Virus record (IMG/VR): IMGVR_UViG_3300020685_000002
Reading direction: 5' to 3' (one strand)
Length of the DNA stretch: 64,000 bases
Origin: a virus
Lineage: Duplodnaviria; Heunggongvirae; Uroviricota; Caudoviricetes
Shown: positions 1 to 64,000 of the stretch, piece by piece
How the letters are laid out: each line of letters begins with the position of its first letter
How positions within the stretch are numbered: the first letter of the stretch is position 1
Made by a program: the position numbers and the translations under genes
The notes under the pieces: generated by a model
Seen by the model: the letters and a program-made list of their open reading frames with translations, nothing else
What the model was told of the DNA's origin: nothing
Databases searched by the model: none

Positions 1-1634
1 TTGGGAAAGATACTCCTGCGCAGGAAGTTTTACCCTCGTTTTCTCCACCTGTGCTAGATGATGGTGCTGTAACCATAACGGCTGCAGCACATTATGGAAC
101 AAGCATTGATTTAGATTCAAATTATAAGAATGATGTTGAGTTAATTACTCGGTATCGTGAAATGGCAATGCAACCAGAAATTGAAACTGCTGTTGACGAC
201 ATTATCAATGAAGCAGTAATTCATGACGAAGATGAATCAGTTAAAATTGTCTCAGATAATATCAAAGCCTCTCCAAAAGTAAGAGCTGCTATTGATGAAG
301 AATTCCAAAATATCTTAACTCTTTTAAATTTCAAAAATTTAGGCCAAGATATATTCAGAAGATATTATGTTGATGGAAGATTATTTTATAATATCATTCT
401 AGATAAAGAAAATCCACAAGCAGGTATTCAAGAATTACGTTATACTGATCCAAGAAAACTTACTAAAATCAGAGAAATAAAAAAAGTAAAAGATAAAACT
501 ACTGGTTTTGATATTGTGCAAGGATTTGCTGAATATTATATTTATTCAGATTCGATTTCTACAAAATCGAATTTATCTAATTCTGGACTAAGAATTGCTC
601 CAGATTCTATTATTTCTGTGACAAGCGGACTATTAGATTCAAAACGATCTATAATATTAAGTTATTTACATAAAAGTATTAAACCTCTCAATCAATTAAG
701 AATGATTGAAGATGCTACTATTATATATAAAATCTCTAGAGCTCCAGAAAGAAGAATATTTTATATAGATGTTGGAAATTTGCCGAAAATGAAGGCAGAA
801 CAATATCTTAAAGATATTATGACAAAATACAAAAATAAAGTTGTATATGATGCAAACACTGGTGCAATTCGTGATGATAGAAGATTTCTTTCTATGCAAG
901 AAGATTTCTGGTTACCAAGAAGAAATGGACAATCAACTGAAATTACAACATTACCATCATCAGCAGCATTTGATGATATGTCAATGATTGAATATTTTGA
1001 AAAGAAATTATATAAATCTTTAAATGTTCCATATTCAAGACTAATTCAATCTGATTCTCCTTTTGATGCAGGAAATCCGGACCAAATATCTAGAGACGAA
1101 ATTAAATTTGCAAAATTTATTAATAGATTAAGATTAAAATTTACTGATTTATTTGATCAAGCATTAAGAGTTCAATGTTACTTAAAAGGTATTTGTTCTC
1201 AAGAAGAATTTGATACATATAAACAACATATCTATTATGATTTTAAGATAGATAACCATTATGCAGAATTAATTGATGCACAACTATTGCAAAGTAGAAT
1301 GGGTGTTCTTGATTCTGTTGCCCCCTATGTTGGGAAATATTATTCACAACAATGGATTCAGAAAAATATATTACAATTTTCTGATGAAGATATTAAACAA
1401 ATGGCAAAAGAGATTACAGATGAAGTTAAAGATGGATGGTATCCTGACCCAAAACTTGCTGCAACAGATCCATCTTTAGGTGGTTTACCTCCTGATGGGA
1501 GCCAAGACTCTTTGCCTGTTTCAGATAATACTGATGCTAGCAACGATCAACAAGATGAACCACAAAATAAACCTGTAAAAAAACAAAAAGATTCTGATCA
1601 ACAATCTAATAACCCATATTATACTAATGGCTAA
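1..1634 (+). CDS. 20: Portal vertex protein gp20, 5'-truncated by the window edge. The track ORF starts at GTG 51, but the frame is open back to nt 3.
   Basis: By-eye alignment to T4 gp20 (PKLDDGAREF.. vs PPVLDDGAVTI.., LxDA..IYxIxRAPxRR, YDAxTGxI). The frame has no stop between nt 3 and 51, so the start lies upstream of the window. Confidence 0.9.
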   Translation, partial: GKDTPAQEVLPSFSPPVLDDGAVTITAAAHYGTSIDLDSNYKNDVELITRYREMAMQPEIETAVDDIINEAVIHDEDESVKIVSDNIKASPKVRAAIDEEFQNILTLLNFKNLGQDIFRRYYVDGRLFYNIILDKENPQAGIQELRYTDPRKLTKIREIKKVKDKTTGFDIVQGFAEYYIYSDSISTKSNLSNSGLRIAPDSIISVTSGLLDSKRSIILSYLHKSIKPLNQLRMIEDATIIYKISRAPERRIFYIDVGNLPKMKAEQYLKDIMTKYKNKVVYDANTGAIRDDRRFLSMQEDFWLPRRNGQSTEITTLPSSAAFDDMSMIEYFEKKLYKSLNVPYSRLIQSDSPFDAGNPDQISRDEIKFAKFINRLRLKFTDLFDQALRVQCYLKGICSQEEFDTYKQHIYYDFKIDNHYAELIDAQLLQSRMGVLDSVAPYVGKYYSQQWIQKNILQFSDEDIKQMAKEITDEVKDGWYPDPKLAATDPSLGGLPPDGSQDSLPVSDNTDASNDQQDEPQNKPVKKQKDSDQQSNNPYYTNG

Positions 1635-2046
1635 ACATATAAAAAAAGATTTACCACAAGTTTTGGTATTAAAACGGCAGTTTATTCAAAGATTTCCAAA
1701 TGGACAAATGGTTGCATTATATCATTCTGATCATTTAAATCAATTTGTTACTGTTCCTTTAGACAATTCACAATTTTCTTCTAATACAGTTGAAAGCGTT
1801 TTAGAAAGATTAAATTATATCTCAGAAAATGATGATGTCGAAACATTAGTATTTGAAGATCTATCTGAATTGAATATAAATAAAGAATGTGCTGATATAA
1901 TGTTAGAATTTATTGCATCTCAACCGGAATTATTAGAAGCAATTGTTGTTTCTGATAAAAAATTCTTAGAATTATTAGAACAGGCTGTAAATTTATCATC
2001 AGATATACCGGAATCTGAATCAAATCAGGAGTTAGAAGAACAATGA
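1627..2046 (+). CDS. Prohead core protein, gp67/gp68-like, with an acidic C-terminus.
   Basis: It sits between g20 and g21 as in T4. It is 139 aa with an acidic tail (ESESNQELEEQ) and overlaps the g20 stop. Confidence 0.45.
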   Translation: MAKHIKKDLPQVLVLKRQFIQRFPNGQMVALYHSDHLNQFVTVPLDNSQFSSNTVESVLERLNYISENDDVETLVFEDLSELNINKECADIMLEFIASQPELLEAIVVSDKKFLELLEQAVNLSSDIPESESNQELEEQ

Positions 2047-2693
2047 AATTATTAAACGAATTTACAGAATCGGTCTCAACTAATGTGTTGGTTGAAGAAA
2101 CGACTGGCAAAAAATCTTATAAAATTAATGGTCCATTTATTCATACAGAAGAAGCAAATAGAAATGGTCGTATTTATATAAAAGAACATATGCTTCCGGA
2201 AGTTTCTAGATATAAAAAAGATTTTGTAGATACAAGAAGAGCATTAGGAGAACTTTCTCACCCAGAAGGTCCAGCAATCAACCCTGATAAAGTTTCTCAT
2301 TTAATTACAAAATTAGAATTTGTTGATAATTTGTGCATTGGCGAGGCAACAATTCTAGATACCCCGAATGGTAATATCGTTAAATCATTTATTGATGCTG
2401 GAGTAAATTTTGGCGTCTCAACTAGAGGTCTTGGTTCGATCAAAGAATCTGGCGGTTTGAAATATGTCCAACCAGATTTTCGCTTAGTTACAGTAGATAT
2501 AGTTTTAGATCCATCTGGAAAAGCGTGTTATGTCGAAGGATTGATGGAAGGAAAAGAATGGATGTATGTTGATGGGAAAGGTTGGGTAGAACAATACCTT
2601 GAAGAATCGCGAAAAACCTTAAAAACACTAAAAGCTAAAGATGTTGAACCAATGGCGTTACAAATTTTTGAGAATTTTCTCGCAAAATTATAA
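2043..2693 (+). CDS. 21: Prohead core protease gp21.
   Basis: ALGELSHP....STRGLGS motifs match the T4 gp21 protease. The position is syntenic. Confidence 0.88.
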   Translation: MKLLNEFTESVSTNVLVEETTGKKSYKINGPFIHTEEANRNGRIYIKEHMLPEVSRYKKDFVDTRRALGELSHPEGPAINPDKVSHLITKLEFVDNLCIGEATILDTPNGNIVKSFIDAGVNFGVSTRGLGSIKESGGLKYVQPDFRLVTVDIVLDPSGKACYVEGLMEGKEWMYVDGKGWVEQYLEESRKTLKTLKAKDVEPMALQIFENFLAKL

Positions 2694-2696
2694 CTT

Positions 2697-2704
2697 TTAT
2701 AAAT
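2697..2704 (+). promoter_or_regulatory. T4-type late promoter box TATAAATA upstream of g22.
   Basis: An exact TATAAATA lies about 30 nt upstream of the g22 ATG, with an AAGAGGA ribosome-binding site. Confidence 0.5.
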
Positions 2705-2735
2705 AATACTAAACGAAATCTAAGAGGATATATAC

Positions 2736-3827
2736 ATGTCAAAAGAAAAAAATTTGAATCTTTCTGAAGCTGCATTAGAGATTCTGAACACAAACGTAAA
2801 AACAAAAGATGCTAGCCAAGATAAATTCGGCCAAGGCGAAAAATTAAAAGATACAGTAAATAAAAGTGCTTCTGATATCGGAAGTGCAAGTTTTGCAGAA
2901 TATGATTTGAAAGATGTTCCTACTGCAACTGCTCCAGGAGAAACTCCTCCTGTTGGCTCAGAACCAATTAAAAAATTAGCTCCTCAACCAGCAGAAACTT
3001 CAACAGCTGTTGATACTAAAGTTGACCAATTACCTAAAAAGGGAAAATTTGTTAACGAAGAGGAAGAAGTTGATGAAACTGAATCTGAAGAAGAAGTTAA
3101 TGAAGATATCGAAGCATTAATGGCTGGCGAAAACCTTTCTGAAGAATTTAAAAAGAAAGCTACTGCTATCTTTGAAGCTGCTGTTAAAGCAAAAGTTTCT
3201 GAATTAGCTGAAGAATTAGAAGCACAATATGTTGCTCAATTCGAAGAAGCTTATGAAGAAATGAAAGAAGATTTCTCAACAAAAGTAGACGAATATTTAG
3301 ATTACGTTGTTGAATCTTGGTTAGAAGAAAATACTCTTGCTATTGAATCAGGTCTAAGAACTGAAATAGCTGAAGGTTTTATGGAATCATTAAAAGCAGT
3401 GTTCGAAGAGCACTATATTGATATCCCTGAAGAAAAATTTGATGTAGTTGAAAGTTTAACTTCTAAAGTAGAAGTTTTAGAAAAACAAGTCAATGAAGAA
3501 ATGACAAAAAACATTAACTTGAAACAAAAATTGTCAGAACAAAAGAAAGTAGAAGCTCTTCATGCAGTTTGTGAAGGATTAACTTTATCTCAAGCAGAAA
3601 AAATTAAATCTATCGCCGAGGGTGTAGAATTTGTTTCTGATGAAGATTTCGTAAATCAAATGGAAGACATTAAAGAATCTTATTTCTCTACTGCTACTTC
3701 TGTTAAACCCGCTTCGAAAGAATCTTTGAACGATGTAGTAGAATTAATCGAAGAAAAAGAACAAAAAGTTGTTGATCCAGTTATCGCAGCTTATGCTTCT
3801 AAAATTTCTCAAACACTATTAAAATAA
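2736..3827 (+). CDS. 22: Prohead scaffolding core protein gp22.
   Basis: The protein is acidic and Glu/Lys-rich with coiled-coil character. It lies between g21 and g23. Confidence 0.8.
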   Translation: MSKEKNLNLSEAALEILNTNVKTKDASQDKFGQGEKLKDTVNKSASDIGSASFAEYDLKDVPTATAPGETPPVGSEPIKKLAPQPAETSTAVDTKVDQLPKKGKFVNEEEEVDETESEEEVNEDIEALMAGENLSEEFKKKATAIFEAAVKAKVSELAEELEAQYVAQFEEAYEEMKEDFSTKVDEYLDYVVESWLEENTLAIESGLRTEIAEGFMESLKAVFEEHYIDIPEEKFDVVESLTSKVEVLEKQVNEEMTKNINLKQKLSEQKKVEALHAVCEGLTLSQAEKIKSIAEGVEFVSDEDFVNQMEDIKESYFSTATSVKPASKESLNDVVELIEEKEQKVVDPVIAAYASKISQTLLK

Positions 3828-3861
3828 AAATACTTTAGAAAATAAAAAGGAGTTGTAAAAA

Positions 3862-5184
3862 ATGGCATTATTAAACGAAGAATTAAACCTAAAATGGGGT
3901 CCAATTTTAGAGCACCCTGAATTAACTAGCATTTCTGATCCATATAAAAAAGCAGTTACTGCTATTATTTTAGAAAATCAACAAAATGCAATGGATGCTG
4001 ATCGTCAAACTTTGAACGAAACAACAACTAACGTTGCTGGTGGTATTTCAAATTTTGATCCAATCTTAATCAGCTTAGTACGTCGTGCGCTTCCTAACTT
4101 AATTGCTTATGATATCGCTGGCGTTCAACCAATGACTGGCCCAACTGGTTTGATCTTTGCATTACGTTCACGTTACGGTTCACAATCTGGCGCCGAAGCT
4201 TTCTACAATGAAGCTAATACTATCTTCTCTGGTATTATTGGTAATACTCCAGCAGGTAATACTGGTTCTACTACTGCTTCTGCTGCTTCTGCAAATAGTG
4301 CTGTTGATTCTACTGGTCCATTAGCTTTATCTAGTTTTGATACTGGTACTGGTTTAACTACTGCTTTGGGTGAAGTTTTAGGTGCATCAAACGCTTTCCC
4401 TGAAATGGGTATCTCTATCGAGAAAGTAACTGTTTCTGCTAAAACTCGTGCATTGAAAGCTGAGTACTCTTTAGAAATGGCACAAGACTTAAAAGCAATT
4501 CATGGTCTTGACGCTGAAACTGAATTGTCTAATATTCTTTCTACTGAAATTTTATCAGAAATCAACCGTGAAGTTATCCGTACTATCTACACTGTAGCTA
4601 AAGCTGGTGCTCAATTCGGTACTGTAACTCCTGGTATATTTGATTTAGATACTGACTCAAATGGTCGTTGGTCAGTTGAGCGTTTCAAAGGTTTGATTTA
4701 TCATATCGAAAGAGAAGCTAACCAAATCGCGAAAACTACTCGTAGAGGAAAAGGTAACATCTTAATCGTTTCTTCTGATGTTGCTTCTGCTTTAGCAATG
4801 GCTGGTGTATTACAATATACTCCTGCTCTTTCTGCTGATCTACAAGTAGATGACACTGGAAATACTTTTGCTGGTTTGTTACATGGTCGTATCAAAGTTT
4901 ATATCGATCCTTATTTTGGTGGTTCTGCACAAAACGTAGAATTATGTACTGTTGGTTATAAAGGTACTTCTCCTTATGATTCAGGTTTATTCTACTGCCC
5001 ATACGTTCCTTTACAAATGGTTCGTGCAGTTGATCCTTCAACTTTCCAACCAAAAATTGGATTTAAGACTCGTTACGGTTTAGTTGCTAATCCTTTTGCT
5101 GAAGGTTTAAACCAAGGTTTAGGACAATTAAATGCTCGTGCAAACTTATATTACAGAATTTTTGCTATCAAAAACTTAATGTAA
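3862..5184 (+). CDS. 23: Major capsid protein gp23.
   Basis: The 440 aa protein sits in the syntenic position after g22. It has a strong AAGGAG ribosome-binding site and codon usage typical of a highly expressed gene. Sequence features match T4-like gp23 (LNEELNLKWGP.., GVQPMTGPTGLIFALR). Confidence 0.9.
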   Translation: MALLNEELNLKWGPILEHPELTSISDPYKKAVTAIILENQQNAMDADRQTLNETTTNVAGGISNFDPILISLVRRALPNLIAYDIAGVQPMTGPTGLIFALRSRYGSQSGAEAFYNEANTIFSGIIGNTPAGNTGSTTASAASANSAVDSTGPLALSSFDTGTGLTTALGEVLGASNAFPEMGISIEKVTVSAKTRALKAEYSLEMAQDLKAIHGLDAETELSNILSTEILSEINREVIRTIYTVAKAGAQFGTVTPGIFDLDTDSNGRWSVERFKGLIYHIEREANQIAKTTRRGKGNILIVSSDVASALAMAGVLQYTPALSADLQVDDTGNTFAGLLHGRIKVYIDPYFGGSAQNVELCTVGYKGTSPYDSGLFYCPYVPLQMVRAVDPSTFQPKIGFKTRYGLVANPFAEGLNQGLGQLNARANLYYRIFAIKNLM

Positions 5185-5211
5185 TAGAAACTATAACTTC
5201 GGTTATATTAG

Positions 5212-5239
5212 GAAAGGGGCTGAAAAGCCCCTTTTTTAT
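5212..5239. terminator. Rho-independent terminator that may serve both convergent genes.
   Basis: AAGGGGC-TGAAAA-GCCCCTT hairpin followed by T6. It lies between the g23 stop and the stop of the minus-strand gene. Confidence 0.75.
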
Positions 5240-5241
5240 GC

Positions 5242-6582
5242 TTAAAAGAAAGAATCAAAAGTAACAATTTCTTCTTCAATAAAATGATCTTTCCATAATT
5301 TATCAGCAACCCTTTTTACTTCAGGATTCTCTTTTCCAACAAGGGGTTGTTCATATTCTCCGCTATTATTACCTCCAAATGCAAGATTAATGAATTGTGA
5401 AGCAATAGTTTTTCTATCAAACGATAAAAGTTTCTTTTGATTGTTTTTAATAATTTTAAGATAATCTTTTTCATTAATATTAAAATATTGATTGATAAGA
5501 TCACCAAACTCTTTTGGTGTTGCATCATGAGGAATCATTAAATAATTTTCGTTTGGTTTAAATACTTCACCAATACCTTTTTCGTTGTCTGAAACTCCAA
5601 AATTTCTAGCAATAGGGACAACACCATTAAGCATAGAATCAACAATTACTCTATTAAAATGTTCTCCATAATTCATAGACCAACTAGGATCTAATAAAAA
5701 TTTACATGTATCAAGAATTTCGTCACGCTTATTTTCGGTAATAAATCCAATATATGAGAATTTTCCTGAATTTGCAGCATTGTCCCAAATTGGCATATTT
5801 AATCTATCACTACCAGCATTTGGATCTAATTGTTTTGTACAATGATATTCTGGCTTACACTTATCAACGGAAGTCATATAATTCCTTTCAATCCCATCAC
5901 CAGCTACAATAACATATCCATCAATATAGGGAACTGCTGCAATTAAATCATCAACCCTTTTCCACCGCTTAAATGTTTGTAAAGATAAAATTTTATCTTC
6001 TTTTAAAGCAAAAGATGGTATTTTCTGTTTTGATAAATCTTGAGGATTTAAAATTAAATTTCTTGGAACAGTTAAAAAATTAGCTGATTTTACTGCTGAT
6101 GGGTGAACACAAGCAAGACCTGAAAATTTATGTTGAAATTTATATATCCAAGAATAATTCTTAATAAGATTTCCGTCATGAATAACAACAATTTGTTTTG
6201 CTGTTACATCTTCAATCATTGGAGTCCAATCAAGAAAGTGTTCTGTTTCTGAATTTTTAAACCCAAAAATAGATTGCCAAATAACCAAATCATGTTTATT
6301 TGCATCTTCCACAAATCTAGAAATTTCATTAGTGTTCTTTAAAGCATAATACGGACAAATCCAACCCTTTCCTTGATGGACTGGATATCCAGTCCCCACA
6401 CCAATCTCATATCCTTCTTTTAAAGAATAATCAAGATCTCCTTTCTGAGGAGTTTTTGTTGGTTTCACAAATGCAAATGTCACATCATGACCAAGTTCTT
6501 TTAATCCAGCACATAACTGCTCATTATGATTAATAATTCCACCAAAATTATTAAACACATGCATAACTACAAATATTTTCAT
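5242..6582 (-). CDS. GT-B fold glycosyltransferase (GT1/GT4-like).
   Basis: N-terminus MKIFVVMHVFNNFGGIINH...GHDV is typical of a GT-B N-domain. The C-domain carries VIVAGDG and an E..F.RV..D.M..G.PI nucleotide-sugar-binding signature. Confidence 0.55.
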   Translation of the reverse strand: MKIFVVMHVFNNFGGIINHNEQLCAGLKELGHDVTFAFVKPTKTPQKGDLDYSLKEGYEIGVGTGYPVHQGKGWICPYYALKNTNEISRFVEDANKHDLVIWQSIFGFKNSETEHFLDWTPMIEDVTAKQIVVIHDGNLIKNYSWIYKFQHKFSGLACVHPSAVKSANFLTVPRNLILNPQDLSKQKIPSFALKEDKILSLQTFKRWKRVDDLIAAVPYIDGYVIVAGDGIERNYMTSVDKCKPEYHCTKQLDPNAGSDRLNMPIWDNAANSGKFSYIGFITENKRDEILDTCKFLLDPSWSMNYGEHFNRVIVDSMLNGVVPIARNFGVSDNEKGIGEVFKPNENYLMIPHDATPKEFGDLINQYFNINEKDYLKIIKNNQKKLLSFDRKTIASQFINLAFGGNNSGEYEQPLVGKENPEVKRVADKLWKDHFIEEEIVTFDSFF

Positions 6583-6594
6583 TTAATTCTCGCC

Positions 6595-8013
6595 TCAGAA
6601 GAAATCTTCAATACCATTTAATTCAAATGATTTTTTTAACCATGGATGATGTTTTTCTAACCATTCATCACCTTGATCGCCTTTGGATTTTAAATAATCA
6701 TACCACTCTTTTGCTCTAGCATAATCGTGATGTTTGTCTTCAGAGTCAGCCCACATTCCTGGACTTATTCCATTCCAACGGTTTCTTTGTTCTGGATGAT
6801 CTTTGTTTAATCTTCTTGATTCAACAAATATTCTTCTTTCTTGTTCATACTCAAAAGAACCTAATTCAGCCATAGATTCATGAGTAAATGCAATTATTGA
6901 TAATCTTTCTGCATCAGGATCCTCAAGAACAATTGGTGTATTTCCATGTAAACCAACAGTATTTAAAACTAATAATAAATCTCTTGGTCTAACATTTACA
7001 GCATAACCAATTTCAGGGAATGTTAGATAACCACCAGAAAACTTATCATTATTGCTCATGACACATAAATTTGCCATCCCTAATTCCATATTCTTGGCGT
7101 CATGATGTGCTGCAGTTCTAAAATTACGATTCACAGTTACTGTTGTAAATGGAGTTCCTGGAACTCGAAATTTAGAATCAATTTTTTCTGCTACTTCCAT
7201 TTGATTACTAAATCTCCATGGAAGTAATTCTTTAAATCCTTTAGATAAGGATTGTAAAAATGGATATGCTAATGCAAATTCTTCTGGATTATCTCTGGTA
7301 TAAGATGTTGCTCTACCATATGGAATTCTTGGATATCTTGAATACCAACCAGAAATGCCACTATTAACAACATTAGCATAAGTTGTATCGCTAATATAAT
7401 TATCTAAAATATCTTGTGCTTTCTTTTTTGCAATATCTACCTCTTCGTCACACAATGAATTTGCAAAATCATCAAATATAAAATTATTTGCTTTGATTTT
7501 TTCGGTCAACCAAACAACACCCCTACTCTCATCAGATTTTAATGTTTTATATTTCTCTCTAATTATATTAATTTCTTTTCTTGGATTTCTTTCTCCAAAA
7601 ATATCAGAAATATTATTTTTTAAAAAATGTTCAAGAATATCGAATTGCTCATCTGTAACCCATTCTCTTCCGCCACATGTACCTGTTCTTGGTCCACCAG
7701 CAATACCTCTATTTTGAGTTTCAACTGCTGCTTCTCGTAATCCAGCATAAGCTGAATCAGCTTCTTCTTGTGTAAAGAAGTTTTTACGGAATTTAAAAAC
7801 AATATTTTTTTCGTTCAACCCCTTTCCACAATGCCCACAATCCATATTTTTTTCACAATTTTCTTCAGCTGTGAAATCAGCACAATCTGGTGGTAAATAT
7901 ATATCACAATCTTCTTCTATCAATGTATGATAATGTGAATCATCTAACCATTGACCTATTAAATCTGGTCTTGGTATAACTTCTTCAGGTTTTAATACAA
8001 TTACTTTTGTCAT
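6595..8013 (-). CDS. 2OG-Fe(II) oxygenase of the P4H/lysyl-hydroxylase (P4Hc) type with a Cys-rich N-terminal region.
   Basis: AAHHDA...GG..F...LHG.TP....R.S.IAF resembles the PLOD/P4H HHDAS...H...R core (HxD..H plus a 2OG-binding Arg). The N-terminus carries the Cys-rich stretch CDIYLPPDC..CEKNMDCGHCGKG. Confidence 0.5.
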   Translation of the reverse strand: MTKVIVLKPEEVIPRPDLIGQWLDDSHYHTLIEEDCDIYLPPDCADFTAEENCEKNMDCGHCGKGLNEKNIVFKFRKNFFTQEEADSAYAGLREAAVETQNRGIAGGPRTGTCGGREWVTDEQFDILEHFLKNNISDIFGERNPRKEINIIREKYKTLKSDESRGVVWLTEKIKANNFIFDDFANSLCDEEVDIAKKKAQDILDNYISDTTYANVVNSGISGWYSRYPRIPYGRATSYTRDNPEEFALAYPFLQSLSKGFKELLPWRFSNQMEVAEKIDSKFRVPGTPFTTVTVNRNFRTAAHHDAKNMELGMANLCVMSNNDKFSGGYLTFPEIGYAVNVRPRDLLLVLNTVGLHGNTPIVLEDPDAERLSIIAFTHESMAELGSFEYEQERRIFVESRRLNKDHPEQRNRWNGISPGMWADSEDKHHDYARAKEWYDYLKSKGDQGDEWLEKHHPWLKKSFELNGIEDFF

Positions 8014-8092
8014 TTTTTGATCCTATTAATATTAATACTCATAGTTTACTATACTTTTTAAATAAAGTAAAGCGCTTTTTGTTATTTAGAAA

Positions 8093-8100
8093 AATATAAA
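8093..8100 (+). promoter_or_regulatory. Late promoter box TATAAATA upstream of g3.
   Basis: AAAATATAAATATAG lies about 30 nt upstream of the ATG at 8128. Confidence 0.45.
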
Positions 8101-8127
8101 TATAGTAATAAAACAAAGGAACTTAAA

Positions 8128-8658
8128 ATGGCTGCACAAGACTTTTCTCCATGTGATCAAGATATTTTGCAATCTGCAAAATTTATCTTTACTATTCCTA
8201 GATTAACCTCTACACAATTCTTTTGTCAGGCAGCAAATATTCCTGGAATATCAACACATGCAAAATATCAAACTACTACATTTTTAGACCTAGCAATTCC
8301 AGGCGATAAAATAATTTTTGAGGATTTAAATATAGAATTTTTGTTAGATGAGGAATTGCAGTCATGGATTGGAATAAGTGAATGGATGCGGGGTATTGCG
8401 TTTCCTGAAAATTTTGATCAATATATAAATTTAAGGCATCAATCAAAATATAGTGAACGAGTAGAATTCCCTCAATATGCTGATGCAGAATTGGTTGTTT
8501 TATCTTCATCAAATCAACCAACAGTAAAAGTATATTTTAAAGATTTATTTCCTATTTCTTTATCTGCGATAGACTTTGATATAAGATTGAGTTCTGAAAA
8601 AGTAATGACAGCATCTGCGTCCTTTAAATATAAAAGGTATGATGTAGAAATATTGTAG
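8128..8658 (+). CDS. 3: Tail completion and sheath stabiliser protein gp3 (tail-tube-like fold).
   Basis: It is 176 aa, the same length as T4 gp3. The g23-g3-uvsY-uvsW order is the one conserved in cyanomyoviruses. It shows weak tail-tube-family similarity. Confidence 0.55.
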   Translation: MAAQDFSPCDQDILQSAKFIFTIPRLTSTQFFCQAANIPGISTHAKYQTTTFLDLAIPGDKIIFEDLNIEFLLDEELQSWIGISEWMRGIAFPENFDQYINLRHQSKYSERVEFPQYADAELVVLSSSNQPTVKVYFKDLFPISLSAIDFDIRLSSEKVMTASASFKYKRYDVEIL

Positions 8659-8691
8659 TACCTATATAAATTTATTTGAGAATTAATTATT

Positions 8692-9132
8692 ATGCTAAAA
8701 CTTGATCAAATCATTGAGGAATGGAAATCTGATTGTAAAATAGATGAAACAGACCCTCAACACGAACTAATAAAAACCCCATTGCTCCATGCAAAATATA
8801 TTGAAATATTGTCTCAACAAAGACTAGCATCACATAAAATGAAATTTAACCACTCAAAAATGAAAAAAATCAGAAGGGAATATTATTTTGGGAATTTAGA
8901 CAAAGAAACCCTTGATGAATATGGGTGGGAGCAGTTTGATCTTAGGATTGGAACTAAAGGTAATGTAGATTACTACTTAGATTCAGACGAGAATTTAATA
9001 AGACTTCTTGAAAAAAAAGCTTATTATGATGAATGTGTATCAATATGCGAATCAATTCTAAAAGAATTGTCTGCTCGTACTTGGCAACTCAGGGAATTTA
9101 TGCAATATAACAAATTTTTGGCTGGTGGATAA
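8692..9132 (+). CDS. uvsY: Recombination mediator UvsY.
   Basis: The spacing pattern L..EL..D..ID.T.L....L.......YY.G......D.Y matches T4 UvsY. It is 146 aa and lies immediately upstream of uvsW. Confidence 0.7.
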   Translation: MLKLDQIIEEWKSDCKIDETDPQHELIKTPLLHAKYIEILSQQRLASHKMKFNHSKMKKIRREYYFGNLDKETLDEYGWEQFDLRIGTKGNVDYYLDSDENLIRLLEKKAYYDECVSICESILKELSARTWQLREFMQYNKFLAGG

Positions 9133-10637
9133 TGATAGAAGTACATAAAATAAACGAATCCTTTGTTATCCTTAAATGCGATAGAGGAATAGCCCAAGAA
9201 TTATCTGAATATTTTTCGTTTCTAGTTCCTGGTTACAAATATATGCCTGCATTTAAAAATAAAATGTGGGATGGAAAATTAAGATTAGCTAAACTTCTTC
9301 CAAATGGTGATGTTGAATTTTATGTCGGATTAATTAACCAACTAGAAATATTTTGTTCGGACAGAGAATATTCCCTAATTAAAAATTATGATGATCGTTT
9401 GAATTTAATTTCATCAGAAGAATTACAATGCTTTATTGAAAAATTAAATATACATTCTTACGGAAAACGTATTGAAGTTAGAGATTATCAATTTGAATGT
9501 GTGTTAGATTTTTTAAATACGAAAAGAATGGTAGGATTAAGTCCAACCAGTTCTGGAAAGAGTCTGATTCTTTATATTATAATACGCTATTTAATACAAA
9601 ATACTTGTAAAAAAACATTATTAATTGTACCAAATGTATCATTATGCCACCAATTAGCCTCAGATTTTGTAGATTATGCATCACACAATAAATGGGATTC
9701 TGATAATCATATACATCTAGTGTTTTCCGGAAAAGATAAAGATGCTGATAAAGAAATAATTTTATCTACATGGCAATCTTTATATACCATAAAAGATAAA
9801 AATTACTTTAAACAATTTGATCTTGTTATTTGTGATGAAGCGCATCTTTCTTCAGGAAAAGAAATAACTACTATAATAGAAAAGTGTATTAATGCTGAAT
9901 ATAGAATTGGTGTAACTGGTACTCTAAATGGTCAAAAAATACATTCATTGCAGTTAGAATCATTATTTGGTCCAGTAAAAAAAGTTATTACAACAAAAGA
10001 ATTAATGGATAATAATCAAGTAACAAATTTAGCCATTAAATGTATTGTATTAAAGTATCCAGAAGAAATAACAAAACTTACCCAAAATTTAAAATACCAA
10101 GAAGAATTAGATTTTATTATATCAAATAAAGAAAGAAATAAATTTATTAAAAATCTAACTTTATCTCTTAAAGGAAATACATTATTGTTGTATCAATTCG
10201 TAGAAAAGCATGGAGATGTGTTATATAACCTTATTTCTAATTCGAAATTTGCACAAGATAAAATTGTATACTATATACATGGAGATATAAAAGCGGAAGA
10301 AAGGGAATCTATAAGAAAGGCGATGGAGACTCAAAATAATGTTATTCTAATAGGTTCTGTTGGTACTGTTTCTACTGGAACAAATATTAAAAACTTACAC
10401 AACATTATTTTTGCAAGTCCAAGCAAATCAAGAGTTAGAAATCTCCAAGCAATTGGAAGGGTTCTTCGACTTAATGAGAATAAGGATAAAGCTATCCTTT
10501 ATGATTTAGCAGACGATCTGAGGTATAAAAAGCATCAAAATTATACTATTCTTCATTTTAAAGAAAGAATTAAAATTTACAATGAAGAAAAATTTAATTA
10601 TAAATTGATTAATATTGATCTAGATCAGACCCTATAG
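9132..10637 (+). CDS. uvsW: UvsW SF2 DNA/RNA helicase.
   Basis: Walker A (GLSPTSSGKSL), a DEAH box (VICDEAHLSS), and helicase C motifs including QAIGRVLR are present. It is 501 aa. Confidence 0.85.
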   Translation: MIEVHKINESFVILKCDRGIAQELSEYFSFLVPGYKYMPAFKNKMWDGKLRLAKLLPNGDVEFYVGLINQLEIFCSDREYSLIKNYDDRLNLISSEELQCFIEKLNIHSYGKRIEVRDYQFECVLDFLNTKRMVGLSPTSSGKSLILYIIIRYLIQNTCKKTLLIVPNVSLCHQLASDFVDYASHNKWDSDNHIHLVFSGKDKDADKEIILSTWQSLYTIKDKNYFKQFDLVICDEAHLSSGKEITTIIEKCINAEYRIGVTGTLNGQKIHSLQLESLFGPVKKVITTKELMDNNQVTNLAIKCIVLKYPEEITKLTQNLKYQEELDFIISNKERNKFIKNLTLSLKGNTLLLYQFVEKHGDVLYNLISNSKFAQDKIVYYIHGDIKAEERESIRKAMETQNNVILIGSVGTVSTGTNIKNLHNIIFASPSKSRVRNLQAIGRVLRLNENKDKAILYDLADDLRYKKHQNYTILHFKERIKIYNEEKFNYKLINIDLDQTL

Positions 10638-10740
10638 ATCTTAATTACGGCTAACTGGAGGCTTACTGTTTAATGATATTTTTTAATTGACCTTATAGTA
10701 TCAATTAGTAATTATCTATCTTCAAATGCTTTAAAATGAT

Positions 10741-11006
10741 GGTTGCGAGCGCAGCGAAGCAGGAGCGAAGCGACTTAATAAGACCTAATTGAATTTAATT
10801 AATACTATCTCTACTTTAAAAATATTAATTGAATTTAAACTACATCGAGTTGCTTTAACTCGTCGCTTCGCTCCTGCTTCGCTGCGCTCGCACAACATCT
10901 ATTTTGTTTAATATTAGATTTAAACTACATCGAGTTGCTTTAACTCGTCGCTTCGCTCCTGCTTCGCTGCGCTCGCACAACATCTATTTTGTTTAATATT
11001 AGATTT
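10741..11006. repeat. GC-rich inverted and tandem repeat element. A 34-nt arm at 10741-10774 is matched by its reverse complement inside each of two tandem 85-bp units (10837-10921 and 10922-11006).
   Basis: GGTTGCGAGCGCAGCGAAGCAGGAGCGAAGCGAC is matched by GTCGCTTCGCTCCTGCTTCGCTGCGCTCGCAC in both tandem units. The element is a sharp GC spike in an AT-rich intergenic region. Confidence 0.8.
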
Positions 11007-11482
11007 AAGCAGCAGCGAAGGATATGACACCCCATTTTCAGGGGGCATCAAAATTTTTTTTAGATTTATGACAGTAAGTATTTTTATTTGAATCCGCATT
11101 ATTGGGCTCTGTACCTTACCCCACTTACTACGATTTTTAAAGAGAACTCGGTGTCAGTTTCTCTATATAATGCTTTTTATGAATTCTAGATCGAATAAAA
11201 TATATTAACAAGTTAATGTTCTATTCTGACCTTTATTTAACCTTTTACGATTATCTTAACCGAATCCCAGAACGGCTGGTACGATTTAAGGCATCCCTTT
11301 CGGGGCAGAAGATAAAAGACTACGGTATGAAGCGTAGATTTGGAGTACCATCTCCTTTAAGAATGGATTTTCCGGTGAAATATAAATCGGCTCACCAACC
11401 TTTAAACTCATACATTTATAGTTAATATTTAGTCAATACTAAATACACATAAATCAAAGTCTACTATAACATTTAAAAAAAG

Positions 11483-11710
11483 TCAAGCATTATTTTTAAT
11501 TTTTTTCTTGTATCCTTTTTCGTAGCATAATTTTTTTCTAGGTTTCTTTTTTTGTTTTGTATATTTATGTTCTTCGTAATATGCTTCTAATTTTCTAAAC
11601 ATATTAATATCTGTTGTATACCAGCGCCTATATTGGTGGTCAAAGTAAATCCCAATTCTTTTAGCTCGGTCTAACTGTTCTTTATTATCAAATTGTAAAT
11701 ATGTTATCAT
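11483..11710 (-). CDS. Hypothetical small basic protein.
   Basis: The 75 aa ORF has plausible amino-acid composition (KRIGIYFDHQYRRWYT) and a Lys-rich C-terminus. It has no recognised family. Confidence 0.35.
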   Translation of the reverse strand: MITYLQFDNKEQLDRAKRIGIYFDHQYRRWYTTDINMFRKLEAYYEEHKYTKQKKKPRKKLCYEKGYKKKIKNNA

Positions 11711-11775
11711 ATTAAAATACCGTTTAAATAAAAATATATATAATTATATATTAATGTTATTTTGAGGTTTGTATT

Positions 11776-12159
11776 ATGATTGAAAAGTTTGAATTGAAAA
11801 TTATTAGAATGAAGACGGGCGAAGATCTTATTGGTTTTTGTTTTGAAGATAGAATTAATAATAAGATAATAATAAAATACCCAAAAACATTTTATTCCTA
11901 TATAGATCCAGATACAAGTGATGAAGAGATTGTCCTTATTGATTGGCTTCCTAAACTTGCTTTTTATTCGCAAGAAGTTAAATTTGATTCCAGCAACGTT
12001 TTATTTTCATCTTATACGAATACTGCATTTGGTTATCAATACCTTTCTGTGATACAAGATTCATTAGATGAGACGACAGAATTAGCAACAAAAATACAAA
12101 AATTGTTATCTGAAACAAAAGATTCTTTTCCTGAAGTTAAAAATGATATATTACATTAA
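11776..12159 (+). CDS. Hypothetical protein.
   Basis: The 127 aa ORF has balanced composition. The overlapping minus-strand ORF 11707..11973 is a low-complexity AT-rich artefact. Confidence 0.5.
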   Translation: MIEKFELKIIRMKTGEDLIGFCFEDRINNKIIIKYPKTFYSYIDPDTSDEEIVLIDWLPKLAFYSQEVKFDSSNVLFSSYTNTAFGYQYLSVIQDSLDETTELATKIQKLLSETKDSFPEVKNDILH

Positions 12160-12164
12160 AACTA

Positions 12165-12193
12165 TTGACTTTTTTATAATTCTATAGTATAAT
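12165..12193 (+). promoter_or_regulatory. Sigma70-consensus early promoter TTGACT-N17-TATAAT upstream of g55.
   Basis: Perfect -35 and -10 hexamers with 17-nt spacing lie 30 nt upstream of the g55 ATG. Confidence 0.6.
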
Positions 12194-12222
12194 TGGAAAA
12201 AGTGTAATAATATGAGGTTAAA

Positions 12223-12894
12223 ATGAAAGAATTAGATTTAGATTTAGATATAAGGTTTGATGAAGTCATACCAGAAGAAATTATTCCTGAGGAAATCTTT
12301 TTAGATGATCCTATAAAAGACGAAACTGTAAAAGTTAAAAGGAAGAAGGTTCCAAAGAATTATATTAATAATGCAGATTTTTATGAAGCTATTGTAGAAT
12401 ATAAGAAAAAATGTGATTTAGCTAAAGAAAATGGAACAAAAAAACCGATTGTTTCCAATTATATTGGTGAGTGTTTTACAAAGTTAGCAGAGGGTCTTTC
12501 TAGAAGACCAAATTTTTTCGGTTATTCTTATCGTGATGAAATGGTTTCTGATGGTATAGAAAATTGTTTGAGATATATTGAAAATTTTAATCCAGAAAAA
12601 ACAAAAAACCCTTTTGCATATTTTACCCAAATATTATGGTGGGCTTTTGTTCGTAGAATTAAAAAAGAAAAAACACAACAATACATCAAATATAAAGCTA
12701 CAGAAAATTTTGGTATTTTAGATACTGCTGAATTGATGGAATTGGGTGATGGAAATATTAAACAAATTGAAGTTTATGATAATTTATATGAGTATATTAA
12801 GAAATTTGAAGAAACATCTTTAAAGAAAACAGAAAAACCCATAAAAGAAAAGCAAATTAAAGTTTGTGGAATTGAAACTTTCTTGGAGGGTTAA
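12223..12894 (+). CDS. 55: Late transcription sigma factor gp55.
   Basis: AEGLSRRPNFFGYSYRDEMVSDGIE..NPFAYFTQI..FVRRIKKEK aligns with T4 gp55. Confidence 0.85.
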   Translation: MKELDLDLDIRFDEVIPEEIIPEEIFLDDPIKDETVKVKRKKVPKNYINNADFYEAIVEYKKKCDLAKENGTKKPIVSNYIGECFTKLAEGLSRRPNFFGYSYRDEMVSDGIENCLRYIENFNPEKTKNPFAYFTQILWWAFVRRIKKEKTQQYIKYKATENFGILDTAELMELGDGNIKQIEVYDNLYEYIKKFEETSLKKTEKPIKEKQIKVCGIETFLEG

Positions 12895-13961
12895 TGAAAT
12901 TCGTTTTTCTTGGCGATACACATTTCGGTTGTAGAAATGCGAATCAACACCTTCAAGGTTTATTTGAAAAATTTTATTCAGAAACATTCTTTCCATATTT
13001 ACTTAAAAATGATATAAAATTAGTTATACAACTTGGTGATATTTTTGATTCTAGAAAATATTCTAATCATAATGCTTTGCATGAAGCAAAGAAGATGTTT
13101 TTCTCTAAATTCGAAGAATATGATATAAAACTTATAACATTACTTGGGAATCATGATATTGCTTTTAAAGAATCGTTATCTGTCAGTTCGTCAGATTTAT
13201 TTTTATCTCAGTTTGAGAATGTTGAAGTAATAAAAGAACCATCTAGAATATTAAAAGATGGTGTTAGTATAGATATTATTCCGTGGATCTGTAAAGAAAA
13301 TTATGAAGAATGTGTTAAATTTATAAAACAATCAAGTTCTGAAATGTGTGTCGGCCATTTTGAAATCCAAGGTTTTAAAATGTATCAAGGTGGTATTTCT
13401 TCTGAGCATGGATTATCAGAAAAAACTTTTTCTAATTATGATAGAGTTTTGTCTGGCCATTATCATCACAGGTCTAAGAAAGGTAATATAGAATATATTG
13501 GTACACCTTATGAAATGACTTGGCAAGATTTTGGCGACCAAAAAGGTTTTCATTTGTTTGATACAGAAACTAGAAAACTACAATTTATTAAAAACCCCTT
13601 TTCAATTTATGTAAAGGTTGATTATGATGATACTGGTGTTGAAATAACAAATTCAAGTTATTTGGATAAAGAGTATCTTGAACAATTTAAATCTAAATAT
13701 GTAAAAATACAAGTAAAAGAAAAAACAAATCCATATCTTTATGATTTGTTTATTGATCAAGTATATGCACAAAACCCTATAGATGTTTCTACAATAGAAG
13801 AAATTGTTGATACTGAGGTTGAGGATTCTATTGATGAAACAGATGATACATTGACAATCACATACAAATATATTGATGGAATAAATCAACAAGATTTAGA
13901 TAAAGTTAAATTGAAAAATATAATGAATAGTTTATATAATGATGCGTTGGCGGTAGAATGA
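12894..13961 (+). CDS. 47: Recombination endonuclease subunit gp47 (Mre11-like).
   Basis: N-terminus MKFVFLGDTHFG plus GDIFD and GNHD calcineurin-like phosphoesterase motifs. Its start overlaps the g55 stop. Confidence 0.85.
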   Translation: MKFVFLGDTHFGCRNANQHLQGLFEKFYSETFFPYLLKNDIKLVIQLGDIFDSRKYSNHNALHEAKKMFFSKFEEYDIKLITLLGNHDIAFKESLSVSSSDLFLSQFENVEVIKEPSRILKDGVSIDIIPWICKENYEECVKFIKQSSSEMCVGHFEIQGFKMYQGGISSEHGLSEKTFSNYDRVLSGHYHHRSKKGNIEYIGTPYEMTWQDFGDQKGFHLFDTETRKLQFIKNPFSIYVKVDYDDTGVEITNSSYLDKEYLEQFKSKYVKIQVKEKTNPYLYDLFIDQVYAQNPIDVSTIEEIVDTEVEDSIDETDDTLTITYKYIDGINQQDLDKVKLKNIMNSLYNDALAVE

Positions 13962-15670
13962 TTATTTTTACAAAAGTAAGATTTAAAAATCTATTATCTT
14001 ATGGGAATACATTTACTGAAATTGAATTAAATACAGCAAATAAAACATTGTTGTGTGGAAAAAATGGTTTTGGTAAATCTGTTGCTATTGATGCAATAAC
14101 ATTTGCATTATATGGAAAGCCATTCAGGAAAATAAACAAATCGGGTTTATTAAATTCAATTAATAAATTAGAATTGGTTACTGAAATTGAATTCTCTATT
14201 GGGTCACATTATTATAAAATAATTCGTGGCATTAAACCAAATATCTTTGAAATTTATTGCAATGACGTTTTAGTGCAACAAGACGCAAAAGTTAAAGATT
14301 ATCAAGATCATCTAGAACGTTATATCCTCAAAATGAGCTATAAATCCTTTACTCAGGTGGTGATTTTAGGTTCAGCGAGATATACTCCGTTTATGCAATT
14401 ATCAGCTTCTGATAGACGCTCAGTTATTGAGGATTTACTTGATATCCAGATTTTTTCGAATATGAATCTTATTGTAAAGGATAAATTATCTGCGTTGAAA
14501 GAATCAATACAAGATTGTAAATATAATATAGAATTGTATAAAGATAAAATTGATATTCAGAAATCTAATATAAAGCAAAGTAAAAAAGCATCAGAAGAAA
14601 TAATATTAAAAAAAGAATCTTTAATTGCTAATACATTTAATGATGCTGAATTGCATCAAAATGAATTAAATACTTTGTTGGAAATTAATCAATCTTTATC
14701 TGAAATTATTTTAGATTTTGATTTAGTAGAATCAAAAAAACAAAAATTTGTTGTTATCCAAGAAAAATTTAAAACAAATAAGTTAAAATTTGAAAAAGAA
14801 AATTCTTTTTATGATTCTAATAATAATTGTCCAACATGCAAACAATCAATAGATTTGGAATTTAAATCGTCAATTGTTGAAAGTAATAATACAAAACTAC
14901 AACAATTAAAGGATGGTGAAGAGAAATTATCTGGAGAATTATTAAGTGTTAAAAAAAGATTAGAAGAAATTAATATAATAAACAAAACTATATCAGAAAA
15001 TAATATAGAAATTTCTAAACTTAATGCTTCTATCGTTTCAGCTCATAAATATATAAAATTGATTTCTCATGAATTGCAAGAACTAAATGTTGTAAATCAA
15101 ACTGAAGGGAGTGATAATTTACAGTCTTTGGTTGAGAGTCTTGATGTTTATGTTGAAAATTATGAAGAATATATAATTGAAAAATCTTATTATGATTTTA
15201 TATCTGTTATGTTGAAAGATGGTGGGATTAAAACGCGGATAATTAAACAATATCTTCCAGTTTTAAACAAATATATAAATCAATATTTGACTCAATTAGA
15301 TTTTTTTGTTAATTTTAATATAAATGAAAATTTTGAAGAAGTAATTAAATCTAGACATAGAGACGAATTTACATATTCAAATTTTTCTGAGGGCGAAAAG
15401 ATGAGATTAGATCTTGCTGTCTTATTTTCGTTTAGACAATTAGCAAGATTAAAAAATTCAGTAAATACAAATTTATTGATTTTGGACGAAGTTATGGATT
15501 CTAGCTTAGATGCTAATGGAACAGATGTTTTTATGGATCTCATTTCTTCTACAGATAAACATACAAATATTTTTGTAATAAGTCATAAAACGGATCAGAT
15601 TTCTGATAAGTTTGATAGAATATTACAATTTGATAAAGTGAAAAATTTCTCTAAAATGAAGGTGATCTAA
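13958..15670 (+). CDS. 46: Recombination endonuclease subunit gp46 (Rad50/SbcC-like ATPase).
   Basis: N-terminal Walker A (GKNGFGKS), a long coiled-coil middle with a CPTC zinc hook, and C-terminal signature and Walker B motifs (LILDEVMDSSLD). Confidence 0.85.
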   Translation: MIIFTKVRFKNLLSYGNTFTEIELNTANKTLLCGKNGFGKSVAIDAITFALYGKPFRKINKSGLLNSINKLELVTEIEFSIGSHYYKIIRGIKPNIFEIYCNDVLVQQDAKVKDYQDHLERYILKMSYKSFTQVVILGSARYTPFMQLSASDRRSVIEDLLDIQIFSNMNLIVKDKLSALKESIQDCKYNIELYKDKIDIQKSNIKQSKKASEEIILKKESLIANTFNDAELHQNELNTLLEINQSLSEIILDFDLVESKKQKFVVIQEKFKTNKLKFEKENSFYDSNNNCPTCKQSIDLEFKSSIVESNNTKLQQLKDGEEKLSGELLSVKKRLEEINIINKTISENNIEISKLNASIVSAHKYIKLISHELQELNVVNQTEGSDNLQSLVESLDVYVENYEEYIIEKSYYDFISVMLKDGGIKTRIIKQYLPVLNKYINQYLTQLDFFVNFNINENFEEVIKSRHRDEFTYSNFSEGEKMRLDLAVLFSFRQLARLKNSVNTNLLILDEVMDSSLDANGTDVFMDLISSTDKHTNIFVISHKTDQISDKFDRILQFDKVKNFSKMKVI

Positions 15671-15672
15671 CT

Positions 15673-16269
15673 ATGCAAGAAATAGTTTATAATACAAATG
15701 AATTAAACCCTCCAGCGAAAATAGTTCCAGAGTTTGAACCTTATACGTTGGCTCCTCAGGATGCTGAAATATTAGGATCGAAAATACAAATTTTTGATTT
15801 TGGATATCCAAATCATGATCCATTAGAAATTGGTTCTAGATTAGTAGAAACTGCAAAATTGCATAATTCTTTTGGGATTGCAGCAAATCAATGTGGTGAA
15901 AGATATAGGGTTTTTGTTGCTGGTGCTGATGAAAATTATATTGCATTTTTTAACCCAGAAATTATACTTGAATCTGAAGAAACGTCATTAATTCCTGAAA
16001 CAGATTTGAGTAATATGGGTTTGTTGTTGCATGTTAAACGGCCAAAATCTGTAACTGTTCAATTTCAAGATTTAAATGGTCAACTACAAACATTACACTT
16101 CGATGGTTTAACTGCAAGAATTGTACAACAATGTATTGACAGGTTAAATGGTATTGGGTTTGAGATGCGAGTTTCAAAATTGGTTCTTGATAGAGCAACT
16201 AAAGCTCTTGATAAAAAGGTTAAAAAATTCGTAAAACAAAATACTTATATAAAAACGGTGAGAAAATAA
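15673..16269 (+). CDS. Peptide deformylase-like protein with degenerate metal-binding and catalytic motifs.
   Basis: PDF motif 1 GIAANQCG is retained. Motif 2 EGCLS reads ETDLS and motif 3 QHExDH reads QQCIDR. The overall PDF fold alignment to E. coli Def is clear by eye. Confidence 0.6.
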   Translation: MQEIVYNTNELNPPAKIVPEFEPYTLAPQDAEILGSKIQIFDFGYPNHDPLEIGSRLVETAKLHNSFGIAANQCGERYRVFVAGADENYIAFFNPEIILESEETSLIPETDLSNMGLLLHVKRPKSVTVQFQDLNGQLQTLHFDGLTARIVQQCIDRLNGIGFEMRVSKLVLDRATKALDKKVKKFVKQNTYIKTVRK

Positions 16270-16292
16270 TTTTAATTTAAAGGTGAAATATT

Positions 16293-17087
16293 ATGGAAAT
16301 AAAAATTAGTAAAGAAACATTGGAAGGAAAATCAATATTTATTGCAACACCAATGTATGGTGGTCAATGCCTTGGTATGTATATGAAATCTTGTTTGGAC
16401 CTTCAAACATTATGTATCCAATATGGTGTTGAAATTAAATTCTCATTTCTTTTTAATGAGAGTCTTATCCAAAGAGCTAGAAATTATCTAGTTGATGAAT
16501 TTGTACGGTCTTCATGCACACATATGATGTTTATTGATGCAGATATTTCTTTCAATCCAATTGATATTCTTGCAATGATCTCTTTGGATAAAGATATTAT
16601 TGGCGCACCATATCCAAAGAAAACTATTAAGTGGTCTAATGTCAAAAAGGCTATTTTAAAAAATCCAGATATTGATGTTGGGGAATTAGAAAAACTTGGT
16701 GGTGATATTGTATTTAATCCAGTTGCTGGGACAGAAAGATTTAGTGTAACAGATCCTCTTGAAGTATTGGAAGTTGGTACTGGAATGATGATGATTCGTA
16801 GAGATGTTTTTGAGCGATATAAAGAAGCATATCCAGAATATTCTTATCTTCCTGATCATGTTGGTACTGCAAATTTTAGTGGTGATAGAGAGATTATGTC
16901 ATATTTTAATGTTGAGATTGATCCAGGATCAAGAAGAACTTTGAGTGAAGATTATCACTTCTGTCAGCATAGTAGAAAAATTGGTATTCAAATTTGGATG
17001 GCTCCATGGATTATTTGTGGTCATACTGGAACCTATATGTTCCAAGGAAGTCTTCCTTCAATTGCAGCAAATTTGGGCGAATTATAA
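16293..17087 (+). CDS. Putative GT-A fold glycosyltransferase-like protein.
   Basis: IATPMYGG and FIDADI (DxD-like) motifs plus a C-terminal ED..F signature. The family assignment is uncertain. Confidence 0.35.
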   Translation: MEIKISKETLEGKSIFIATPMYGGQCLGMYMKSCLDLQTLCIQYGVEIKFSFLFNESLIQRARNYLVDEFVRSSCTHMMFIDADISFNPIDILAMISLDKDIIGAPYPKKTIKWSNVKKAILKNPDIDVGELEKLGGDIVFNPVAGTERFSVTDPLEVLEVGTGMMMIRRDVFERYKEAYPEYSYLPDHVGTANFSGDREIMSYFNVEIDPGSRRTLSEDYHFCQHSRKIGIQIWMAPWIICGHTGTYMFQGSLPSIAANLGEL

Positions 17088-17094
17088 AAAGTGC

Positions 17095-17123
17095 TTGACA
17101 ATTTAAAATATATGCTATACAAT
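17095..17123 (+). promoter_or_regulatory. Sigma70-like promoter TTGACA-N17-TACAAT.
   Basis: Consensus -35 and a near-consensus -10 lie 32 nt upstream of the ATG at 17155. Confidence 0.5.
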
Positions 17124-17154
17124 AATATTGTAGTTTGAATTTGAGAAATATGTT

Positions 17155-17760
17155 ATGATTATTGGTTTATGTGGTTTAATTGGTTCAGGAAAAGGCACTG
17201 CTGGTGAAATCTTAGTGGAACATGGTTTTGTTCCACTATCATTTGCTGGTTCTCTTAAGGATGCTGTTTCTGCTATCTTTGGATGGGAAAGAGCATTACT
17301 TGAGGGTGATACTGATGAATCTAGAGATTTTAGAGAAGATGTTGATCCATTTTGGACAAAAAAGTTTGGAAGGGAGATTACCCCTAGAATTATATTACAG
17401 GAGTTTGGGACTGAGGTTGTTCGAAACAATTGTCTTGATTCTATTTGGGTTGATTCGCTTGAAAGAAAACTTTCTTTATATGAAAATGTTGTGGTTACAG
17501 ATGTTAGATTTTCTAATGAGATTGATTTCTTAAGAAACTTAAATGGTCAAATTATACAAATCAATAGAGGTGAATTACCTGAATGGTATTCTGTTGCTGA
17601 AAGAAACAATACATTGTATACTAATGATATTCTTTTTATAAGAGAATACCCAAGGATACATAAATCGGAATGGGGTTGGATAGGTAATAAAGGTATTGAC
17701 TATATAATTGACAATAATGGTTCAAAAGAAGATTTAGAACAAAAATTGTTGAACAGGTAG
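17155..17760 (+). CDS. Deoxynucleoside monophosphate kinase (T4 gp1-like P-loop kinase).
   Basis: P-loop GLIGSGKGT and a TDVRFSNEIDF region resemble T4 gp1 and the dephospho-CoA kinase fold. Confidence 0.55.
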   Translation: MIIGLCGLIGSGKGTAGEILVEHGFVPLSFAGSLKDAVSAIFGWERALLEGDTDESRDFREDVDPFWTKKFGREITPRIILQEFGTEVVRNNCLDSIWVDSLERKLSLYENVVVTDVRFSNEIDFLRNLNGQIIQINRGELPEWYSVAERNNTLYTNDILFIREYPRIHKSEWGWIGNKGIDYIIDNNGSKEDLEQKLLNR

Positions 17761-17782
17761 AATAGTGAAAAGTGAGCAGTGC

Positions 17783-17867
17783 TCTTAGGTACTCTAATGG
17801 TAAGAGATTTGACTGTTAATCAAACGTATACAGAAATGTTATGGGGGTTCGAGTCCCTCCCTAAGAG
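17783..17867 (+). tRNA. tRNA-like gene with anticodon GTT (Asn) and an unusual 18-nt variable region, flanked by a 16-bp extended inverted repeat.
   Basis: A cloverleaf can be drawn by hand. The acceptor is TCTTAGG/CCTAAGA, the D-arm is CTCT..AGAG, the anticodon stem is TTTGA/TCAAA with loop CTGTTAA, and the T-arm is GGGGG-TTCGAGT-CCCTC. The acceptor pairing extends outward as GAGCAGTGC...GCACTGCTC. Confidence 0.5.
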
Positions 17868-17985
17868 CACTGCTCATTTAAATAAATTACAAGGTAAAAT
17901 CTTGAAAGAAAACACTTCAAAGGTCGGGAGATACACTTTGAATAGTGGTGCAGTAAAAGTCTGTGATATCTCCCCCTTGTTTTGA

Positions 17986-18058
17986 GGATGGTAGCTCAAT
18001 GGTAGAGCAGTTTGTTAGAAATAACATTTAAGCATGGGTTCGAATCCCATCGTTCCTC
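17986..18058 (+). tRNA. Degenerate tRNA-like element or possible pseudo-tRNA.
   Basis: Canonical D-arm (GCTCAATGGTAGAGC) and T-arm (ATGGG-TTCGAAT-CCCAT) are present. The acceptor stem and anticodon arm cannot be folded cleanly. Confidence 0.3.
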
Positions 18059-18069
18059 ACTTAGTTTAT

Positions 18070-18145
18070 CTCTCTGTAGTGTAGTCTGGTAACATGATGC
18101 GTTTGGGGCGCATTGTCCTTCGTTCAAATCGAAGCAGAGAGACCA
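18070..18145 (+). tRNA. tRNA-Pro (anticodon TGG) with an encoded CCA end.
   Basis: The acceptor is CTCTCTG/CAGAGAG, the anticodon stem is ATGCG/CGCAT with loop TTTGGGG, the T-arm is CTTCG-TTCAAAT-CGAAG, and the 3' end reads A-CCA. Confidence 0.75.
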
Positions 18146-18149
18146 GTTT

Positions 18150-18240
18150 GGAAGAGTGGTTGAGTGGTTTAAGACAGCAGTCTTGAAAACTGTCGAGGGT
18201 TAATACCCCTCCGTGGGTTCGAATCCCACCTCTTCCGCCA
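18150..18240 (+). tRNA. tRNA-Ser (anticodon TGA), class II with a long variable arm and an encoded CCA end.
   Basis: The acceptor is GGAAGAG/CTCTTCC, the anticodon loop is CTTGAAA, the variable arm is long, the T-arm is GTGGG-TTCGAAT-CCCAC, and the 3' end reads G-CCA. Confidence 0.75.
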
Positions 18241-18245
18241 TTTTC

Positions 18246-18323
18246 GCACCACTAGCTCAATTGGTTAGAGCTCTCCGCTCATAACGGATAGGTTCTGGGT
18301 TCAAATCCCAGGTCGGTGCACCA
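18246..18323 (+). tRNA. tRNA with anticodon CAT (Met or Ile2). The acceptor stem is imperfect.
   Basis: D-arm AGCTCAATTGGTTAGAGCT, anticodon loop CTCATAA, T-arm CTGGG-TTCAAAT-CCCAG and a 3' CCA are present. Only 5 of 7 acceptor pairs can be drawn. Confidence 0.55.
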
Positions 18324-18334
18324 AATAAAATACT

Positions 18335-18363
18335 TGACAAAATCTTAATTATAAGTTATAATT
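18335..18363 (+). promoter_or_regulatory. Sigma70-consensus promoter TTGACA-N17-TATAAT upstream of g45.
   Basis: Perfect hexamers lie 36 nt upstream of the g45 ATG, directly after the tRNA cluster. Confidence 0.6.
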
Positions 18364-18398
18364 ATATCTGATTTAAAATTTTAACATGAGGAAATAAA

Positions 18399-19082
18399 AT
18401 GAAAATATCACCAGAAACAAATGCGATTCTAAAAAACTTCGCACATATTAATCAATCATTATTCTTTAAAAAAGGTTCTGTCATCTCAACTATGAGTCCA
18501 CAAAAGAATATTCTTGTTGATGCAACAATTACAGAAACTATACCACAAGATTTTGGTATTTACGATTTAAATAATTTTTTATCTGTGACATCATTATTTA
18601 AAGATGGCTCTGAATTAGAATTTGATCAAAATCATGTAATTATCAAAGGTTTGAATGGTAGGTCAAAAATTAAATACCGTATTACTGATCCATCAATGAT
18701 TGTAGTTGCTCCAGATAAACGTCCCAAACTTCCAGTTGTTGATGTTAAATTTACATTCTCAAAAGAAGATCTAGAATGGGTTATTAAAACAGCGTCTGTT
18801 ATTGGTGCACCACATTTAGCTGTTGAATCAGACGGTACAACTGTATCATTAGTGACATTTGATGAGAGTAATGATGCAGGTCATACAAACTCATTAGAAA
18901 TGAGTGATGTGGATCCAGAAGGAAATGTGTTTAAATTAGTTTATAAAACTGAAAATTTAAAAGTTATTCCTGATTCATATTCTGTTGAAATTAGTTCTAA
19001 AGGTATTTCAACATGGACTTCAATAACTAATGAAATTAAATATTACATTACATTAGAAACATCAAGTAAATTTGGAGGGTAA
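18399..19082 (+). CDS. 45: Sliding clamp gp45.
   Basis: N-terminus MKISPETNAILKNFAHINQSL matches T4 gp45 MKLSKDTTALLKNFATINSGI. It is 227 aa. Confidence 0.85.
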   Translation: MKISPETNAILKNFAHINQSLFFKKGSVISTMSPQKNILVDATITETIPQDFGIYDLNNFLSVTSLFKDGSELEFDQNHVIIKGLNGRSKIKYRITDPSMIVVAPDKRPKLPVVDVKFTFSKEDLEWVIKTASVIGAPHLAVESDGTTVSLVTFDESNDAGHTNSLEMSDVDPEGNVFKLVYKTENLKVIPDSYSVEISSKGISTWTSITNEIKYYITLETSSKFGG

Positions 19083-19083
19083 T

Positions 19084-19311
19084 TTGCAAACAATTGAATT
19101 TTTTTTGTCTGAAAATAGTATAAAAGTTTTAGATTCGCAACAATTAACTGAAAAACATAAATTATTAGTTAGTGTTGATATTGGCGATTTATCATATGAA
19201 AAAGCACAAGAATATTTGTCTGCTGTGACTGAAGCATTTAAAAGTGTTGTTGATCCAGCTTCAGTTTTGGTTTATCCAGATAGCATTGATGTAACATTGA
19301 TTGAACAATAA
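19084..19311 (+). CDS. Hypothetical small protein with a non-ATG (TTG) start.
   Basis: The ORF has no internal Met. TTG directly follows the g45 stop with a GGAGGG Shine-Dalgarno sequence. The composition is plausible. Confidence 0.3.
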   Translation: MQTIEFFLSENSIKVLDSQQLTEKHKLLVSVDIGDLSYEKAQEYLSAVTEAFKSVVDPASVLVYPDSIDVTLIEQ

Positions 19312-19327
19312 AATTAGGAAATATATT

Positions 19328-19609
19328 ATGAGTAATAAAATTAGTATTGAAACAGTATTTGGAACATTAGACGATAACCAATCACAAACTCTTCGTGAAG
19401 GTATTAAAGAAATATCTGTCCATCTGTCTAGGATGGATATTGAAAAGGAAGCGATTAAAGATATTGTCGCTTCCGTTTTTGATGAAACTAAAGTTCCTAA
19501 AAAAATGATTAATAGATTTGCTAAAGTTTATCATAAACAATGCTTTTCTGAAGTAGTTGTTGAAGACAACGAATTCCAATCACTATATTCTGCTTTATTT
19601 AGTAATTAA
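19328..19609 (+). CDS. Hypothetical protein.
   Basis: ATG at 19328 with an AGGAAA ribosome-binding site. The ORF is followed by a terminator. Confidence 0.45.
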   Translation: MSNKISIETVFGTLDDNQSQTLREGIKEISVHLSRMDIEKEAIKDIVASVFDETKVPKKMINRFAKVYHKQCFSEVVVEDNEFQSLYSALFSN

Positions 19610-19620
19610 ATTATGATTTT

Positions 19621-19650
19621 TGCCTCGCTGAGAAATTGGTGAGGCTTTTT
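19621..19650 (+). terminator. Rho-independent terminator.
   Basis: GCCTCGCTGAGAAATTGGTGAGGC hairpin followed by TTTTTT. Confidence 0.7.
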
Positions 19651-19667
19651 TATGTGAGATATATAAT

Positions 19668-20609
19668 ATGGTAAGAGAAGAGATTCTGTGGGCTCAAAAA
19701 TACAGACCAAATAAAATTGCAGATTGTATTCTTCCTGAATCAATCAAAACATCATTTCAAGAATTTGTTAACCAAGATAAAATCCCAAATCTGTTGATTT
19801 CTGGTTCTCAAGGTTCTGGTAAAACAACACTTGCAAAAGCTCTTTGTGAAGAAGTTGGTTGTGATTACATAATTATTAATGGATCTGATGAAAATGGTAT
19901 TGATGTTCTTCGTGGGAAAATTAAAAATTATGCTTCTTCAGTTTCTTTGAGTGGAGGGAGAAAGGTTGTAATTATTGATGAAGCGGATTATCTTAATGCA
20001 AATTCGTTACAACCAGCATTGCGTAACGCTATAGAAGAATTTTCTATTAATTGTTCTTTTATTTTCACATGCAATTATAAAAATAGAATTATTGAACCAT
20101 TACATTCAAGATGTTCTGTTATTGATGTGAAAATATCAAAGGAAGATAAACCTAAATTGATGGCTCAGTTTTTTAAACGAGTTTGTTGGATTTTAGGTGA
20201 AGAAAAGATAGAATATAATAAAGAAGTTGTAGCTCAAGTTATTTCTAAATATTATCCAGATAACCGTAGAATCCTTAATGAATTACAACGTTATGCGATG
20301 GGTGGAACAATTGATGTAGGTTTATTGTCTCAAGTTTCCGATATTCAATTAACACCTTTAATTACAGCGTTAAAAGAAAAGAATTTTGCAGATACTAGAA
20401 AATGGTTATCTGATAATGACGATATTGATTCTGTAACACTTTTCAGAAAATTGTATGATAATTCTTATGAATTGTTAAAACCAAATTCAATTCCACAATT
20501 AGTTTTATTGATAGCAAAATATCAATATCAAAACGCTTTCGTTGCTGATCAGCAAATTAATACGTTAGCATTGTTTACTGAAATGATGATAGAATTGGAA
20601 TATCAATAA
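19668..20609 (+). CDS. 44: Clamp loader large subunit gp44 (AAA+).
   Basis: Walker A (SGSQGSGKTT), a DEAD-like IIDEAD box and an SRC motif (SRCSVID). Confidence 0.85.
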   Translation: MVREEILWAQKYRPNKIADCILPESIKTSFQEFVNQDKIPNLLISGSQGSGKTTLAKALCEEVGCDYIIINGSDENGIDVLRGKIKNYASSVSLSGGRKVVIIDEADYLNANSLQPALRNAIEEFSINCSFIFTCNYKNRIIEPLHSRCSVIDVKISKEDKPKLMAQFFKRVCWILGEEKIEYNKEVVAQVISKYYPDNRRILNELQRYAMGGTIDVGLLSQVSDIQLTPLITALKEKNFADTRKWLSDNDDIDSVTLFRKLYDNSYELLKPNSIPQLVLLIAKYQYQNAFVADQQINTLALFTEMMIELEYQ

Positions 20610-20989
20610 TGGATTTATTTAAGGATTTGCTTCCAGGTATATTGCAAAAAAAGAATTATATCCTTAATGAAGATAACGAAAAAGAATATAAACCTTATAT
20701 TGTTAATATGGCATTATCGCAACATACTGATTGTGTATTATATGTAAATGAGATGAATCAATATCCAAGTCTTGATAATAAGATGCAATATGATTTTTAT
20801 TATTATGCTTTACGAGCCCAGAAACGTCCGTATCAAAAGTGGTTTAAATCTACAGAATCAAAAGACCTATTAAATGTGAAAGAATACTTTGGATTTTCTT
20901 CTGAGAAGGCAAAAGAAGCTTTGAGAATACTGACAACAGAACAATTAGGACATATAGCTAAAATTGTTGATAAAGGTGGTAGGGAATAG
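20609..20989 (+). CDS. 62: Clamp loader small subunit gp62.
   Basis: 126 aa ORF immediately downstream of g44 with overlapping stop and start, as in T4. Confidence 0.6.
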   Translation: MDLFKDLLPGILQKKNYILNEDNEKEYKPYIVNMALSQHTDCVLYVNEMNQYPSLDNKMQYDFYYYALRAQKRPYQKWFKSTESKDLLNVKEYFGFSSEKAKEALRILTTEQLGHIAKIVDKGGRE

Positions 20990-21050
20990 CAACATTTTAT
21001 GTTTTATAAATACTTTTATTTTAAAACATAAGGATTTATGGAGCTATATT

Positions 21051-21455
21051 ATGAGTGATATTTTTAATGGATTTGGGGTTGAGGTCTTCATTGATGAAGA
21101 AAATTTTTTAAAAATAAAAGAAACGTTATCAAGAATTGGTGTTTTATCAAAAAAAGATAATTCATTGTATCAGTCTTGTCATATATTACATAAACAAGGC
21201 AGATATGTTGTAATTCATTTTAAAGAATTATTTGCTCTTGATAATAAACTACATAGTATTGATGAAAATGATATTGCTAGAAGAAATACAATTGTAAAAT
21301 TATTACAAGATTGGGAACTTCTTGAGATTCAAAATCCAGATTCTTGTAAATCTCCATTAGTTCCAATATCTCAAATAAAAATTCTTTCTTATAAAGAAAA
21401 ATCTGATTATAATTTAGTTAGTAAATATAATATTGGCAAAATAAAATCAAAGTAA
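21051..21455 (+). CDS. regA: Translational repressor RegA. The true start is the internal ATG at 21051.
   Basis: VFIDEENFLKIKETLSRIGV...SLYQSCHILHKQGRYVVIHFKE..DWELLEI aligns closely with T4 RegA. Confidence 0.8.
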   Translation: MSDIFNGFGVEVFIDEENFLKIKETLSRIGVLSKKDNSLYQSCHILHKQGRYVVIHFKELFALDNKLHSIDENDIARRNTIVKLLQDWELLEIQNPDSCKSPLVPISQIKILSYKEKSDYNLVSKYNIGKIKSK

Positions 21456-21470
21456 ATTTGGAAATTAATC

Positions 21471-22265
21471 ATGCCTTGTCATAATGAATTAAATTCGCAA
21501 TTAAAGGGTCTTCAAGCTAGGTTAGAACAAGCTGAGAATGATATAAACGCACATTATGCTGGTATATCTCAATTAGCGTTGTCGTTAGCTGCAAATCCAT
21601 TTACTGCTGGAAGTGCAGCAGCTACTGCAGCAATTTATAATTTAAATCCTATAGGGATGAAAATCCTTCGTGCATTATTATCAGCCTTGATTCCAAAGGA
21701 ACTTCAAAATACAATGAGAATGTTGACCATGTTGTCGGCTTCAAGTATTGATGATTTAGCGGAAGGTATTGTTGATTCTGCTGCTGCACAAGTTGTTGGA
21801 GCTGTTAATTATGGTATTGATTCGATAACTGAAACAGCATTAAGTGAAATGATTTCTGTACAAAACGAATTAAATTCTTTGGTACCAAATGCGGTCAATG
21901 GGACCGTTCAAGCATTAGCAATGTCATCATTAAATAATGATAAATCTCATAATATTAATTTAGCGCAACAAGCATATGATGCTTGGTATTCAGCTTCTAT
22001 TGCTCCTGTTGGAGAATTTACACAAAGTCAAATTAATTCTTTAAGAGTTGCATATCTTAAGGCTCAACAAGTTGTTAATACAATTAATGCGGGTGCTGCT
22101 GGTGTTGTTGCTCAAGCTGGAGGTCTTTTATCTGGAGCTTCTCCAACCATCCAAGAAATAAATACTGCATTGCAACAATTTAATAATATTGCTGCTTTTA
22201 TTCTTACACAAAATGATATTTCAAGCTGTAAGTCTAAAGCAATGAAGATTGGACCACATACCTAA
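21471..22265 (+). CDS. Hypothetical Ala/Ser-rich protein.
   Basis: 264 aa ORF with good coding statistics and no recognised motif. Confidence 0.45.
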   Translation: MPCHNELNSQLKGLQARLEQAENDINAHYAGISQLALSLAANPFTAGSAAATAAIYNLNPIGMKILRALLSALIPKELQNTMRMLTMLSASSIDDLAEGIVDSAAAQVVGAVNYGIDSITETALSEMISVQNELNSLVPNAVNGTVQALAMSSLNNDKSHNINLAQQAYDAWYSASIAPVGEFTQSQINSLRVAYLKAQQVVNTINAGAAGVVAQAGGLLSGASPTIQEINTALQQFNNIAAFILTQNDISSCKSKAMKIGPHT

Positions 22266-22357
22266 ATAGAATTTGTAGGGTGTTCCTACAAAGCTTAAAC
22301 CTGCTTCGGGGGTTTAAGAATTTTTAAATAAAATCTTGCTTTTTAAAGGAGACTAAA

Positions 22358-22807
22358 ATGACACAATTAGAACAATTTAGAACAATTCACAATACTGCGT
22401 TAATAGGTTTTGATGATCTATTTCGTAGAATCAAAGAATTAGAAAGTCCAAAAACAAATTTCCCTCCCTATGATATAATTAAAACATCTGATGATGCTTT
22501 TGTTATTAAATTGGCTGTTGCTGGTTATACGAAAGATGATATTTCTGTAACATTAGATTCTGGAAGATTATTTGTGGATGGATCAATAAGACCTGATGAT
22601 TATTCATTAGATTCTTTATTGGATAAAAAAGAAAAATATCCCGAATATCTTTATAAAGGAATTTCGCAAAGGAATTTCAAAAGAGAATTTACTCTTGCAG
22701 ATACTGTTGAAGTTTCTGAAGTAAAATTGTCTGAAGGTATGTTATCTATACATTTAAAAAATGTAATTCCAGAAAGCCAAAAACCAAAAACTTTTGAAAT
22801 TATATAG
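22358..22807 (+). CDS. Small heat shock protein (Hsp20/alpha-crystallin family).
   Basis: The alpha-crystallin domain pattern is present (DIIKTSDDAFVIKLAVAGYTKDDISVTLDSGRLFVDG). An Hsp20 is common in cyanophages. Confidence 0.75.
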   Translation: MTQLEQFRTIHNTALIGFDDLFRRIKELESPKTNFPPYDIIKTSDDAFVIKLAVAGYTKDDISVTLDSGRLFVDGSIRPDDYSLDSLLDKKEKYPEYLYKGISQRNFKREFTLADTVEVSEVKLSEGMLSIHLKNVIPESQKPKTFEII

Positions 22808-22823
22808 GTTTAATGTTCTAAAT

Positions 22824-22852
22824 AAAACGGCAAATTAAACCTTGCCGTTTTA
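22824..22852 (+). terminator. Rho-independent terminator.
   Basis: AAACGGCAA-ATTAAACC-TTGCCGTTT hairpin followed by a T-rich run. Confidence 0.65.
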
Positions 22853-22893
22853 TCACTTTTATAGTATAATAAATTTTTAATTTAGGATTTTTT

Positions 22894-23409
22894 ATGAAAC
22901 AAAAATTTATTGACTATTTTATGTCTGTTGCAGAATTAACTGCAAATCTCTCTCATGCTAAAAAATTAAAAGTTGGTTCTGTTATTGTAAAAGATGATAG
23001 AATAATTTCTTGTGGATATAATGGATTACCTGCAGGATGGAATTCAAATATATGCGAGAAAGTTTCATTTCTTTCTGATGCTGAATATTTCAATTCTACA
23101 ACCGAAGAAAAGCAAAAATATACCCCAATAGATGGGATTTATTTTTGGAAGGGTTTAAAAACATATGATGAAGTAATACATTCTGAAGCAAATTCAATCT
23201 CAAGATTAGCGAGTTCAACTGAATCTGGCGTTGGTGCGATAATGTTTTGCACGCATTCTCCTTGCATTCAATGTAGTAAAATAATTTATAGTGCTGGAAT
23301 TAAAACTGTATATTATAAACACGAATATCGTTCAACAGAAGGAATAAAATTTTTAAAAATGTGTGGAGTTGAGATTATAAAATACATTGACGAAAGAGCT
23401 AATGTATAG
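22894..23409 (+). CDS. cd: dCMP deaminase.
   Basis: The zinc-binding motifs HSEANSI and PCIQCSK (H(A/S)E...PCxxC) are present. Confidence 0.8.
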   Translation: MKQKFIDYFMSVAELTANLSHAKKLKVGSVIVKDDRIISCGYNGLPAGWNSNICEKVSFLSDAEYFNSTTEEKQKYTPIDGIYFWKGLKTYDEVIHSEANSISRLASSTESGVGAIMFCTHSPCIQCSKIIYSAGIKTVYYKHEYRSTEGIKFLKMCGVEIIKYIDERANV

Positions 23410-23415
23410 TATAAT
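23387..23415 (+). promoter_or_regulatory. Sigma70-like promoter TTGACG-N17-TATAAT inside the 3' end of cd.
   Basis: Near-consensus hexamers with 17-nt spacing lie 30 nt upstream of the ATG at 23445. Confidence 0.5.
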
Positions 23416-23444
23416 ATAATCTTAAATACAATAAAGGAAAAATC

Positions 23445-23756
23445 ATGACAGATATTAGAATGTTTAGAACAATTAGTGGTGAAGATGTTATTGCGGAATT
23501 TGTGGAAACAAACAAAACAGGTGATGTTTATAAAAATGCCATACAATTAGTTATTGTGCCTAAAAGAAGTAATCCAGAAGAGCAATCCTATGCATTTGCA
23601 CCATTCCCACAATATGCTCAACAAAATACAGAAGGTAAAATTACATTTAATACAAATTTAATTTCATTTTTTATTGATATTGATGAACAATTCTTAGAAC
23701 AATATAATTCAATTTTCGGAATTATATCGGCACCTGCTCCAAAAATTATTATTTAA
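23445..23756 (+). CDS. Hypothetical protein.
   Basis: 103 aa ORF with a ribosome-binding site (AAAGGAAAAATC ATG). Confidence 0.45.
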   Translation: MTDIRMFRTISGEDVIAEFVETNKTGDVYKNAIQLVIVPKRSNPEEQSYAFAPFPQYAQQNTEGKITFNTNLISFFIDIDEQFLEQYNSIFGIISAPAPKIII

Positions 23757-23794
23757 AAATAATTCTAAATATGATAATTGATAGGAGTTGATAT

Positions 23795-26341
23795 ATGGAA
23801 AGTGAAGGTTCTTCCTTCTACACAAATGTAAGAGTTATTGGAAATAATATTTGTTATAGGGGTGTTGATGACTCGGGCCAACAGATCAGATTTAAATATG
23901 AATATAGCCCAAAGGTTTATGTTCCTTCTAATAAACAATCGAATTTTAAAACTTTGGATGGAAAGTATGTAGATGAAATTGAACCTGGATGTATCAAAGA
24001 AACAAGAGATTTCATAAAACGATATGAAGAAGTTGATAATTTCGATATTTATGGTGATATTGGATTTGATGTACAATACATTTCAGATAAGTTCCAATCT
24101 AATGTAGATTGGGATATAAATAAAATTTCAATTCATATCTTAGATATTGAAACTGCTTCTGAAAATGTAAATGCTGTGTCTCATAAATTAACAGCACCAG
24201 AAGAAATTCTTTTAATTTCTATGACTGAATTGTCTACAAAAAAAGTCACAACATTCACATCAAGAGATTACAATGGGACAAATGATGATAATGCTGAAAT
24301 TATTTTATGCCAAGATGAGTATTCGTTATTAAATCAATTTCTTGATCATTGGAATCGTATTGGTATTGATATCGTTTCTGGTTGGAATATTGATGGTTTT
24401 GATATACCATATTTGATTAATAGAATATCGAATGTTATGGGAGATGATCATGCTAAACGATTAAGTCCATGGAAAATGGTTTCTTCTAGAAAAATAAAAG
24501 GTAAGTTTGGTAAAGATGATATTGTTTATGATATTGCTGGAGTTAGTTGTTTGGATTTTATGCAACTATATCTCAAATTTACATATGTTAAAAGAGAAAT
24601 GTATTCTTTAGATTATATTTGTCAAGTTGAATTGGGTAAAGGTAAATTAGATCATAGTGAATTTGCTACATTTAAAGAATTTTACACTAAAGGATTTGAT
24701 AAGTTCATTGATTATAACATCATTGATACGATTCGAGTTATTGAACTTGAAGAGAAATTAAAGTTAATTGAACTTTGTTTAACAATGTCATATTTGGCAA
24801 AAATAAATTATAATGATGTATTCTCACAAATTAGAATGTGGGATTCAATCATTTATAATCATTTAAAACATCAGAACATTGTAATACCTAAAAAAGCATC
24901 TGGTTCTAAATCAGAACAATTTGAAGGCGCATTTGTAAAAGAACCAGTTCCTGGATTATACAATTGGGTTGTTAGTTTTGATGCAACTTCACTTTATCCT
25001 AGTATTATGCAGACATGGAATATTTCTCCAGAAACTTATATGGGTGTTGATACATCAATTTCTGTATCTGGGTTAATGGGTAAGAAATGTGAGATATCAG
25101 AAGAATATGCTACTGCTGCTAATGGAGCTATGTATAAAAGAGATAAGAAAGGGTTGCTTCCAGAACTTATTGATATTTACATGGCAAAAAGAAGATCTGC
25201 TAAAAATAGTATGATTGAAGCAGAAAAACAGTTGGAAAAATTAAAGAAAATTAAATTTGATTCTGATATTGATGAACAAAAAGAATACAAACGTCTTGTT
25301 AATGAAATATCTAAATTTAATAATGAACAAATGGCGTTTAAAATTGGTCTTAATAGTCTCTATGGGGCGATTGGAAATGCTTACTGTAGGTATTTTGAAT
25401 TAGAAAATGCAAGAGCTATTACTTTGACTGGACAATATATAATTAAAACGGTCGGTGAAGGATTGAATAGAGATCTTAGTAAATTATTTAAAATTGATGA
25501 TTACGATTGGTCTTTTTATTCTGATACAGATTCTTGTTATGTTTCTTTGGAACCTATGGTAAATAAGTTTTATAAGGATTTGTCTGATGAAAAACTTGTC
25601 AATCTTATTGATAAGATTTCTAAAGAAAAAATAACACCTATTATTAATGATAATTGTTTAGACCTTCAAACATATACAAATTCTTATAGAAATATGATTT
25701 CTTTTAAACAAGAGGGTATTTCTAGTAATGGCATTTGGGTTGCTAAAAAACGTTATTTTTTGAATGTTCTTGATAATGAAGGGGTAAGGTATGCTTCTCC
25801 AAAATTAAAAGTTATGGGTTTAGAAGTTGTAAAATCTTCAACTCCAGGTGTTGTAAGGGAGAAATTAAAGACGTGTTTATCTTTAATTCTTGATAACAAA
25901 GAAGATGATTTACAAAATTTTATTGAGGATTTTAGATTAGAATTTAAATCTCTTCCTGTTGAAGATATTGCATCTCCAAGAGGAGTTAATGGTATTGAAA
26001 AATATTCTAATTCCACTACGGTGTATAATTCTGGGTGTCCTTTGCATACAAAAGGTGCAATTATTTACAATAAAAAATTAAGGGAATTAAAGTTGGATAA
26101 TACTTATCCTATTGTTGGTGAAGGTGATAGAATTAAATATACATATTTAAAATCGCCAAACCCAATTAAAGATATTGTTATTGGATTTCCCTCTGAACTT
26201 CCAAAAGAATTTAAACTTGAAAATTATATCGATTATGATAAACAATTTGAAAAAACATTTTTAGAACCAATAAAATCTATCCTTCAAATATTAGATTGGA
26301 CAACTGAAAAAACCAATTCTATTGAAGACTTTTTTTCTTAA
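23795..26341 (+). CDS. 43: DNA polymerase gp43 (family B).
   Basis: Exonuclease motifs are present. Pol motif A reads DATSLYPSIM, KxxxNSxYG reads KIGLNSLYGA, and motif C reads YSDTDS. Confidence 0.9.
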   Translation: MESEGSSFYTNVRVIGNNICYRGVDDSGQQIRFKYEYSPKVYVPSNKQSNFKTLDGKYVDEIEPGCIKETRDFIKRYEEVDNFDIYGDIGFDVQYISDKFQSNVDWDINKISIHILDIETASENVNAVSHKLTAPEEILLISMTELSTKKVTTFTSRDYNGTNDDNAEIILCQDEYSLLNQFLDHWNRIGIDIVSGWNIDGFDIPYLINRISNVMGDDHAKRLSPWKMVSSRKIKGKFGKDDIVYDIAGVSCLDFMQLYLKFTYVKREMYSLDYICQVELGKGKLDHSEFATFKEFYTKGFDKFIDYNIIDTIRVIELEEKLKLIELCLTMSYLAKINYNDVFSQIRMWDSIIYNHLKHQNIVIPKKASGSKSEQFEGAFVKEPVPGLYNWVVSFDATSLYPSIMQTWNISPETYMGVDTSISVSGLMGKKCEISEEYATAANGAMYKRDKKGLLPELIDIYMAKRRSAKNSMIEAEKQLEKLKKIKFDSDIDEQKEYKRLVNEISKFNNEQMAFKIGLNSLYGAIGNAYCRYFELENARAITLTGQYIIKTVGEGLNRDLSKLFKIDDYDWSFYSDTDSCYVSLEPMVNKFYKDLSDEKLVNLIDKISKEKITPIINDNCLDLQTYTNSYRNMISFKQEGISSNGIWVAKKRYFLNVLDNEGVRYASPKLKVMGLEVVKSSTPGVVREKLKTCLSLILDNKEDDLQNFIEDFRLEFKSLPVEDIASPRGVNGIEKYSNSTTVYNSGCPLHTKGAIIYNKKLRELKLDNTYPIVGEGDRIKYTYLKSPNPIKDIVIGFPSELPKEFKLENYIDYDKQFEKTFLEPIKSILQILDWTTEKTNSIEDFFS

Positions 26342-26355
26342 TTAAAGGAAATATT

Positions 26356-27264
26356 ATGAGTTTACTTGAAAAACTTAAAAAAAATTCAACGATAAAAGAA
26401 TCATCTATTTTATCTGTATCAAAATTTTTTACTAAAAAGGATATGATAACAACTCCAATTCCTGCGTTTAATGTTGCATTATCAGGCAGATTGGATGGCG
26501 GATTAACTCCAGGACTTTCATTATTTTGTGGTCCTAGTAAACATTTTAAAAGCCTTTTTTGTTTGATTTTAGCTAAAGCATATATGGATAAATATCCAGA
26601 ATCTGTATTAGTATTTTATGATTGCGAATTTGGTACACCCGAAGCGTATTTTGATTCATTAGGTATGGATAAAGATAGAATTCTCCATACCCCAATTATG
26701 AATATGGAAGAGTTTAAATTTGATATTATTAATCACCTTCAAAATATTACTAGAGGCGACAAAGTAATATTTGTTGTTGATTCTTTAGGAAATATGGCTA
26801 GTAAAAAAGAAACTGATGATGCTATTGATGGTAAATCTGTTGCTGATATGACTCGTGCAAAATCTATGAAATCTATGTTTCGTATGATTACACCATATCT
26901 AGTTAAATATGATATTCCTATGGTAGCAGTAAATCATATCTATATGACTCAGGAAATGTTCAGTAAACCAGTCGTTAGCGGGGGTTGTGTTGTAGCAGGC
27001 ACTAAAATTCAAATGTTTGATAGATCGTTAAAATCTATTGAGGATATTACACCTGGATGTTTGGTTAAAACTCAAGATGGTCCTAAAATTGTTACACATA
27101 GTTGGAACCCAGAGACACTTTTAGATGGAAATCCAGAATGTTATAAAATTACATTTGAAGATGGTTACTCTGTAATTTGCTCTGATGAACACCCATTTCT
27201 TAAAAATTCAGAATTTGTATCGGCAAAGGAACTTAGTATTGGAGATGATATAACAACATTGTGA
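26356..27264 (+). CDS. uvsX: UvsX recombinase N-terminal fragment (N-extein 26356-26985) fused to a split-intein N-fragment (IntN 26986-27261, about 92 aa).
   Basis: The sequence aligns to T4 UvsX up to ..HIYMTQEMFSKPVVSGG. It then continues as CVVAGTKI.. with Hint blocks A and B and ends at a stop codon. Confidence 0.8.
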   Translation: MSLLEKLKKNSTIKESSILSVSKFFTKKDMITTPIPAFNVALSGRLDGGLTPGLSLFCGPSKHFKSLFCLILAKAYMDKYPESVLVFYDCEFGTPEAYFDSLGMDKDRILHTPIMNMEEFKFDIINHLQNITRGDKVIFVVDSLGNMASKKETDDAIDGKSVADMTRAKSMKSMFRMITPYLVKYDIPMVAVNHIYMTQEMFSKPVVSGGCVVAGTKIQMFDRSLKSIEDITPGCLVKTQDGPKIVTHSWNPETLLDGNPECYKITFEDGYSVICSDEHPFLKNSEFVSAKELSIGDDITTL

Positions 27265-27429
27265 AATACAAAAAGTGGAAAAAAATATATTTGATACTGT
27301 TATGGATAAAGATGTTTGGGCAACAACATCATCATTTCAAAAACGTGAAATTTGCATATATTGTGGGAAAGAAAGTGTGGTCGGTAATATTAAACGCTGG
27401 CATAATGATAATTGTAAAGAGAAAAAAAT

Positions 27430-27987
27430 ATGAAAATTGTTAATATAGAAAAAGTTGGTAAAAGAAACGTATTTGATATAACTGTTGCTGATAATCATCA
27501 ATATGTACTAGAAAATGGTGTTATCACACATAATACTGGTGTTTATCTTTCTGCTGATAATATTTACATCTTGGGCAGACAACAAGAAAAAGAAGGTACT
27601 GATGTTGTTGGGTATAATTTTATTATAAATGTTGAAAAATCAAGACATGTTCGTGAAAAATCAAAAATACCAATTACTGTAAAATATGAAGGCGGTTTAA
27701 GTTCTTGGTCAGGTTTAATTGATATGGCTCTAGAATCAGGACATGTTGTAAAACCATCTAATGGTTGGTATTCGCGAGTTAATACTGCGACAGGCGAGGT
27801 TGAAGAAAAGAAATATCGCCTTAAAGATACAGATACAAAGGACTTCTGGAATAAAATATTATTAGATAAAACTTTTCAAGATTGGATTAAATCTAATTAT
27901 CAAGTATCTCATGGAAATATTTTAGCTTCAGATAAAGATATAGAACAAACATTTGCAGAAATTGGGGATGATGATGAAGAATTATAA
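27430..27987 (+). CDS. uvsX: Split-intein C-fragment (IntC 27430-27534, 35 aa, ending ..VITHN) fused to the UvsX C-extein (from T at 27535).
   Basis: MKIVNIEKVGKRNVFDITVADNHQYVLENGVITHN carries intein blocks F and G. It is followed by TGVYLSADNIYILGRQ.., which continues the alignment to T4 UvsX (TGPMYSADTVFIIGKRQ). The gene has its own ribosome-binding site (AAAGAG) and ATG. Confidence 0.8.
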   Translation: MKIVNIEKVGKRNVFDITVADNHQYVLENGVITHNTGVYLSADNIYILGRQQEKEGTDVVGYNFIINVEKSRHVREKSKIPITVKYEGGLSSWSGLIDMALESGHVVKPSNGWYSRVNTATGEVEEKKYRLKDTDTKDFWNKILLDKTFQDWIKSNYQVSHGNILASDKDIEQTFAEIGDDDEEL

Positions 27988-28171
27988 AAATTGTGCTGAA
28001 TTGACAGGAGCAATATTTGCAATTTGTCTTATTGTTGTATTATTATCAGCATGGATAACTCATGTTGTTGTTTGTATTAAAACTGCATCTTGGGGTTTTT
28101 TGATTGCTGGTGCTATTGCATTTCCTGTTGCATGGGTTCATGGAATTGGATATTGGTTTAATATTTGGTAG
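27953..28171 (+). CDS. Small membrane protein with two predicted TM helices.
   Basis: Two hydrophobic segments (LTGAIFAICLIVVLLSAWI and GFLIAGAIAFPVAWV) are present. Confidence 0.4.
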   Translation: MQKLGMMMKNYKNCAELTGAIFAICLIVVLLSAWITHVVVCIKTASWGFLIAGAIAFPVAWVHGIGYWFNIW

Positions 28172-28180
28172 GAGAAAATA

Positions 28181-28519
28181 ATGCTTGACTATAAAGAGGA
28201 AATAGATTATACTTTCATTGAGGCTAATGGTGCTGCTGGTATAAAGATTATTAGTGGTAATTTTGAAGATGTAATTTATACATATTCTCGTGTTTCAATA
28301 TCAGAAGCAAAAGATGATGTTACAGATGAAGATCTTCCGGCAATGTTGAGTTTTAATTATGATATTGTTGATTCGTCTGGTTACACTGAAGAAGAGTTTC
28401 AGACAATTGAATTTAAAACTAAAATTGGTGATATTTTAATGTCAATTTTAGCAAAAAGTGCGGAGAATACTATTGAACTTGAACAAACTGATTCTAAAGA
28501 ATCTGCAATATTGGGATGA
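28181..28519 (+). CDS. Hypothetical acidic protein.
   Basis: 112 aa ORF with a ribosome-binding site (GGAGAAAATA ATG). Its 3' end overlaps the g41 start region. Confidence 0.4.
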   Translation: MLDYKEEIDYTFIEANGAAGIKIISGNFEDVIYTYSRVSISEAKDDVTDEDLPAMLSFNYDIVDSSGYTEEEFQTIEFKTKIGDILMSILAKSAENTIELEQTDSKESAILG

Positions 28520-29870
28520 TTATTCTCGAAAAGTTTTACCGTTTATAAAACAAGATTATTTTAGTGAAAGAAGTGAAAAATTAATATTTAATGAAATAAC
28601 TTCTTTCATTGGAGAATATGGTAATTTGCCAACTTATGAATCATTAATTATCCAATTAGAAAATAAATCTTTATCTGATGGAGAATATAGTGATGCAATT
28701 GGATTATTAAACGAGTTTCATGAATCGAAAGCAGAAACAGTTGAATTGGAATGGTTGATTGATAAAACAGAAACATTTTGTCAAGAAAAAGCAGTATATA
28801 ATGCTGTTGTTGAATCAATTTCAATTTTAGAAAATAAACATCCTGATTTATCTAAAGGATCTATTCCAAAATTGCTATCTGATGCATTAGCTATTTCTTT
28901 TGATTCTAGTGTTGGTCATGAATATGTTGATGATAGTGATTCGAGATATGAATACTATCATAGAACTGAAGAAAAAATTCCATTTAGTTTAAATTGGTTT
29001 AATAAGATAACAAATGGAGGTTTACCTAAGAAAACATTATCAATAATTCTAGCTGCTCCACATTCTGGAAAAAGTTTGATGATGTGCGATTTTGCAACAA
29101 GTTTTTATCAATCTGGTAAAAACGTTCTTTATATAACTGCTGAAATGGCAGAAGAAGAAATTGCAAAAAGAATTGATGCAAATTTATTAAATGTCTATAT
29201 GGACGATTTAATGAATATGACAAAAGCTCAATATGAGAAAAAAATAAATTTCGTAAAATCTAAAACTTCTGGAAAATTGTTTATAAAAGAATATCCAACA
29301 TCTTGTGCTTCTGTGACACATTTCAGAACTCTTTTAAATGAGTTAAGATTAAAAAAGAATTTTGTCCCTGATGTTATATTTGTTGATTATTTAAATATCA
29401 TAGCGTCTTCAAGAATGAAGATGTCGGGGGCAGTTAATTCCTACACATATATTAAAGCTATTGGTGAGGAATTAAGGGGTTTGGCTCAAGAGTTTAATGT
29501 TCCTATTGTGAGCGCCACACAGACCACCAGAGGCGCAGCAAATTCTAGTGATACCGATATGACCGATATCTCAGAAAGTTTCGGTATTGCTCATATTGCG
29601 GACTTTATGGTGTCTATTATTAACTCTGAAGAACTTCAAGAATTGAATCAATTGATGGTAAAACAATTAAAAAATAGATTTAGAGATTTAAATTTAAATA
29701 AACGTTTTGTTGTTGGAATTGATCGTGCAAAAATGAGGTTGTACGATGTTGAAGATTCAGCTCAAGACGGATTAGTTGATACTGGTTCTCCTGAACCTGA
29801 ATATAATGCTGCTTCTTTTGGAAGTAAAAAGAAAATAGATAAAAACTCATTTAGTGGATTCAAGGTATAA
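28458..29870 (+). CDS. 41: Replicative DNA helicase gp41 (DnaB-like). The precise start is uncertain.
   Basis: The N-terminus aligns to T4 gp41 (..YSRKVLPFIKQDYF vs ..YFSKVWPYMDSEYF). Walker A (AAPHSGKSL), a DnaB H3 motif (FVDYLNI) and an Arg finger are present. Confidence 0.8.
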   Translation: MRRILLNLNKLILKNLQYWDDYSRKVLPFIKQDYFSERSEKLIFNEITSFIGEYGNLPTYESLIIQLENKSLSDGEYSDAIGLLNEFHESKAETVELEWLIDKTETFCQEKAVYNAVVESISILENKHPDLSKGSIPKLLSDALAISFDSSVGHEYVDDSDSRYEYYHRTEEKIPFSLNWFNKITNGGLPKKTLSIILAAPHSGKSLMMCDFATSFYQSGKNVLYITAEMAEEEIAKRIDANLLNVYMDDLMNMTKAQYEKKINFVKSKTSGKLFIKEYPTSCASVTHFRTLLNELRLKKNFVPDVIFVDYLNIIASSRMKMSGAVNSYTYIKAIGEELRGLAQEFNVPIVSATQTTRGAANSSDTDMTDISESFGIAHIADFMVSIINSEELQELNQLMVKQLKNRFRDLNLNKRFVVGIDRAKMRLYDVEDSAQDGLVDTGSPEPEYNAASFGSKKKIDKNSFSGFKV

Positions 29871-29873
29871 AAT

Positions 29874-30209
29874 ATGGAAAAACGATATACAGTTGTTGGT
29901 GAAGATATTGATATATCTGATGGTTATCATACAATGTCAGAATTATATGCACATAGATGTACACTATTTGCTGCATTGTTAAAGTCTCACCCACAAGCTT
30001 CTTGGAAGAGTAAAAAACACAGCGATGGTACATCTTGGGATGGTTGGTTTATTGCTGGTATGAGATTACCAACAGGTGATGTTACATATCACCTTCCTGT
30101 AGACGAATTTTGGGAAATTCTTCCGATTGCTGAGTTGGAATTTGGTGTCGTTTGGGATGGTCATACATCTGATGATGTTGTGAGACGAATTATGGAATGG
30201 ATAAAATGA
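29874..30209 (+). CDS. Hypothetical protein.
   Basis: 111 aa ORF translationally coupled to g41. Confidence 0.4.
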   Translation: MEKRYTVVGEDIDISDGYHTMSELYAHRCTLFAALLKSHPQASWKSKKHSDGTSWDGWFIAGMRLPTGDVTYHLPVDEFWEILPIAELEFGVVWDGHTSDDVVRRIMEWIK

Positions 30210-30916
30210 GTAGTGCTGTTGTAATAATTCCAACAATTGGTTCTGTTGTTTTAGATCAAACATTAAAAAGTTTAGAGAATCAAACTCATAAAGATGTAAC
30301 AACATTAATTGTTGTTGATGGTCCTGAATATAAATCTAAAGTTGATAATATTATAGATAAACATCCAAATTTAAACAAACAGGTTGTTTATTTACAAGAA
30401 AATGTTGGCGCAAATGGATTTTATGGACAAAGAGTATATGCTGCATTTTCCCATTTAGTAAATAAAGATTATGTTTTCTATCTTGATCAAGATAATTGGT
30501 ATGAGCCTAATCATATTGAATATATGATTAATACAATAGAATCTACTGGATGCCAATGGGCATATAGTTTAAGAAATATATATTCTCCTGATGGCGATTA
30601 TTTGCTTCAAGATAATTGTGAAAGTTTGGGGAAATGGAACGCTTATACAAATACTAACATGGTTGATACTAATTGTTATTGTATTCCAAGAAATATAGCT
30701 GTAGAAATATCAAGATTTTGGCATTGTGGTTGGGGTGAAGATCGTGTTATTTTCTCTATTTTAAATGAACATTTTCCTAATTATGAATGTTCTGGTAAAT
30801 ATACAATAAATTATAGATTAGGTGGAAATGTGGGTTCTGTATCAAAAGATTTTTTTGAACAGGGAAACAGTGTAATTGATAGTCAATATAAAGGAAAATA
30901 TCCATGGGCGAAATAA
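30197..30916 (+). CDS. Glycosyltransferase family 2 (GT-A).
   Basis: N-terminal VVIIPTIGS pattern and a DQDN (DxD) motif. Confidence 0.55.
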   Translation: MDKMSSAVVIIPTIGSVVLDQTLKSLENQTHKDVTTLIVVDGPEYKSKVDNIIDKHPNLNKQVVYLQENVGANGFYGQRVYAAFSHLVNKDYVFYLDQDNWYEPNHIEYMINTIESTGCQWAYSLRNIYSPDGDYLLQDNCESLGKWNAYTNTNMVDTNCYCIPRNIAVEISRFWHCGWGEDRVIFSILNEHFPNYECSGKYTINYRLGGNVGSVSKDFFEQGNSVIDSQYKGKYPWAK

Positions 30917-31671
30917 AAATATTATGTTATATATTTTCTTGGAAAGGTCAGTTTGAAAATGCTGTCAAATTGCAAGAACAATTATCTCCGTTATTAGATG
31001 TAGTTGTAATAAATTCTGATGATGATAATACAAAAGAGGGTTGGATTAATATTGGGAACGAATGTTATTTTTCTGATCAGTTTAGAACTGCTCTAGATGC
31101 ATTTGATGATTCAAAATATGATGTTTTGTGGCATATTCAAGCTGATGCTTCTTATTCTGAGTGGGAACCAATTATAAAATCAGCAAGAGAAAGTTATAAT
31201 ACTTATAATTGGGGTGTATTTGCTCCAAATGTTAACGATACATTTTACATTTCAGAAAGAACTGATGTTTCAGATTTAGATGGAAATTTAAAACTTGTTG
31301 CAACAACTGATAATACTTGTTGGTTTATTCATAAAGATTATATTAATGCAATGAAAGCTAATTATCATTTAATGAGAGAAAATATTTTAGGTTGGGGTTG
31401 GGATTTAATTATTTGTGCTCTTAGTCATCTTGATGGTCGATATGTCATAAGAGATTATTCTTTCGAAGTTAATCATCCTACTTCAACAGGATATATGAAA
31501 GATAAAGCAGAGAAAGAAATGCAAGAAATGTTTCAAAAATGTGATTTAAAATTACAAGAAACTATTTATAATATTAAGGTAAAACCAAGAGAATTGGGAA
31601 AATTATATAATATTCAACAAGTTTCTAATTCTGCTGAAATAATTTATAATACTGCAACAGGAATTTATTGA
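30904..31671 (+). CDS. Hypothetical protein, possibly glycosyltransferase-like.
   Basis: The ORF lies inside the glycan island and is translationally coupled to its neighbours. No clear motif is present. Confidence 0.35.
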   Translation: MGEIKILCYIFSWKGQFENAVKLQEQLSPLLDVVVINSDDDNTKEGWINIGNECYFSDQFRTALDAFDDSKYDVLWHIQADASYSEWEPIIKSARESYNTYNWGVFAPNVNDTFYISERTDVSDLDGNLKLVATTDNTCWFIHKDYINAMKANYHLMRENILGWGWDLIICALSHLDGRYVIRDYSFEVNHPTSTGYMKDKAEKEMQEMFQKCDLKLQETIYNIKVKPRELGKLYNIQQVSNSAEIIYNTATGIY

Positions 31672-32510
31672 TGAAAATTTCATATTTAGATTTTTGGCCA
31701 GGATTTGATCCTTCTTCAAATTGGTTTAATTTACTATTGCGTGGTGCATTTCCTGACAGAGAAATAAAAATAACAGCACCTGAATATGCTGATGTTATTT
31801 TCTTTTCATGTTTTGGTAGTGAACATCAAGTATATAAAAATTCTAAAGCAATTAAAATTTTATATATTGGCGAAAATGAAAGACCCAATTATTCTGTTGC
31901 TGATTATTCGTTAAGTTTTGATTTTGATGATTATTCAGGAAGAAATTTTAGACTTCCTCATTGGTATCTATATATAAATTGGTGGGACGAACCAAATTTT
32001 CAACATGCTGAAATTCCATTGATTGCTTTGACTAAATGGATTGACTCTAAAGAAATTTGGAATAGAAAAGAATTTTGTTCTATAATAATTGGTAATCCAG
32101 TTCAAAATAGAATAGATACTGCAGCAAAATTAAACGAATTTAAACCTGTTCATGGATTTGGTAGGGTGTTTAATAATCCTGTAGATGATAAACTTAAACT
32201 TTTGTACAACTATAGGTGGAATATTTGTTTTGAGAATTCTATATATGATGGATATGTGACAGAAAAATTATTACAAGCTAAAATTTCTGGGTGTATTCCT
32301 TTATATTATGGATCTAATGCAGCTACTATAGATTTTAATAAAGATTGTTATCTTGATATTACAGGTCTTTCATTAGAACAAATTTATAAAAAAGTTGTAG
32401 ATATTGAAAATGATAAAAATCTATTTTTGGCTATTTCTTCTGAGCCATTATTTAATACTTTACCAACATTAGACCCATTATATAATTTTTTAAAGGATAA
32501 ATTAAAATAA
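31668..32510 (+). CDS. Alpha-1,3-fucosyltransferase-like (GT10 family).
   Basis: The GT10 signature WNICFENSIYDGYVTEKLLQAKISGCIPLYYG resembles the FxL/VxFENSxxxxYxTEK motif of FucT. Confidence 0.6.
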   Translation: MMKISYLDFWPGFDPSSNWFNLLLRGAFPDREIKITAPEYADVIFFSCFGSEHQVYKNSKAIKILYIGENERPNYSVADYSLSFDFDDYSGRNFRLPHWYLYINWWDEPNFQHAEIPLIALTKWIDSKEIWNRKEFCSIIIGNPVQNRIDTAAKLNEFKPVHGFGRVFNNPVDDKLKLLYNYRWNICFENSIYDGYVTEKLLQAKISGCIPLYYGSNAATIDFNKDCYLDITGLSLEQIYKKVVDIENDKNLFLAISSEPLFNTLPTLDPLYNFLKDKLK

Positions 32511-32511
32511 T

Positions 32512-33435
32512 ATGCAAAAAGATTTTTATGAAATAAATGATTTGATTGGTGAGCGATTACAATCTGGAGAACCATTTTCTGTTTTGCGTATTGATAATAC
32601 TGCTGGATATGTTCTTGATTGTTTACACGAAAAACAATCTCCAAGCGAAGAATTTTACAATAATTATACGTTAGTTGAAAGTGGAATTTATCCGACTGAT
32701 TTAAATTATTCATTTCAGGTTGTGATGCCTAAAACTATAGAAATGATGAAACAATGTAATATTTTAGGGTTTGTTGATGTTTCTGGTAAAATTAAAGCAA
32801 ATGAAAATAAATTTTTAGATCAATTCCCAGATAAACCCACATTTTTTGATTTTCATATTTTTGATGCTGGATATATAATGGGGTATTCTAAGTTTGGAAA
32901 ACTAGAAAATCCTTGGACAAAATATCTCAAAGGGAAAAAGGTTCTTATTATTTCTTCCCATGCAAAAACGATTTTACATCAATGGAAAAATATTAATAAA
33001 ATATGGGGCGATAGAGTAGAAGAAATAGTTCCTTTTGAATTGGTTGATGCAATCAGTACGCCATTTCATCCTGCTATTGATGATAGACAATATAAAGATT
33101 GTGGTGATTTTGAGCAATTAGTAAATATAACGAAAGATAGAATTGATCAATATGATTATGATGTATTATTAACAAGCGTTACAACACAATCTCCGTTTTA
33201 TGCAAATCATGCTAGAGAAAGAGGAAAGGTTGGTATACAAACTGGCGGTGCTTTACAGTTATTTTTTGGTATTTTAGGTGGAAGATGGTTGAATCCTGAT
33301 TATTATAATTATTGTTATCCATCACCAGAAAAATTATTTAATGAGTATTGGATTTATCCTCTTGAAGAAGATGAACCACAAAAACGAAACGAAATTGGAT
33401 TTCTTGAAACCTCAACTGCATATTGGAAAGTATAA
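32512..33435 (+). CDS. Hypothetical protein (glycan island).
   Basis: 307 aa ORF with no recognised motif. Confidence 0.35.
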   Translation: MQKDFYEINDLIGERLQSGEPFSVLRIDNTAGYVLDCLHEKQSPSEEFYNNYTLVESGIYPTDLNYSFQVVMPKTIEMMKQCNILGFVDVSGKIKANENKFLDQFPDKPTFFDFHIFDAGYIMGYSKFGKLENPWTKYLKGKKVLIISSHAKTILHQWKNINKIWGDRVEEIVPFELVDAISTPFHPAIDDRQYKDCGDFEQLVNITKDRIDQYDYDVLLTSVTTQSPFYANHARERGKVGIQTGGALQLFFGILGGRWLNPDYYNYCYPSPEKLFNEYWIYPLEEDEPQKRNEIGFLETSTAYWKV

Positions 33436-33438
33436 ATT

Positions 33439-34773
33439 ATGAATAATAATGATTTAAGTGAAATTTTAGCATCAGTAAAAAGTTATGCTGAAAATAATTT
33501 GTTGACAAAAAAATGGGAAGCTGGTATTGATTATGTAAATTATGCTGGTCCATTTTTTGATCATAATGAATATGTTGCTGCCGTAAATACTATTTTAAAT
33601 GGTTGGCTTGTGATGGGAAATGATAGTTTAAAATTTGAACATAAATTTCCTAAATTTTTTGGTAAAAATCATGGGATTCTAACAAATAGTGGATCTAGTT
33701 CAAATTTGTTAATGATGTATAGCCTAACAAGCAAAAACGGTCATAATTTCCCAAAAGGAACAAAAGTCTTGATGCCTATTGCTGGTTTCCCGACAACATT
33801 AAATCCGACACTTCAAGTTGGATTTGAACCTATATTTCTTGATATCGAATTAGATACTTTAAATCTTGATTTAACTAAAGCTGAAGACTTGATAAAAGAA
33901 CATGACATTAAAATAATAACATTTGCTCATGTTTTAGGTAATCCGCCAGATATGGACAAATTGATGGATTTAGTTAACAAATATAATTTGATTCTTTTGG
34001 AAGATTGTTGTGATGCTTTAGGTTCTAGTTATGATGGAAAACCATTAGGCAGTTTTGGTGAGATGGCTTCTTGTAGTTTTTATCCAGCACATCATATTAC
34101 AATGGGTGAAGGTGGATTTGTTTCTTGTAACACTAAAGAACAAGAAGTTATTTTAAGAAGTTTAAGAGAGTGGGGTCGTGGTTGTTATTGTGTTGGTCCC
34201 AAAGCAAATACCCTAAAATGTGGAACATGTAAAAATAGATTTAGTAATTGGATTCCAGCATTGGAAAATGAAACTTTTGATCACAAATATGTTTATGATG
34301 AAATTGGATTTAATTTAAAGCCTATTGAAATGCAAGCATCAATTGGTCTTCATCAAATTGAGAAATTGGATACTATTGGACAATTAAGAAAGAAAAATTA
34401 TAATCTGTTATTTCAAATTTATGAAAAATATGAAGAATTCTTTCATCTTCCAAGAGCTAGAGATAAATCTGATGTGAGTTGGTTTGCTTTTCCATTGACT
34501 ATTAGAAAAGGTGCTCCATTTACACGATTTGAGTTTGTTAATTATCTTGAAAATAAAAAAATTCAAACTAGACCATATTTTGCTGGAAATATTATGTTAC
34601 AACCTGCGTATACACATATTATGGATACAAATACTGCAAAAGTGAATTATCCAAATGCAACATATACTACTACACATACATTATTCCATGGAACAAGTCC
34701 AGTAATTAGCGATGATCAAATTGCCTATATAAAAATAGTAGTAGATGATTTTATGAAACAGTTTATAGGATAG
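33439..34773 (+). CDS. DegT/DnrJ-family PMP-dependent sugar 3-dehydratase, RfbH/DdhC (E1)-like.
   Basis: The aminotransferase class-V-like fold is present. The PLP-Lys position reads His (SFYPAHHITMGEGG). A Cys cluster, CYCVGPKANTLKCGTC, matches what is expected of an E1 iron-sulfur site. Confidence 0.55.
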   Translation: MNNNDLSEILASVKSYAENNLLTKKWEAGIDYVNYAGPFFDHNEYVAAVNTILNGWLVMGNDSLKFEHKFPKFFGKNHGILTNSGSSSNLLMMYSLTSKNGHNFPKGTKVLMPIAGFPTTLNPTLQVGFEPIFLDIELDTLNLDLTKAEDLIKEHDIKIITFAHVLGNPPDMDKLMDLVNKYNLILLEDCCDALGSSYDGKPLGSFGEMASCSFYPAHHITMGEGGFVSCNTKEQEVILRSLREWGRGCYCVGPKANTLKCGTCKNRFSNWIPALENETFDHKYVYDEIGFNLKPIEMQASIGLHQIEKLDTIGQLRKKNYNLLFQIYEKYEEFFHLPRARDKSDVSWFAFPLTIRKGAPFTRFEFVNYLENKKIQTRPYFAGNIMLQPAYTHIMDTNTAKVNYPNATYTTTHTLFHGTSPVISDDQIAYIKIVVDDFMKQFIG

Positions 34774-34776
34774 GTT

Positions 34777-35463
34777 ATGATTTTATTGGCATCTATTCAT
34801 ACCCCATTAAATGGGTATGAACAAAATGATTTTTCTGAAGTTGCAAATATTACTTGGAATTTAAATAAGGTAAATTATGCTAAAAAACATAATTATCTTG
34901 CAATAAGTAAATCGAATGGTTTTTATAATGTTCAAATAGGGTTTGAAAAAATAATTTTTCTTTATGATTTGTTAGTTAGCGTTCCTCAGTGTTCTTGGAT
35001 TTGGTGGACTGGTTGTGATACACTAATTACAAATTTTAATGTTAGAGTTGAAGAAAAGCTTGAAGAAGCATTAAACATAAATCCAAACGCAAATATTATT
35101 ATGAGTGGTGATTTTAATTTCCCTATTAATAGTGATTCTATTTTGATTAAAAATACTGAAGAATCGAAATTGTGGTTAAAATTTATACTTGATAATTTTG
35201 AGGTATATTCACAAAAACCATATTTTGAACAAGAATGTATGATTGATTTTTTATCAAATTTTGATAAACTGATTCAAATAATGCCACAAAATTTTATGAA
35301 TAGTTATGATGAAAATTCGGCTGATAGTGAAAAGATAAAATTTGATACAAAAGGTAATAGAGGTAATTGGGAAAAGGGTGATTGGTTACTACATCTTGCT
35401 GGAATTAGCTGGCAAAAACGTGCCCAATTGGTTAAACAATATTCTAAAGAAATAATATATTAA
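34777..35463 (+). CDS. Hypothetical protein, putative nucleotide-sugar transferase-like.
   Basis: A WIWWTGCD motif is reminiscent of the GT34/DUF273 family. This is a weak call. Confidence 0.3.
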   Translation: MILLASIHTPLNGYEQNDFSEVANITWNLNKVNYAKKHNYLAISKSNGFYNVQIGFEKIIFLYDLLVSVPQCSWIWWTGCDTLITNFNVRVEEKLEEALNINPNANIIMSGDFNFPINSDSILIKNTEESKLWLKFILDNFEVYSQKPYFEQECMIDFLSNFDKLIQIMPQNFMNSYDENSADSEKIKFDTKGNRGNWEKGDWLLHLAGISWQKRAQLVKQYSKEIIY

Positions 35464-35464
35464 T

Positions 35465-36091
35465 ATGAAAGATCAAGAACTTATTGAATTTGAAAACAAA
35501 GTTGCTGATTTGTTTAATAATAAACAAATTAGAGCTCCTATCCATTTATATCATGGAAATGAAAAGCAAATACAAACAGTATTTGAAAAAATAGATACTG
35601 AAAATGACTGGGTTTGTTGTACATGGAGAAATCACTATCAATGCTTATTAAAAGGTGTTCCTGAAGAATTGTTGATAGAGAAAATCCTTGCTGGTAAAAG
35701 TATGGTAATAAACTTGGAACAATATAAAATTGTATGTTCAAGTATTGTTGGTGGAATTCCTAGTATTGCAGCTGGTATTGCAAAAGCAATCCAACTTAAA
35801 GAAGAAAAATCTAGAGTCTGGTGTTGGTTAGGGGATATGAGTGCTGAAACTGGAGCTTTTCATGAAGCATATAAATATGCTGTTGGATTTAATCTTCCAA
35901 TAACATTTATTGTTGAAGATAATGGATTAAGTGTTACATCTCCAACTTCAGAAATTTGGGGTAGACAAACTCCTTGGTATTTACCTGAAGAGTTTACTGG
36001 TGATAAATTTGAATCAGAACATTTAATATACTACAAATATAAAAACGAAAAATATCCTCATGCTGGTGCTGGGGTTAGGGTGGAATTTTAA
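35465..36091 (+). CDS. TPP-dependent enzyme, alpha (N-terminal, TPP-binding) subunit (transketolase or E1-alpha-like).
   Basis: TPP-binding motif LGDMSAETGAFHEAYKYAVGFNLPITFIVEDN (GDG-N24-N type). Confidence 0.55.
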   Translation: MKDQELIEFENKVADLFNNKQIRAPIHLYHGNEKQIQTVFEKIDTENDWVCCTWRNHYQCLLKGVPEELLIEKILAGKSMVINLEQYKIVCSSIVGGIPSIAAGIAKAIQLKEEKSRVWCWLGDMSAETGAFHEAYKYAVGFNLPITFIVEDNGLSVTSPTSEIWGRQTPWYLPEEFTGDKFESEHLIYYKYKNEKYPHAGAGVRVEF

Positions 36092-36092
36092 T

Positions 36093-36635
36093 ATGAATGA
36101 ACAACAATTATATAATAATGAATTGATCGCTGCCATGAAATGGCTTTCTGAGCAAGAAAATACTTTATTTTTGGGTCAGGCTGTTAAATATCCAGGAACT
36201 GGATTATTTCAAACATTACATTCTGTTCCTGACGAATTGAAACTTGAATTTCCTGTTACCGAAAATTTACAAATAGGATTTAGTATTGGAATGGCATTAA
36301 ATGGTATTGTTCCAATTTCTATTTTCCCAAGGTGGAATTTTCTTGTTTGTGCCGCCGATCAACTCGTCAATCATTTAGATAAATTGCCGTCAATGAGTCT
36401 TGGTGAATATAACCCAAAAGTTATCATTAGAGTTGCTGTTGGGTCAGAATTACCTATCGATCCACAAGACCAACATAAAGGTAATTTTTCTGAAGGATTT
36501 AGAAATTTGTTTAAACATGTAGATATTATTGAATTACACACACCTGATGATATTTTAAAAAGTTATCAGTATGCATATAATAGAACTGATAATAAAAGTA
36601 CAATATTAGTAGAATTTTCTGATTATGGAAAATGA
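36093..36635 (+). CDS. TPP-dependent enzyme, beta (pyrimidine-binding/C-terminal) subunit.
   Basis: A transketolase C-terminal/E1-beta-like region is present. The start codon directly follows the alpha-subunit stop. Confidence 0.5.
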   Translation: MNEQQLYNNELIAAMKWLSEQENTLFLGQAVKYPGTGLFQTLHSVPDELKLEFPVTENLQIGFSIGMALNGIVPISIFPRWNFLVCAADQLVNHLDKLPSMSLGEYNPKVIIRVAVGSELPIDPQDQHKGNFSEGFRNLFKHVDIIELHTPDDILKSYQYAYNRTDNKSTILVEFSDYGK

Positions 36636-37419
36636 TTCTGATATTTTAATATTAGGATCTACAGGATTTATTGGTAATTTTCTTTCAAAGAATTTAAATT
36701 GTGTTTCATTGTCTAGAAACGATGTCAATTTTTTGGATTTTGATTCTTTGTATAAATGTATAAAAAAAATAAAACCAAAAGTTGTTGTTAATTGTGCGTC
36801 TAATGTTGATACCCAATTAACAACATTTAAATTTGAATGTTTCCATGAAAACTTAACATTATATAATAATATATATAAAATGAAAGACGAATTTGAATTT
36901 GTTCTTCATTTTGGTTCTGGGGCTGAATTTGATAGATCTTCTTCTATTGATTATGTTAAAGAATACGAAATCTTTAAAAAATTCCCAAAAGATCATTATG
37001 GTTTTAGTAAAAATATAATTTCAAGAAATATTTATGAGGTTGATAATTTTTATAACCTTAGATTATTCGGTTGTTTTCATGGCTCAGAAAAATCTAGATT
37101 GTTGTATAAGGTATTATTAGAAGATAATATAATACTAGAAGATAAGTTGTTTGATTATTTTTGGTTGAATGATGTTCTTGAAGTTATAAATTATTATTTA
37201 AATCCGAAAAACGAAAAAATAAAAGATTTGAATTTGGTATATAAAGAAAAATATCTGTTAAGTGAGTTTGTAAATAAATTTTTAACATTCCATAACATTC
37301 AAAAAACAATTAAATTCAAAGATTCACATATAAATTATACAGGTTCGTCTAAAGTATTAGATTCATTAAATTTAAATTTTGGCGGTATTGAAAAGGGCAT
37401 TAAGGATTATTTTAAATGA
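36625..37419 (+). CDS. NAD(P)-dependent sugar epimerase/reductase (SDR; RmlD or 4-reductase-like).
   Basis: Rossmann motif LILGSTGFIGNFL. Confidence 0.5.
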   Translation: MENDSDILILGSTGFIGNFLSKNLNCVSLSRNDVNFLDFDSLYKCIKKIKPKVVVNCASNVDTQLTTFKFECFHENLTLYNNIYKMKDEFEFVLHFGSGAEFDRSSSIDYVKEYEIFKKFPKDHYGFSKNIISRNIYEVDNFYNLRLFGCFHGSEKSRLLYKVLLEDNIILEDKLFDYFWLNDVLEVINYYLNPKNEKIKDLNLVYKEKYLLSEFVNKFLTFHNIQKTIKFKDSHINYTGSSKVLDSLNLNFGGIEKGIKDYFK

Positions 37420-38363
37420 AAAAGATTATTTATATTACAGGATGTCTAGGGTTTATAGGTTCTGAAATAACAAGAGCATATTTAGATAAAGGTTGGTATG
37501 TTATTGGTGTTGATAAAGTCACATATGCTGCAAATGAATCATTAATACCAGAATTTGAATCATATTCAAATTTTAAATTTATAAAATCAGATATAAACGA
37601 TTTAGAATATCTTTATGATTGTGATTATATTATTAACACAGCAGCCGAAACACATGTAGACAATTCTATAATAAGTTCTAGCGAATTTTTAAATAGTAAC
37701 ATTAATGGTGTGCATCATCTATTGGAGTTAATAAAACAAAAACATAAATTTAAAATGCCAACATTACTACATTTCAGTACTGATGAAGTTTATGGTGATA
37801 TAGTTGATGGGTTTCATAAAGAATATGATTTATTAAAACCTTCAAATCCTTATTCGGCAACAAAAGCTTCTGCGGATATGCTTGTTCTTGCATGGAATAG
37901 AACTTTTAATATTCCTTATGTTATTGTACGTCCAACAAATAATTATGGTATTGGTCAGTATGTTGAAAAATTAATACCTAAAACATGTAAATATCTGCAA
38001 TTAGATAGAAAAATTCCTGTACATGAAAATGGAAAACCAAAACGAACTTGGTTACATGTTTCTGATACTGTTTCAGCAGTTATACATATAATTGAATCGG
38101 GAGTAACAAATTCAATTTTTAATATTTCTGGAAATTATGAAGATGAGAATATTAAAGTAGTTGACAAAATCATAAAATTATATTATAATACTTCTATAGA
38201 TTATAATAATTATGTTGATTTTAAATATAATAGGATTGGTCAAGATGTTAGGTATGCTATTGATGATTCAAAATTAAAATCTCTTGGATGGAATCCTGTT
38301 GCAAATTTTGATTTAGAATTAGAGAAAATTGTTGAATATAATAAAAATCACTTTATATGGTGA
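37416..38363 (+). CDS. NDP-sugar 4,6-dehydratase or epimerase (extended SDR).
   Basis: Rossmann motif TGCLGFIGS, catalytic YSATKAS (YxxxK) and an STDEVYGD motif. Confidence 0.6.
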   Translation: MKKIIYITGCLGFIGSEITRAYLDKGWYVIGVDKVTYAANESLIPEFESYSNFKFIKSDINDLEYLYDCDYIINTAAETHVDNSIISSSEFLNSNINGVHHLLELIKQKHKFKMPTLLHFSTDEVYGDIVDGFHKEYDLLKPSNPYSATKASADMLVLAWNRTFNIPYVIVRPTNNYGIGQYVEKLIPKTCKYLQLDRKIPVHENGKPKRTWLHVSDTVSAVIHIIESGVTNSIFNISGNYEDENIKVVDKIIKLYYNTSIDYNNYVDFKYNRIGQDVRYAIDDSKLKSLGWNPVANFDLELEKIVEYNKNHFIW

Positions 38364-38381
38364 TTAATTGAAGGTGAACTT

Positions 38382-39389
38382 ATGAAGAAAGCGTTAATAT
38401 TTGGTGTAACTGGTCAAGATGGGAGTTATCTTTCTGAAATTCTTTTAGAAAAAGGTTATGAGGTTCATGGTGTAAAACGAAGAAGTTCTTCATATAATAC
38501 ATCACGAATCGATCATATCTATGAAAACAAAAACTTTAAATTACATTATGGTGATGTTACTGATTCGCTTAATGTGACAAGTCTTATTCAAGCAATTCAG
38601 CCTGATGAGATCTATAATTTGTCCGCTCAATCTCATGTAAAAGTTTCTTTTGAAATTCCAGAATATACTGCGAATGTTGATGCTGTAGGTACTCTTAGAG
38701 TTCTTGAATCTATTCGTTTACTTGGTATGGAAAATCGAGTTAAATTTTATCAAGCATCAACTTCTGAATTGTATGGTTTAGTGCAAGAAATTCCACAAAA
38801 AGAAACAACTCCATTTTATCCAAGAAGTCCATATGGCGTTGCTAAACTCTATGGATTTTGGATTGTAAAAAATTATAGAGAATCATATAATATATTTGCG
38901 TGTAATGGTATTTTATTTAATCACGAATCTGAGAGAAGAGGTGAAACTTTTGTCACTCAGAAAATTGTAATGGGATTAAATGATATTTCTCAAGGCAAAT
39001 CAGACATATTGACGCTTGGTAATTTAAATGCATTAAGAGATTGGGGTCATGCTAAAGATTATTGTTATGCCATGCATTTAATGCTCCAACAAGATACTCC
39101 AGATGATTATGTCGTTGCTACTGGCGAACAATATTCCGTTAGACAATTTGTAGAAGCTTGCGCCCCGCATTTTAATATGAACATTGAATGGCAAGGTGAA
39201 GGCTTGGATGAAACTGGAATTGATGTTAATACTGGAAAAACTATAATTGCAGTTGATCCTAAGTATTTTAGACCAGCAGAAGTTGCAACATTATTAGGTG
39301 ATTCTACAAAAGCTAGAACTGTATTAGGATGGAAACCAGAATATAGTTTTATTGATTTGGTTGAAGAAATGTGTTTAGGGGTTCAATAG
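38382..39389 (+). CDS. gmd: GDP-mannose 4,6-dehydratase.
   Basis: [15 protein letters not shown]..., [21 protein letters not shown] and NHESERRG are hallmark Gmd motifs. Confidence 0.85.
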
Positions 39390-40148
39390 GTGAGCATAGT
39401 TTTACGTGAAGAATCTGGTCGTGGATTTTTGTCAAATTATATTACAATTTTAAATTCGTATAAAAAGTTTGTTGGTAAAGAAGGAATATCTTATAAAGAT
39501 ATACACATTTCAACAGAACATTTTAAATTGTATGGTGGAAATCCTAGAGAATGGTTTGATGTTTATAATTTTTCTGATGGCGACGAAAACTCGGAATTCT
39601 GGAGTACTGGAGAGTTAAATGAAATTGAAGAATATCCAAATGTTGAATCCTTAAATTTATTAAGTTATTCAAAGTTTATACCATATAATACAAGACTTAA
39701 AACATTTCTTAATAAAAATATAAAATCATTAAATAAATGTTTAGGTGTTCATTATAGAGGGACTGATCATTTTAATGCTGTTATTAAACCTGATATTATG
39801 TTTCTTAATGTAGAAGAACAGTTAAAAACAGGTAAATATGAGCAAATTTTTATTTGTAGCGAACAACAAAACTTTATTGATCTTATAGCAGGTTTTGTTC
39901 AAATTAATTTTAATGACGTTGATATAATTGTTAATGATGTTGAACGATGTGATTCAACTCCTGTATTTTATTTAGATACCAATAAGATATCATTAGGCGA
40001 TCAAGTTTTATTGGATGCTCATATGTTATCAGCTTGTGATTTTGTATTGGGTAAATCATCAAACATTGTTAGTTATGCACGGATTCTAAATTTAAGTTTG
40101 AATGGTTTTTATTTAGATACTCAAAAATATTTTTTAATTGGTAATTAA
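39390..40148 (+). CDS. Hypothetical protein with a fucosyltransferase-like HxRxxD motif (GTG start).
   Basis: An HYRGTDH motif and a C-terminal SSN..SYA region are reminiscent of GT11/GT23/GT65 motif sets. This is a weak call. Confidence 0.3.
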   Translation: MSIVLREESGRGFLSNYITILNSYKKFVGKEGISYKDIHISTEHFKLYGGNPREWFDVYNFSDGDENSEFWSTGELNEIEEYPNVESLNLLSYSKFIPYNTRLKTFLNKNIKSLNKCLGVHYRGTDHFNAVIKPDIMFLNVEEQLKTGKYEQIFICSEQQNFIDLIAGFVQINFNDVDIIVNDVERCDSTPVFYLDTNKISLGDQVLLDAHMLSACDFVLGKSSNIVSYARILNLSLNGFYLDTQKYFLIGN

Positions 40149-40150
40149 TT

Positions 40151-41083
40151 ATGGAAAAGAATTCAAAAATTTATGTTGCTGGCCATAATGGCTTAGTTGG
40201 TTCGGCAATTGTTAGAAAATTAAAAGAATTAGGATATACTAATCTTGTTTTAAAAACAAGAAAAGAATTAGATCTTAGGAATCAATATGCTGTTGACAGG
40301 TTTTTTGATATTGAGCGACCTGAATATGTTTTTGTTGCTGCAGCAAAAGTTGGTGGAATTAATTACAATAAAATGTATCCTGCAGAATTTATTACTGAAA
40401 ATTTACAAATTCAAACAAATATAATCAAAAGTGCTTTTGATTATAGAATAAAAAAGATTTGTCAATTGGGTACTGCTTGCATTTATCCTAAAATAACAGA
40501 ACAACCAATAAAAGAAGAATACTTAATGACAGGTCCATTAGAACATACTAATGAAGCTTATGCATTAGCTAAAATTTCTGGTTTGATGATGTGTAAAAAA
40601 TATTATGAACAATATGGATTTAAAAGTATTAATGTGATGCCAACAAATCTTTATGGTATAAATGATAGATTTGATGTGAATCATGGTCATGTTATTCCTG
40701 GATTAATTAATAAATTTTTAGAAGCTAAAGAAAGCAATTCTAGTAGTGTAGAATGTTGGGGAACTGGTACTCCTACAAGAGAATTTTTATTTTCTGATGA
40801 TTTAGCTGATGCATTGATTTTTCTGATGAATACTCAAGAATATGTTGATTTGATTAATATTGGTATTGATAATGAAATTACTATTAAAGAATTGGCAGAA
40901 AAGATTAAAGATTTGGTTGGATATGAAGGTGAAATAATTTGGAATTCTGATAAACCGGATGGAACTCCAAGAAGAAAGATGTGTAATGCTAAATTGAAAG
41001 AACTTGGTTGGAAACCAAAATATACTTTAGAAGAAGGATTAAAAATAACATTAGATTGGTATTTGGAAAACATTAGGTCATAA
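40151..41083 (+). CDS. GDP-L-fucose synthase (Fcl/WcaG) or GDP-colitose synthase ColC-like 3,5-epimerase/4-reductase.
   Basis: IYVAGHNGLVGSAI, VFVAAAKVGGI, YALAKISG (YxxxK) and PTNLYG motifs. Confidence 0.75.
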   Translation: MEKNSKIYVAGHNGLVGSAIVRKLKELGYTNLVLKTRKELDLRNQYAVDRFFDIERPEYVFVAAAKVGGINYNKMYPAEFITENLQIQTNIIKSAFDYRIKKICQLGTACIYPKITEQPIKEEYLMTGPLEHTNEAYALAKISGLMMCKKYYEQYGFKSINVMPTNLYGINDRFDVNHGHVIPGLINKFLEAKESNSSSVECWGTGTPTREFLFSDDLADALIFLMNTQEYVDLINIGIDNEITIKELAEKIKDLVGYEGEIIWNSDKPDGTPRRKMCNAKLKELGWKPKYTLEEGLKITLDWYLENIRS

Positions 41084-41085
41084 TA

Positions 41086-42264
41086 ATGAAAAAATTGAAA
41101 TTGAAATGTGGTTGGAAATTGATGAATAATTCTATCACAATAAAAGATAGAATTAATTTGGCTAAATTTGTTTTATTTTCTGATAGATTCACTATGGCAG
41201 ATAAAGTAAACCAAGTAGAGAAAGAATGGGCTGAATGGGTTGGCGCTAAACATTCTTTATTTGTTTCTTCTGGAAGTACTGCAAATTTTTTATTATTAGC
41301 TGCGATTAAAGAAAAATTTAATTTAAAACAAAAAGATAAAGTTTTAGTTTCTTCTTGTACTTGGATGACAAATGTTTCTCCAGTAATGCAATTAGGTTTT
41401 ACTCCTATCTTTTGTGATGTTTCTTTTGATAATTTCAGTTTTGATGAATCTGAATTAGCATATATTTCAGAAAAACATCCTGACATTAAAGTTGTTTTTA
41501 CAACACACCTTTTGGGATTTAATTCAGATACTAAAATATTAGAATCATATTTTCCAAATGCTATCATATTAGAAGATGCGTGTGAAGCAATGGGCGCAAA
41601 AGCTAATGATGGAACTTATCTTGGTGCAAATTCTTTAGGGTGTACATTCAGTTCATATTTTGGTCATACTATTTCTTCAATTGAAGGTGGTTTTGTTACT
41701 ACAAATGATACAGAATTATATGATTTGATGAAAATGAAAAGAAGTCATGGTTTAGCGAGAGAATCAATATTTTTTGATGATTATGCTGCCAAATATCCTT
41801 ATATTGATAAACAGTTTTTATTTATTACTGATGGTTATAATTTCAGAAACCACGAAATATGTGCAATTTTAGCTTCTTCTCAGATTAAAAGATTAAAATC
41901 CTTTGTTGATATTAGAAGTAAAAATCATAAATTGTTTTCTGAGATGACTGAAAAATATTTAGATAAAATTCAACAGATTAAATTTTATGAAACTAGTGCG
42001 AGTTTTTGTTTTCCTATTATATGTAAGGATGCAGAATCGTTATCTAAATTAAAAACGTTGTTGGTAGAATATGATATTGAATATAGACCAATTTTATCTG
42101 GAAATTTATTAAAACATCCATTTCTAAAAGATTATATATTGACAACGAATCGTTTAGTCGCTAATGTTGATGTATTACACACTAATGGATTATATATAGG
42201 AAATAATCAATTTGTATCTGAAAAACATTTAAAGTTATTGGATAAAGTTTTAAGTTTATTATAA
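41086..42264 (+). CDS. DegT-family PMP-dependent dehydratase, ColD-like (GDP-4-keto-6-deoxymannose 3-dehydratase).
   Basis: A DegT fold is present. His replaces the PLP-Lys in SYFGHTISSIEGG, which is the ColD hallmark. Confidence 0.55.
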   Translation: MKKLKLKCGWKLMNNSITIKDRINLAKFVLFSDRFTMADKVNQVEKEWAEWVGAKHSLFVSSGSTANFLLLAAIKEKFNLKQKDKVLVSSCTWMTNVSPVMQLGFTPIFCDVSFDNFSFDESELAYISEKHPDIKVVFTTHLLGFNSDTKILESYFPNAIILEDACEAMGAKANDGTYLGANSLGCTFSSYFGHTISSIEGGFVTTNDTELYDLMKMKRSHGLARESIFFDDYAAKYPYIDKQFLFITDGYNFRNHEICAILASSQIKRLKSFVDIRSKNHKLFSEMTEKYLDKIQQIKFYETSASFCFPIICKDAESLSKLKTLLVEYDIEYRPILSGNLLKHPFLKDYILTTNRLVANVDVLHTNGLYIGNNQFVSEKHLKLLDKVLSLL

Positions 42265-42271
42265 GGGTTTT

Positions 42272-43117
42272 ATGAATTCAATTAGAGAAAAGGTAAAAGA
42301 ACTTAGTGTTGTTTTTGTAGGTCCAACAAGAGATAGTTCTGGAAATCTTACAAAAATATTTGAGAATATTGAAAGAATTGGTGGACTATTTAAATCTTTT
42401 TCTTGTGTATTTGTGGAAAGTGATTCTTCTGATAATACTTTAGAAATTCTTAAAAATTATAAAAGTGGTCGCGATAATATTCATATACTTTCTTTAGGGA
42501 AATTAGAAGATAGAATTAATTCTAGAACATGTAGGATTGCTACAGCAAGAAATGTTGGGATTGAATATTGTGAACAAAATAATATCTTAGATACTCATGA
42601 TTATTATATTCATATGTGTGTTGATGATGTTAATAGTGAAAAGATTGAAGAAGAAGATTTCTTAAGTTGCTTTAAATACGACATATCTTCTTGGGAAGGT
42701 ATGACAGCAAATCAGTTAAATTATTATGATATTTGGTGTTTACGAGCAAAAGGTTGGGTTGAAAATGATTGTTGGTATGCAATTCATAATAGACCTTCTT
42801 ATATGTCTTATGATGAAGCATTTATAATGTATGTAGGATCTAAATTTATACAAATTCCAAAAAATTACGGTTTAATTGAAGTTGATGCTGCTCATGGCGG
42901 TTTTGGAATCTACAAAAGTTCTTTTGCTAAAGGTTCTCGGTATAGAGGTTCTTCTGAAGCTGGTAATGCAGAAGAATGTGATTTAGTAAATTTCTGTAGT
43001 GATGTTAAGAAGAAAGGTGGAAGAATATTTATAAACTCAGAATTGATGAATATGAATAATGTAAATAATAGACATGATACCACAGTTCAAAGTTTACGAT
43101 CTTTAGGTAAATTGTAA
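42272..43117 (+). CDS. Hypothetical protein (glycan island).
   Basis: 281 aa ORF with no clear motif. Confidence 0.35.
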   Translation: MNSIREKVKELSVVFVGPTRDSSGNLTKIFENIERIGGLFKSFSCVFVESDSSDNTLEILKNYKSGRDNIHILSLGKLEDRINSRTCRIATARNVGIEYCEQNNILDTHDYYIHMCVDDVNSEKIEEEDFLSCFKYDISSWEGMTANQLNYYDIWCLRAKGWVENDCWYAIHNRPSYMSYDEAFIMYVGSKFIQIPKNYGLIEVDAAHGGFGIYKSSFAKGSRYRGSSEAGNAEECDLVNFCSDVKKKGGRIFINSELMNMNNVNNRHDTTVQSLRSLGKL

Positions 43118-43902
43118 TGGGAAATATTACTAATACAAATATTCATGGGTCGTGTCTATTAGGGTCTCAAATGTTTGAGTATTCTTATTTAATTGCTGTT
43201 TCTTTAGAAAATCCTGGAGTTGTTCCAGGATTTTATTTAAAAAATCTTCCTGGAATGTTTGGTTTGTTAATAAATTTTCCATTTATACATAAACCTAAAA
43301 TTTTTGAAGGAGAATGTGATTATTCTGGTATAAACTACAATCCTTCTGATGTTTTAGCTTTTGATCGTAATTATGATATACATTTCAATTTCGATTATAG
43401 CATTTTTCATAAACATAAAGAATATTTGTTAAATTTATATACATTTTTGCCAGAAATATATTCTAATTGTAATACATGGATAAAAGATAATTCTTCACCA
43501 GACGAATTGTTAGTTTCAATCCATTTTAGAAGAGGCGATTATTTATCGATTTCTTCATTAAACCTTTCTTTAGAATATTTTTATGGAGCAGTTGAAACAA
43601 TTAAAAATAAACTTCCAAATTCAACATTAAAATTTGTGTGTTTTTCTAATGATATTACATGGGTGAAAGAGAAATTTGTTGGTATAGATAATATGATATT
43701 TGTTGAATCGTTATCTGATCCTGAACAAATGTGTTTAATGTCTTTATGTGACCATAATATCATTGCAAATAGTAGTTATAGTTGGTGGGGTGCATATTTA
43801 AATAAGACACCTGAAACAATAACTATTTGTCCATCAAGTTATGGTAGTGCAGATGTAATAAGTTATTATCCTGATGAATGGATAAGAATGAACGTGCTTT
43901 AA
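43117..43902 (+). CDS. Alpha-1,2-fucosyltransferase-like (GT11 family).
   Basis: GT11 motifs HFRRGDY (HxRRGD) and SSYSWWGAYL. Confidence 0.65.
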   Translation: MGNITNTNIHGSCLLGSQMFEYSYLIAVSLENPGVVPGFYLKNLPGMFGLLINFPFIHKPKIFEGECDYSGINYNPSDVLAFDRNYDIHFNFDYSIFHKHKEYLLNLYTFLPEIYSNCNTWIKDNSSPDELLVSIHFRRGDYLSISSLNLSLEYFYGAVETIKNKLPNSTLKFVCFSNDITWVKEKFVGIDNMIFVESLSDPEQMCLMSLCDHNIIANSSYSWWGAYLNKTPETITICPSSYGSADVISYYPDEWIRMNVL

Positions 43903-43913
43903 TTGAGATTAAT

Positions 43914-44918
43914 ATGATAATAGAATCTGATGTAAATAATATAATAAAATCTATAGATTTTGAAAAACTAAGGAATAAATCTATCTTAATCACAGGATCT
44001 TCTGGGTTATTAGGAATTTATTTTGTTTCTTGTTTAAAAACAATACAGAAAGAATATAATATTGATGCTTATTTTTGGATAAAAAGTGATATTGATTCAA
44101 ATTTTAAATCCTTTTTTGATTTTGATTGTCATATAATTAAGGAAGATATTAGCGATCTAAAAGCATTCGATTCATTACCTATGTTTGATTTTATTATTCA
44201 TTCATCAGGTTATGGTCAGCCAGATAAATTCTTAGAAGATCAGATAAAAACCATCCAAATAAACACCACAGCTACAATTAATTTATTTGAAAAATTAAAT
44301 CCAAATGGAACATTTTTATTTTTAAGTTCTAGTGAAGTTTATAATGGTTTAGATAAGTTTTCTGTGTCAGAAGATGAGATCGGGGTATCAAATACAACTA
44401 ACCCTAGAGCGTGTTATATTGAATCAAAGCGTTGTGGTGAAGCTATTTGTCATATTCAAAAAAATATGGGTAAAGATGTAAAAATTGCTAGATTGAGTTT
44501 AACATATGGTCCAGGAACAAAACCGTTTGATACTAGGGTTGTTAGTTCTTTGATTCAAAAATCTATATTAAATGATTCTATAGAATTGAGAGATAGGGGC
44601 GAAGCTATTAGAACTTATTGTTATATTTCTGATGTAATAGAAATGATGTGGAATATTATTTTGCATGGAAAAGAAGTGACTTATAATGTTGGTGGAAATA
44701 CTACATTTAGTATATTTGAAATGGCAAATATTATCTCTACTAAAACGAATAAACCAATACTTTTGCCAGAAACATCAAAAACGTTAACTGGCAGCCCTAA
44801 AGTTGTTAATATTAATATTGATAAGTATATATCCGAATTTAACAAAACTTCATTCATTGCTCTTGATGAAGGTTTAAATAATACAATTCTTTGGCAACAA
44901 CATATATACAAAATTTAA
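43914..44918 (+). CDS. NAD-dependent epimerase/dehydratase (SDR). The track ORF begins at 43878, but the ATG at 43914 is the likely start.
   Basis: ILITGSSGLLG Rossmann motif, SSSEVYNG and catalytic YIESKRCGE (YxxxK). Confidence 0.55.
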   Translation: MIIESDVNNIIKSIDFEKLRNKSILITGSSGLLGIYFVSCLKTIQKEYNIDAYFWIKSDIDSNFKSFFDFDCHIIKEDISDLKAFDSLPMFDFIIHSSGYGQPDKFLEDQIKTIQINTTATINLFEKLNPNGTFLFLSSSEVYNGLDKFSVSEDEIGVSNTTNPRACYIESKRCGEAICHIQKNMGKDVKIARLSLTYGPGTKPFDTRVVSSLIQKSILNDSIELRDRGEAIRTYCYISDVIEMMWNIILHGKEVTYNVGGNTTFSIFEMANIISTKTNKPILLPETSKTLTGSPKVVNINIDKYISEFNKTSFIALDEGLNNTILWQQHIYKI

Positions 44919-44998
44919 CATCAGAAAATGTGATAATATTTGAAGTTCAACATGGTGATAAGTGTATTGAAGAAGATATTATTAGAATTTAATTGATT

Positions 44999-45006
44999 TA
45001 TAAATA
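44999..45006 (+). promoter_or_regulatory. Late promoter box TATAAATA.
   Basis: GATTTATAAATACTT lies about 30 nt upstream of the ATG at 45036. Confidence 0.45.
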
Positions 45007-45035
45007 CTTAAATAACTTTTAAATTTTGGGTACTT

Positions 45036-45968
45036 ATGAAATCTTTTAGACAATTTATCGTAGAATCTGTTAGACAAGGTTTACCACACATTTCTACAAT
45101 GACACATGAACAATTCGGTAATCTTACAAAAGGTGGAAAAGTTCATATTAATCATGTAACAGAAAAAACTGATGGTCAAACAATGGTTTTTGGGCATGAT
45201 GAACATGGTTTTTATACTCAATCTTCTGGTTCTGGAAATGAAAAAATGCGAGCTCCGGAACATTATGCTGAAAGAGCAAAACGTAGAGCAGAAGAAACAG
45301 GAAAACCATTTGATCCAACTTCGTCAAACGCATTTGGTGATATCCATAAGCACCTCCAAAATAATAAAGCCCTCCAAGAACACCTAAAATCAACATATAA
45401 AAAAACTGGTAATGAAGTAAAAGTTAGGGGAGAATCTTTTTATAAACCTTGGGGTAGACCTAGCGAAGTTCCTGGAGAAGTAAAATTTGTTGGCACTTCC
45501 TATGACCCTAGTCATATGGGAACGGTTGGTAAATTTGTGATTCATAGTAAATTGCCAGAAAATCAAGGTCATGATTTAGAACATTTTAAAAAGAATTTAT
45601 CTGATAAAAATATAAATTTTGATGATGATATTATAGAGCATAAGTCTGGTCATGTTGATGTTTCTCCAGAAAAGAAAGATTTTGATGATTTAAATCATGA
45701 ATTATTAAAATCAAGAAAAACTAAAAAAAATTCAGAAGATAAAGAAGTTGAGACTGCTAAATTTAATGCAATAAAACAAAAAGTTTCTGATAAAGTTGAT
45801 TCTCACATCAAATCTCAAAATATTAAACCGAAATGGGGTACAGGTACTGAAGGTGCTGTAATACACCCTCCAAAAGAAAATCCTGATGCTCCAAGATTTA
45901 AAGTGACAAGTGATGCATTTAGAAAATATAAAAGTTCCGATGAATCTAAAAACTTATTAAAGAGATAA
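45036..45968 (+). CDS. Capsid-targeted (CTS-bearing) internal protein, possibly an Rnl1-like RNA ligase.
   Basis: The N-terminus MKSFRQFIVE|S matches the T4 CTS MKTYQEFIAE. Candidate ligase motifs are KTDG (motif I), VKFVGTS (motif III), EGAVIHP (motif IV) and RFKVTSDAF, which resembles the T4 Rnl1 motif V HFKIKSDWY. Confidence 0.5.
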   Translation: MKSFRQFIVESVRQGLPHISTMTHEQFGNLTKGGKVHINHVTEKTDGQTMVFGHDEHGFYTQSSGSGNEKMRAPEHYAERAKRRAEETGKPFDPTSSNAFGDIHKHLQNNKALQEHLKSTYKKTGNEVKVRGESFYKPWGRPSEVPGEVKFVGTSYDPSHMGTVGKFVIHSKLPENQGHDLEHFKKNLSDKNINFDDDIIEHKSGHVDVSPEKKDFDDLNHELLKSRKTKKNSEDKEVETAKFNAIKQKVSDKVDSHIKSQNIKPKWGTGTEGAVIHPPKENPDAPRFKVTSDAFRKYKSSDESKNLLKR

Positions 45969-45972
45969 TTAA

Positions 45973-47448
45973 ATGCTAAATTTTAAACAATTTTTACAAG
46001 TTTTAACAGAAGGCGGGAACATTAAGATTGGAGAATCAGAGGCTAATCCAATTCATATTACACCTGAAAATAGAAAATCTGTTACTTCTGATATTGGTGG
46101 TTTTTTACATGGATTGAGTAATTCTCATAAAATGGTTCATGGTTCTCATTTATTTGGAAATAATTCTTCGGCACTTGATGATGGGTCAGCATTTTCTGGT
46201 TCCACTCATCATTTATTTGATAAAACGATCAGTGATAAAGAATTCGCAAAACATAAACCTGTTGTTGGTGATATTGATGTAAAAGTTCCAAAACAACATC
46301 TTGCTACATTAGAACATCATTTAGTTCCAGGAAAACAAATAGGAAAATATACTGTTGTTGGTGTTAAACATGGAGCTGGTGGACATCATGCTTTAATAAA
46401 ACACGAAAATGGACAAATACATCAAATAGATTTTGAAGGTTCAAATTATGAAAATGATAAACCATCAGATTTTGATAAATTCGCACATAGTTCTAATTGG
46501 AAAGATGTAAAAGAAGGAATTAAAGGCGCACATCATAAGATGCTATTGAATGCGATTGGAACTGATAAACACAAATTTTCAATTCTTTATGGTTTAGGTT
46601 CTAGAGAAGGAACTGACCCAAAATGGGAAAACAATAAAAATAAAATATCTTCTACATTATTTGGAGAAAAAGCTCCAGTTAAAAATTTAGAGTCGTTTCA
46701 TGGATTAGTTAAAAGTATTAAAAATCATATTCCAGAAGAAAAACATCAAGAAATTTATGACAAATTTAAAGATTCTGCAAAATCTTCTAGAGGAATAAAT
46801 TTTTCTTCTGCATTATCTCATATGAGAAAACATCTTAATGTTCATGATAATACTATTCAAGAATCTGTTGAAGAAGTACATCATGCATCAGTAGTGCCAA
46901 TAACTGGGTTTGTTCCAATTTCTCATGAAGGGCATAAATTGGATTTAGGAAATACCCTAAATAGATTACCTGGAAGTAAACATATCGGAATTTCAGGAAA
47001 ATCTGATGCTTATTCTCCAGAAGAAAGAAAGGATGTTCTTGAAAGGCAATGGGGAAAAGGAGTAACGGCACATAATGTTTCCGGTGCTGGGCAAACAATA
47101 AGAGCAGCATATGATTCTTTACCAAAAACAGGAAAAAAAGTATTGCATTTATTGGTGGGTCATGATAGAAAATCCCTTGCCGATGGATTAAAGTCTTCTT
47201 TAGAAGCAGGAAAACTTAAGGAAATGCATGGTTTAGCTTTTGATGAAATACACATTCATCATCCAGAAGATACAAAAAGAAGTCATGGTATGAGTGGAAC
47301 AAAAATGAGAGAAGCTGCAGCAGCAGGTAACATAGAAGAATTCCATAAACATTTAGGTCCAAATTTTACTAGAAAAGAAGCTGAAGAACATATGTCAAGA
47401 TTCCAAACTGGTATTAAAAATGGAACAATTCCTCTAAAAAGAAAATAA
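45973..47448 (+). CDS. CTS-bearing His-rich internal protein.
   Basis: The N-terminus is MLNFKQFLQVLTE|G. The protein carries many His clusters (HGAGGHHALIKHENGQIH). Confidence 0.5.
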   Translation: MLNFKQFLQVLTEGGNIKIGESEANPIHITPENRKSVTSDIGGFLHGLSNSHKMVHGSHLFGNNSSALDDGSAFSGSTHHLFDKTISDKEFAKHKPVVGDIDVKVPKQHLATLEHHLVPGKQIGKYTVVGVKHGAGGHHALIKHENGQIHQIDFEGSNYENDKPSDFDKFAHSSNWKDVKEGIKGAHHKMLLNAIGTDKHKFSILYGLGSREGTDPKWENNKNKISSTLFGEKAPVKNLESFHGLVKSIKNHIPEEKHQEIYDKFKDSAKSSRGINFSSALSHMRKHLNVHDNTIQESVEEVHHASVVPITGFVPISHEGHKLDLGNTLNRLPGSKHIGISGKSDAYSPEERKDVLERQWGKGVTAHNVSGAGQTIRAAYDSLPKTGKKVLHLLVGHDRKSLADGLKSSLEAGKLKEMHGLAFDEIHIHHPEDTKRSHGMSGTKMREAAAAGNIEEFHKHLGPNFTRKEAEEHMSRFQTGIKNGTIPLKRK

Positions 47449-47450
47449 CT

Positions 47451-48356
47451 ATGCAAAAATATCAAGCAATCTTTGTTATTGGTAGTCCAGGTTCTGGTAA
47501 AGATGTTATTATCAGAGATACAATTTCAAATTTCAACATTGTTGAATTTACATCAACACAAATAGATGAGATGTTATCTGATGACTCTGTATTTAAAAGA
47601 GCAAAATACGAAAAAAGAAATTCTCTTTTAGAAAGAAAATCTATTTTAGTAACCGCAAATTCTTTTGACTTGGGATTTATTCTTACAAAATCTGTATTAG
47701 AATCTGTTGGATATACTCCACATTTAATTTTTGTTGAAGCCAATCTTTCTGTTTCTTATGATAGATTACATAATAGAAATAATCTTAAAGAGTCTCTTGA
47801 AAGAATAAGTATTGGAAATAATAATAAATCTTCTATTTTAGAATTATTTGATTCTTTGTTTGTTGTTGACAATTCAGAAAATTTAGATTTAACTGAATCA
47901 AGAGAATTTATTTCAGATATTTTGAGCGAATTATCATTTAAATCGGATCTAACTGTTGAGCGTGTATTAAATGTAAATTTGAGAGATAAATTACAAAAAA
48001 CATCAAAACCAACAATATCAAGACAAGTTCCTGGACCTGCTGCAATAGTTTTACCTATTATTGATAGTTTTGATTCTAAAGAAAAGAAAAAAACAATAAA
48101 AAAATACCCAAAAACACCAAGTTATTTTTTTGATGGTAGTGGAGATCAACAACCAAACATTGCGTTGGGTGAAGCGGAAGATTGGCCTATTGCTTCTCCA
48201 GGATTTGGTGATGCAATGATGGGAGCTCCTGGACAACAATCTTCTGCTCCAGTAACTAATTTGGGTTCTGATCAACAAAAACAAGATATAAAAAAAGTTT
48301 TGAATAAAATTAAAAAAATTCATTTTAAAACTGCAATACCAAAACAAATTGGATAA
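47451..48356 (+). CDS. P-loop kinase, polynucleotide-kinase-like.
   Basis: AIFVIGSPGSGKDV resembles the T4 Pnk kinase motif IILTIGCPGSGKST. There is no CTS. Confidence 0.4.
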   Translation: MQKYQAIFVIGSPGSGKDVIIRDTISNFNIVEFTSTQIDEMLSDDSVFKRAKYEKRNSLLERKSILVTANSFDLGFILTKSVLESVGYTPHLIFVEANLSVSYDRLHNRNNLKESLERISIGNNNKSSILELFDSLFVVDNSENLDLTESREFISDILSELSFKSDLTVERVLNVNLRDKLQKTSKPTISRQVPGPAAIVLPIIDSFDSKEKKKTIKKYPKTPSYFFDGSGDQQPNIALGEAEDWPIASPGFGDAMMGAPGQQSSAPVTNLGSDQQKQDIKKVLNKIKKIHFKTAIPKQIG

Positions 48357-48388
48357 AATATTTTAAATCATTTAAGTAAGGAATTTTA

Positions 48389-48928
48389 ATGAAACTTCAA
48401 GATATACAAAAAATGTTAAGTGAGAGAAAATTAACAAAAGCAGAATCAAAAAAGAAAGAAGAAATTGCTCAAGCAATGGAAAAAGAACATCCTGGGATGG
48501 GTTCGACTCCAGAAGGAATGTCAAAAAAAATGGCAATTGCAACTGCTCAAGCAAAAAAGTGCTGTGAAGAAATAGAAGGCGAATTAGAAACTGAAGAAAC
48601 TTTAGATGAAGTTTCTAATTATGATTTAGTTGTAAACTATTATAGACATTTAGGTTTAGATCCATATAAACTACGTGGCGTAGTTGGCAAACAATTAAGA
48701 ACAAAAATTAAAACTTCTCCAGCATTTCAAGCATGGGCAAGAATTAATTCTAGTTTTGAATATGAAAAGAAATATACTCAAATTATCGAAAAAATAAAAG
48801 AAGCTAAAAAAGAAGCAAAGGGAAAAGTTCAAATTGATTTTTTTGGATATCCTGAATCAACAGCAAATACTTCTAATTCAGATAAAGATATTGCTCAAAC
48901 TGATGATAATTTCATAACCCCAAATTAA
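48389..48928 (+). CDS. Hypothetical Lys/Glu-rich protein.
   Basis: 179 aa ORF with a ribosome-binding site (AAGGAA). Confidence 0.4.
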   Translation: MKLQDIQKMLSERKLTKAESKKKEEIAQAMEKEHPGMGSTPEGMSKKMAIATAQAKKCCEEIEGELETEETLDEVSNYDLVVNYYRHLGLDPYKLRGVVGKQLRTKIKTSPAFQAWARINSSFEYEKKYTQIIEKIKEAKKEAKGKVQIDFFGYPESTANTSNSDKDIAQTDDNFITPN

Positions 48929-48982
48929 AATTTTTAATAAATACTATTATAATTTTTATCATATTAAAAAAGGAATAAAACT

Positions 48983-49555
48983 ATGTCAGGTTGGAAAAAT
49001 ACAGACGCTCAAGCAAATAACGAACCATCTTATATTACCCATATTGGGATGCCACAACCAATAACAAATAATTATAGCAACAATACGGTTTTAGTTGATG
49101 CTTCTCGTTTAGCAAATGCTAATGTTCAATTTGGAGTTTCTTCAAAAGGAACATCACATACTGGTTGGGTTCATTACCAACATGGAACAGGTCCTTTGGC
49201 TTCTATTACTGTTGCTAATGTTACTCCAGGACTTGTATATTCTAATGATTATTTAACTATTGTTGGCGCAAATACAGCTTCTTTTGTTAATACTCCTTAT
49301 GTCGCAGCTAATGCTCAAATTATTGTTACTGGTGCAAACACAATTACCATTCAAATTAATAGTGTCGGTTCTGGTTTTATTCAAGACCCAACTGTAGTTT
49401 CTTCTACTTCAGGTAATGCAAATAATGCAACTTTAGTATTTACTGGTAAAGCAGGCGGAAGAGCTAATAGAGTTAAATCTGAAGTTTTAGTTGCTTTGTC
49501 ATCTCCTACTTCAACAAATGCTAATGGCGCTGAACCTTGGTTCCATGGCGTATAA
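48983..49555 (+). CDS. Putative virion structural protein, beta-rich.
   Basis: A Thr/Asn/Val/Gly-rich 190 aa protein with a ribosome-binding site (AAAGGAATAAAACT ATG). An AATAAATA late-promoter-like box lies upstream. Confidence 0.4.
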   Translation: MSGWKNTDAQANNEPSYITHIGMPQPITNNYSNNTVLVDASRLANANVQFGVSSKGTSHTGWVHYQHGTGPLASITVANVTPGLVYSNDYLTIVGANTASFVNTPYVAANAQIIVTGANTITIQINSVGSGFIQDPTVVSSTSGNANNATLVFTGKAGGRANRVKSEVLVALSSPTSTNANGAEPWFHGV

Positions 49556-49558
49556 TTT

Positions 49559-49945
49559 ATGAAGTCGTTTAAAGAATTTAAATCGTATCTACAGGAGCAT
49601 CAATCTCCTGTAGCATATATTGATACTACTGGAACTCAAGATATCGCTATTCCTGAAATTCGTAATGAATTAAACCGCCATATAAGTTTGATTTTTCGTC
49701 AAAGTTTTGTGACAGTTGAATCTGCAGTGCAAAGATTAGCAAAACTTTTATCTATGTATAGTCTTGATATTCCACAAGTTGATTCAAATGATAAAGATTC
49801 GGATACATTAAAAATAATTGTTGGGCATAATAATACAAAATGGGACGAATTTGATGGAAAAGTTGAAAATGATAACCCATGGATTTTAATATTTTCGTAT
49901 AAATTAGAAGACGGATTGTATAAGTGCTCAGCTAAAATAAAATAA
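49559..49945 (+). CDS. Small CTS-bearing internal protein.
   Basis: The N-terminus is MKSFKEFKSYLQE|H. It is 128 aa. Confidence 0.5.
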   Translation: MKSFKEFKSYLQEHQSPVAYIDTTGTQDIAIPEIRNELNRHISLIFRQSFVTVESAVQRLAKLLSMYSLDIPQVDSNDKDSDTLKIIVGHNNTKWDEFDGKVENDNPWILIFSYKLEDGLYKCSAKIK

Positions 49946-49951
49946 TATATT

Positions 49952-50338
49952 ATGTTTGATGAATTGACTCCAGAAAATTTTGTATTATTTGCTGCAAAAC
50001 ACTATTGGTCTATACACTATTCAATGGCTGAGTTTGAATCAGATTTACAAAGAATAGTGTATATAAAAAGGCTTTTGAAGAAATACAAAAAAACTGGAGT
50101 CGTTTCAGAAAGGTTAATTCTTAATCATCTTATATTATTGTATAATGTCTTTGAACCGACCGTTGCTGTTAATAGAATGTTATTTTTTAAAATAGATTCA
50201 GATTGTTACTCTAGTTTAAAAACGTTTCTGGTATATTTAAATAGGATACCAGAAACAATTATAATAAATAATAATATAGTTGTTTCTTCAGATATTCAAG
50301 TAGATATGAATGTTGCAAATTTATTAAGGGTTTTATGA
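49952..50338 (+). CDS. Hypothetical protein.
   Basis: 128 aa ORF. Confidence 0.4.
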   Translation: MFDELTPENFVLFAAKHYWSIHYSMAEFESDLQRIVYIKRLLKKYKKTGVVSERLILNHLILLYNVFEPTVAVNRMLFFKIDSDCYSSLKTFLVYLNRIPETIIINNNIVVSSDIQVDMNVANLLRVL

Positions 50339-51174
50339 AAGGTTTTAAACAATTTGTATTAGAAAAAGTAGAACATGAAAATCCGAATGCCGGAAGTTTA
50401 CACGTTCTAGATGTTGATGATACATTAGTACACCCAAAAGCACAAATCCATGTTGTTCAAAATGGAGAAAGAGTTAAATCGCTACATAATTCCGAATTTA
50501 ATACCCACAAACTAGAACCTGATCAACACTATGATTTTAGTGAATTTAGAAATTCTGATACGTTTAGCAAATCTGCTCCAATTCAAAAAATGATTTCTAA
50601 AGTAAAAGCAATCCATAAGAATATCTCAAGTAATCCAAATCATAGAATTATTATCAATACTGCTAGATCAGATATGGATAATAAACATACATATCTTAAT
50701 ACTTTTAAGAAATTTGGTCTTCCGATTAACGATATACATGTATATAGAGCTGGTAATGATACTGGATCGGATACAGTTGCTGTTAAAAAGGCAAATGTAA
50801 TATCAAAAATATTAGAAAAACAACCATATAAAAAAGTTCATGTATATGATGACGGAAAAGAAAATTTAGATGCCGTTCATAAATTAAAACAAAAACACCC
50901 TGAAACAGAATTTCATACCTATCATGTTCAACATGATGGTTCTGTTAAAAAATACAAACCTACAAATTTAAATGAAGATGGTGGTGCTGCAGGCGGTATT
51001 GGCGGTGGTGGTGGAAATACTGTCGGTGGCGGAGCAATAGCTGGAGTTGGGGTAAATAATCCTTCTGTTGGGCCAAATCAAGGGGAACCTGGAGTTTTTC
51101 CAAAATATAAAAAAAGAAAATCGGATTTTCCAAAAAGTCCTGTCTTAACACAAATTCTTGCGAGAAAAAACTAA
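50335..51174 (+). CDS. CTS-bearing HAD-superfamily phosphatase (PNK 3'-phosphatase-like) with a Gly-rich C-terminal tail.
   Basis: The N-terminus is MKGFKQFVLEKVE. HAD motif I reads VLDVDDTLV (compare T4 Pnk VIFDVDGTL), motif II reads IINTARS, motif III supplies a Lys, and motif IV reads VYDDGKENLD. The C-terminus has GGAAGGIGGGGGNTVGGG. Confidence 0.6.
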   Translation: MKGFKQFVLEKVEHENPNAGSLHVLDVDDTLVHPKAQIHVVQNGERVKSLHNSEFNTHKLEPDQHYDFSEFRNSDTFSKSAPIQKMISKVKAIHKNISSNPNHRIIINTARSDMDNKHTYLNTFKKFGLPINDIHVYRAGNDTGSDTVAVKKANVISKILEKQPYKKVHVYDDGKENLDAVHKLKQKHPETEFHTYHVQHDGSVKKYKPTNLNEDGGAAGGIGGGGGNTVGGGAIAGVGVNNPSVGPNQGEPGVFPKYKKRKSDFPKSPVLTQILARKN

Positions 51175-51175
51175 A

Positions 51176-51715
51176 ATGGACAAATATCTAAATAAAATTA
51201 AATCAATCGTTGATAATAATGGTTTTGAGCGTCATTATAAAGAAACAGAAATTGTTGAATCTGTTGATGATACGTTAGAGAGAGTATTGTTTGAAGCAAG
51301 AAGTCCAGCCAATCCCCCAGAAGAAGCTAACGATCCATCTTCAAAAGAAGGAATTTCAAATACTGTTGCTAGTGAATTTTTTGCTAGAGCAAGAGCTTTA
51401 GCGACTGTTACTCATTTTGCACATTTAAGTACAGATTCGTTTTCTGAACATATAGCTTTAGCTACATTTTATGAAGAAATTGTTGAATCTATTGATACTT
51501 TTTGTGAAGCGTATATTGGAAAATATGGTAAATTTATAAATCTTCCTCCAATCGCTGCTGAGATGCAACAAGCAGTTGATGCAATAATTGAATTTAGAGA
51601 TTGGATGGATAAGAATCGTAGTTTAATTACTGATGATAGTTCTCTACAAAATATAATAGATGAAACAGAACAATTATGTAATAGTACAGTATATAAATTA
51701 CAGAAATTAAACTAA
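51176..51715 (+). CDS. Hypothetical protein.
   Basis: ATG at 51176 directly after the upstream stop. It is 180 aa. Confidence 0.4.
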   Translation: MDKYLNKIKSIVDNNGFERHYKETEIVESVDDTLERVLFEARSPANPPEEANDPSSKEGISNTVASEFFARARALATVTHFAHLSTDSFSEHIALATFYEEIVESIDTFCEAYIGKYGKFINLPPIAAEMQQAVDAIIEFRDWMDKNRSLITDDSSLQNIIDETEQLCNSTVYKLQKLN

Positions 51716-51928
51716 ATTATTTTCTCTTTTTAGGTATTTTTTATGGTAACTTATGAACAAATAAATACTACGTTATATTATAATGAAGTATTGTCTACTA
51801 AGAAAGAAGAAAGAATAGATTTTAATAAATGTCAGAAAATATTAGATTCTTTTGAGTCGTATTCTAAAAAATTAGATAAATTAATAGAAACTGTAAATAC
51901 CGAAAAAAATAATTATAAGGATTAAGTT

Positions 51929-52369
51929 ATGGCAGAAAACCAACTTGAAAATTCTATTATTATGGATTTAAAAGTTGAAGTGGCTATGTTAAAAAAAGAA
52001 GTTTCGTTCATTAATAAATTATTTGAAAAAATGGATGTTGTGATTAATAAAATTGATTCACAACATGACATATTAATAGACAAAACTACTAAAGTTGAAT
52101 CAACCCTTTCTTTTACTAAAGAAGAATTGGTTAATTTATATACATCTTTTGAACAAACTGAAAAAGAAATTTCTGAAAGAATAAATTCTATAGAAAGATT
52201 ATTAACAGAAGAAATTAAAACAATTAATCACGATTTGTCAGTAAGATTAGATAAACAAGAAAAAATTACTGGTAATCTATCAAATATAAAGATGATGGCT
52301 TTAGGAATGATTGCTCTTGTTACTTGGTTAGCTTCTAATCTTGATTTTATAAAAAATGTGTTACATTAA
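51929..52369 (+). CDS. Coiled-coil protein with a C-terminal transmembrane segment.
   Basis: A heptad-rich body is followed by the C-terminal hydrophobic segment MMALGMIALVTWLASNL. Confidence 0.4.
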   Translation: MAENQLENSIIMDLKVEVAMLKKEVSFINKLFEKMDVVINKIDSQHDILIDKTTKVESTLSFTKEELVNLYTSFEQTEKEISERINSIERLLTEEIKTINHDLSVRLDKQEKITGNLSNIKMMALGMIALVTWLASNLDFIKNVLH

Positions 52370-52404
52370 AATAACTTTACAAATTGTGTATTTTATAGTA
52401 TAAT

Positions 52405-52434
52405 AAAGCCTGGATATAATTTCAGGCTTTTTTA
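52405..52434 (+). terminator. Rho-independent terminator.
   Basis: AAGCCTG-GATATAATTT-CAGGCTT hairpin followed by TTTT. Confidence 0.65.
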
Positions 52435-52444
52435 TGGATATTGT

Positions 52445-53455
52445 ATGAGTATTTACATTGATCGAAAATATATTCTTTTGTTATCTCCAAAATTAGAACA
52501 ATTTAAACAAAAGAATACAAATCTTTTTAATATGCGTTGTCCATATTGTGGGGATTCAGAGAAAAACAAATCAAAAGCAAGGGGATTTGTTTATGAAAAA
52601 GATAATCATTATTTTTTTCGTTGTCATAATTGCGAAACTGGAACAACTTTAAGAAATTTAATTAAATTCCTAGATCCATATCTTGAGAAAGAATATGTTA
52701 TGGAAAATTTTAAAGATTTGAGTTCTGAAAAAAAAATTAAAATCCCTAAAATTCCTAAAATTCCAATATTTAAAACAAAAGAAGCTGTAAAACCAAAACT
52801 GGATTTACCAACAATTTCGTCATTATCTGATGATCATATTGCAAAACAATATATACTAAAAAGAAAGCTTCCAGATTATTCTCTAGATCTTTTATATTTT
52901 GCGGAAGATTTTAAATCTTTTACAGAAAGTGTTTCTGATAAAAAATTAGATAGAACAAGCCCAAGAATTGTGATTCCATTTTTCTCTGTTGATGGGAAAT
53001 TGATTGCATTTCAAGGAAGAGCTTTAGATGATTATTCGATGAGATATATCACAGTTAAAATTGATAGAGATGTTGAAAAAATATTTGGTTTAGATAGGGT
53101 TAATACAAAAAAACAAATTATTGTAGTTGAAGGACCGTTTGATAGTTTGTTCATACCAAATGCAGTCGCCGTTGCCGACTCCAATTTAGCTGCTGCAGGT
53201 AATATTTTTGATAAAGGTACTTTGGTATTAGTTCCTGACAACGAGCCCAGAAACCGAAATATAGTAGAAAATGTTGAGAGGTTTATAAAATCTGGATTTT
53301 CTGTTTGTTTATTTCCTGAATCTATTAAAGAAAAGGATATTAATGAAATGGTACTTTCTGGGTTGACGAAAGAGGAAATATCAGGTATAATAAATCAATA
53401 TACATATAAAGATTTAAGGGCGAAATTAGAATTTATAAGATGGAGAAAAGTTTGA
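52445..53455 (+). CDS. 61: DNA primase gp61.
   Basis: Zinc ribbon CPYCGDS...CHNC and a TOPRIM region (VVEGPFDSLF). Confidence 0.8.
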   Translation: MSIYIDRKYILLLSPKLEQFKQKNTNLFNMRCPYCGDSEKNKSKARGFVYEKDNHYFFRCHNCETGTTLRNLIKFLDPYLEKEYVMENFKDLSSEKKIKIPKIPKIPIFKTKEAVKPKLDLPTISSLSDDHIAKQYILKRKLPDYSLDLLYFAEDFKSFTESVSDKKLDRTSPRIVIPFFSVDGKLIAFQGRALDDYSMRYITVKIDRDVEKIFGLDRVNTKKQIIVVEGPFDSLFIPNAVAVADSNLAAAGNIFDKGTLVLVPDNEPRNRNIVENVERFIKSGFSVCLFPESIKEKDINEMVLSGLTKEEISGIINQYTYKDLRAKLEFIRWRKV

Positions 53456-53609
53456 AAAGTGAAAAATTTAAAACGACTTTAAAATTTAAAGTTAATGGTG
53501 TGGAATATGTAAGGGTCGATGGGATTTGGTTCAAATATTTGAATGATGCCTATATGCCATCAAAAGATTCAACGGTATTAGAACAATTATACAAAGAGAA
53601 ATATATATG
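53440..53609 (+). CDS. Small hypothetical protein of about 55 aa.
   Basis: ATG at 53440 overlapping the g61 end. The composition is plausible (MEKSLKSEKFKTTLKFKVNGVEYVRVDG..). Confidence 0.3.
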
Positions 53610-54434
53610 ATGAAATCTCAAATTCAAGTTAAGATGATTGAAGATTCAATTTCAAAAACTAATAGAATCTGTACATTACAATTAAAATATCATAGATATA
53701 TACATGCGGAATTTATGACACATCGTGTTTTTTCTAGATCTGCATCCAGTTCAAGAGCAATACCAATCAAAAAAATTATATCAGAAGTTTGGAATAATCC
53801 AGCAACGCCATTGCATTGGGGTCAAAATATTTCTGGTATGCAAGCTAAAACTGAATTAACTGGTATTAAATTATACTTAGCAAAAACCTTTTGGAATCTT
53901 GCTTCTAAATTTGCTTGTATTCTTGCATATTTTATGTACAATATAGGATTACACAAACAAATTGGAAATAGAATATTAGAACCATTTTCTTTTATTAATG
54001 TCATTTTAACATCTACTGAATTTGATAATTTTTTTGAATTAAGGATTCATCCCGATGCTCAACCAGAAATACAAGAATTAGCTAAACAAATTAAAGAAGC
54101 TATTGATAATAGTAATCCAAAGTCTTTAGAAGATGGTGATTGGCATCTCCCTTATATTTCATATGAAGAAAGAGAATTATTTGATGTTACTGATCTGTTA
54201 AAAGCTTCTACAGCAAGGTGTGCTAGAGTTTCATATAATAATCATGATGGAAGTTTGCCTTCTGTTACTAAAGATATTCAATTACACGATAGATTGGTTG
54301 GTTCTAAACCATTACATGCTTCTCCTGCCGAACATCCAGCAAAAGCAGAAGGAAATGATACATTTTATAAGAATTTTAAAGGATGGAATCAATATAGAAC
54401 TATTCTTGAAGATACAGTTTTTAACAAACGATAG
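53607..54434 (+). CDS. thyX: Flavin-dependent thymidylate synthase ThyX.
   Basis: HRVFSRSASSSRA resembles the ThyX signature RHRx7S. Confidence 0.7.
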   Translation: MMKSQIQVKMIEDSISKTNRICTLQLKYHRYIHAEFMTHRVFSRSASSSRAIPIKKIISEVWNNPATPLHWGQNISGMQAKTELTGIKLYLAKTFWNLASKFACILAYFMYNIGLHKQIGNRILEPFSFINVILTSTEFDNFFELRIHPDAQPEIQELAKQIKEAIDNSNPKSLEDGDWHLPYISYEERELFDVTDLLKASTARCARVSYNNHDGSLPSVTKDIQLHDRLVGSKPLHASPAEHPAKAEGNDTFYKNFKGWNQYRTILEDTVFNKR

Positions 54435-54443
54435 GAACATATT

Positions 54444-54860
54444 ATGAGTAAAATAGATACAAAAGATTATCAAGATTTCGTAAAGAAGACAATTTCTCCT
54501 GCATCAAGTGATGTTTCATCATTTTTGACAAGATTAGACTCTTTATATGTTGATTCTATCCCACTACAAATAAAACTTCCAGAATTATTAACAGCATCTG
54601 CTGGATTATCTGCTGAATCAGGGGAATTTACTGAAGTTGTTAAGAAAATATTATTCCAAGGGAAACCATTGGACGAAGATAATATCTATCATATGAAAAG
54701 AGAATTGGGTGATATTTGTTGGTATCTTGCTGTTGCATGTACAGCACTAAATACTACACTAGAAGATATTCTTGTTATGAATGTTGAAAAGTTATCAGCT
54801 CGTTATCCTCAAGGGTTTGAGATTATTAAATCTGAAATTCGTCAAGATGGTGATATTTAA
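54444..54860 (+). CDS. mazG: MazG-like nucleoside triphosphate pyrophosphohydrolase.
   Basis: ESGEFTE...ELGDICWYLA EExxE/ExxD MazG motifs. Confidence 0.7.
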   Translation: MSKIDTKDYQDFVKKTISPASSDVSSFLTRLDSLYVDSIPLQIKLPELLTASAGLSAESGEFTEVVKKILFQGKPLDEDNIYHMKRELGDICWYLAVACTALNTTLEDILVMNVEKLSARYPQGFEIIKSEIRQDGDI

Positions 54861-54877
54861 AAATAAAATATAAAAGG

Positions 54878-55876
54878 ATGGTTATGGGAATAAGAATACT
54901 AACTCCTAAAACAATTTATACAACGGATTATCCTACTGCTATAGAATTTGCAGAAAAACAAGCTGAGGTATTTTGGCTTCCTACTGAAATTGAAGTAGAA
55001 AAAGATCTTCATGAGTTAAAAACAAATTTTACTGAAGCAGAATATCATGGTGTTATTTCAACATTAAAATTATTCACTCTTTATGAATTAAATGTTGGAA
55101 ATGATTATTGGCAAAATTATATTTCTAAAGTTTTTCCGAGACCAGATATTCAAAGAATGGCTGCAACATTTTCTTTTATGGAATTGGGTGTTCATGCACC
55201 ATTCTATAATAAAATTAATGAAGTTCTTGGTTTAGATAATGATGAGTTCTATACTGATTATTTAAATGATGAAGTTCTTGCAAATAGAATGGCTTGGATA
55301 GGTAAACGAACTGAGAAAAGAAATACTGTTTATGACGTATTAAAATCAGTTGGTATTTTCTCTATGATTGAAGGTGCAATTCTTTATTCAAGTTTTGCTT
55401 TCTTGAAACATTTCAATTCTGCAGGTAAAAATAAATTAGTAGCTATTAATGCTGGAATCAATTTCTCTGCGATTGATGAAACTTTACATTCACAAGCTGG
55501 CGGTTGGTTATTTAGAACATTATTAAAAGAAGCTAAAGAAGATGGTCAAGTAACAGATATATTTGTTGAAGAATTAATTCGAGAACTTGAAGAAACTGCT
55601 AAAGTGATATTAGAACACGAATCAATAATTATTGATAAAATATTTGAGAAAGGTCAAATTAAAGGTATTACTGAAAATCAATTGAAACGGTTTGTTGAAT
55701 CTAGATTAGATATTTGTTTAGAAAATCTTGGATATAAAGGAATTTTTAAACCAACGTATAATCCGATTAAATCTTGGTTCTATAAAGATCTAGAATCTTC
55801 TACGTTGCACGACTTTTTTTCGTCGCAAGGTTCTGATTATAATAGAAATTGGATTGAAAATAAATTTAAATGGTAA
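54878..55876 (+). CDS. nrdB: Ribonucleotide reductase small subunit (class I beta).
   Basis: Diiron ligand pattern (E..H, SFAFLKHF, ETLHSQ) and a C-terminal tail. Confidence 0.8.
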   Translation: MVMGIRILTPKTIYTTDYPTAIEFAEKQAEVFWLPTEIEVEKDLHELKTNFTEAEYHGVISTLKLFTLYELNVGNDYWQNYISKVFPRPDIQRMAATFSFMELGVHAPFYNKINEVLGLDNDEFYTDYLNDEVLANRMAWIGKRTEKRNTVYDVLKSVGIFSMIEGAILYSSFAFLKHFNSAGKNKLVAINAGINFSAIDETLHSQAGGWLFRTLLKEAKEDGQVTDIFVEELIRELEETAKVILEHESIIIDKIFEKGQIKGITENQLKRFVESRLDICLENLGYKGIFKPTYNPIKSWFYKDLESSTLHDFFSSQGSDYNRNWIENKFKW

Positions 55877-57018
55877 CTGAAATGAAAGAATTATCAATAT
55901 ACGACGAATTAGGTGAAGAAAGAAAAAAATTGCAAGGTGAAGGTAAATTACCAATGTGGTGTTCGACTATTGCATGGCAAATGCTTAAAGAAAATTATCT
56001 TTCTGAAAAATATCCTGATTTAAAATCAGTATATACACGTGTAGCTAAACATGCTGCGCAATATACTACAAATCCTGATGAATGGGAACAAAAATTCTTT
56101 GATCTATTCTGGAAAGGATATTTGGCAGCTTCAACTCCTGTATTGTCTAATATGGGAACAGGATTTGGTTGTTCTGTAAGTTGTTCAGGCGGATATATCA
56201 ATGATTCAGTTTATGATTTCTATGATGCACAAAAAGAAGCTGCAGTTCTATCAAAAAATGGTTTTGGTACATCAGGCTATCTTGGTGCAATTAGACCAAG
56301 AGGTTCTAAAATTTTTGGAATGAAAGGTAGTGCTTCTGGTGTCCTTCCAGTATTCAAAGATTTTATACAAATGTCTAGAGATATTTCTCAAGGTTCACAA
56401 AGACGAGGTGCTTGGGCTGGGTATCTTGAAATTGATCATGATGATTTTTATGAATTGGTAAATTATATCGGTAAGAATCCTGACGATGCAAATATTGGAT
56501 GGATTATCACAAAAAACTTTATTGATAGATTAGATGCTGGTGATAATGATGCAATTTCTAGATATCAAAAAGCGTTAAAGTTGAAAATGATTACTGGAAA
56601 GGGTTATTTCATTAAAATTGATGCTATTAATGAACAAAATCCACAAATGTATAAAGATAAAGGTTTATCTGTAAAAGCATCAAATTTGTGTTTAACTGGT
56701 GATACTAGAATTAATATTAAAGGTGATATTAGTGGCGAACTACAAGTATCAATGGAAGGGTTAAATAATTATTTAGGTAAAAATGATGATGTAGAAAATT
56801 GGAAGGTTTGGTCATATAACACAGAAACTAACATGAGCGAATGGAAAAAAATTATAAAATCTGCACAAACATCAATATCGACTAAGATAATGAATATTAC
56901 AGACGAAATAACTGGAAAATCTATAAAATGTACGCCAGATCATAAGATTTTTACCGAGAACCGTGGATATGTTTGTGCAAAAGATTTAATGGAAAATGAT
57001 GTATTATTATTAAAATAG
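55870..57018 (+). CDS. nrdA: Class I RNR large-subunit N-terminal fragment (no ATP cone), ending ..ASNL, fused to a split-intein N-fragment (IntN 56689-57015, about 109 aa).
   Basis: RNR alpha core motifs (GCSVSC.., SQGSQRRGAWAGYL) lead up to the active-site SNL. The sequence then continues as CLTGDTRINIKGD.. (Hint block A) to a TAG stop. Confidence 0.75.
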   Translation: MVTEMKELSIYDELGEERKKLQGEGKLPMWCSTIAWQMLKENYLSEKYPDLKSVYTRVAKHAAQYTTNPDEWEQKFFDLFWKGYLAASTPVLSNMGTGFGCSVSCSGGYINDSVYDFYDAQKEAAVLSKNGFGTSGYLGAIRPRGSKIFGMKGSASGVLPVFKDFIQMSRDISQGSQRRGAWAGYLEIDHDDFYELVNYIGKNPDDANIGWIITKNFIDRLDAGDNDAISRYQKALKLKMITGKGYFIKIDAINEQNPQMYKDKGLSVKASNLCLTGDTRINIKGDISGELQVSMEGLNNYLGKNDDVENWKVWSYNTETNMSEWKKIIKSAQTSISTKIMNITDEITGKSIKCTPDHKIFTENRGYVCAKDLMENDVLLLK

Positions 57019-57193
57019 TTTTGTGTACTGAAATATGACGAAAATATTCCTAGTTCATTTGGCGGAACTTATAGAGAAAATATTACTACTAAAAAGATTC
57101 AAAAATTACTTATAGATAAGTTTGGTGCAATTGATAAACAGTTGGGTTCATATGCTAAACACCATACAAATAAAATAAAAGAGGAAATTGAAA

Positions 57194-58189
57194 ATGAGTT
57201 TAAAAATTGAGTATTTAGAAAATGAAGAAGCGGTATATGATATATCTGTAGAAGATAACCACAATTTTTTTGCTAATGGTATATTAGTACATAATTGCAC
57301 GGAAATCACATTATTTTCTGATGAGGATCATACATTTTCTTGTGTTCTTTCATCTATGAATGCGTCTCTTTATGATGAATGGAAAGATACAGATGCTGTG
57401 TTTAATGCTACAGTATTCTTGGATTGCGTCAATCAAGATCTAATTGAAATTGGTAAAAACACTAAGGGAATGGAAAGGGTTGTTAGATTTGCTGAAAAAT
57501 CAAGAGCATTGGGATTAGGTCTTCTTGGTTTTCATACTTATCTTCAAGATCATTTAATTGCTTTTGAATCTTTAGAAGCTAATTTTAAAAATGTAGAAAT
57601 ATTTAAACATCTTGATGCAGAATCAAAACGTGCTTCTGAATGGATGGCTAAAGAATTTGGTGAACCTGAATGGTGTAAAGGGTATGGAGTAAGAAATACC
57701 CATAGAATTGCAGTGGCACCAAATCTTTCTTCTGCGTTAATCTGTGGTTCTGTGAGTCAAGGTATTGAACCTATCTATAAAAATGCTTATGTTCAAAATA
57801 CAGCAGCAGGAAAAATGGATAGGGTTAATCCTTCATTATTAACGTTGATGAAAAAAATAAATGTATATTCAGAAGAAACTGTTAAAGATATTATTTCTAA
57901 TAATGGTTCTGTTCAGCATGTAGATTGGTTAACAGATGAAGAAAAAATAGTATTTAAAACTGCTTTTGAAATTAATCAGCATAGTATAATTAGATTGGCT
58001 TCTACAAGACAAAAATATATTGACCAAGCTCAATCTATAAATCTTTTCTTCTCTGCTGATGAAGATGAAGAATATATTTCAGAAGTCCATAAAGCTGCCT
58101 TTAAAGATCCTTATATTAAATCGTTGTATTATATTAGATCTGAAACTGGGGTTAATGTTTCAAAAGAGTGTCTGAGTTGTCATGGTTGA
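57194..58189 (+). CDS. nrdA: Split-intein C-fragment (IntC 57194-57295, 34 aa, ending ..ILVHN) fused to the RNR large-subunit C-extein, which begins with the catalytic C of SNL|CTEI.
   Basis: MSLKIEYLENEEAVYDISVEDNHNFFANGILVHN carries intein blocks F and G. CTEITLF.. then restores the SNLCxEI motif. The gene has its own AAGAGGA ribosome-binding site and ATG, in a different frame from the N-fragment. Confidence 0.75.
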   Translation: MSLKIEYLENEEAVYDISVEDNHNFFANGILVHNCTEITLFSDEDHTFSCVLSSMNASLYDEWKDTDAVFNATVFLDCVNQDLIEIGKNTKGMERVVRFAEKSRALGLGLLGFHTYLQDHLIAFESLEANFKNVEIFKHLDAESKRASEWMAKEFGEPEWCKGYGVRNTHRIAVAPNLSSALICGSVSQGIEPIYKNAYVQNTAAGKMDRVNPSLLTLMKKINVYSEETVKDIISNNGSVQHVDWLTDEEKIVFKTAFEINQHSIIRLASTRQKYIDQAQSINLFFSADEDEEYISEVHKAAFKDPYIKSLYYIRSETGVNVSKECLSCHG

Positions 58190-58201
58190 TATAGAGTTAT
58201 T

Positions 58202-58459
58202 ATGAAAATTGAAATTATTAAAGAGTTTAATATTGAATTAAAAGGTTTTAAGTGTACTGTTACTTATGATGAAGCAAAATATCTTTATGATGAACTCAAT
58301 AAAGAGTTTGGGTATAATGCTGAAAAGATCTGGGAAGATACATTGCCTGAAGGTGACTATATATTCAAAACGAAAGATAGATATGATATTCAGCAAGTGC
58401 CATATGTAGATGATGTTCCAGATGGTAATTATGTTTTTTCGTGTAAAAGTAAAGGTTGA
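58202..58459 (+). CDS. Hypothetical protein.
   Basis: 85 aa ORF. Confidence 0.4.
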   Translation: MKIEIIKEFNIELKGFKCTVTYDEAKYLYDELNKEFGYNAEKIWEDTLPEGDYIFKTKDRYDIQQVPYVDDVPDGNYVFSCKSKG

Positions 58460-58638
58460 TTATGAATATATATTTTAAATGTGTGTTTTATTTTTTATTA
58501 TTTTTTGGTGTTGAGGGGTTTTTGTTGCCAAACTTATTCTCTTCAGAATCAGATTATGGTGTGTTACTTGGGTTAATGATCGCTGTATTGTTTATCCCAA
58601 TTTCTTTTTGGTATATTAAGTGGAGTTTTAAAAAGTGA
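58456..58638 (+). CDS. Small membrane protein (2 TM).
   Basis: Two hydrophobic helices. It is translationally coupled to its neighbours. Confidence 0.35.
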   Translation: MIMNIYFKCVFYFLLFFGVEGFLLPNLFSSESDYGVLLGLMIAVLFIPISFWYIKWSFKK

Positions 58639-59492
58639 AACAAATTATAATATTATGTTTAGCGTTATTTCTTGTTGCGTGTTCTGATGTTCCTAATGGC
58701 TATGTTGGAATTAAAATAAACAAATTGGGTTCTGATAAAGGTATTGAAAATCAAACCCTTCCTGTTGGTAGGTATTGGTTAACACCTAATGAACAACTGT
58801 TTATTTTTCCAATGTTTACTCAAACACATGTCTGGACTCAAAATGTAACTGAAGGATCTCCTACAGATGAAAGTTTTTCTTTTCAAACTATTGAAGGGAT
58901 GACTGTTAATACAGATATTGGTATAACATATTCTCTGGACCCAAATAAAGTTTCTATTGTCTTCCAAAAATATCGTAAAGGTATTGATGAAATTACTAGC
59001 TCTGTTCTGAGATCTATGGTTAGAGATTCTCTAATTAATGCTGCTTCAACAAAACCTATTGAAACTGTTTATGGATCGGGTAAAGCTTCTCTTATCAAAG
59101 AAGTTGAAGATTCTGTTAAAATTCAATGTGTTGAAATTGGGATAAATATTGAACATGTATACTGGGTTGGTGGATTAAGATTGCCTGAATCAATTATTTC
59201 TTCTATTAATGCAAAAGCAGCTGCCTCTCAGATGACTGCTCAGAGGGAACAAGAAATCCAACAATCTAAAGCGGAAGCTGATAAGAAAATCCAAGAAGCT
59301 AGAGGTGATGCGGAATCAACTCTTCTGAGAGCAAATGCTGAAGCTCAAGCAATTTTAATTAAAGGTAAAGCTATTTCTGATAATCCTCAGATTATTGAAT
59401 TGTCAAAAATTGAAAAATGGAATGGAATTTTACCACAAATCACTGGTAATGCAGGCACTTTAGTCCAGCTAAGTCCAGTTCAGGTCAAATAA
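58635..59492 (+). CDS. SPFH/band-7 (stomatin/prohibitin/HflK-like) lipoprotein.
   Basis: Signal peptide with a lipobox (LFLVAC|S). The SPFH domain pattern is followed by a coiled-coil region AQREQEIQQSKAEADKKIQEARGDAE. Confidence 0.55.
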   Translation: MKQIIILCLALFLVACSDVPNGYVGIKINKLGSDKGIENQTLPVGRYWLTPNEQLFIFPMFTQTHVWTQNVTEGSPTDESFSFQTIEGMTVNTDIGITYSLDPNKVSIVFQKYRKGIDEITSSVLRSMVRDSLINAASTKPIETVYGSGKASLIKEVEDSVKIQCVEIGINIEHVYWVGGLRLPESIISSINAKAAASQMTAQREQEIQQSKAEADKKIQEARGDAESTLLRANAEAQAILIKGKAISDNPQIIELSKIEKWNGILPQITGNAGTLVQLSPVQVK

Positions 59493-59526
59493 ATAGATAA
59501 AATAAACGAAAAAAGAAAGGATTCAA

Positions 59527-59670
59527 ATGAAATATCAAATAATCTGTGAAGAATGTGACTCTGAATATATTATCTTCTCTGAAGATGATCTCTATCAAGA
59601 TGATCCCTCTTTCTGTGCAATTTGCTCTGAACCTATTTCTCCTGATATTATTGAAGAAGATGAAGAATAA
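59527..59670 (+). CDS. Small zinc-ribbon protein (47 aa, below the track length cutoff).
   Basis: ATG with an AAGGA ribosome-binding site. CEECDS...CAICSE forms two CxxC pairs. The C-terminus is acidic. Confidence 0.4.
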   Translation: MKYQIICEECDSEYIIFSEDDLYQDDPSFCAICSEPISPDIIEEDEE

Positions 59671-59925
59671 AATCTTCTAATGAATTCTAATGAATTCTAA
59701 TGAATTCTAATGAAGAATAAAATCTAACCTTCTCCCGAGGTCAGGTAATGGGAGTATTCTCCTAGTCCTTTTGCTGTTTCGACTATAACTAAACAGTATC
59801 CCTCTAAATCTCTCCTCTGAGGCTAAATCTCAACTCTTCTATACCTTTCTCCCTCTACTAATAAATCACCACTCCAATCTCTCCTAAATATCTCTATCTG
59901 AAACTTATATCTCTCTCTCTATCTA

Positions 59926-60369
59926 ATGGAAAATCTAATCCAACCCTCCTGGATCTACCAATCTCTTCCTCTTCTATCTCCTCCTGAAAATGCTATTGCC
60001 TTTGTCTATCTTATCTATAATCCCTCTACTAATAAATCCTATATCGGGAAAAAACAATTCTTCTCGAAAAAAATCTCGCAAAAATCTATTACTCAAATTG
60101 ATGGCTCTAAAATTGTAAAAAAGAAAAAATTGACTGTGGAATCTGATTGGAAATCCTATAATGGCTCTAACTCTTCTCTTATTGAACATGCTAAAATACA
60201 TCTTCTTGAAAAAACAATTCTCCATATCTGCTACTCAAAATCTCATGCTTCCTATCTGGAACTGAAAGAACAAATGTCTAGGGATGTTATTCTCTCTTCT
60301 CTCTACTATAATGACTGGGTCTCTGCTAAAATTACTAGGAAACATCTGCAAAAATTTCAAAAATTCTGA
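59926..60369 (+). CDS. GIY-YIG family endonuclease (seg-like homing endonuclease).
   Basis: The GIY-YIG core VYLIYNPSTNKSYIGKK is present. The gene sits in a CT-rich compositional island. Confidence 0.6.
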   Translation: MENLIQPSWIYQSLPLLSPPENAIAFVYLIYNPSTNKSYIGKKQFFSKKISQKSITQIDGSKIVKKKKLTVESDWKSYNGSNSSLIEHAKIHLLEKTILHICYSKSHASYLELKEQMSRDVILSSLYYNDWVSAKITRKHLQKFQKF

Positions 60370-60442
60370 TTTTTATTGCTTGACTTTTCTATCTTCTTAT
60401 AGTATAATATCTCTATGAATTTGATAATTGTGTCTGTGATAA

Positions 60443-60912
60443 TGGTGTCTTTGTATGATCTGAATCTTTGAATCTTTGTTCGAATCTTTGAATCTTTGTT
60501 CGAATCTTCGAATCTTTGAATCTTTGTTTGAATCTTTGTTCGAATCTTTGAATCTTTGTTCGAATCTTCGAATCTTTGTTCGAATCTTTGAATCTTTGAA
60601 TCTTTGAATCTTTGTTCGAATCTTTGTTCGAATCTTTGAATCTTTGTTCGAATCTTTGTTCGAATCTTTGAATCTTTGTTCGAATCTTTGTTCGAATCTT
60701 TGTTCGAATCTTCGAATCTTCGAATCTTCGAATCTTTGAATCTTTGTTCGAATCTTTGTTCGAATCTTTGAATCTTTGTTCGAATCTTTGAATCTTTGAA
60801 TCTTTGTTCGAATCTTTGAATCTTTGAATCTTTGTTCGAATCTTTGAATCTTTGAATCTTTGTTCGAATCTTTGAATCTTTGTTCGAATCTTTGTTCGAA
60901 TCTTTGTTCGAG
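60443..60912. repeat. Tandem repeat array of about 470 bp built from 8-mer GAATCTT(T/C) units with frequent GTTC insertions giving 12-mers.
   Basis: GAATCTTTGTTCGAATCTTTGAATCTTT.. is repeated about 45 times. All frames contain stops, so the array is non-coding. Confidence 0.9.
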
Positions 60913-60957
60913 AAAATATTAATTAAAGAAATTATAAATAGGTCTAAGTCAACTAAG

Positions 60958-61200
60958 AACTATTTACAGTTATTTACAGTTATTTACAGTTAATTACAGT
61001 TAATTACAGTTATTTACAGTTAATTACAGTTAATTACAGTTAATTACAGTTAATTGCAGTTAGATCCAGCTATTTACAGTTAATTGCAGTTAGACCCAGC
61101 TATTTACAGTTAATTACAGTTAGATCCAGCTAATTACAGATATTTACAGCTAATTACAGTTAATTACAGTTAGATCCAGATATTTACAGATAGATTCAGA
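60958..61200. repeat. Tandem 10-bp repeat array (T(A/T)ATTACAGT, about 22 copies, with TAGATCCAGC variants).
   Basis: The 10-bp period matches helical phasing. The array is non-coding. Confidence 0.85.
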
Positions 61201-61441
61201 TAAATACGATGTTATCTTTCTCTAATATATAAAGAGTAATTGGTATTTATTCAGGTTAAATCAAGAAAAGAACAATTGCGGGACAATTTCCGTTAAAAGA
61301 TATTAGAATACTAGATATAGTGTTTGTGCACTAGATATAGTATTTTATTTTAGGCAATACTATATGTAGTAGTAGACCCTTAGGGGTAGATACTAGATGT
61401 AGTAGTAATTTATAAAAACATTCAGAAAAAGGTGAAAAATT

Positions 61442-61669
61442 ATGGCAGAACAAGAGATTAAAACAGAAGAAGCGACAATCACATTCCGAGGAAAGGAATA
61501 TTTTGTGAAGGATTTAAGCCCCGAAGCAAACAGATACGTTGAGCAGATATTAGATTTAGAGAAGAAGATCAGAAGTACAGGATTAGATTTAGAGCAGTAT
61601 CATTTCGCCAACGAGTATTTCAACGAGATGTTATTCAGAGCATTAGAGCCAGTAGAAGAAGAAGAGTAG
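61442..61669 (+). CDS. Hypothetical small acidic protein.
   Basis: Ribosome-binding site AAAAAGGTGAAAAATT ATG. The ORF is followed by a strong terminator. Confidence 0.45.
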   Translation: MAEQEIKTEEATITFRGKEYFVKDLSPEANRYVEQILDLEKKIRSTGLDLEQYHFANEYFNEMLFRALEPVEEEE

Positions 61670-61680
61670 AAGAGAGAGAG

Positions 61681-61710
61681 AGGGGAGTTATAGAGACTCC
61701 CCTTTTTTTT
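61681..61710 (+). terminator. Rho-independent terminator.
   Basis: GGGGAGT-TATAGAG-ACTCCCC hairpin followed by T8. Confidence 0.8.
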
Positions 61711-62194
61711 ATTGTTGATTAGTTTTATAGAGAAAGCTCCTAGATAGAGATTCCCCATTAGATTTAGTAACTTGATTAGTCAATTCAAATTGAGTAATCG
61801 AGGAGTCGAAGGGACCGATATTAGTAGCAGTTTTAGCACCACTAGAACCAGAAGACTGTATATTCACATTAGCAGAAGCAGACCAAGTTGACAGAGTAAT
61901 AGATTGATATGGGAGAAGCCATAGATCCCAAGGAGTTGCAGTAAACACCGCAGTACCAGAAGTAGTATCCCCTTGATTCCAAGTAGGTTCAACCGAGCCA
62001 GAGACCCCATTAGTAGTACAGATATAGTAATAGCCATTATCTACAGAAGGACGAACAACATCATCCAGACGATAGACAGCATTTGGCACAACTGTTTGCG
62101 CACCCCAGAAAACAGATACAATAGTAGTATCATCAGGATCAACAAACCCAGATATTTTCAGAGGACCTTTTTGGTTAGGAGAATATGTTTGCAT
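61709..62194 (-). CDS. Putative tail-fibre-associated or structural protein.
   Basis: A Ser/Thr/Gly/Asn-rich beta-type composition. It lies immediately downstream of the repetitive fibre-like gene on the minus strand. Confidence 0.4.
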   Translation of the reverse strand: MQTYSPNQKGPLKISGFVDPDDTTIVSVFWGAQTVVPNAVYRLDDVVRPSVDNGYYYICTTNGVSGSVEPTWNQGDTTSGTAVFTATPWDLWLLPYQSITLSTWSASANVNIQSSGSSGAKTATNIGPFDSSITQFELTNQVTKSNGESLSRSFLYKTNQQ

Positions 62195-62198
62195 AGAA

Positions 62199-64000
62199 TT
62201 ATTCCAATTTAATTAGTATGTTATTATCAGGTTGTTTAATAAGATACTTATTATCCCCTTCTAGGATTTTAACAGAGGTATCTAAAGGTTTAATCAAGTA
62301 AGTATAATCAGGAGCTTTAATTAATATTCTGTGAGTATTACCATAAATAAGAGTAACTAGAGCTACTGGAAATACATTACAAATAGCAGAGATATTACCT
62401 GCCAAAAGAATATTTGTTCTTAGATTCGATGTAGCTGTAGAAACTGCAGCTACATTAGAAGCTAATTGTATACTTGTTATTAAATTAATTGGCCTAATAG
62501 TAGAAACTGCAGCTACATTAGAAGCTAATTGTATACTTGTTATTAAATTAATTGGCCTAATAGTAGAGAATACAGATACAATTGATGCAAGTTGTATACT
62601 TGTATATAGAGTAGCATTAGTCGATACAACACAAAGATCAACAGAAGCAAGTTGAATATTTGTATGTAGATTAGCATTAGTCGATACAACAGAAGTAACA
62701 ATAGAAGCTAATTGTATACTTGTGTGTAAAGTGGCATTAGTTGATACAACACATAGATCAACAGAAGCAAGTTGAATATTTGTATGTAGATTAGCATTAG
62801 TCGATACAACAGAAGTAACAATAGAAGCTAATTGTATACTTGTGTGTAAAGTGGCATTAGTCGATACAACACATAAATCAATAGAAGCTAATTGAATATT
62901 TGTTCTTAGATTCGATGTAGCTGTAGAAACAACAGTTACATTTGATGTTAGTTCTATGCTTGTATGTAGAGTAGCATTAGTCGATACAATACATAAATCA
63001 ACAGAAGTTAGTTGAATGTTTGTATTTAAATTAATTGGACTAATTGATACAACAGATGCTAAAGTATTTGATGCAAGTTGTATACTTGTATGTAGAGTAG
63101 CATTAGTAGATACAACACACAGATCAATAGAAGCTAGTTGTATGTTTGTATTTAGATTCGATGTAGCTGTAGAAACTGTAGATACATTAGAAGCTAATTG
63201 TATGTTTGTATTTAAATCAATTGGGTTAATTGATACGACAGATGCTAAAGTATTTGATGCTAATACAATATTTGTATTTAACGAAGCATTAGTCGATACA
63301 ACACACAGATCAACAGAAGCTAGTTGTATGTTTGTATTTAAATCAGCAGGGCTAATAGATACAACAGAAGAAATATTTGATGCTAATACAATATTTGTAT
63401 TTAACGAAGCATTTGTCGCTACAACACACAGATCAACAGAAGCTAGTTGTATAGCAGTTGTTAGGCTAGAAGAAGCAGTAGAAACAACAGATACATTAGA
63501 AGCCAGTTTGATATTTGTGTTAAGAACAGCATTAGTTGATACAACACATAAATCAACAGAAGCTAGTTGTATAGCAGTTGTTAGATTAGAAGAAGCAGTA
63601 GAAACAACAGATACATTAGAAGCTAGTTTGATATTTGTGTTAAGAACAGCATTAGTTGATACAACACACAGATCAACAGAAGCTAGTTGTATAGCAGTTG
63701 TTAGGCTAGAAGAAGCAGTAGAAACAACAGATACATTAGAAGCTAGTTGGATGTTTGTATTTAAATTAACAGAAGTAACAGATACAACAGATGTTAAGAT
63801 ATTTGATGCTAATGTAATATATGTTCTTAAATCAATTGGACTAATTGATACGACAGATGCTAAAGTATTTGATGCTAATGTGATATTTGTTCTTAACGAA
63901 GCATTAGTCGATACAACACACAGATCAACAGAAGCTAGTTGGATGTTTGTATTTAAATTAACAGAAGTAACAGATACAACAGATGTTAAGATATTTGATG
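62199..64000 (-). CDS. Large repetitive fibre-like protein (3' end at 62199). The reading frame stays open on the minus strand across the hand-translated segments (62403-62470 and 62581-62640), and the 60-bp repeat extends to the window end. It is made of tandem 20-aa repeats.
   Basis: The track shows only the last 68 codons, from an internal TTG. Manual translation upstream gives stop-free repeats such as ..TNIQLASNVAAVSTIRPINLI.. . The DNA is built from about 60-bp tandem units and the repeats contain no Met. Confidence 0.6.
   Translation of the reverse strand, partial: SNILTSVVSVTSVNLNTNIQLASVDLCVVSTNASLRTNITLASNTLASVVSISPIDLRTYITLASNILTSVVSVTSVNLNTNIQLASNVSVVSTASSSLTTAIQLASVDLCVVSTNAVLNTNIKLASNVSVVSTASSNLTTAIQLASVDLCVVSTNAVLNTNIKLASNVSVVSTASSSLTTAIQLASVDLCVVATNASLNTNIVLASNISSVVSISPADLNTNIQLASVDLCVVSTNASLNTNIVLASNTLASVVSINPIDLNTNIQLASNVSTVSTATSNLNTNIQLASIDLCVVSTNATLHTSIQLASNTLASVVSISPINLNTNIQLTSVDLCIVSTNATLHTSIELTSNVTVVSTATSNLRTNIQLASIDLCVVSTNATLHTSIQLASIVTSVVSTNANLHTNIQLASVDLCVVSTNATLHTSIQLASIVTSVVSTNANLHTNIQLASVDLCVVSTNATLYTSIQLASIVSVFSTIRPINLITSIQLASNVAAVSTIRPINLITSIQLASNVAAVSTATSNLRTNILLAGNISAICNVFPVALVTLIYGNTHRILIKAPDYTYLIKPLDTSVKILEGDNKYLIKQPDNNILIKLE
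62400..64000. repeat. About 26 tandem imperfect copies of a 60-bp unit (..TCGATACAACACA(G/T)A(G/A)ATCAACAGAAGC(A/T)AGTTG(A/T)AT(A/G)TTTGTAT(G/T)TAG(A/G)TTAGCATTAG..) lying within the fibre-like CDS.
   Basis: The unit is visible directly. The 60-bp period keeps the frame (20 aa). Confidence 0.85.

Follow-up and report, generated by a model that had tools for sequence, protein, structure and literature searches.

Between positions 45036 and 51174 of the window (the whole 64-kb stretch of DNA analysed here) lies a block of genes, four of which (ORFs 45036, 45973, 49559 and 50335) encode products whose N-termini resemble the T4 capsid-targeting sequence (CTS). The octamer TATAAATA precedes the first gene of the block (Table 1). 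Further copies, at 2698 and 8095, lie 33-38 nt ahead of the scaffold gene and the tail-tube-like gene. It shows no enrichment across the window, and its role as a late promoter is therefore only suggestive. Elsewhere in the window are genes for a gp21-type protease, the enzyme expected to cleave such leaders, and for a gp22-type scaffold, the docking partner expected for capsid-targeted proteins.

Table 1. Features of the block and of the head genes, in window coordinates.
Feature	Position	Strand	Remarks
Portal gene	51-1634		
gp21-type prohead core serine protease	2043..2693	+	Pfam Peptidase_S77 E 1.3e-26; between portal and scaffold genes
gp22-type scaffolding core protein	2736..3827	+	Pfam T4_CASP E 1.7e-65; phrog_237
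TATAAATA, T4-type late-promoter consensus	44999..45006	+	30 nt upstream of ORF45036
RNA-ligase-like covalent nucleotidyltransferase, 310 aa	45036..45968	+	
Leader MKSFRQFIVE, ligase-like protein	45036..45065	+	Best T4-CTS match in window; predicted cleavage after E10
Leader MLNFKQFLQVLTE, 491-aa protein	45973..46011	+	Predicted cleavage before invariant GGN
Pol-beta-superfamily nucleotidyltransferase domain, aa 15-293 of 491-aa protein	46015..46851	+	
HxGH (HIGH-superfamily) nucleotidyltransferase domain, NMNAT/PPAT-like, aa 300-490 of 491-aa protein	46870..47442	+	
P-loop kinase-like protein, domain aa 1-175, low-complexity tail, no leader	47451..48356	+	Walker A invariant; Zeta_toxin/AAA_33 family matches
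179-aa protein, starts MKLQDIQKMLSE, possible variant leader ending LSE	48389..48928	+	Membership assigned from position only
190-aa protein, N-terminus MSGWKNTDAQANNEP	48983..49555	+	
128-aa leader-bearing protein, leader MKSFKEFKSYLQE	49559..49945	+	
DUF7207 protein, leaderless, synteny marker	49952..50338	+	Pfam DUF7207 E 1.1e-37
HAD-superfamily phosphatase	50335..51174	+	Leader MKGFKQFVLE 50335-50364; core aa ~20-205; Gly-rich/basic tail 50950-51171
DUF5856 / Dps-ferritin-like protein	51158..51715	+	Pfam DUF5856 E 1.7e-21; phrog_858; block end, membership uncertain

The four CTS-like starts had been picked out in a preliminary description, and all of them are present as it gave them. They are also the only ones of their kind: in a six-frame translation of the window the motif M[KLR]x[FY][KRQE][QE][FY] occurs exactly four times, each time at one of these starts. 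In an a-priori test, all 67,981 stop-free 10-mers were scored by BLOSUM62 (mean -7.9, sd 6.5) against the T4 leader MKTYQEFIAE, which was checked against T4 ipII. The start of ORF45036 ranked first (score 32), that of ORF50335 tied for second (27) and that of ORF49559 tied for sixth (22).

Across three unrelated families, with about 100 metagenomic homologues in each, the leader is kept in 69-89% of members; the homologues listed are 46-100% identical to the window protein and retain the leader at the protein level. A search for gp21 cleavage sites, proposed earlier as a check, found [LIVMFA]-x-E ahead of the core in at least 99% of homologues in all three families, and the modal predicted cut falls after residue 10, which is where T4 has it. 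In the ligase family 95-106 of the 107 homologues keep leader plus [LI]xE, E13-G14-G15-N16 of the 491-aa protein is invariant in 33 homologues, and a related locus carries the leader MKTYKEIIAE, identical to that of T4 at 8 of 10 positions. Residues 1-13 of the ligase-like protein and 1-14 of the 491-aa protein (pLDDT <50 in both) form the sole very low-confidence N-terminal stretch in two otherwise confident AlphaFold models. The evidence supports a function of these leaders as a T4-type capsid-targeting and cleavage module.

The first product, ORF45036, had been described as Rnl1-like. The motifs on which this was based (KTDG, EGAVIHP and RFKVTSDAF) are present and invariant among homologues, and in two structural searches RNA ligases rank above DNA ligases. 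The protein belongs to the ligase/capping nucleotidyltransferase superfamily, where RNA ligases are its best structural matches; a placement outside this superfamily would have refuted the earlier idea, which is thus not refuted. A specific kinship to T4 Rnl1 is not established: profile comparisons of the block proteins with T4 Rnl1 and Pnk gave motif-sized alignments only, with no sequence kinship found beyond single motifs. Unlike T4 Rnl1, the protein has no Rnl1 C-terminal domain, and its motif V carries Thr where Rnl1 has the second Lys.

The 491-aa protein is His-rich, as noted before. Described earlier as having no obvious counterpart among the T4 internal proteins, it does have counterparts. 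It joins a Pol-beta-type nucleotidyltransferase to an HxGH nucleotidyltransferase of the NMNAT/PPAT type, the latter being the virion-associated "cytitidyltransferase" of cyanophages (see below). Both folds have invariant catalytic residues, including the HxGH and SGTxxR motifs, and the HxGH fold is closest to NMNATs. At one related locus (L003) the protein is split into two genes, with its own leader on each half, and in fusion proteins the junction retains [ILM]xE-GGN. The Pol-beta domain recalls RlaP, the Pol-beta nucleotidyltransferases that accompany RNA ligases in RNA repair systems (PMC7824862, PMC12776372), in its intact GS...DxD...D signature and in adjoining an RNA-ligase-like gene, to whose product it is fused in some relatives. 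It differs from RlaP in its HxGH fusion and capsid-targeting leader, and a Pfam search gave no match to the RlaP family PF10127.

In the phosphatase, ORF50335, all four catalytic motifs are intact (D26-x-D28, T109 and D172-D173 invariant, K152 nearly so), and VLDVDDTLV is invariant across homologues. It matches phrog_415 "polynucleotide kinase" (E 2.2e-7). Its family members hit Acid_phosphat_B (10/30), DUF2608 (7/30) and HAD_SAK_2 (1/30), and the weak hits point to class B acid phosphatases and to 5'-nucleotidases. Its description as a HAD phosphatase with a Gly-rich tail is borne out; a specific relationship to T4 Pnk comes down to a motif-sized alignment. The P-loop of ORF47451, described before as Pnk-like, is present (GSPGSGKD, invariant among homologues) and the leader is absent, as reported; Zeta_toxin is matched by 16 of 17 family members and AAA_33 by 14 of 17. 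The kinase-like protein and the phosphatase are encoded by separate genes, and the former is leaderless, whereas T4 Pnk is a single kinase-phosphatase polypeptide.

These domains recur as fusions of ligase, Pol-beta and HxGH, of ligase and HxGH (also in a 591-aa protein of S-PM2), and of HxGH and P-loop, the last including leader-bearing proteins of other lineages that are distant homologues of ORF47451. Every fusion observed centres on the HxGH domain, and the sequences suggest that the ligase-like, Pol-beta, HxGH and P-loop domains are functionally linked.

Less can be said of the remaining genes. The 179-aa protein has no significant family match in Pfam or PHROGs, and the 128-aa protein has none in either and no phage tblastn match. 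At its N-terminus the 190-aa protein resembles T4-GC425, a virion "S-layer domain protein" found in S-SM1 and HTVC008M, and it occupies the same position before DUF7207, although the two gave no significant alignment. Homologues of the DUF7207 protein are S-SM1 SSM1_196 (E 1.4e-28) and a product of related locus L005 (18851-19240). In L005 a Ferritin-family gene follows the P-loop gene.

The HxGH domain is homologous to the cyanophage core "cytitidyltransferase" T4-GC190 (S-SM1 SSM1_190, P-SSM4_155; profile E ~1e-7), with common GRFxPxxxGH-type and SxxKMR motifs. T4-GC190 has a leader of the same type, MKKFSAFLNE/KE (MKKFSAFLNE in S-SM1), and lies in the same neighbourhood, downstream of replication genes and including DUF7207, the marker that links the S-SM1 block to the window by synteny. 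Most cyanophages have the HxGH domain on its own, after an N-terminal region of ~120 residues; in the window it lies behind the Pol-beta-type domain and a ligase-like gene precedes. According to the sections of PMC3037559 covered here (text and Table S8), mass spectrometry detected the S-SM1 protein in purified virions (25 peptide counts), together with its neighbours GC1453, GC1454, GC1455, GC425 and GC426; S-SM1 GC1455 starts MLSFKELQE. The same sections report that a T4-GC190 homologue was not detected in S-PM2 virions, class T4-GC190 as structural without giving it a role, and mention neither its leader nor a packaged-enzyme interpretation.

The predicted packaging of the leader-bearing proteins is well supported. 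Like the T4 internal proteins IPI, IPII, IPIII and Alt, which are CTS-directed, gp21-processed and injected, they have a leader of ~10 residues ending in [LI]xE, are encoded in a cluster of highly modular leader-bearing genes, and share their genome with a gp21-type protease and a gp22-type scaffold. Cleavage and injection are predicted here. There is no sequence relationship outside the leader, and the T4 proteins are small non-enzymatic inhibitors (e.g. IPI* against GmrSD), whereas the window cargo consists of 34-55-kDa enzymes with nucleotidyl- or phospho-transfer active sites.

The ligase-like protein, the double nucleotidyltransferase and the phosphatase all start with the kind of tag that loads proteins into the T4 head, so that they probably enter the host along with the DNA, as a ready-made counter-defence kit. 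We suggest, with a probability of about 0.5, that the block of this marine T4-like myovirus encodes enzyme-type internal head proteins, delivered before phage gene expression and acting against host defence by RNA-end repair and HxGH-based cofactor supply. RNA repair is a plausible function. In T4, Pnk (PseT) and Rnl1 (RnlA) repair tRNA and so counter the PrrC anticodon nuclease; compared with that system the window adds two nucleotidyltransferase domains, and we know of no established RNA-repair role for HxGH nucleotidyltransferases. Comparative genomics of phage RNA repair links RNA ligases with Pol-beta (RlaP) nucleotidyltransferases, PNK-type kinases and HAD phosphatases (PMC7824862). The packaged-enzyme concept itself has precedents in MuF- or portal-fused effectors and polyvalent proteins, which are delivered with the DNA and act before phage gene expression, with mostly ARTs, Macro, NADAR, Nudix and 2H domains as cargo (PMC9503650). 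These travel by fusion or within giant polyvalent proteins, whereas the window has separate modular enzymes with a short T4-type leader that is predicted to be cleaved.

The same packaging might instead serve mainly to re-synthesize NAD+ or other adenylylated cofactors against NAD+-depleting defences. The HxGH domain would then be an NMN adenylyltransferase forming a NadR-like pair with the P-loop protein as nucleoside or nicotinamide-riboside kinase, the HAD protein a nucleotide phosphatase, and the ligase-like and Pol-beta enzymes would use or modify the product. HxGH plus P-loop is the architecture of the NAD salvage enzyme NadR, and the literature presents phage NadR/NadM systems as a means of countering NADase defences (PMC7824862, PMC9503650); because the pairing is NadR-like, a NAD-type role competes with pure RNA repair. 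NadR and NadM (a HIGH nucleotidyltransferase with a P-loop kinase or a Nudix domain as fusion partner) share with the window the NMNAT-like fold and the adjacency or fusion of a P-loop domain. The invariant HxGH motifs, the NadR-like architecture of distant homologues, the weak 5'-nucleotidase match of ORF50335 and the position of HxGH as fusion hub, most widely conserved component and cyanophage core gene point the same way. Nevertheless, we consider this role unlikely. Neither domain is similar in sequence to E. coli NadR (compared for both), the P-loop family matches Zeta_toxin/AAA_33 and not the NadR kinase family, the window ORFs that were scanned include no Nampt/NadV-like gene, and no partner of the Nudix or Nampt type was observed. 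The leaders set window-type proteins apart from NadR/NadM, as does their linkage to ligase-like and Pol-beta domains, a fusion that a NAD role leaves unexplained, and a few hundred packaged enzyme molecules would be an odd route to restoring a bulk metabolite.

Rather more doubtful is that the leader is no packaging signal here, or that packaging is incidental, the N-termini having become common by recombinational cassette shuffling at a shared 5' sequence. The enzymes would then work in the producing cell's own cytoplasm, for instance by repairing RNA, by serving nucleotide metabolism or by helping virions to assemble, as T4 RnlA does in tail-fibre attachment. T4 Rnl1 and Pnk, early cytoplasmic enzymes without a CTS, unlike the leader-tagged window enzymes, count in its favour, as do the leaderless P-loop protein, the L003 locus, whose ligase-like protein has a four-residue leader (MINE) only and whose block adjoins tail genes, and the S-PM2 proteomics. 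But the leader lies outside the predicted folds, is conserved at the protein level over deep divergence in three unrelated families with its terminal [LI]xE, and is gained by each separately encoded domain, and S-SM1 virions contain leader-bearing homologues. Action within the head or on the phage's own genome, where the proteins might seal or process the packaged DNA at nicks and ends or serve as charge-neutralizing or structural core components, is improbable: several members have basic or Gly-rich tails with which they could bind DNA, and T4 internal proteins are embedded in packaged DNA (PMC3012670), but RNA ligases outrank DNA ligases in structural searches, five enzyme types with invariant active sites are hard to square with a purely structural role, and ATP-dependent chemistry is unlikely within a sealed capsid.

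In the preferred reading, that of injected enzymes for RNA-end repair and cofactor supply, the block would be transcribed late, and N-terminal leaders of ~10-13 residues would dock four products within the prohead, in its gp22 scaffolding core, before a gp21-type protease removes them after [LI]-x-E. The cargo would comprise the RNA-ligase-like adenylyltransferase, the bifunctional nucleotidyltransferase, the phosphatase and the 128-aa protein. The P-loop protein would be counted with them; it has no leader, is encoded mid-block, and in other lineages is fused to a leader-tagged HxGH domain. The mature enzymes would be ejected with the DNA into the next host and be active before any phage gene is expressed. 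Broken RNA ends would be healed and sealed by kinase, phosphatase, terminal nucleotide addition and ligation, with NAD+ or another adenylylated nucleotide cofactor coming from the HxGH domain. The net effect would be to weaken tRNA-cutting or nucleotide-depleting defences of the host.

The window encodes four proteins whose N-termini resemble the capsid-targeting sequence (CTS, or leader) of T4 internal proteins, MKTYQEFIAE, a sequence confirmed against the annotated T4 ipII gene. These are a ligase-like protein (ORF45036; ORFs are named by start coordinate), a 491-aa protein (ORF45973), a 128-aa protein (ORF49559) and a HAD phosphatase (ORF50335). All ORFs and N-termini were reproduced as given in the preliminary description. 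Translated in all six frames, the window contains the pattern M[KLR]x[FY][KRQE][QE][FY] at four places, each of them the first codons of one of these ORFs. Since this pattern was itself derived from the four ORFs, an independent scoring was run, in which all stop-free 10-mers in all frames were compared with MKTYQEFIAE (n = 67,981, mean -7.9, sd 6.5). Here the start of ORF45036 ranks first (score 32), that of ORF50335 is tied for second (27) and that of ORF49559 is tied for sixth (22). The resemblance to the T4 CTS is real and not due to chance. The leaders are about 10 residues long with an [L/I]-x-E end, and both a gp21-type protease and a gp22-type scaffold are present in the window. At the predicted gp21-type cleavage sites, the leaders end in IVE, LTE, LQE and VLE, followed by S, G, H and K, respectively.

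The one intergenic gap of any size, before ORF45036, contains the T4 late-promoter consensus TATAAATA 30 nt upstream of that ORF; the scaffold and tail-tube-like genes are preceded by the same octamer with comparable spacing. Because the motif is not enriched in the window (12 observed, 16.7 expected), it is only suggestive of late expression of the leader-bearing block (45036-51174). A scan for sigma-70 promoters and terminators was uninformative in this AT-rich DNA.

The window has a GC content of about 29% and belongs to a T4-like myovirus. The capsid genes are followed by a T4 replication module (helicases, a gp46/47-like nuclease, clamp loader, DNA polymerase and UvsX), with primase and ribonucleotide reductase (RNR) downstream of the other replication genes. 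With its counterparts in the nearest isolates (S-SKS1, the pelagiphages Mosig and HTVC008M, and Methylophilales phage Melnitz), the capsid protein shares only about 62% identity, and the block has no nucleotide match by megablast among 50,697 phage records; the window thus represents an uncultured marine T4-like lineage. Several other features of the region were noted. The dioxygenase and GT1 glycosyltransferase genes, both on the opposite strand and placed between the capsid gene and the tail-tube and UvsY genes, may form a pair for hypermodification of DNA bases. Between the replication genes and the leader-bearing ORFs, directly upstream of the block, lies a sugar-nucleotide and glycosyltransferase island. 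The RNR large subunit gene appears split into two ORFs about 170 nt apart, both of which match the same large-subunit PHROGs over consecutive profile regions.

Coordinates of features in the window and in related contigs and phage loci
Feature	Sequence	Coordinates	Strand	Match or remark
T4-type portal	window	51-1634
Prohead protease, gp21-type	window	2043-2693		Peptidase_S77, E 1.3e-26
Scaffolding core, gp22-type	window	2736-3827		T4_CASP, E 1.7e-65
Major capsid protein, gp23-type	window	3862-5184
GT1 glycosyltransferase	window	5242-6582	-	adjoins dioxygenase (pair, 5242-8013)
Tet/JBP-family 2OG-Fe(II) dioxygenase	window	6595-8013	-	Tet_JBP, E 7.6e-28
Sugar-nucleotide/glycosyltransferase island	window	30197-44918		~15 kb: GDP-mannose 4,6-dehydratase, several epimerases, DegT-type aminotransferases, GT2, GT11 and GT-D-like enzymes
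P-loop gene (ORF47451)	window	47451-48356
Gly-rich tail, P-loop gene	window	47976-48353
HAD phosphatase gene (ORF50335)	window	50335-51174
Gly-rich tail, HAD gene	window	50950-51171
Dps/ferritin-like protein	window	51158-51715		DUF5856, phrog_858; closes the block
RNR large subunit, first ORF	window	55870-57018
RNR large subunit, second ORF	window	57188-58189
Separate Pol-beta and HxGH genes with a 394-aa ORF between them	L003, 198-kb contig	10918-13760		394-aa ORF: GIY-YIG homing endonuclease-like N-terminus (YVYVGLDKVSGKFYIG)
61-aa leader-bearing ORF	L005, 214-kb contig	9211-9396		start MKTYKEIIAE
174-aa leader-bearing ORF	L005	9396-9920		start MKTFKQYLNE
Ferritin-family gene	L005	13492-14013		after P-loop gene
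Block-like gene run	HTVC008M (L007)	3167-8411		all annotated hypothetical
DUF6267 protein	HTVC008M (L007)	4218-5450
DUF6267 protein, P-SSM4_154	P-SSM4 (L008)	1851-2777
DUF6267 protein, SSM1_189	S-SM1 (L009)	3296-4270

Large-scale searches returned more than 220 metagenomic homologues for each of ORF45036, ORF45973 and ORF50335. In a census of the 120 best matches per family, a start of the form M..aromatic..aromatic was found in 95 of 107 ligase-like proteins, 93 of 104 HAD proteins and 78 of 113 proteins of the 491-aa type, most of the others in the last family being shifted by one residue. Among about 320 homologues in this census, at least 99% carry [LIVMFA]-x-E directly before the conserved core, and the modal predicted cut follows residue 10, matching the T4 CTS in length. 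Across homologues the leader drifts in sequence and length while its terminal Glu and the core that follows (IRQGLPHI, GGN or LHxFDVD) are fixed, as would be expected of a propeptide. Two confident AlphaFold models (pLDDT 90.5 and 89.1) have low confidence at the N-terminus only in residues 1-13 and 1-14; the possibility that the leaders form part of the folded domains was rejected, as they are the only N-terminal segments with a pLDDT below 50.

The strongest indication that the leader is a functional module comes from related loci. In contig L003 an inserted ORF, which resembles a homing endonuclease at its N-terminus, splits the 491-aa protein into two genes, each with its own leader (MIKFSQFKKTTFLTE followed by GGN, and MNFIQKFLIE followed by S). 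Other contigs have in-frame fusions of the ligase-like and 491-aa proteins, with [ILM]-x-E-GGN preserved at the junction. Two small leader-bearing ORFs sit between the HAD and ligase-like genes of contig L005, the start of the 61-aa ORF being identical to the T4 CTS at 8 of 10 positions, and the block therefore holds additional small leader-bearing cargo. In the HAD homologue P0292, an inserted domain of about 120 residues separates leader and HAD core; this domain has an HExxH motif and a weak Peptidase_M78/IrrE match, and the 174-aa ORF begins with a sequence similar to it. The leader-bearing 128-aa ORF49559 of the window has no detectable relatives in known phages or families (Pfam, PHROGs and tblastn against 50,697 phage records).

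ORF45036 (310 aa) has the nucleotidyltransferase fold of the ligase/capping superfamily. The motifs proposed for it earlier are confirmed, and its conserved residues correspond to motifs I (EKTDG, with the catalytic lysine), III (GExF), IV (EGxVxH) and V (FKxT), in the right order and on predicted strands. Invariant in 30 sequences are E43-K44-T45-D46-G47, G-E133-x-F135, E272-G273-x-V-x-H277 and F288-K289-x-T291, with Thr in place of the second Lys of motif V. The Pfam family RNA_ligase (PF09414) is matched by 10 of 30 family members at E <= 0.1 (best 1.1e-5); ORF45036 itself has no Pfam, PHROG or PDB sequence match, tblastn against the 50,697 phage records found nothing, and neither did the family profile against PDB sequences. 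A PDB match to an antibody light chain was spurious. Kinship to the T4 Rnl1 family is not borne out: hhalign aligns only 24 columns (motifs IV-V) at a probability of 0.85%, and the protein ends about 20 residues past motif V, lacking the C-terminal tRNA-specificity domain. For these reasons ORF45036 is not a member of the Rnl1 family.

The 491-aa protein is predicted to consist of two domains joined by a disordered linker. The N-terminal domain shares with RlaP a Pol-beta fold with catalytic GS, DxD and D; it matches the family phrog_19290, has homologues in Campylobacter, Vibrio and Xanthomonas myoviruses, and, in an RlaP-like association, adjoins the ligase-like gene, to which it is fused in relatives. 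There is no match of ORF45973 to the RlaP family itself (PF10127) at E <= 1. The C-terminal domain has the HIGH-superfamily Rossmann fold of NMNAT-type enzymes (NadR, NadM, NadD), with HxGH and ISxTxxR-type motifs; no similarity of this domain to E. coli NadR was detected. ORF45973 has no Pfam match and, as a single sequence, finds nothing meaningful among PDB sequences; its relatives match CTP_transf_like.

For ORF50335, the assignment as a HAD phosphatase is borne out by conservation of all four motifs (D26-x-D28-x-T30, T109, K152 and D172-D173). It matches phrog_415, "polynucleotide kinase", with an E-value of 2.2e-7; hhalign of its family with T4 Pnk aligns motif I only (probability 34.6%). 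Matches within the family are to Acid_phosphat_B (class-B acid phosphatase) and DUF2608, and one member matches the RNA-repair family HAD_SAK_2. Neither the single sequence nor the family profile yields anything meaningful among PDB sequences, and tblastn against the 50,697 phage records finds one uncultured phage. In T4 Pnk, kinase and phosphatase form one polypeptide, whereas the window has separate genes about 2 kb apart. The candidate kinase, the leaderless ORF47451, lies 2 nt from the 491-aa ORF; programmed frameshifting to join the two was considered from their reading frames and this spacing, and is not claimed. The P-loop of ORF47451, described earlier as Pnk-like, is its only resemblance to T4 Pnk (hhalign probability 83.6%, over 25 P-loop columns only); the family profile matches the PDB entry 1ly1 with an E-value of 0.9. 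With Zeta_toxin matches in 16 and AAA_33 matches in 14 of 17 family members, ORF47451 is, as judged from its sequence, a P-loop kinase-fold protein. Because only single motifs align when profiles are compared directly with T4 Rnl1, T4 Pnk and E. coli NadR, family-level kinship to these three proteins is rejected or left open.

In relatives, these domains are shuffled and fused, with the HxGH domain as the hub. Ligase-like, Pol-beta and HxGH domains are joined in P0150, P0211 and P0218; in P0051, and by fold in a 591-aa protein of S-PM2, a leader-like linker connects ligase-like and HxGH domains; and P0140 has a GNAT-like insert between Pol-beta and HxGH domains. P0292 combines leader, M78-like HExxH domain and HAD, and P0374, P0382 and P0394 combine leader, HxGH domain, P-loop and a Gly-rich/basic tail. 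The P-loop gene of the window, which has no leader, is thus the separated second half of a protein that carries one in other loci. Gly-rich, low-complexity tails with a terminal basic patch (e.g., GGGAIAGVG...GEPG...KKRK) are shared by the HAD protein, by a few HAD homologues and by fusions of HxGH domain and P-loop; outside the window they occur in P0243, P0337, P0374, P0382 and P0394. Most HAD homologues have no such tail.

The HxGH domain is homologous to a "cytitidyltransferase" conserved in T4-like cyanophages (cluster T4-GC190): the profile of the window family matches P-SSM4_155 (1e-7) and SSM1_190 of S-SM1 (8e-8), and the related HxGH and P-loop protein P0374 has tblastn matches in 562 phage records. 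In purified S-SM1 virions, T4-GC190 and one further cyanophage-core protein were detected for the first time (Sullivan et al. 2010, PMC3037559), T4-GC190 with 25 peptide counts (Table S8, PMC3037559). SSM1_190 starts with MKKFSAFLNE. The S-SM1 virion proteins also include GC1453, GC1454, GC1455, GC425 and GC426 (Table S8, PMC3037559), which correspond to SSM1_188, _191, _192 (start MLSFKELQE), _195 and _197. Downstream of gp41 helicase and MazG, their genes lie together as a single contiguous block that is syntenic with the window via the DUF7207 gene (SSM1_196 and ORF49952, E 1.4e-28). Neither a leader nor packaged enzymes are mentioned in the main text or in the supplementary tables searched of that study (PMC3037559), and a full-text literature search found no paper tying "capsid targeting sequence" to cyanophages or pelagiphages.

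Immediately upstream of the virion "cytidyltransferase", cyanophages and HTVC008M carry a DUF6267 protein (T4-GC71) with an HLEHxED...KWDG motif. DUF6267 takes the position of the ligase-like gene, yet the two are not detectably related; it has no PDB sequence match and no literature on it was found. In HTVC008M, a cultured pelagiphage, the arrangement is comparable to the window block: a 352-aa ORF (start MLSFTGYSNLSE), DUF6267, a 220-aa P-loop protein (start MIPFILKE) and a 596-aa HxGH protein (start MKTLKELL) with a C-terminal DUF5824.

Packaging of the window proteins by a T4-type leader is a well-supported prediction, based on inference and on the proteomics of one homologous family, in S-SM1. 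That the catalytic residues of all five enzyme types are invariant argues for active enzymes. Comparative genomics of phage RNA repair has listed Rnl1/Rnl2, RlaP, PNK kinase and HAD phosphatase as its components (PMC7824862). A ligase, a Pol-beta nucleotidyltransferase, a P-loop kinase and a HAD phosphatase are thus published RNA repair parts, which supports the packaged end-healing and sealing kit of the preliminary description. We give a probability of about 0.5 to packaged enzymes that perform RNA end repair, together with adenylyl-cofactor supply. The HxGH domain falls outside the RNA repair scheme, and in its fold and its fusion to a P-loop kinase it corresponds to the NadR-type enzymes of NAD+ salvage, with which phages counter NADase defences; a packaged system serving mainly NAD-type salvage is therefore the next reading in rank, although an improbable one. 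Somewhat less probable still is that the proteins are not packaged, or act in the producing cell, a reading to be set against the S-SM1 virion data. That they are packaged and act on the phage's own DNA, or structurally, is the least likely reading.

The T4 CTS has been familiar mainly as the tag of a few small inhibitors of coliphages and as an engineering tool. CTS-directed internal proteins, head-packaged enzymes and the cyanophage cytidylyltransferase in virions are each already known separately, the packaged enzymes including Alt, MuF fusions and polyvalent proteins (PMC9503650). What appears to be new is the link between the three, the types of cargo (RNA-ligase-like protein, Pol-beta and HIGH nucleotidyltransferases, HAD phosphatase) and how widely the system is spread among marine T4-like phages. 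More tentatively, we suggest that these phages, including abundant cyanophage and pelagiphage lineages, might pre-load their heads with a modular, leader-addressed kit that is injected with the DNA and would repair cleaved tRNA and/or restore NAD+ before any phage gene is expressed. Its parts would be an RNA-ligase-like sealing enzyme, a terminal nucleotidyltransferase, an NMNAT-type adenylyltransferase, a kinase and a phosphatase. If true, such a kit would be a first-minute counter to abortive-infection defences, and would explain the long-unassigned, virion-associated cyanophage core gene for "cytitidyltransferase".

The finding suggests that, across the most abundant myoviruses of the ocean, the T4 address tag serves to package real enzymes. 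It offers a concrete, testable function for a cyanophage core gene that was detected in virions in 2010 and never explained, and a sequence rule (a start of M-x-x-aromatic-x-x-aromatic, then [LI]xE) for injected effectors in uncultured T4-like genomes. We propose that RNA-repair or NAD-type counter-defence may be delivered as protein, as opposed to being expressed after entry.

Follow-up and report, generated by a model that had tools for sequence, protein, structure and literature searches.

The halves of a predicted split intein at the catalytic cysteine of a phage ribonucleotide reductase flank the probable remnant of an HNH endonuclease gene

Introduction

How does a phage come to carry the gene for its ribonucleotide reductase (RNR) in two pieces, with an open stretch of coding sequence between them? 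The question is raised by the window, the 64-kb stretch of phage DNA analysed here, in which nrdA is interrupted at SNL|CTEI and the reading frame of the N-terminal gene stays open behind its TAG stop codon. A first-pass annotation placed a split intein at the catalytic Cys in the alpha subunit of a class I RNR, and proposed that a recently contiguous intein, or one carrying an endonuclease, had been split by a nonsense mutation and a frameshift. The arrangement itself is not rare, since seven such NrdA split-intein loci were described by Dassa et al. 2009 (PMC2677866), with the intein placed directly N-terminal to the thiyl-radical Cys. One of these inteins, NrdA-2, splices in cis at ~75-98% and has also been tested in vitro in split form (PMC7090010 supplement). 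Here, we compare the locus with its relatives and conclude that it very probably contains a split intein of the NrdA-2 family at SNL|CxEI, with halves that would trans-splice and a spacer that represents a deleted HNH endonuclease gene.

Results

Gene organization and identity of the locus

The locus is a class I RNR alpha subunit gene with an insertion right before the codon of the catalytic (thiyl-radical) Cys (Table 1). Its two exteins abut exactly on the NrdE-prime model of class I alpha subunits (TIGR02510), with 230.5 bits for the N half and 376.6 for the C half, a rough sum of 607 that exceeds the cutoff of 602. Pfam assigns Ribonuc_red_lgN, Ribonuc_red_lgC and Intein_splicing to the N half, and Intein_splicing plus Ribonuc_red_lgC to the C half. 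The same N- and C-exteins are contiguous in 41 intein-free relatives, where ..SNL joins C.. in one frame; the N-extein shares 74-86% identity with homologues that lack an intein and continue directly with the codon for the C-extein Cys. In the window, the C-extein opens with this catalytic Cys (CTEI..) and carries the FSCVL Cys, LYYIRS and a C-terminal CLSC. We take SNLCTEI, FSCVL, LYYIRS and CLSC to correspond to N437/C439/E441, C462, Y730/Y731 and the C-terminal Cys pair of the Escherichia coli enzyme, respectively. The gene for the small subunit, nrdB, lies directly upstream, its stop codon overlapping the start of the nrdA N-gene (ATGGTAA). The neighbouring genes nrdB, thyX and mazG are intact, and no other RNR was found in the 64-kb window.

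Table 1. Coordinates of the split nrdA locus and of the second split intein in the window.
Feature	Position	Strand	Evidence
nrdB, class I RNR small subunit (332 aa)	54878..55876	+	Pfam Ribonuc_red_sm 149 bits; NCBIfam RNR beta models
nrdA N-gene (382 aa: 273-aa N-extein + 109-aa IntN, then TAG)	55870..57018	+	
N-extein of nrdA (273 aa, ends ..KASNL)	55870..56688	+	Pfam Ribonuc_red_lgN + lgC; TIGR02510 positions 3-261
IntN (109 aa, CLTGDT..VLLLK) + TAG 57016-57018	56689..57018	+	TIGR01445 31.6 bits; Pfam Intein_splicing 36.3 bits
5' leader stub of the endonuclease cassette (TTTTGTGTACTGAAAT)	57019..57034	+	16/16 identical to L093 and L099
Putative 3' remnant of the HNH homing endonuclease gene: last ~58 codons + TAA 57208-57210	57035..57210	+	Protein and nucleotide matches
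C-gene ribosome-binding site AAGAGGA, within the endonuclease remnant	57179..57185	+	Direct reading of the sequence
IntC (34 aa, MSLKIEY..GILVHN; MSLKIEYLENEEAVYDISVEDNHNFFANGILVHN)	57194..57295	+	TIGR01443 43.1 bits; block F Asp, block G His-Asn
C-extein of nrdA (297 aa + stop)	57296..58189	+	TIGR02510 positions 259-555, 376.6 bits
Split intein in UvsX-like recombinase	26356..27264 plus 27430..27987		

The gene structure given by the first-pass annotation was confirmed by direct reading: the N-gene passes from ..ASNL into block A and ends at its TAG, and the C-gene (ATG at 57194, end at 58189) has its own ribosome-binding site (RBS) and start codon in a different frame and encodes a 34-aa IntC followed by CTEI. 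AAGAGGA stands 8 nt upstream of the C-gene ATG, is unchanged in the related loci L093, L099 and L100, and lies in a region predicted to be unstructured. The element is a class 1 split intein, and both halves score above the NCBIfam cutoffs (24.5 bits for intein_Nterm, TIGR01445; 15.6 bits for intein_Cterm, TIGR01443). IntN, which starts with CLTGDTRINIKGD.. and ends in ..VLLLK, has Cys1 in block A (CLTGDT) directly after ..ASNL and a block B TxxH that reads T82-P-D-H85 (CTPDHKIF). IntC closes with the terminal His-Asn followed by the +1 Cys (..GILVHN|CTEI). Residues C1, T82, H85, D125, H142 and N143 are invariant in an alignment of 10 family members.

The suggested comparison with the GOS 'fractured gene' RNR inteins proved apt: the halves are homologous to those of NrdA-2 (IntN 42% and IntC 65% identical) and share with it both the insertion site SNL/C and the split point. 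IntN stops after ..LLLK and IntC starts with M-x-(L/I)-K-I in alignment columns common to NrdA-2 and every split relative examined, and 24 of the best 120 homologue clusters are N-halves of 372-386 aa, as expected for a product ending at the split. Joined, IntN and IntC (143 aa) align end to end with the contiguous mini-intein of L002, which adds only a linker of 5-6 residues, so the intein lacks no segment. The fused halves also align with the solved NrdJ-1 intein, a split intein that is their best solved-structure match (E 7e-17); AlphaFold2 from the single fused sequence reached a pLDDT of 35, too low for a usable model. Judged by sequence, the element that divides nrdA at the SNL|C site belongs to the naturally split NrdA-2 ('fractured gene') inteins, and we infer that the window's pair would splice in trans.

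Origin of the spacer

The spacer between the IntN and IntC genes measures 175 nt. Frame 1 does remain open past the TAG, as the first-pass annotation had seen, for 63 codons instead of the reported 56 (57019..57207, TAA at 57208), and overlaps the start of the C-gene by 14 nt. An exhaustive HMMER search of 1.8 billion proteins matched the encoded 63-aa peptide to residues 227-289 of P0001, a 289-aa HNH protein (89% identity, E 4e-29). A tblastn search of 50,697 phage records with the same peptide gave no match even at E = 10, nor did a pattern scan of IMG/VR. At the nucleotide level, 152 of 159 positions are identical to L093, and likewise to L099. Against the last 49 aa of the L056 endonuclease the peptide scored 77, a value reached by 0 of 2000 shuffles (27.4 +/- 4.4). 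Two other candidate sources were dropped, namely the endonuclease tail of L001 (BLASTP E 0.8; 523/2000 shuffles reach the score) and the in-frame HNH domain of L007 (337/2000). A 68-aa protein (P0004) that resembled a remnant ORF was discarded as a full-length endonuclease cut by a contig end.

By homology, the open stretch derives from a free-standing HNH homing endonuclease gene, whose C-terminal tail it encodes, and not from an intein. It has no start codon, HNH motif, nuclease domain or hairpin and does not constitute an intact endonuclease gene. The TATAAATA promoter motif is absent from the spacer, where promoter-like signals do not rise above the chance level. Across 54700-58700, scans for promoters and terminators returned counts at chance level and no terminator. 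The remnant is presumably untranslated.

What was lost can be seen in L093 and L099, where an intact endonuclease gene lies between IntN and IntC, in cassettes 96% identical in nucleotide sequence to that of the window. In both, the leader stub leads into a 12-bp hairpin (-15.1 kcal/mol, z -3.4) that holds TATAAATA in its loop and the endonuclease RBS in its stem, and the endonuclease begins at its own GTG or ATG start. A motif, TGTAGTGAAAT, is kept after the IntN stop in L051, L058 and L001. Relative to L093 the window is shorter by 732 nt, and relative to L099 by 807 nt. The junction, which can be read base by base, falls in AAAT at 57031-57034, and short imperfect direct repeats, TGTGTACTGAAAT and TGTAAACTAAAAT, flank the deletion. 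Lost with it were the regulatory hairpin, the TATAAATA late promoter, the RBS, the start codon and ~230-255 codons including the nuclease domain. On grounds of parsimony, we infer that the event was a deletion rather than an insertion. The opposite polarity, with the window state ancestral and the endonuclease inserted later, was rejected, since full-length endonucleases from several diverged lineages (P0001, P0005, L056) possess the tail as an integral, homologous C-terminus. GIY-YIG endonucleases fill the same slot in L060, L062 and L064.

That the remnant is in frame with IntN is an accident: the endonuclease ORF of L093 shares the frame of IntN and the deletion is a multiple of 3, hence the continuity. 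In L103 the remnant is out of frame.

Endonuclease loss in related loci

Four further lineages have lost the endonuclease independently, each with a junction unlike that of the window. L100-102 retain a 73-nt spacer with the microhomology AGTTT, L103 (LR796208.1) has a spacer of 225 nt, L094-96, present on 12 contigs, encode a 65-aa remnant ORF with its own ATG, and in L005 the spacer is reduced to 16 nt. Around 58-66 codons of the tail are kept in three of the five endonuclease-less lineages (window, L103 and L094).

The cassette is 96% identical in nucleotide sequence to those of L099 and L100, as are IntN and IntC taken separately; the exteins and nrdB reach only 72-79%, and the step in identity falls exactly at the first IntN codon. 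This sharp drop, from 96% in the cassette to around 75% in the exteins, is direct evidence that intein and endonuclease are transferred together, as one cassette, between nrdA genes of diverged phages.

The first-pass annotation also noted a second split intein in this phage, which we find in a UvsX-like recombinase (Table 1). Its spacer holds an endonuclease remnant of 56 codons that is 98% identical to the endonuclease tail of L108, with the junction in GTGAAAT. No candidates emerged when the UvsX spacer peptide was used in a word-indexed protein search; the remnant was identified via related IMG/VR loci.

Alternative explanations

The retention of similar tails raises the question whether they are kept for use. 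The tail, presumably the DNA-binding C-terminal region of the endonuclease (~56-66 codons), could act as a small DNA-binding protein, as a readthrough extension of IntN, or as a carrier of signals for IntC expression beyond the RBS. Its recurrence in three independent endonuclease-less lineages, the separate ATG of the L094-96 ORF on its 12 contigs and the similar length of the UvsX remnant are consistent with such a role. Against this, the window's tail has no ATG, GTG or TTG before codon 42, promoter-like signals in the spacer do not exceed chance, and spacers of 73 or 16 nt suffice in other lineages. A search for an amber-suppressor tRNA yielded none among the window's five tRNAs (Asn, Ser, Pro, Ser, Met). 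Amber readthrough would also be unable to rejoin the halves, since frame 1 ends at the TAA and IntC lies in another frame. Codon differences between the window and L099 comprise 13 synonymous and 4 non-synonymous changes in the intein halves, and 2 and 5, respectively, in the remnant (five of seven non-synonymous), which suggests relaxed constraint on the remnant, on small counts and with a Fisher p of 0.06. We therefore regard a tail retained for use as improbable and a tail left as debris as the better account. If it were nevertheless in use, it would be a domesticated protein, made alone or by readthrough of the IntN stop, and might occupy the endonuclease target site and shield the locus from related endonucleases during co-infection.

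It is very unlikely that the split nrdA is a decaying pseudogene whose halves no longer splice, in a phage that relies on a host or other RNR. Endonuclease loss does show that the element is degenerating, our view of the genome spans 64 kb, and decay has been suggested for certain phage nrdA genes that carry several insertions (PMC3653736). Yet the splicing residues and the RNR catalytic residues are all intact, as are both ORFs, the C-gene has a good RBS in a region predicted to be unstructured, and change in the intein halves is mostly synonymous. The intact nrdB, thyX and mazG and the lack of another RNR in the window likewise argue against decay.

The nonsense-plus-frameshift scenario, in which a contiguous intein, perhaps with an in-frame endonuclease domain, was recently split by the TAG at 57016 and a frameshift in the spacer, has very little left in its favour and is highly improbable. 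It draws on the 63 open codons after the TAG, unlikely by chance at 30% GC, and on the contiguous inteins found at the same site in relatives (the mini-intein of L002-4; L007, with an in-frame HNH domain). The positions of stop and restart are nonetheless those of NrdA-2 and all split relatives examined, 24 homologue clusters have N-half length, and the intein halves are complete without the spacer. The open stretch belongs to the tail of a gene that L093 and L099 carry with a start codon, RBS and hairpin of its own. The endonuclease would thus have been a separate gene and not a domain of the intein. The in-frame state follows from the L093 frame and a deletion that is a multiple of 3, and is not shared by the L103 remnant.

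A sequencing or assembly error that masks a continuous intein-containing nrdA, a generic concern for any single metagenomic or draft sequence with nothing specific to point to here, has next to no chance of being correct, as the same stop, tail, RBS and ATG recur, with 96-97% identity, in L093, L099 and L100-102, which were assembled independently from different samples, and a single-base error cannot explain a 175-nt spacer of non-intein sequence.

Discussion

The reading that best accounts for the locus is a split intein of the NrdA-2 family whose intervening endonuclease gene was deleted. The two nrdA genes would be translated separately, probably from one nrdB-nrdA transcript, as no terminator-like site lies between the halves. 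IntN and IntC would then associate into one HINT domain and splice in trans: Cys1 would initiate the N-S acyl shift, the RNR catalytic Cys, at position +1, would serve as the trans-esterification nucleophile, and the terminal Asn would cyclize. The expected product is a NrdA of ~570 aa, with the adjacent NrdB as its partner. A free-standing HNH endonuclease gene would formerly have stood between the halves, until a repeat-flanked deletion left the 16-nt stub and the last ~58 codons, a tail that would persist with the RBS of the C-gene inside it and an overlap with the IntC gene start codon.

The closest known systems are NrdA-1 to NrdA-7, especially NrdA-2 (PMC2677866; Pinto et al. 2020, PMC7090010), which share with the window a class I RNR alpha host. 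NrdA-2 reads SNL/CNE where the window reads SNL|CTEI, and has the same split point, homologous halves and a phage setting. L093 and L099 share the full layout published by Dassa et al., with the TATAAATA hairpin upstream of the endonuclease gene and the 3' end of that gene overlapping the IntC gene. In contrast to NrdA-1 to NrdA-7, the window contains no free-standing endonuclease gene, only the stub and the ~58-codon tail. The endonuclease families differ as well, HNH here and GIY-YIG and 'Vsr-like' in Dassa et al. (PMC2677866).

The state of the spacer resembles gp41-7, step III of the gene-breaking model of Dassa et al. 2009, where the two halves stand side by side without an intervening endonuclease gene. 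The host of gp41-7 is the gp41 helicase, not NrdA, and it kept the upstream hairpin, whereas the window lost the hairpin and kept a coding tail. Unlike gp41-7, the window has near-identical endonuclease-bearing alleles, which let the junction be read base by base. In Aeromonas phage Aeh1 (nrdA/mobE; Friedrich et al. 2007; Crona et al. 2010, PMC3045599), a T4-like nrdA is broken by a free-standing HNH gene, under the type of hairpin and late-promoter control also seen in L093 and L099. Aeh1 has no intein, a different break point and NrdA fragments that assemble non-covalently, whereas the window's halves would be expected to be ligated. The Ssp and Npu DnaE inteins are, like the window's, class 1 with an IntN of ~100 aa, an IntC of ~35 aa, Cys1, a +1 Cys and no endonuclease. 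Their halves lie at distant cellular loci, whereas those of the window lie in one operon, 175 nt apart, with endonuclease debris between them, and the sequences are distantly related (E about 1e-3 to 1e-2).

The locus itself is of a known kind: precisely this RNR site has been known to harbour split inteins since 2009, and NrdA-2 is already a protein-engineering tool. With its natural Cys1/Cys+1 pair and only 42% and 65% identity to NrdA-2, the window's intein may be a useful orthogonal candidate. The locus is a derivative without the endonuclease, not a full fractured gene, and represents the endonuclease-loss stage of the Dassa 2009 model. In the proposed cycle, a fractured gene arises when a free-standing endonuclease gene invades a contiguous intein, and loss of the endonuclease then leaves a bare split intein. 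Comparison of endonuclease-bearing and deleted alleles that are 96% identical provides a before-and-after record of one step of this cycle, with directly readable junctions and microhomologies, and the loss recurs, both across several lineages and in a second gene of the same phage.

Results

The split nrdA gene and its intein

Reading of the sequence recovered the layout that the first-pass annotation had described for nrdA, with an N-gene running through one intein half (IntN) to a TAG stop and a C-gene that opens, in a different frame and behind its own ribosome-binding site (RBS), with the other half (IntC). That a split intein sits at the catalytic Cys of class I RNR alpha is borne out by profile matches. 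Pfam detects the RNR all-alpha and barrel domains and an intein splicing domain in the N half, and an intein C-terminal part and the RNR barrel in the C half; both intein_Nterm and intein_Cterm pass their curated NCBIfam cutoffs; and the flanking RNR parts, the exteins, cover profile positions 3-261 and 259-555 of the class I alpha model TIGR02510, abutting exactly. Among solved structures, the NrdJ-1 split intein matches best (E 7e-17). Across ten aligned members of the intein family, C1, T82, H85, D125, H142 and N143 are invariant, and the sole difference in a contiguous member is a linker of 5-6 residues at the split point. Judged from this alignment, the window's intein is complete, with no segment missing.

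The gene nrdB lies immediately upstream, its stop overlapping the start of the N-gene, and is itself preceded by thyX and mazG; no second RNR was found within the 64-kb window. The window has a GC content of about 30% and T4-type replication genes. Judged by DNA polymerase, the isolates closest to the phage are cyanomyophages, with an amino acid identity of just 46%, and its relatives are uncultured assemblies, some of them freshwater.

Features of the window discussed in the text
Feature	Position	Description
tRNA cluster	17783..18323	Asn-GTT, Ser-AGA, Pro-TGG, Ser-TGA, Met-CAT
UvsX-like recombinase, N part	26356..27264	IntN from 26986, junction ..VVSGG/CVVAGTK
UvsX spacer	27265..27429	165 nt
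UvsX-like recombinase, C part	27430..27987	IntC 27430..27534, junction ..GVITHN/TGVY
nrdA N-gene	55870..57018	382 aa: 273-aa RNR fragment to ..KASNL, 109-residue IntN from CLTGDTRINIKGD.. to ..NDVLLLK; TAG at 57016-57018
C-gene RBS	57179-57185	AAGAGGA, 8 nt before the ATG
nrdA C-gene	57194..58189	ATG start; 34-residue IntC MSLKIEYLENEEAVYDISVEDNHNFFANGILVHN, then 297 residues from CTEITLFSDEDHTFSCVLSS..
SegE-like gene	59926..60369	147-aa GIY-YIG protein, Pfam 87 bits
First repeat array	60461..60911	built on GAATCTTTG(TTC); periods 8, 12, 20 and 88
Second repeat array	60961..61207	10-nt unit, TTACAGTTAA or TACAGATAGA

Downstream, the SegE-like gene lies 1.7 kb from nrdA and is followed by two dense tandem-repeat arrays.

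The spacer is the tail of an endonuclease gene

Past the TAG, frame 1 stays open not for the 56 codons first reported but for 63, ending at a TAA (57208) and overlapping the C-gene start by 14 nt. A scan with IntN only retrieved closer intein relatives among the compared loci (L051-54; IntN 75% and IntC 81% identical) as well as more distant ones (L056-62 and L064), all of which hold, between the intein halves, a 740-990-nt insert coding for an HNH-type or GIY-YIG-type endonuclease. The frame-1 peptide aligns with the final 49 residues of the L056 endonuclease at 37.5% identity and a score of 77, which none of 2000 shuffled controls reached (mean 27.4 +/- 4.4). When 1.8 billion representative proteins were then searched exhaustively with HMMER, all 63 residues matched residues 227-289, the extreme C-terminus, of P0001 (89% identity, E 4e-29), a 289-aa HNH protein (..YVEEHHIIPKALGG..).

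In locus L093, the P0001 gene is flanked by the end of an IntN and the start of an IntC, 94-96% identical to their counterparts in the window, and L099 represents a second endonuclease-bearing allele, with an endonuclease of 314 aa. Both carry, upstream of the endonuclease start, a 12-bp hairpin (CTCCTTTTGT..ACAAAAGGAG; -15.1 kcal/mol, z -3.4) with TATAAATA in its loop and the endonuclease RBS in its 3' arm. A control element of this kind is described by Dassa et al. (PMC2677866), who cite Gibb and Edgell for the same element in phage Aeh1 mobE.

The two intact alleles allow the deletion to be placed at the base level. L093 and L099 read ..AAAATAG TTTTGTGTACTGAAAT/CTCCTTTTG.. on the 5' side and ..TTATATTGTAAACTAAAAT/ATGACGAAAAT.. 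within the endonuclease gene, and the window reads ..AAAATAG TTTTGTGTACTGAAAT/ATGACGAAAAT.., so that 732 nt of the L093 sequence, or 807 nt of that of L099, are absent from it. The junction falls in AAAT, inside the imperfect direct repeat TGTGTACTGAAAT / TGTAAACTAAAAT (10/13 positions alike). Missing are the hairpin, a late promoter, the RBS, the start codon and the nuclease domain; retained are the last ~58 codons, in which the RBS and start of the C-gene are embedded. That the remnant is in frame with IntN is an accident, since the L093 endonuclease ORF is itself in the IntN frame and the deletion length is a multiple of three; the equivalent remnant in L103 is out of frame. No significant structure is present in the hairpin-less spacer, and an open conformation is predicted for the initiation region of the C-gene.

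These data contradict the origin proposed in the first-pass annotation, a contiguous intein recently split by a nonsense mutation and a frameshift. The frame-1 stretch is the tail of a separate HNH endonuclease gene, no part of the intein is missing, and the split termini are shared, at identical positions on both sides, with the published split intein NrdA-2 (junction SNL/CNE; Pinto et al. 2020, PMC7090010 supplement), which splices efficiently (same source) and is 42% (IntN) and 65% (IntC) identical to the window's intein.

Insertion-site alleles and recurrent endonuclease loss

Scanning IMG/VR with the N-gene returned 50 loci with extein identities of 62-86%, 48 of which span the junction. 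In 41 of these, nrdA is uninterrupted, with ..SNL joined straight to C.. in the same frame; six carry an intein at the SNL-C site, and the last, L028, was assigned to neither group. Together, the six display every arrangement: a contiguous mini-intein (L002-4), a contiguous intein that includes an HNH domain in frame (L007), a free-standing endonuclease ORF placed between split halves (L001), and split halves separated by a 16-nt gap, with a GTG start (L005). N-halves of 372-386 aa, a length that fits a stop at the split, make up 24 of the 120 best clusters in a large protein collection, so the split form is common in this clade.

The endonuclease has been lost more than once. Besides the window, with its 175-nt spacer, and L005, shortened spacers occur in L100-102 (24 contigs; 73 nt, cassette type as in L099, junction TAGTTT/GGTG with microhomology AGTTT) and in L103 (LR796208.1, uncultured Caudovirales phage; 225 nt, with the tail of an L051/L104-type endonuclease), while in L094-96 (12 contigs) the tail of an L098-type endonuclease persists as a 65-aa ORF that has an ATG of its own.

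The other split intein that the first-pass annotation had noted in this phage is likewise present and lies in a UvsX-like recombinase. It is unrelated to the nrdA intein but repeats its pattern of an endonuclease remnant: its spacer corresponds to the final 56 codons of a free-standing endonuclease gene that is intact in L108 (98% amino acid identity), is 754 nt shorter than that of L108, and has its junction in the repeat GTGAAAT. The L108 protein matches Pfam NUMOD3 (32 bits), its N-terminus being GIY-YIG-like by eye, with no profile match. The host proteins that Dassa et al. 2009 (PMC2677866) list do not include UvsX.

Several further features of these loci were observed. The single slot between homologous intein halves holds nuclease domains that differ between L051, L056, L058, L093, L098 and L099 on the one hand and L060, L062 and L064 on the other; HNH Pfam matches lie at or just under threshold (L051, L058, L099), GIY-YIG is clear in L060, and the types of L056, L062, L064, L093 and L098 were read from motifs by eye. 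By eye, the HNH and GIY-YIG groups also appear alike in their C-terminal region (..SG(I/L)(T/S)(N/D)E.., ..(I/L)P(K/S)S(F/L)..YR..), which suggests that the catalytic module was swapped on a common targeting module. In L093 (1009..3920), as in L002-L005, the C-extein of nrdA is interrupted near residue 144 by a second split element. The L093 gene consists of three segments; a 425-aa ORF that fits no known family separates the second from the third, and a match to an intein C-terminal part lies just ahead of where the extein resumes. The window's C-extein, unlike these, is uninterrupted. The IntC of L094 ends in ..DILVSN/C rather than ..VHN/C (~4270..4285), the penultimate His of block G being replaced by Ser. 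In L103, nrdB (688..2355) encodes 555 aa against the usual ~330 and probably carries an insertion, either an intein or another element.

Signs of mobility and selection

Nucleotide identity between the window and L099 or L100 is 96% in IntN, 96-97% in the endonuclease remnant and 96% in IntC, against 74-79% in the N-extein, 76% in the C-extein and 72-76% in nrdB. In 60-nt windows, the jump from ~70% to 97-100% identity coincides precisely with the first IntN codon, and on the C-extein side identity decays from 98% to 77% across ~150 nt. A sharp 5' step and a 3' decay are expected if the cassette was recently copied with a short co-conversion tract, and we infer from these identities that the intein and endonuclease were probably copied in this way into diverged nrdA alleles. 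Between the window and L099, the intein halves differ by 13 synonymous and 4 non-synonymous codons and the remnant by 2 and 5, respectively (Fisher p = 0.06); these counts suggest an intein that is maintained and a remnant that is drifting.

Discussion

The steps of class 1 intein trans-splicing are established and are carried over to the window's pair by homology. IntN and IntC would associate, Cys1 would undergo an N-S acyl shift, the +1 Cys would attack the thioester, and cyclisation of Asn143 with an S-N shift would yield the peptide bond ..SNL-CTEI... As the RNR catalytic cysteine doubles as the +1 nucleophile, an active enzyme requires splicing. The halves cannot be joined through amber readthrough, and no suppressor tRNA is found among the window's five tRNAs. 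No terminator-like site was found between nrdB, the N-gene and the C-gene; the three are likely co-transcribed.

Seven "fractured" NrdA loci were described from ocean metagenomes by Dassa et al. 2009 (PMC2677866), with a free-standing homing endonuclease gene between the halves and an insertion site that is also the commonest for contiguous RNR inteins. The window locus belongs to this family and represents its endonuclease-less stage, step III in the scheme of Dassa et al., for which gp41-7 was their single example. A literature search of incomplete coverage returned no paper on such endonuclease remnants between split-intein halves. What the present locus adds to the published family is a base-level record of an endonuclease deletion, the recurrence of that loss, and evidence for a mobile cassette.
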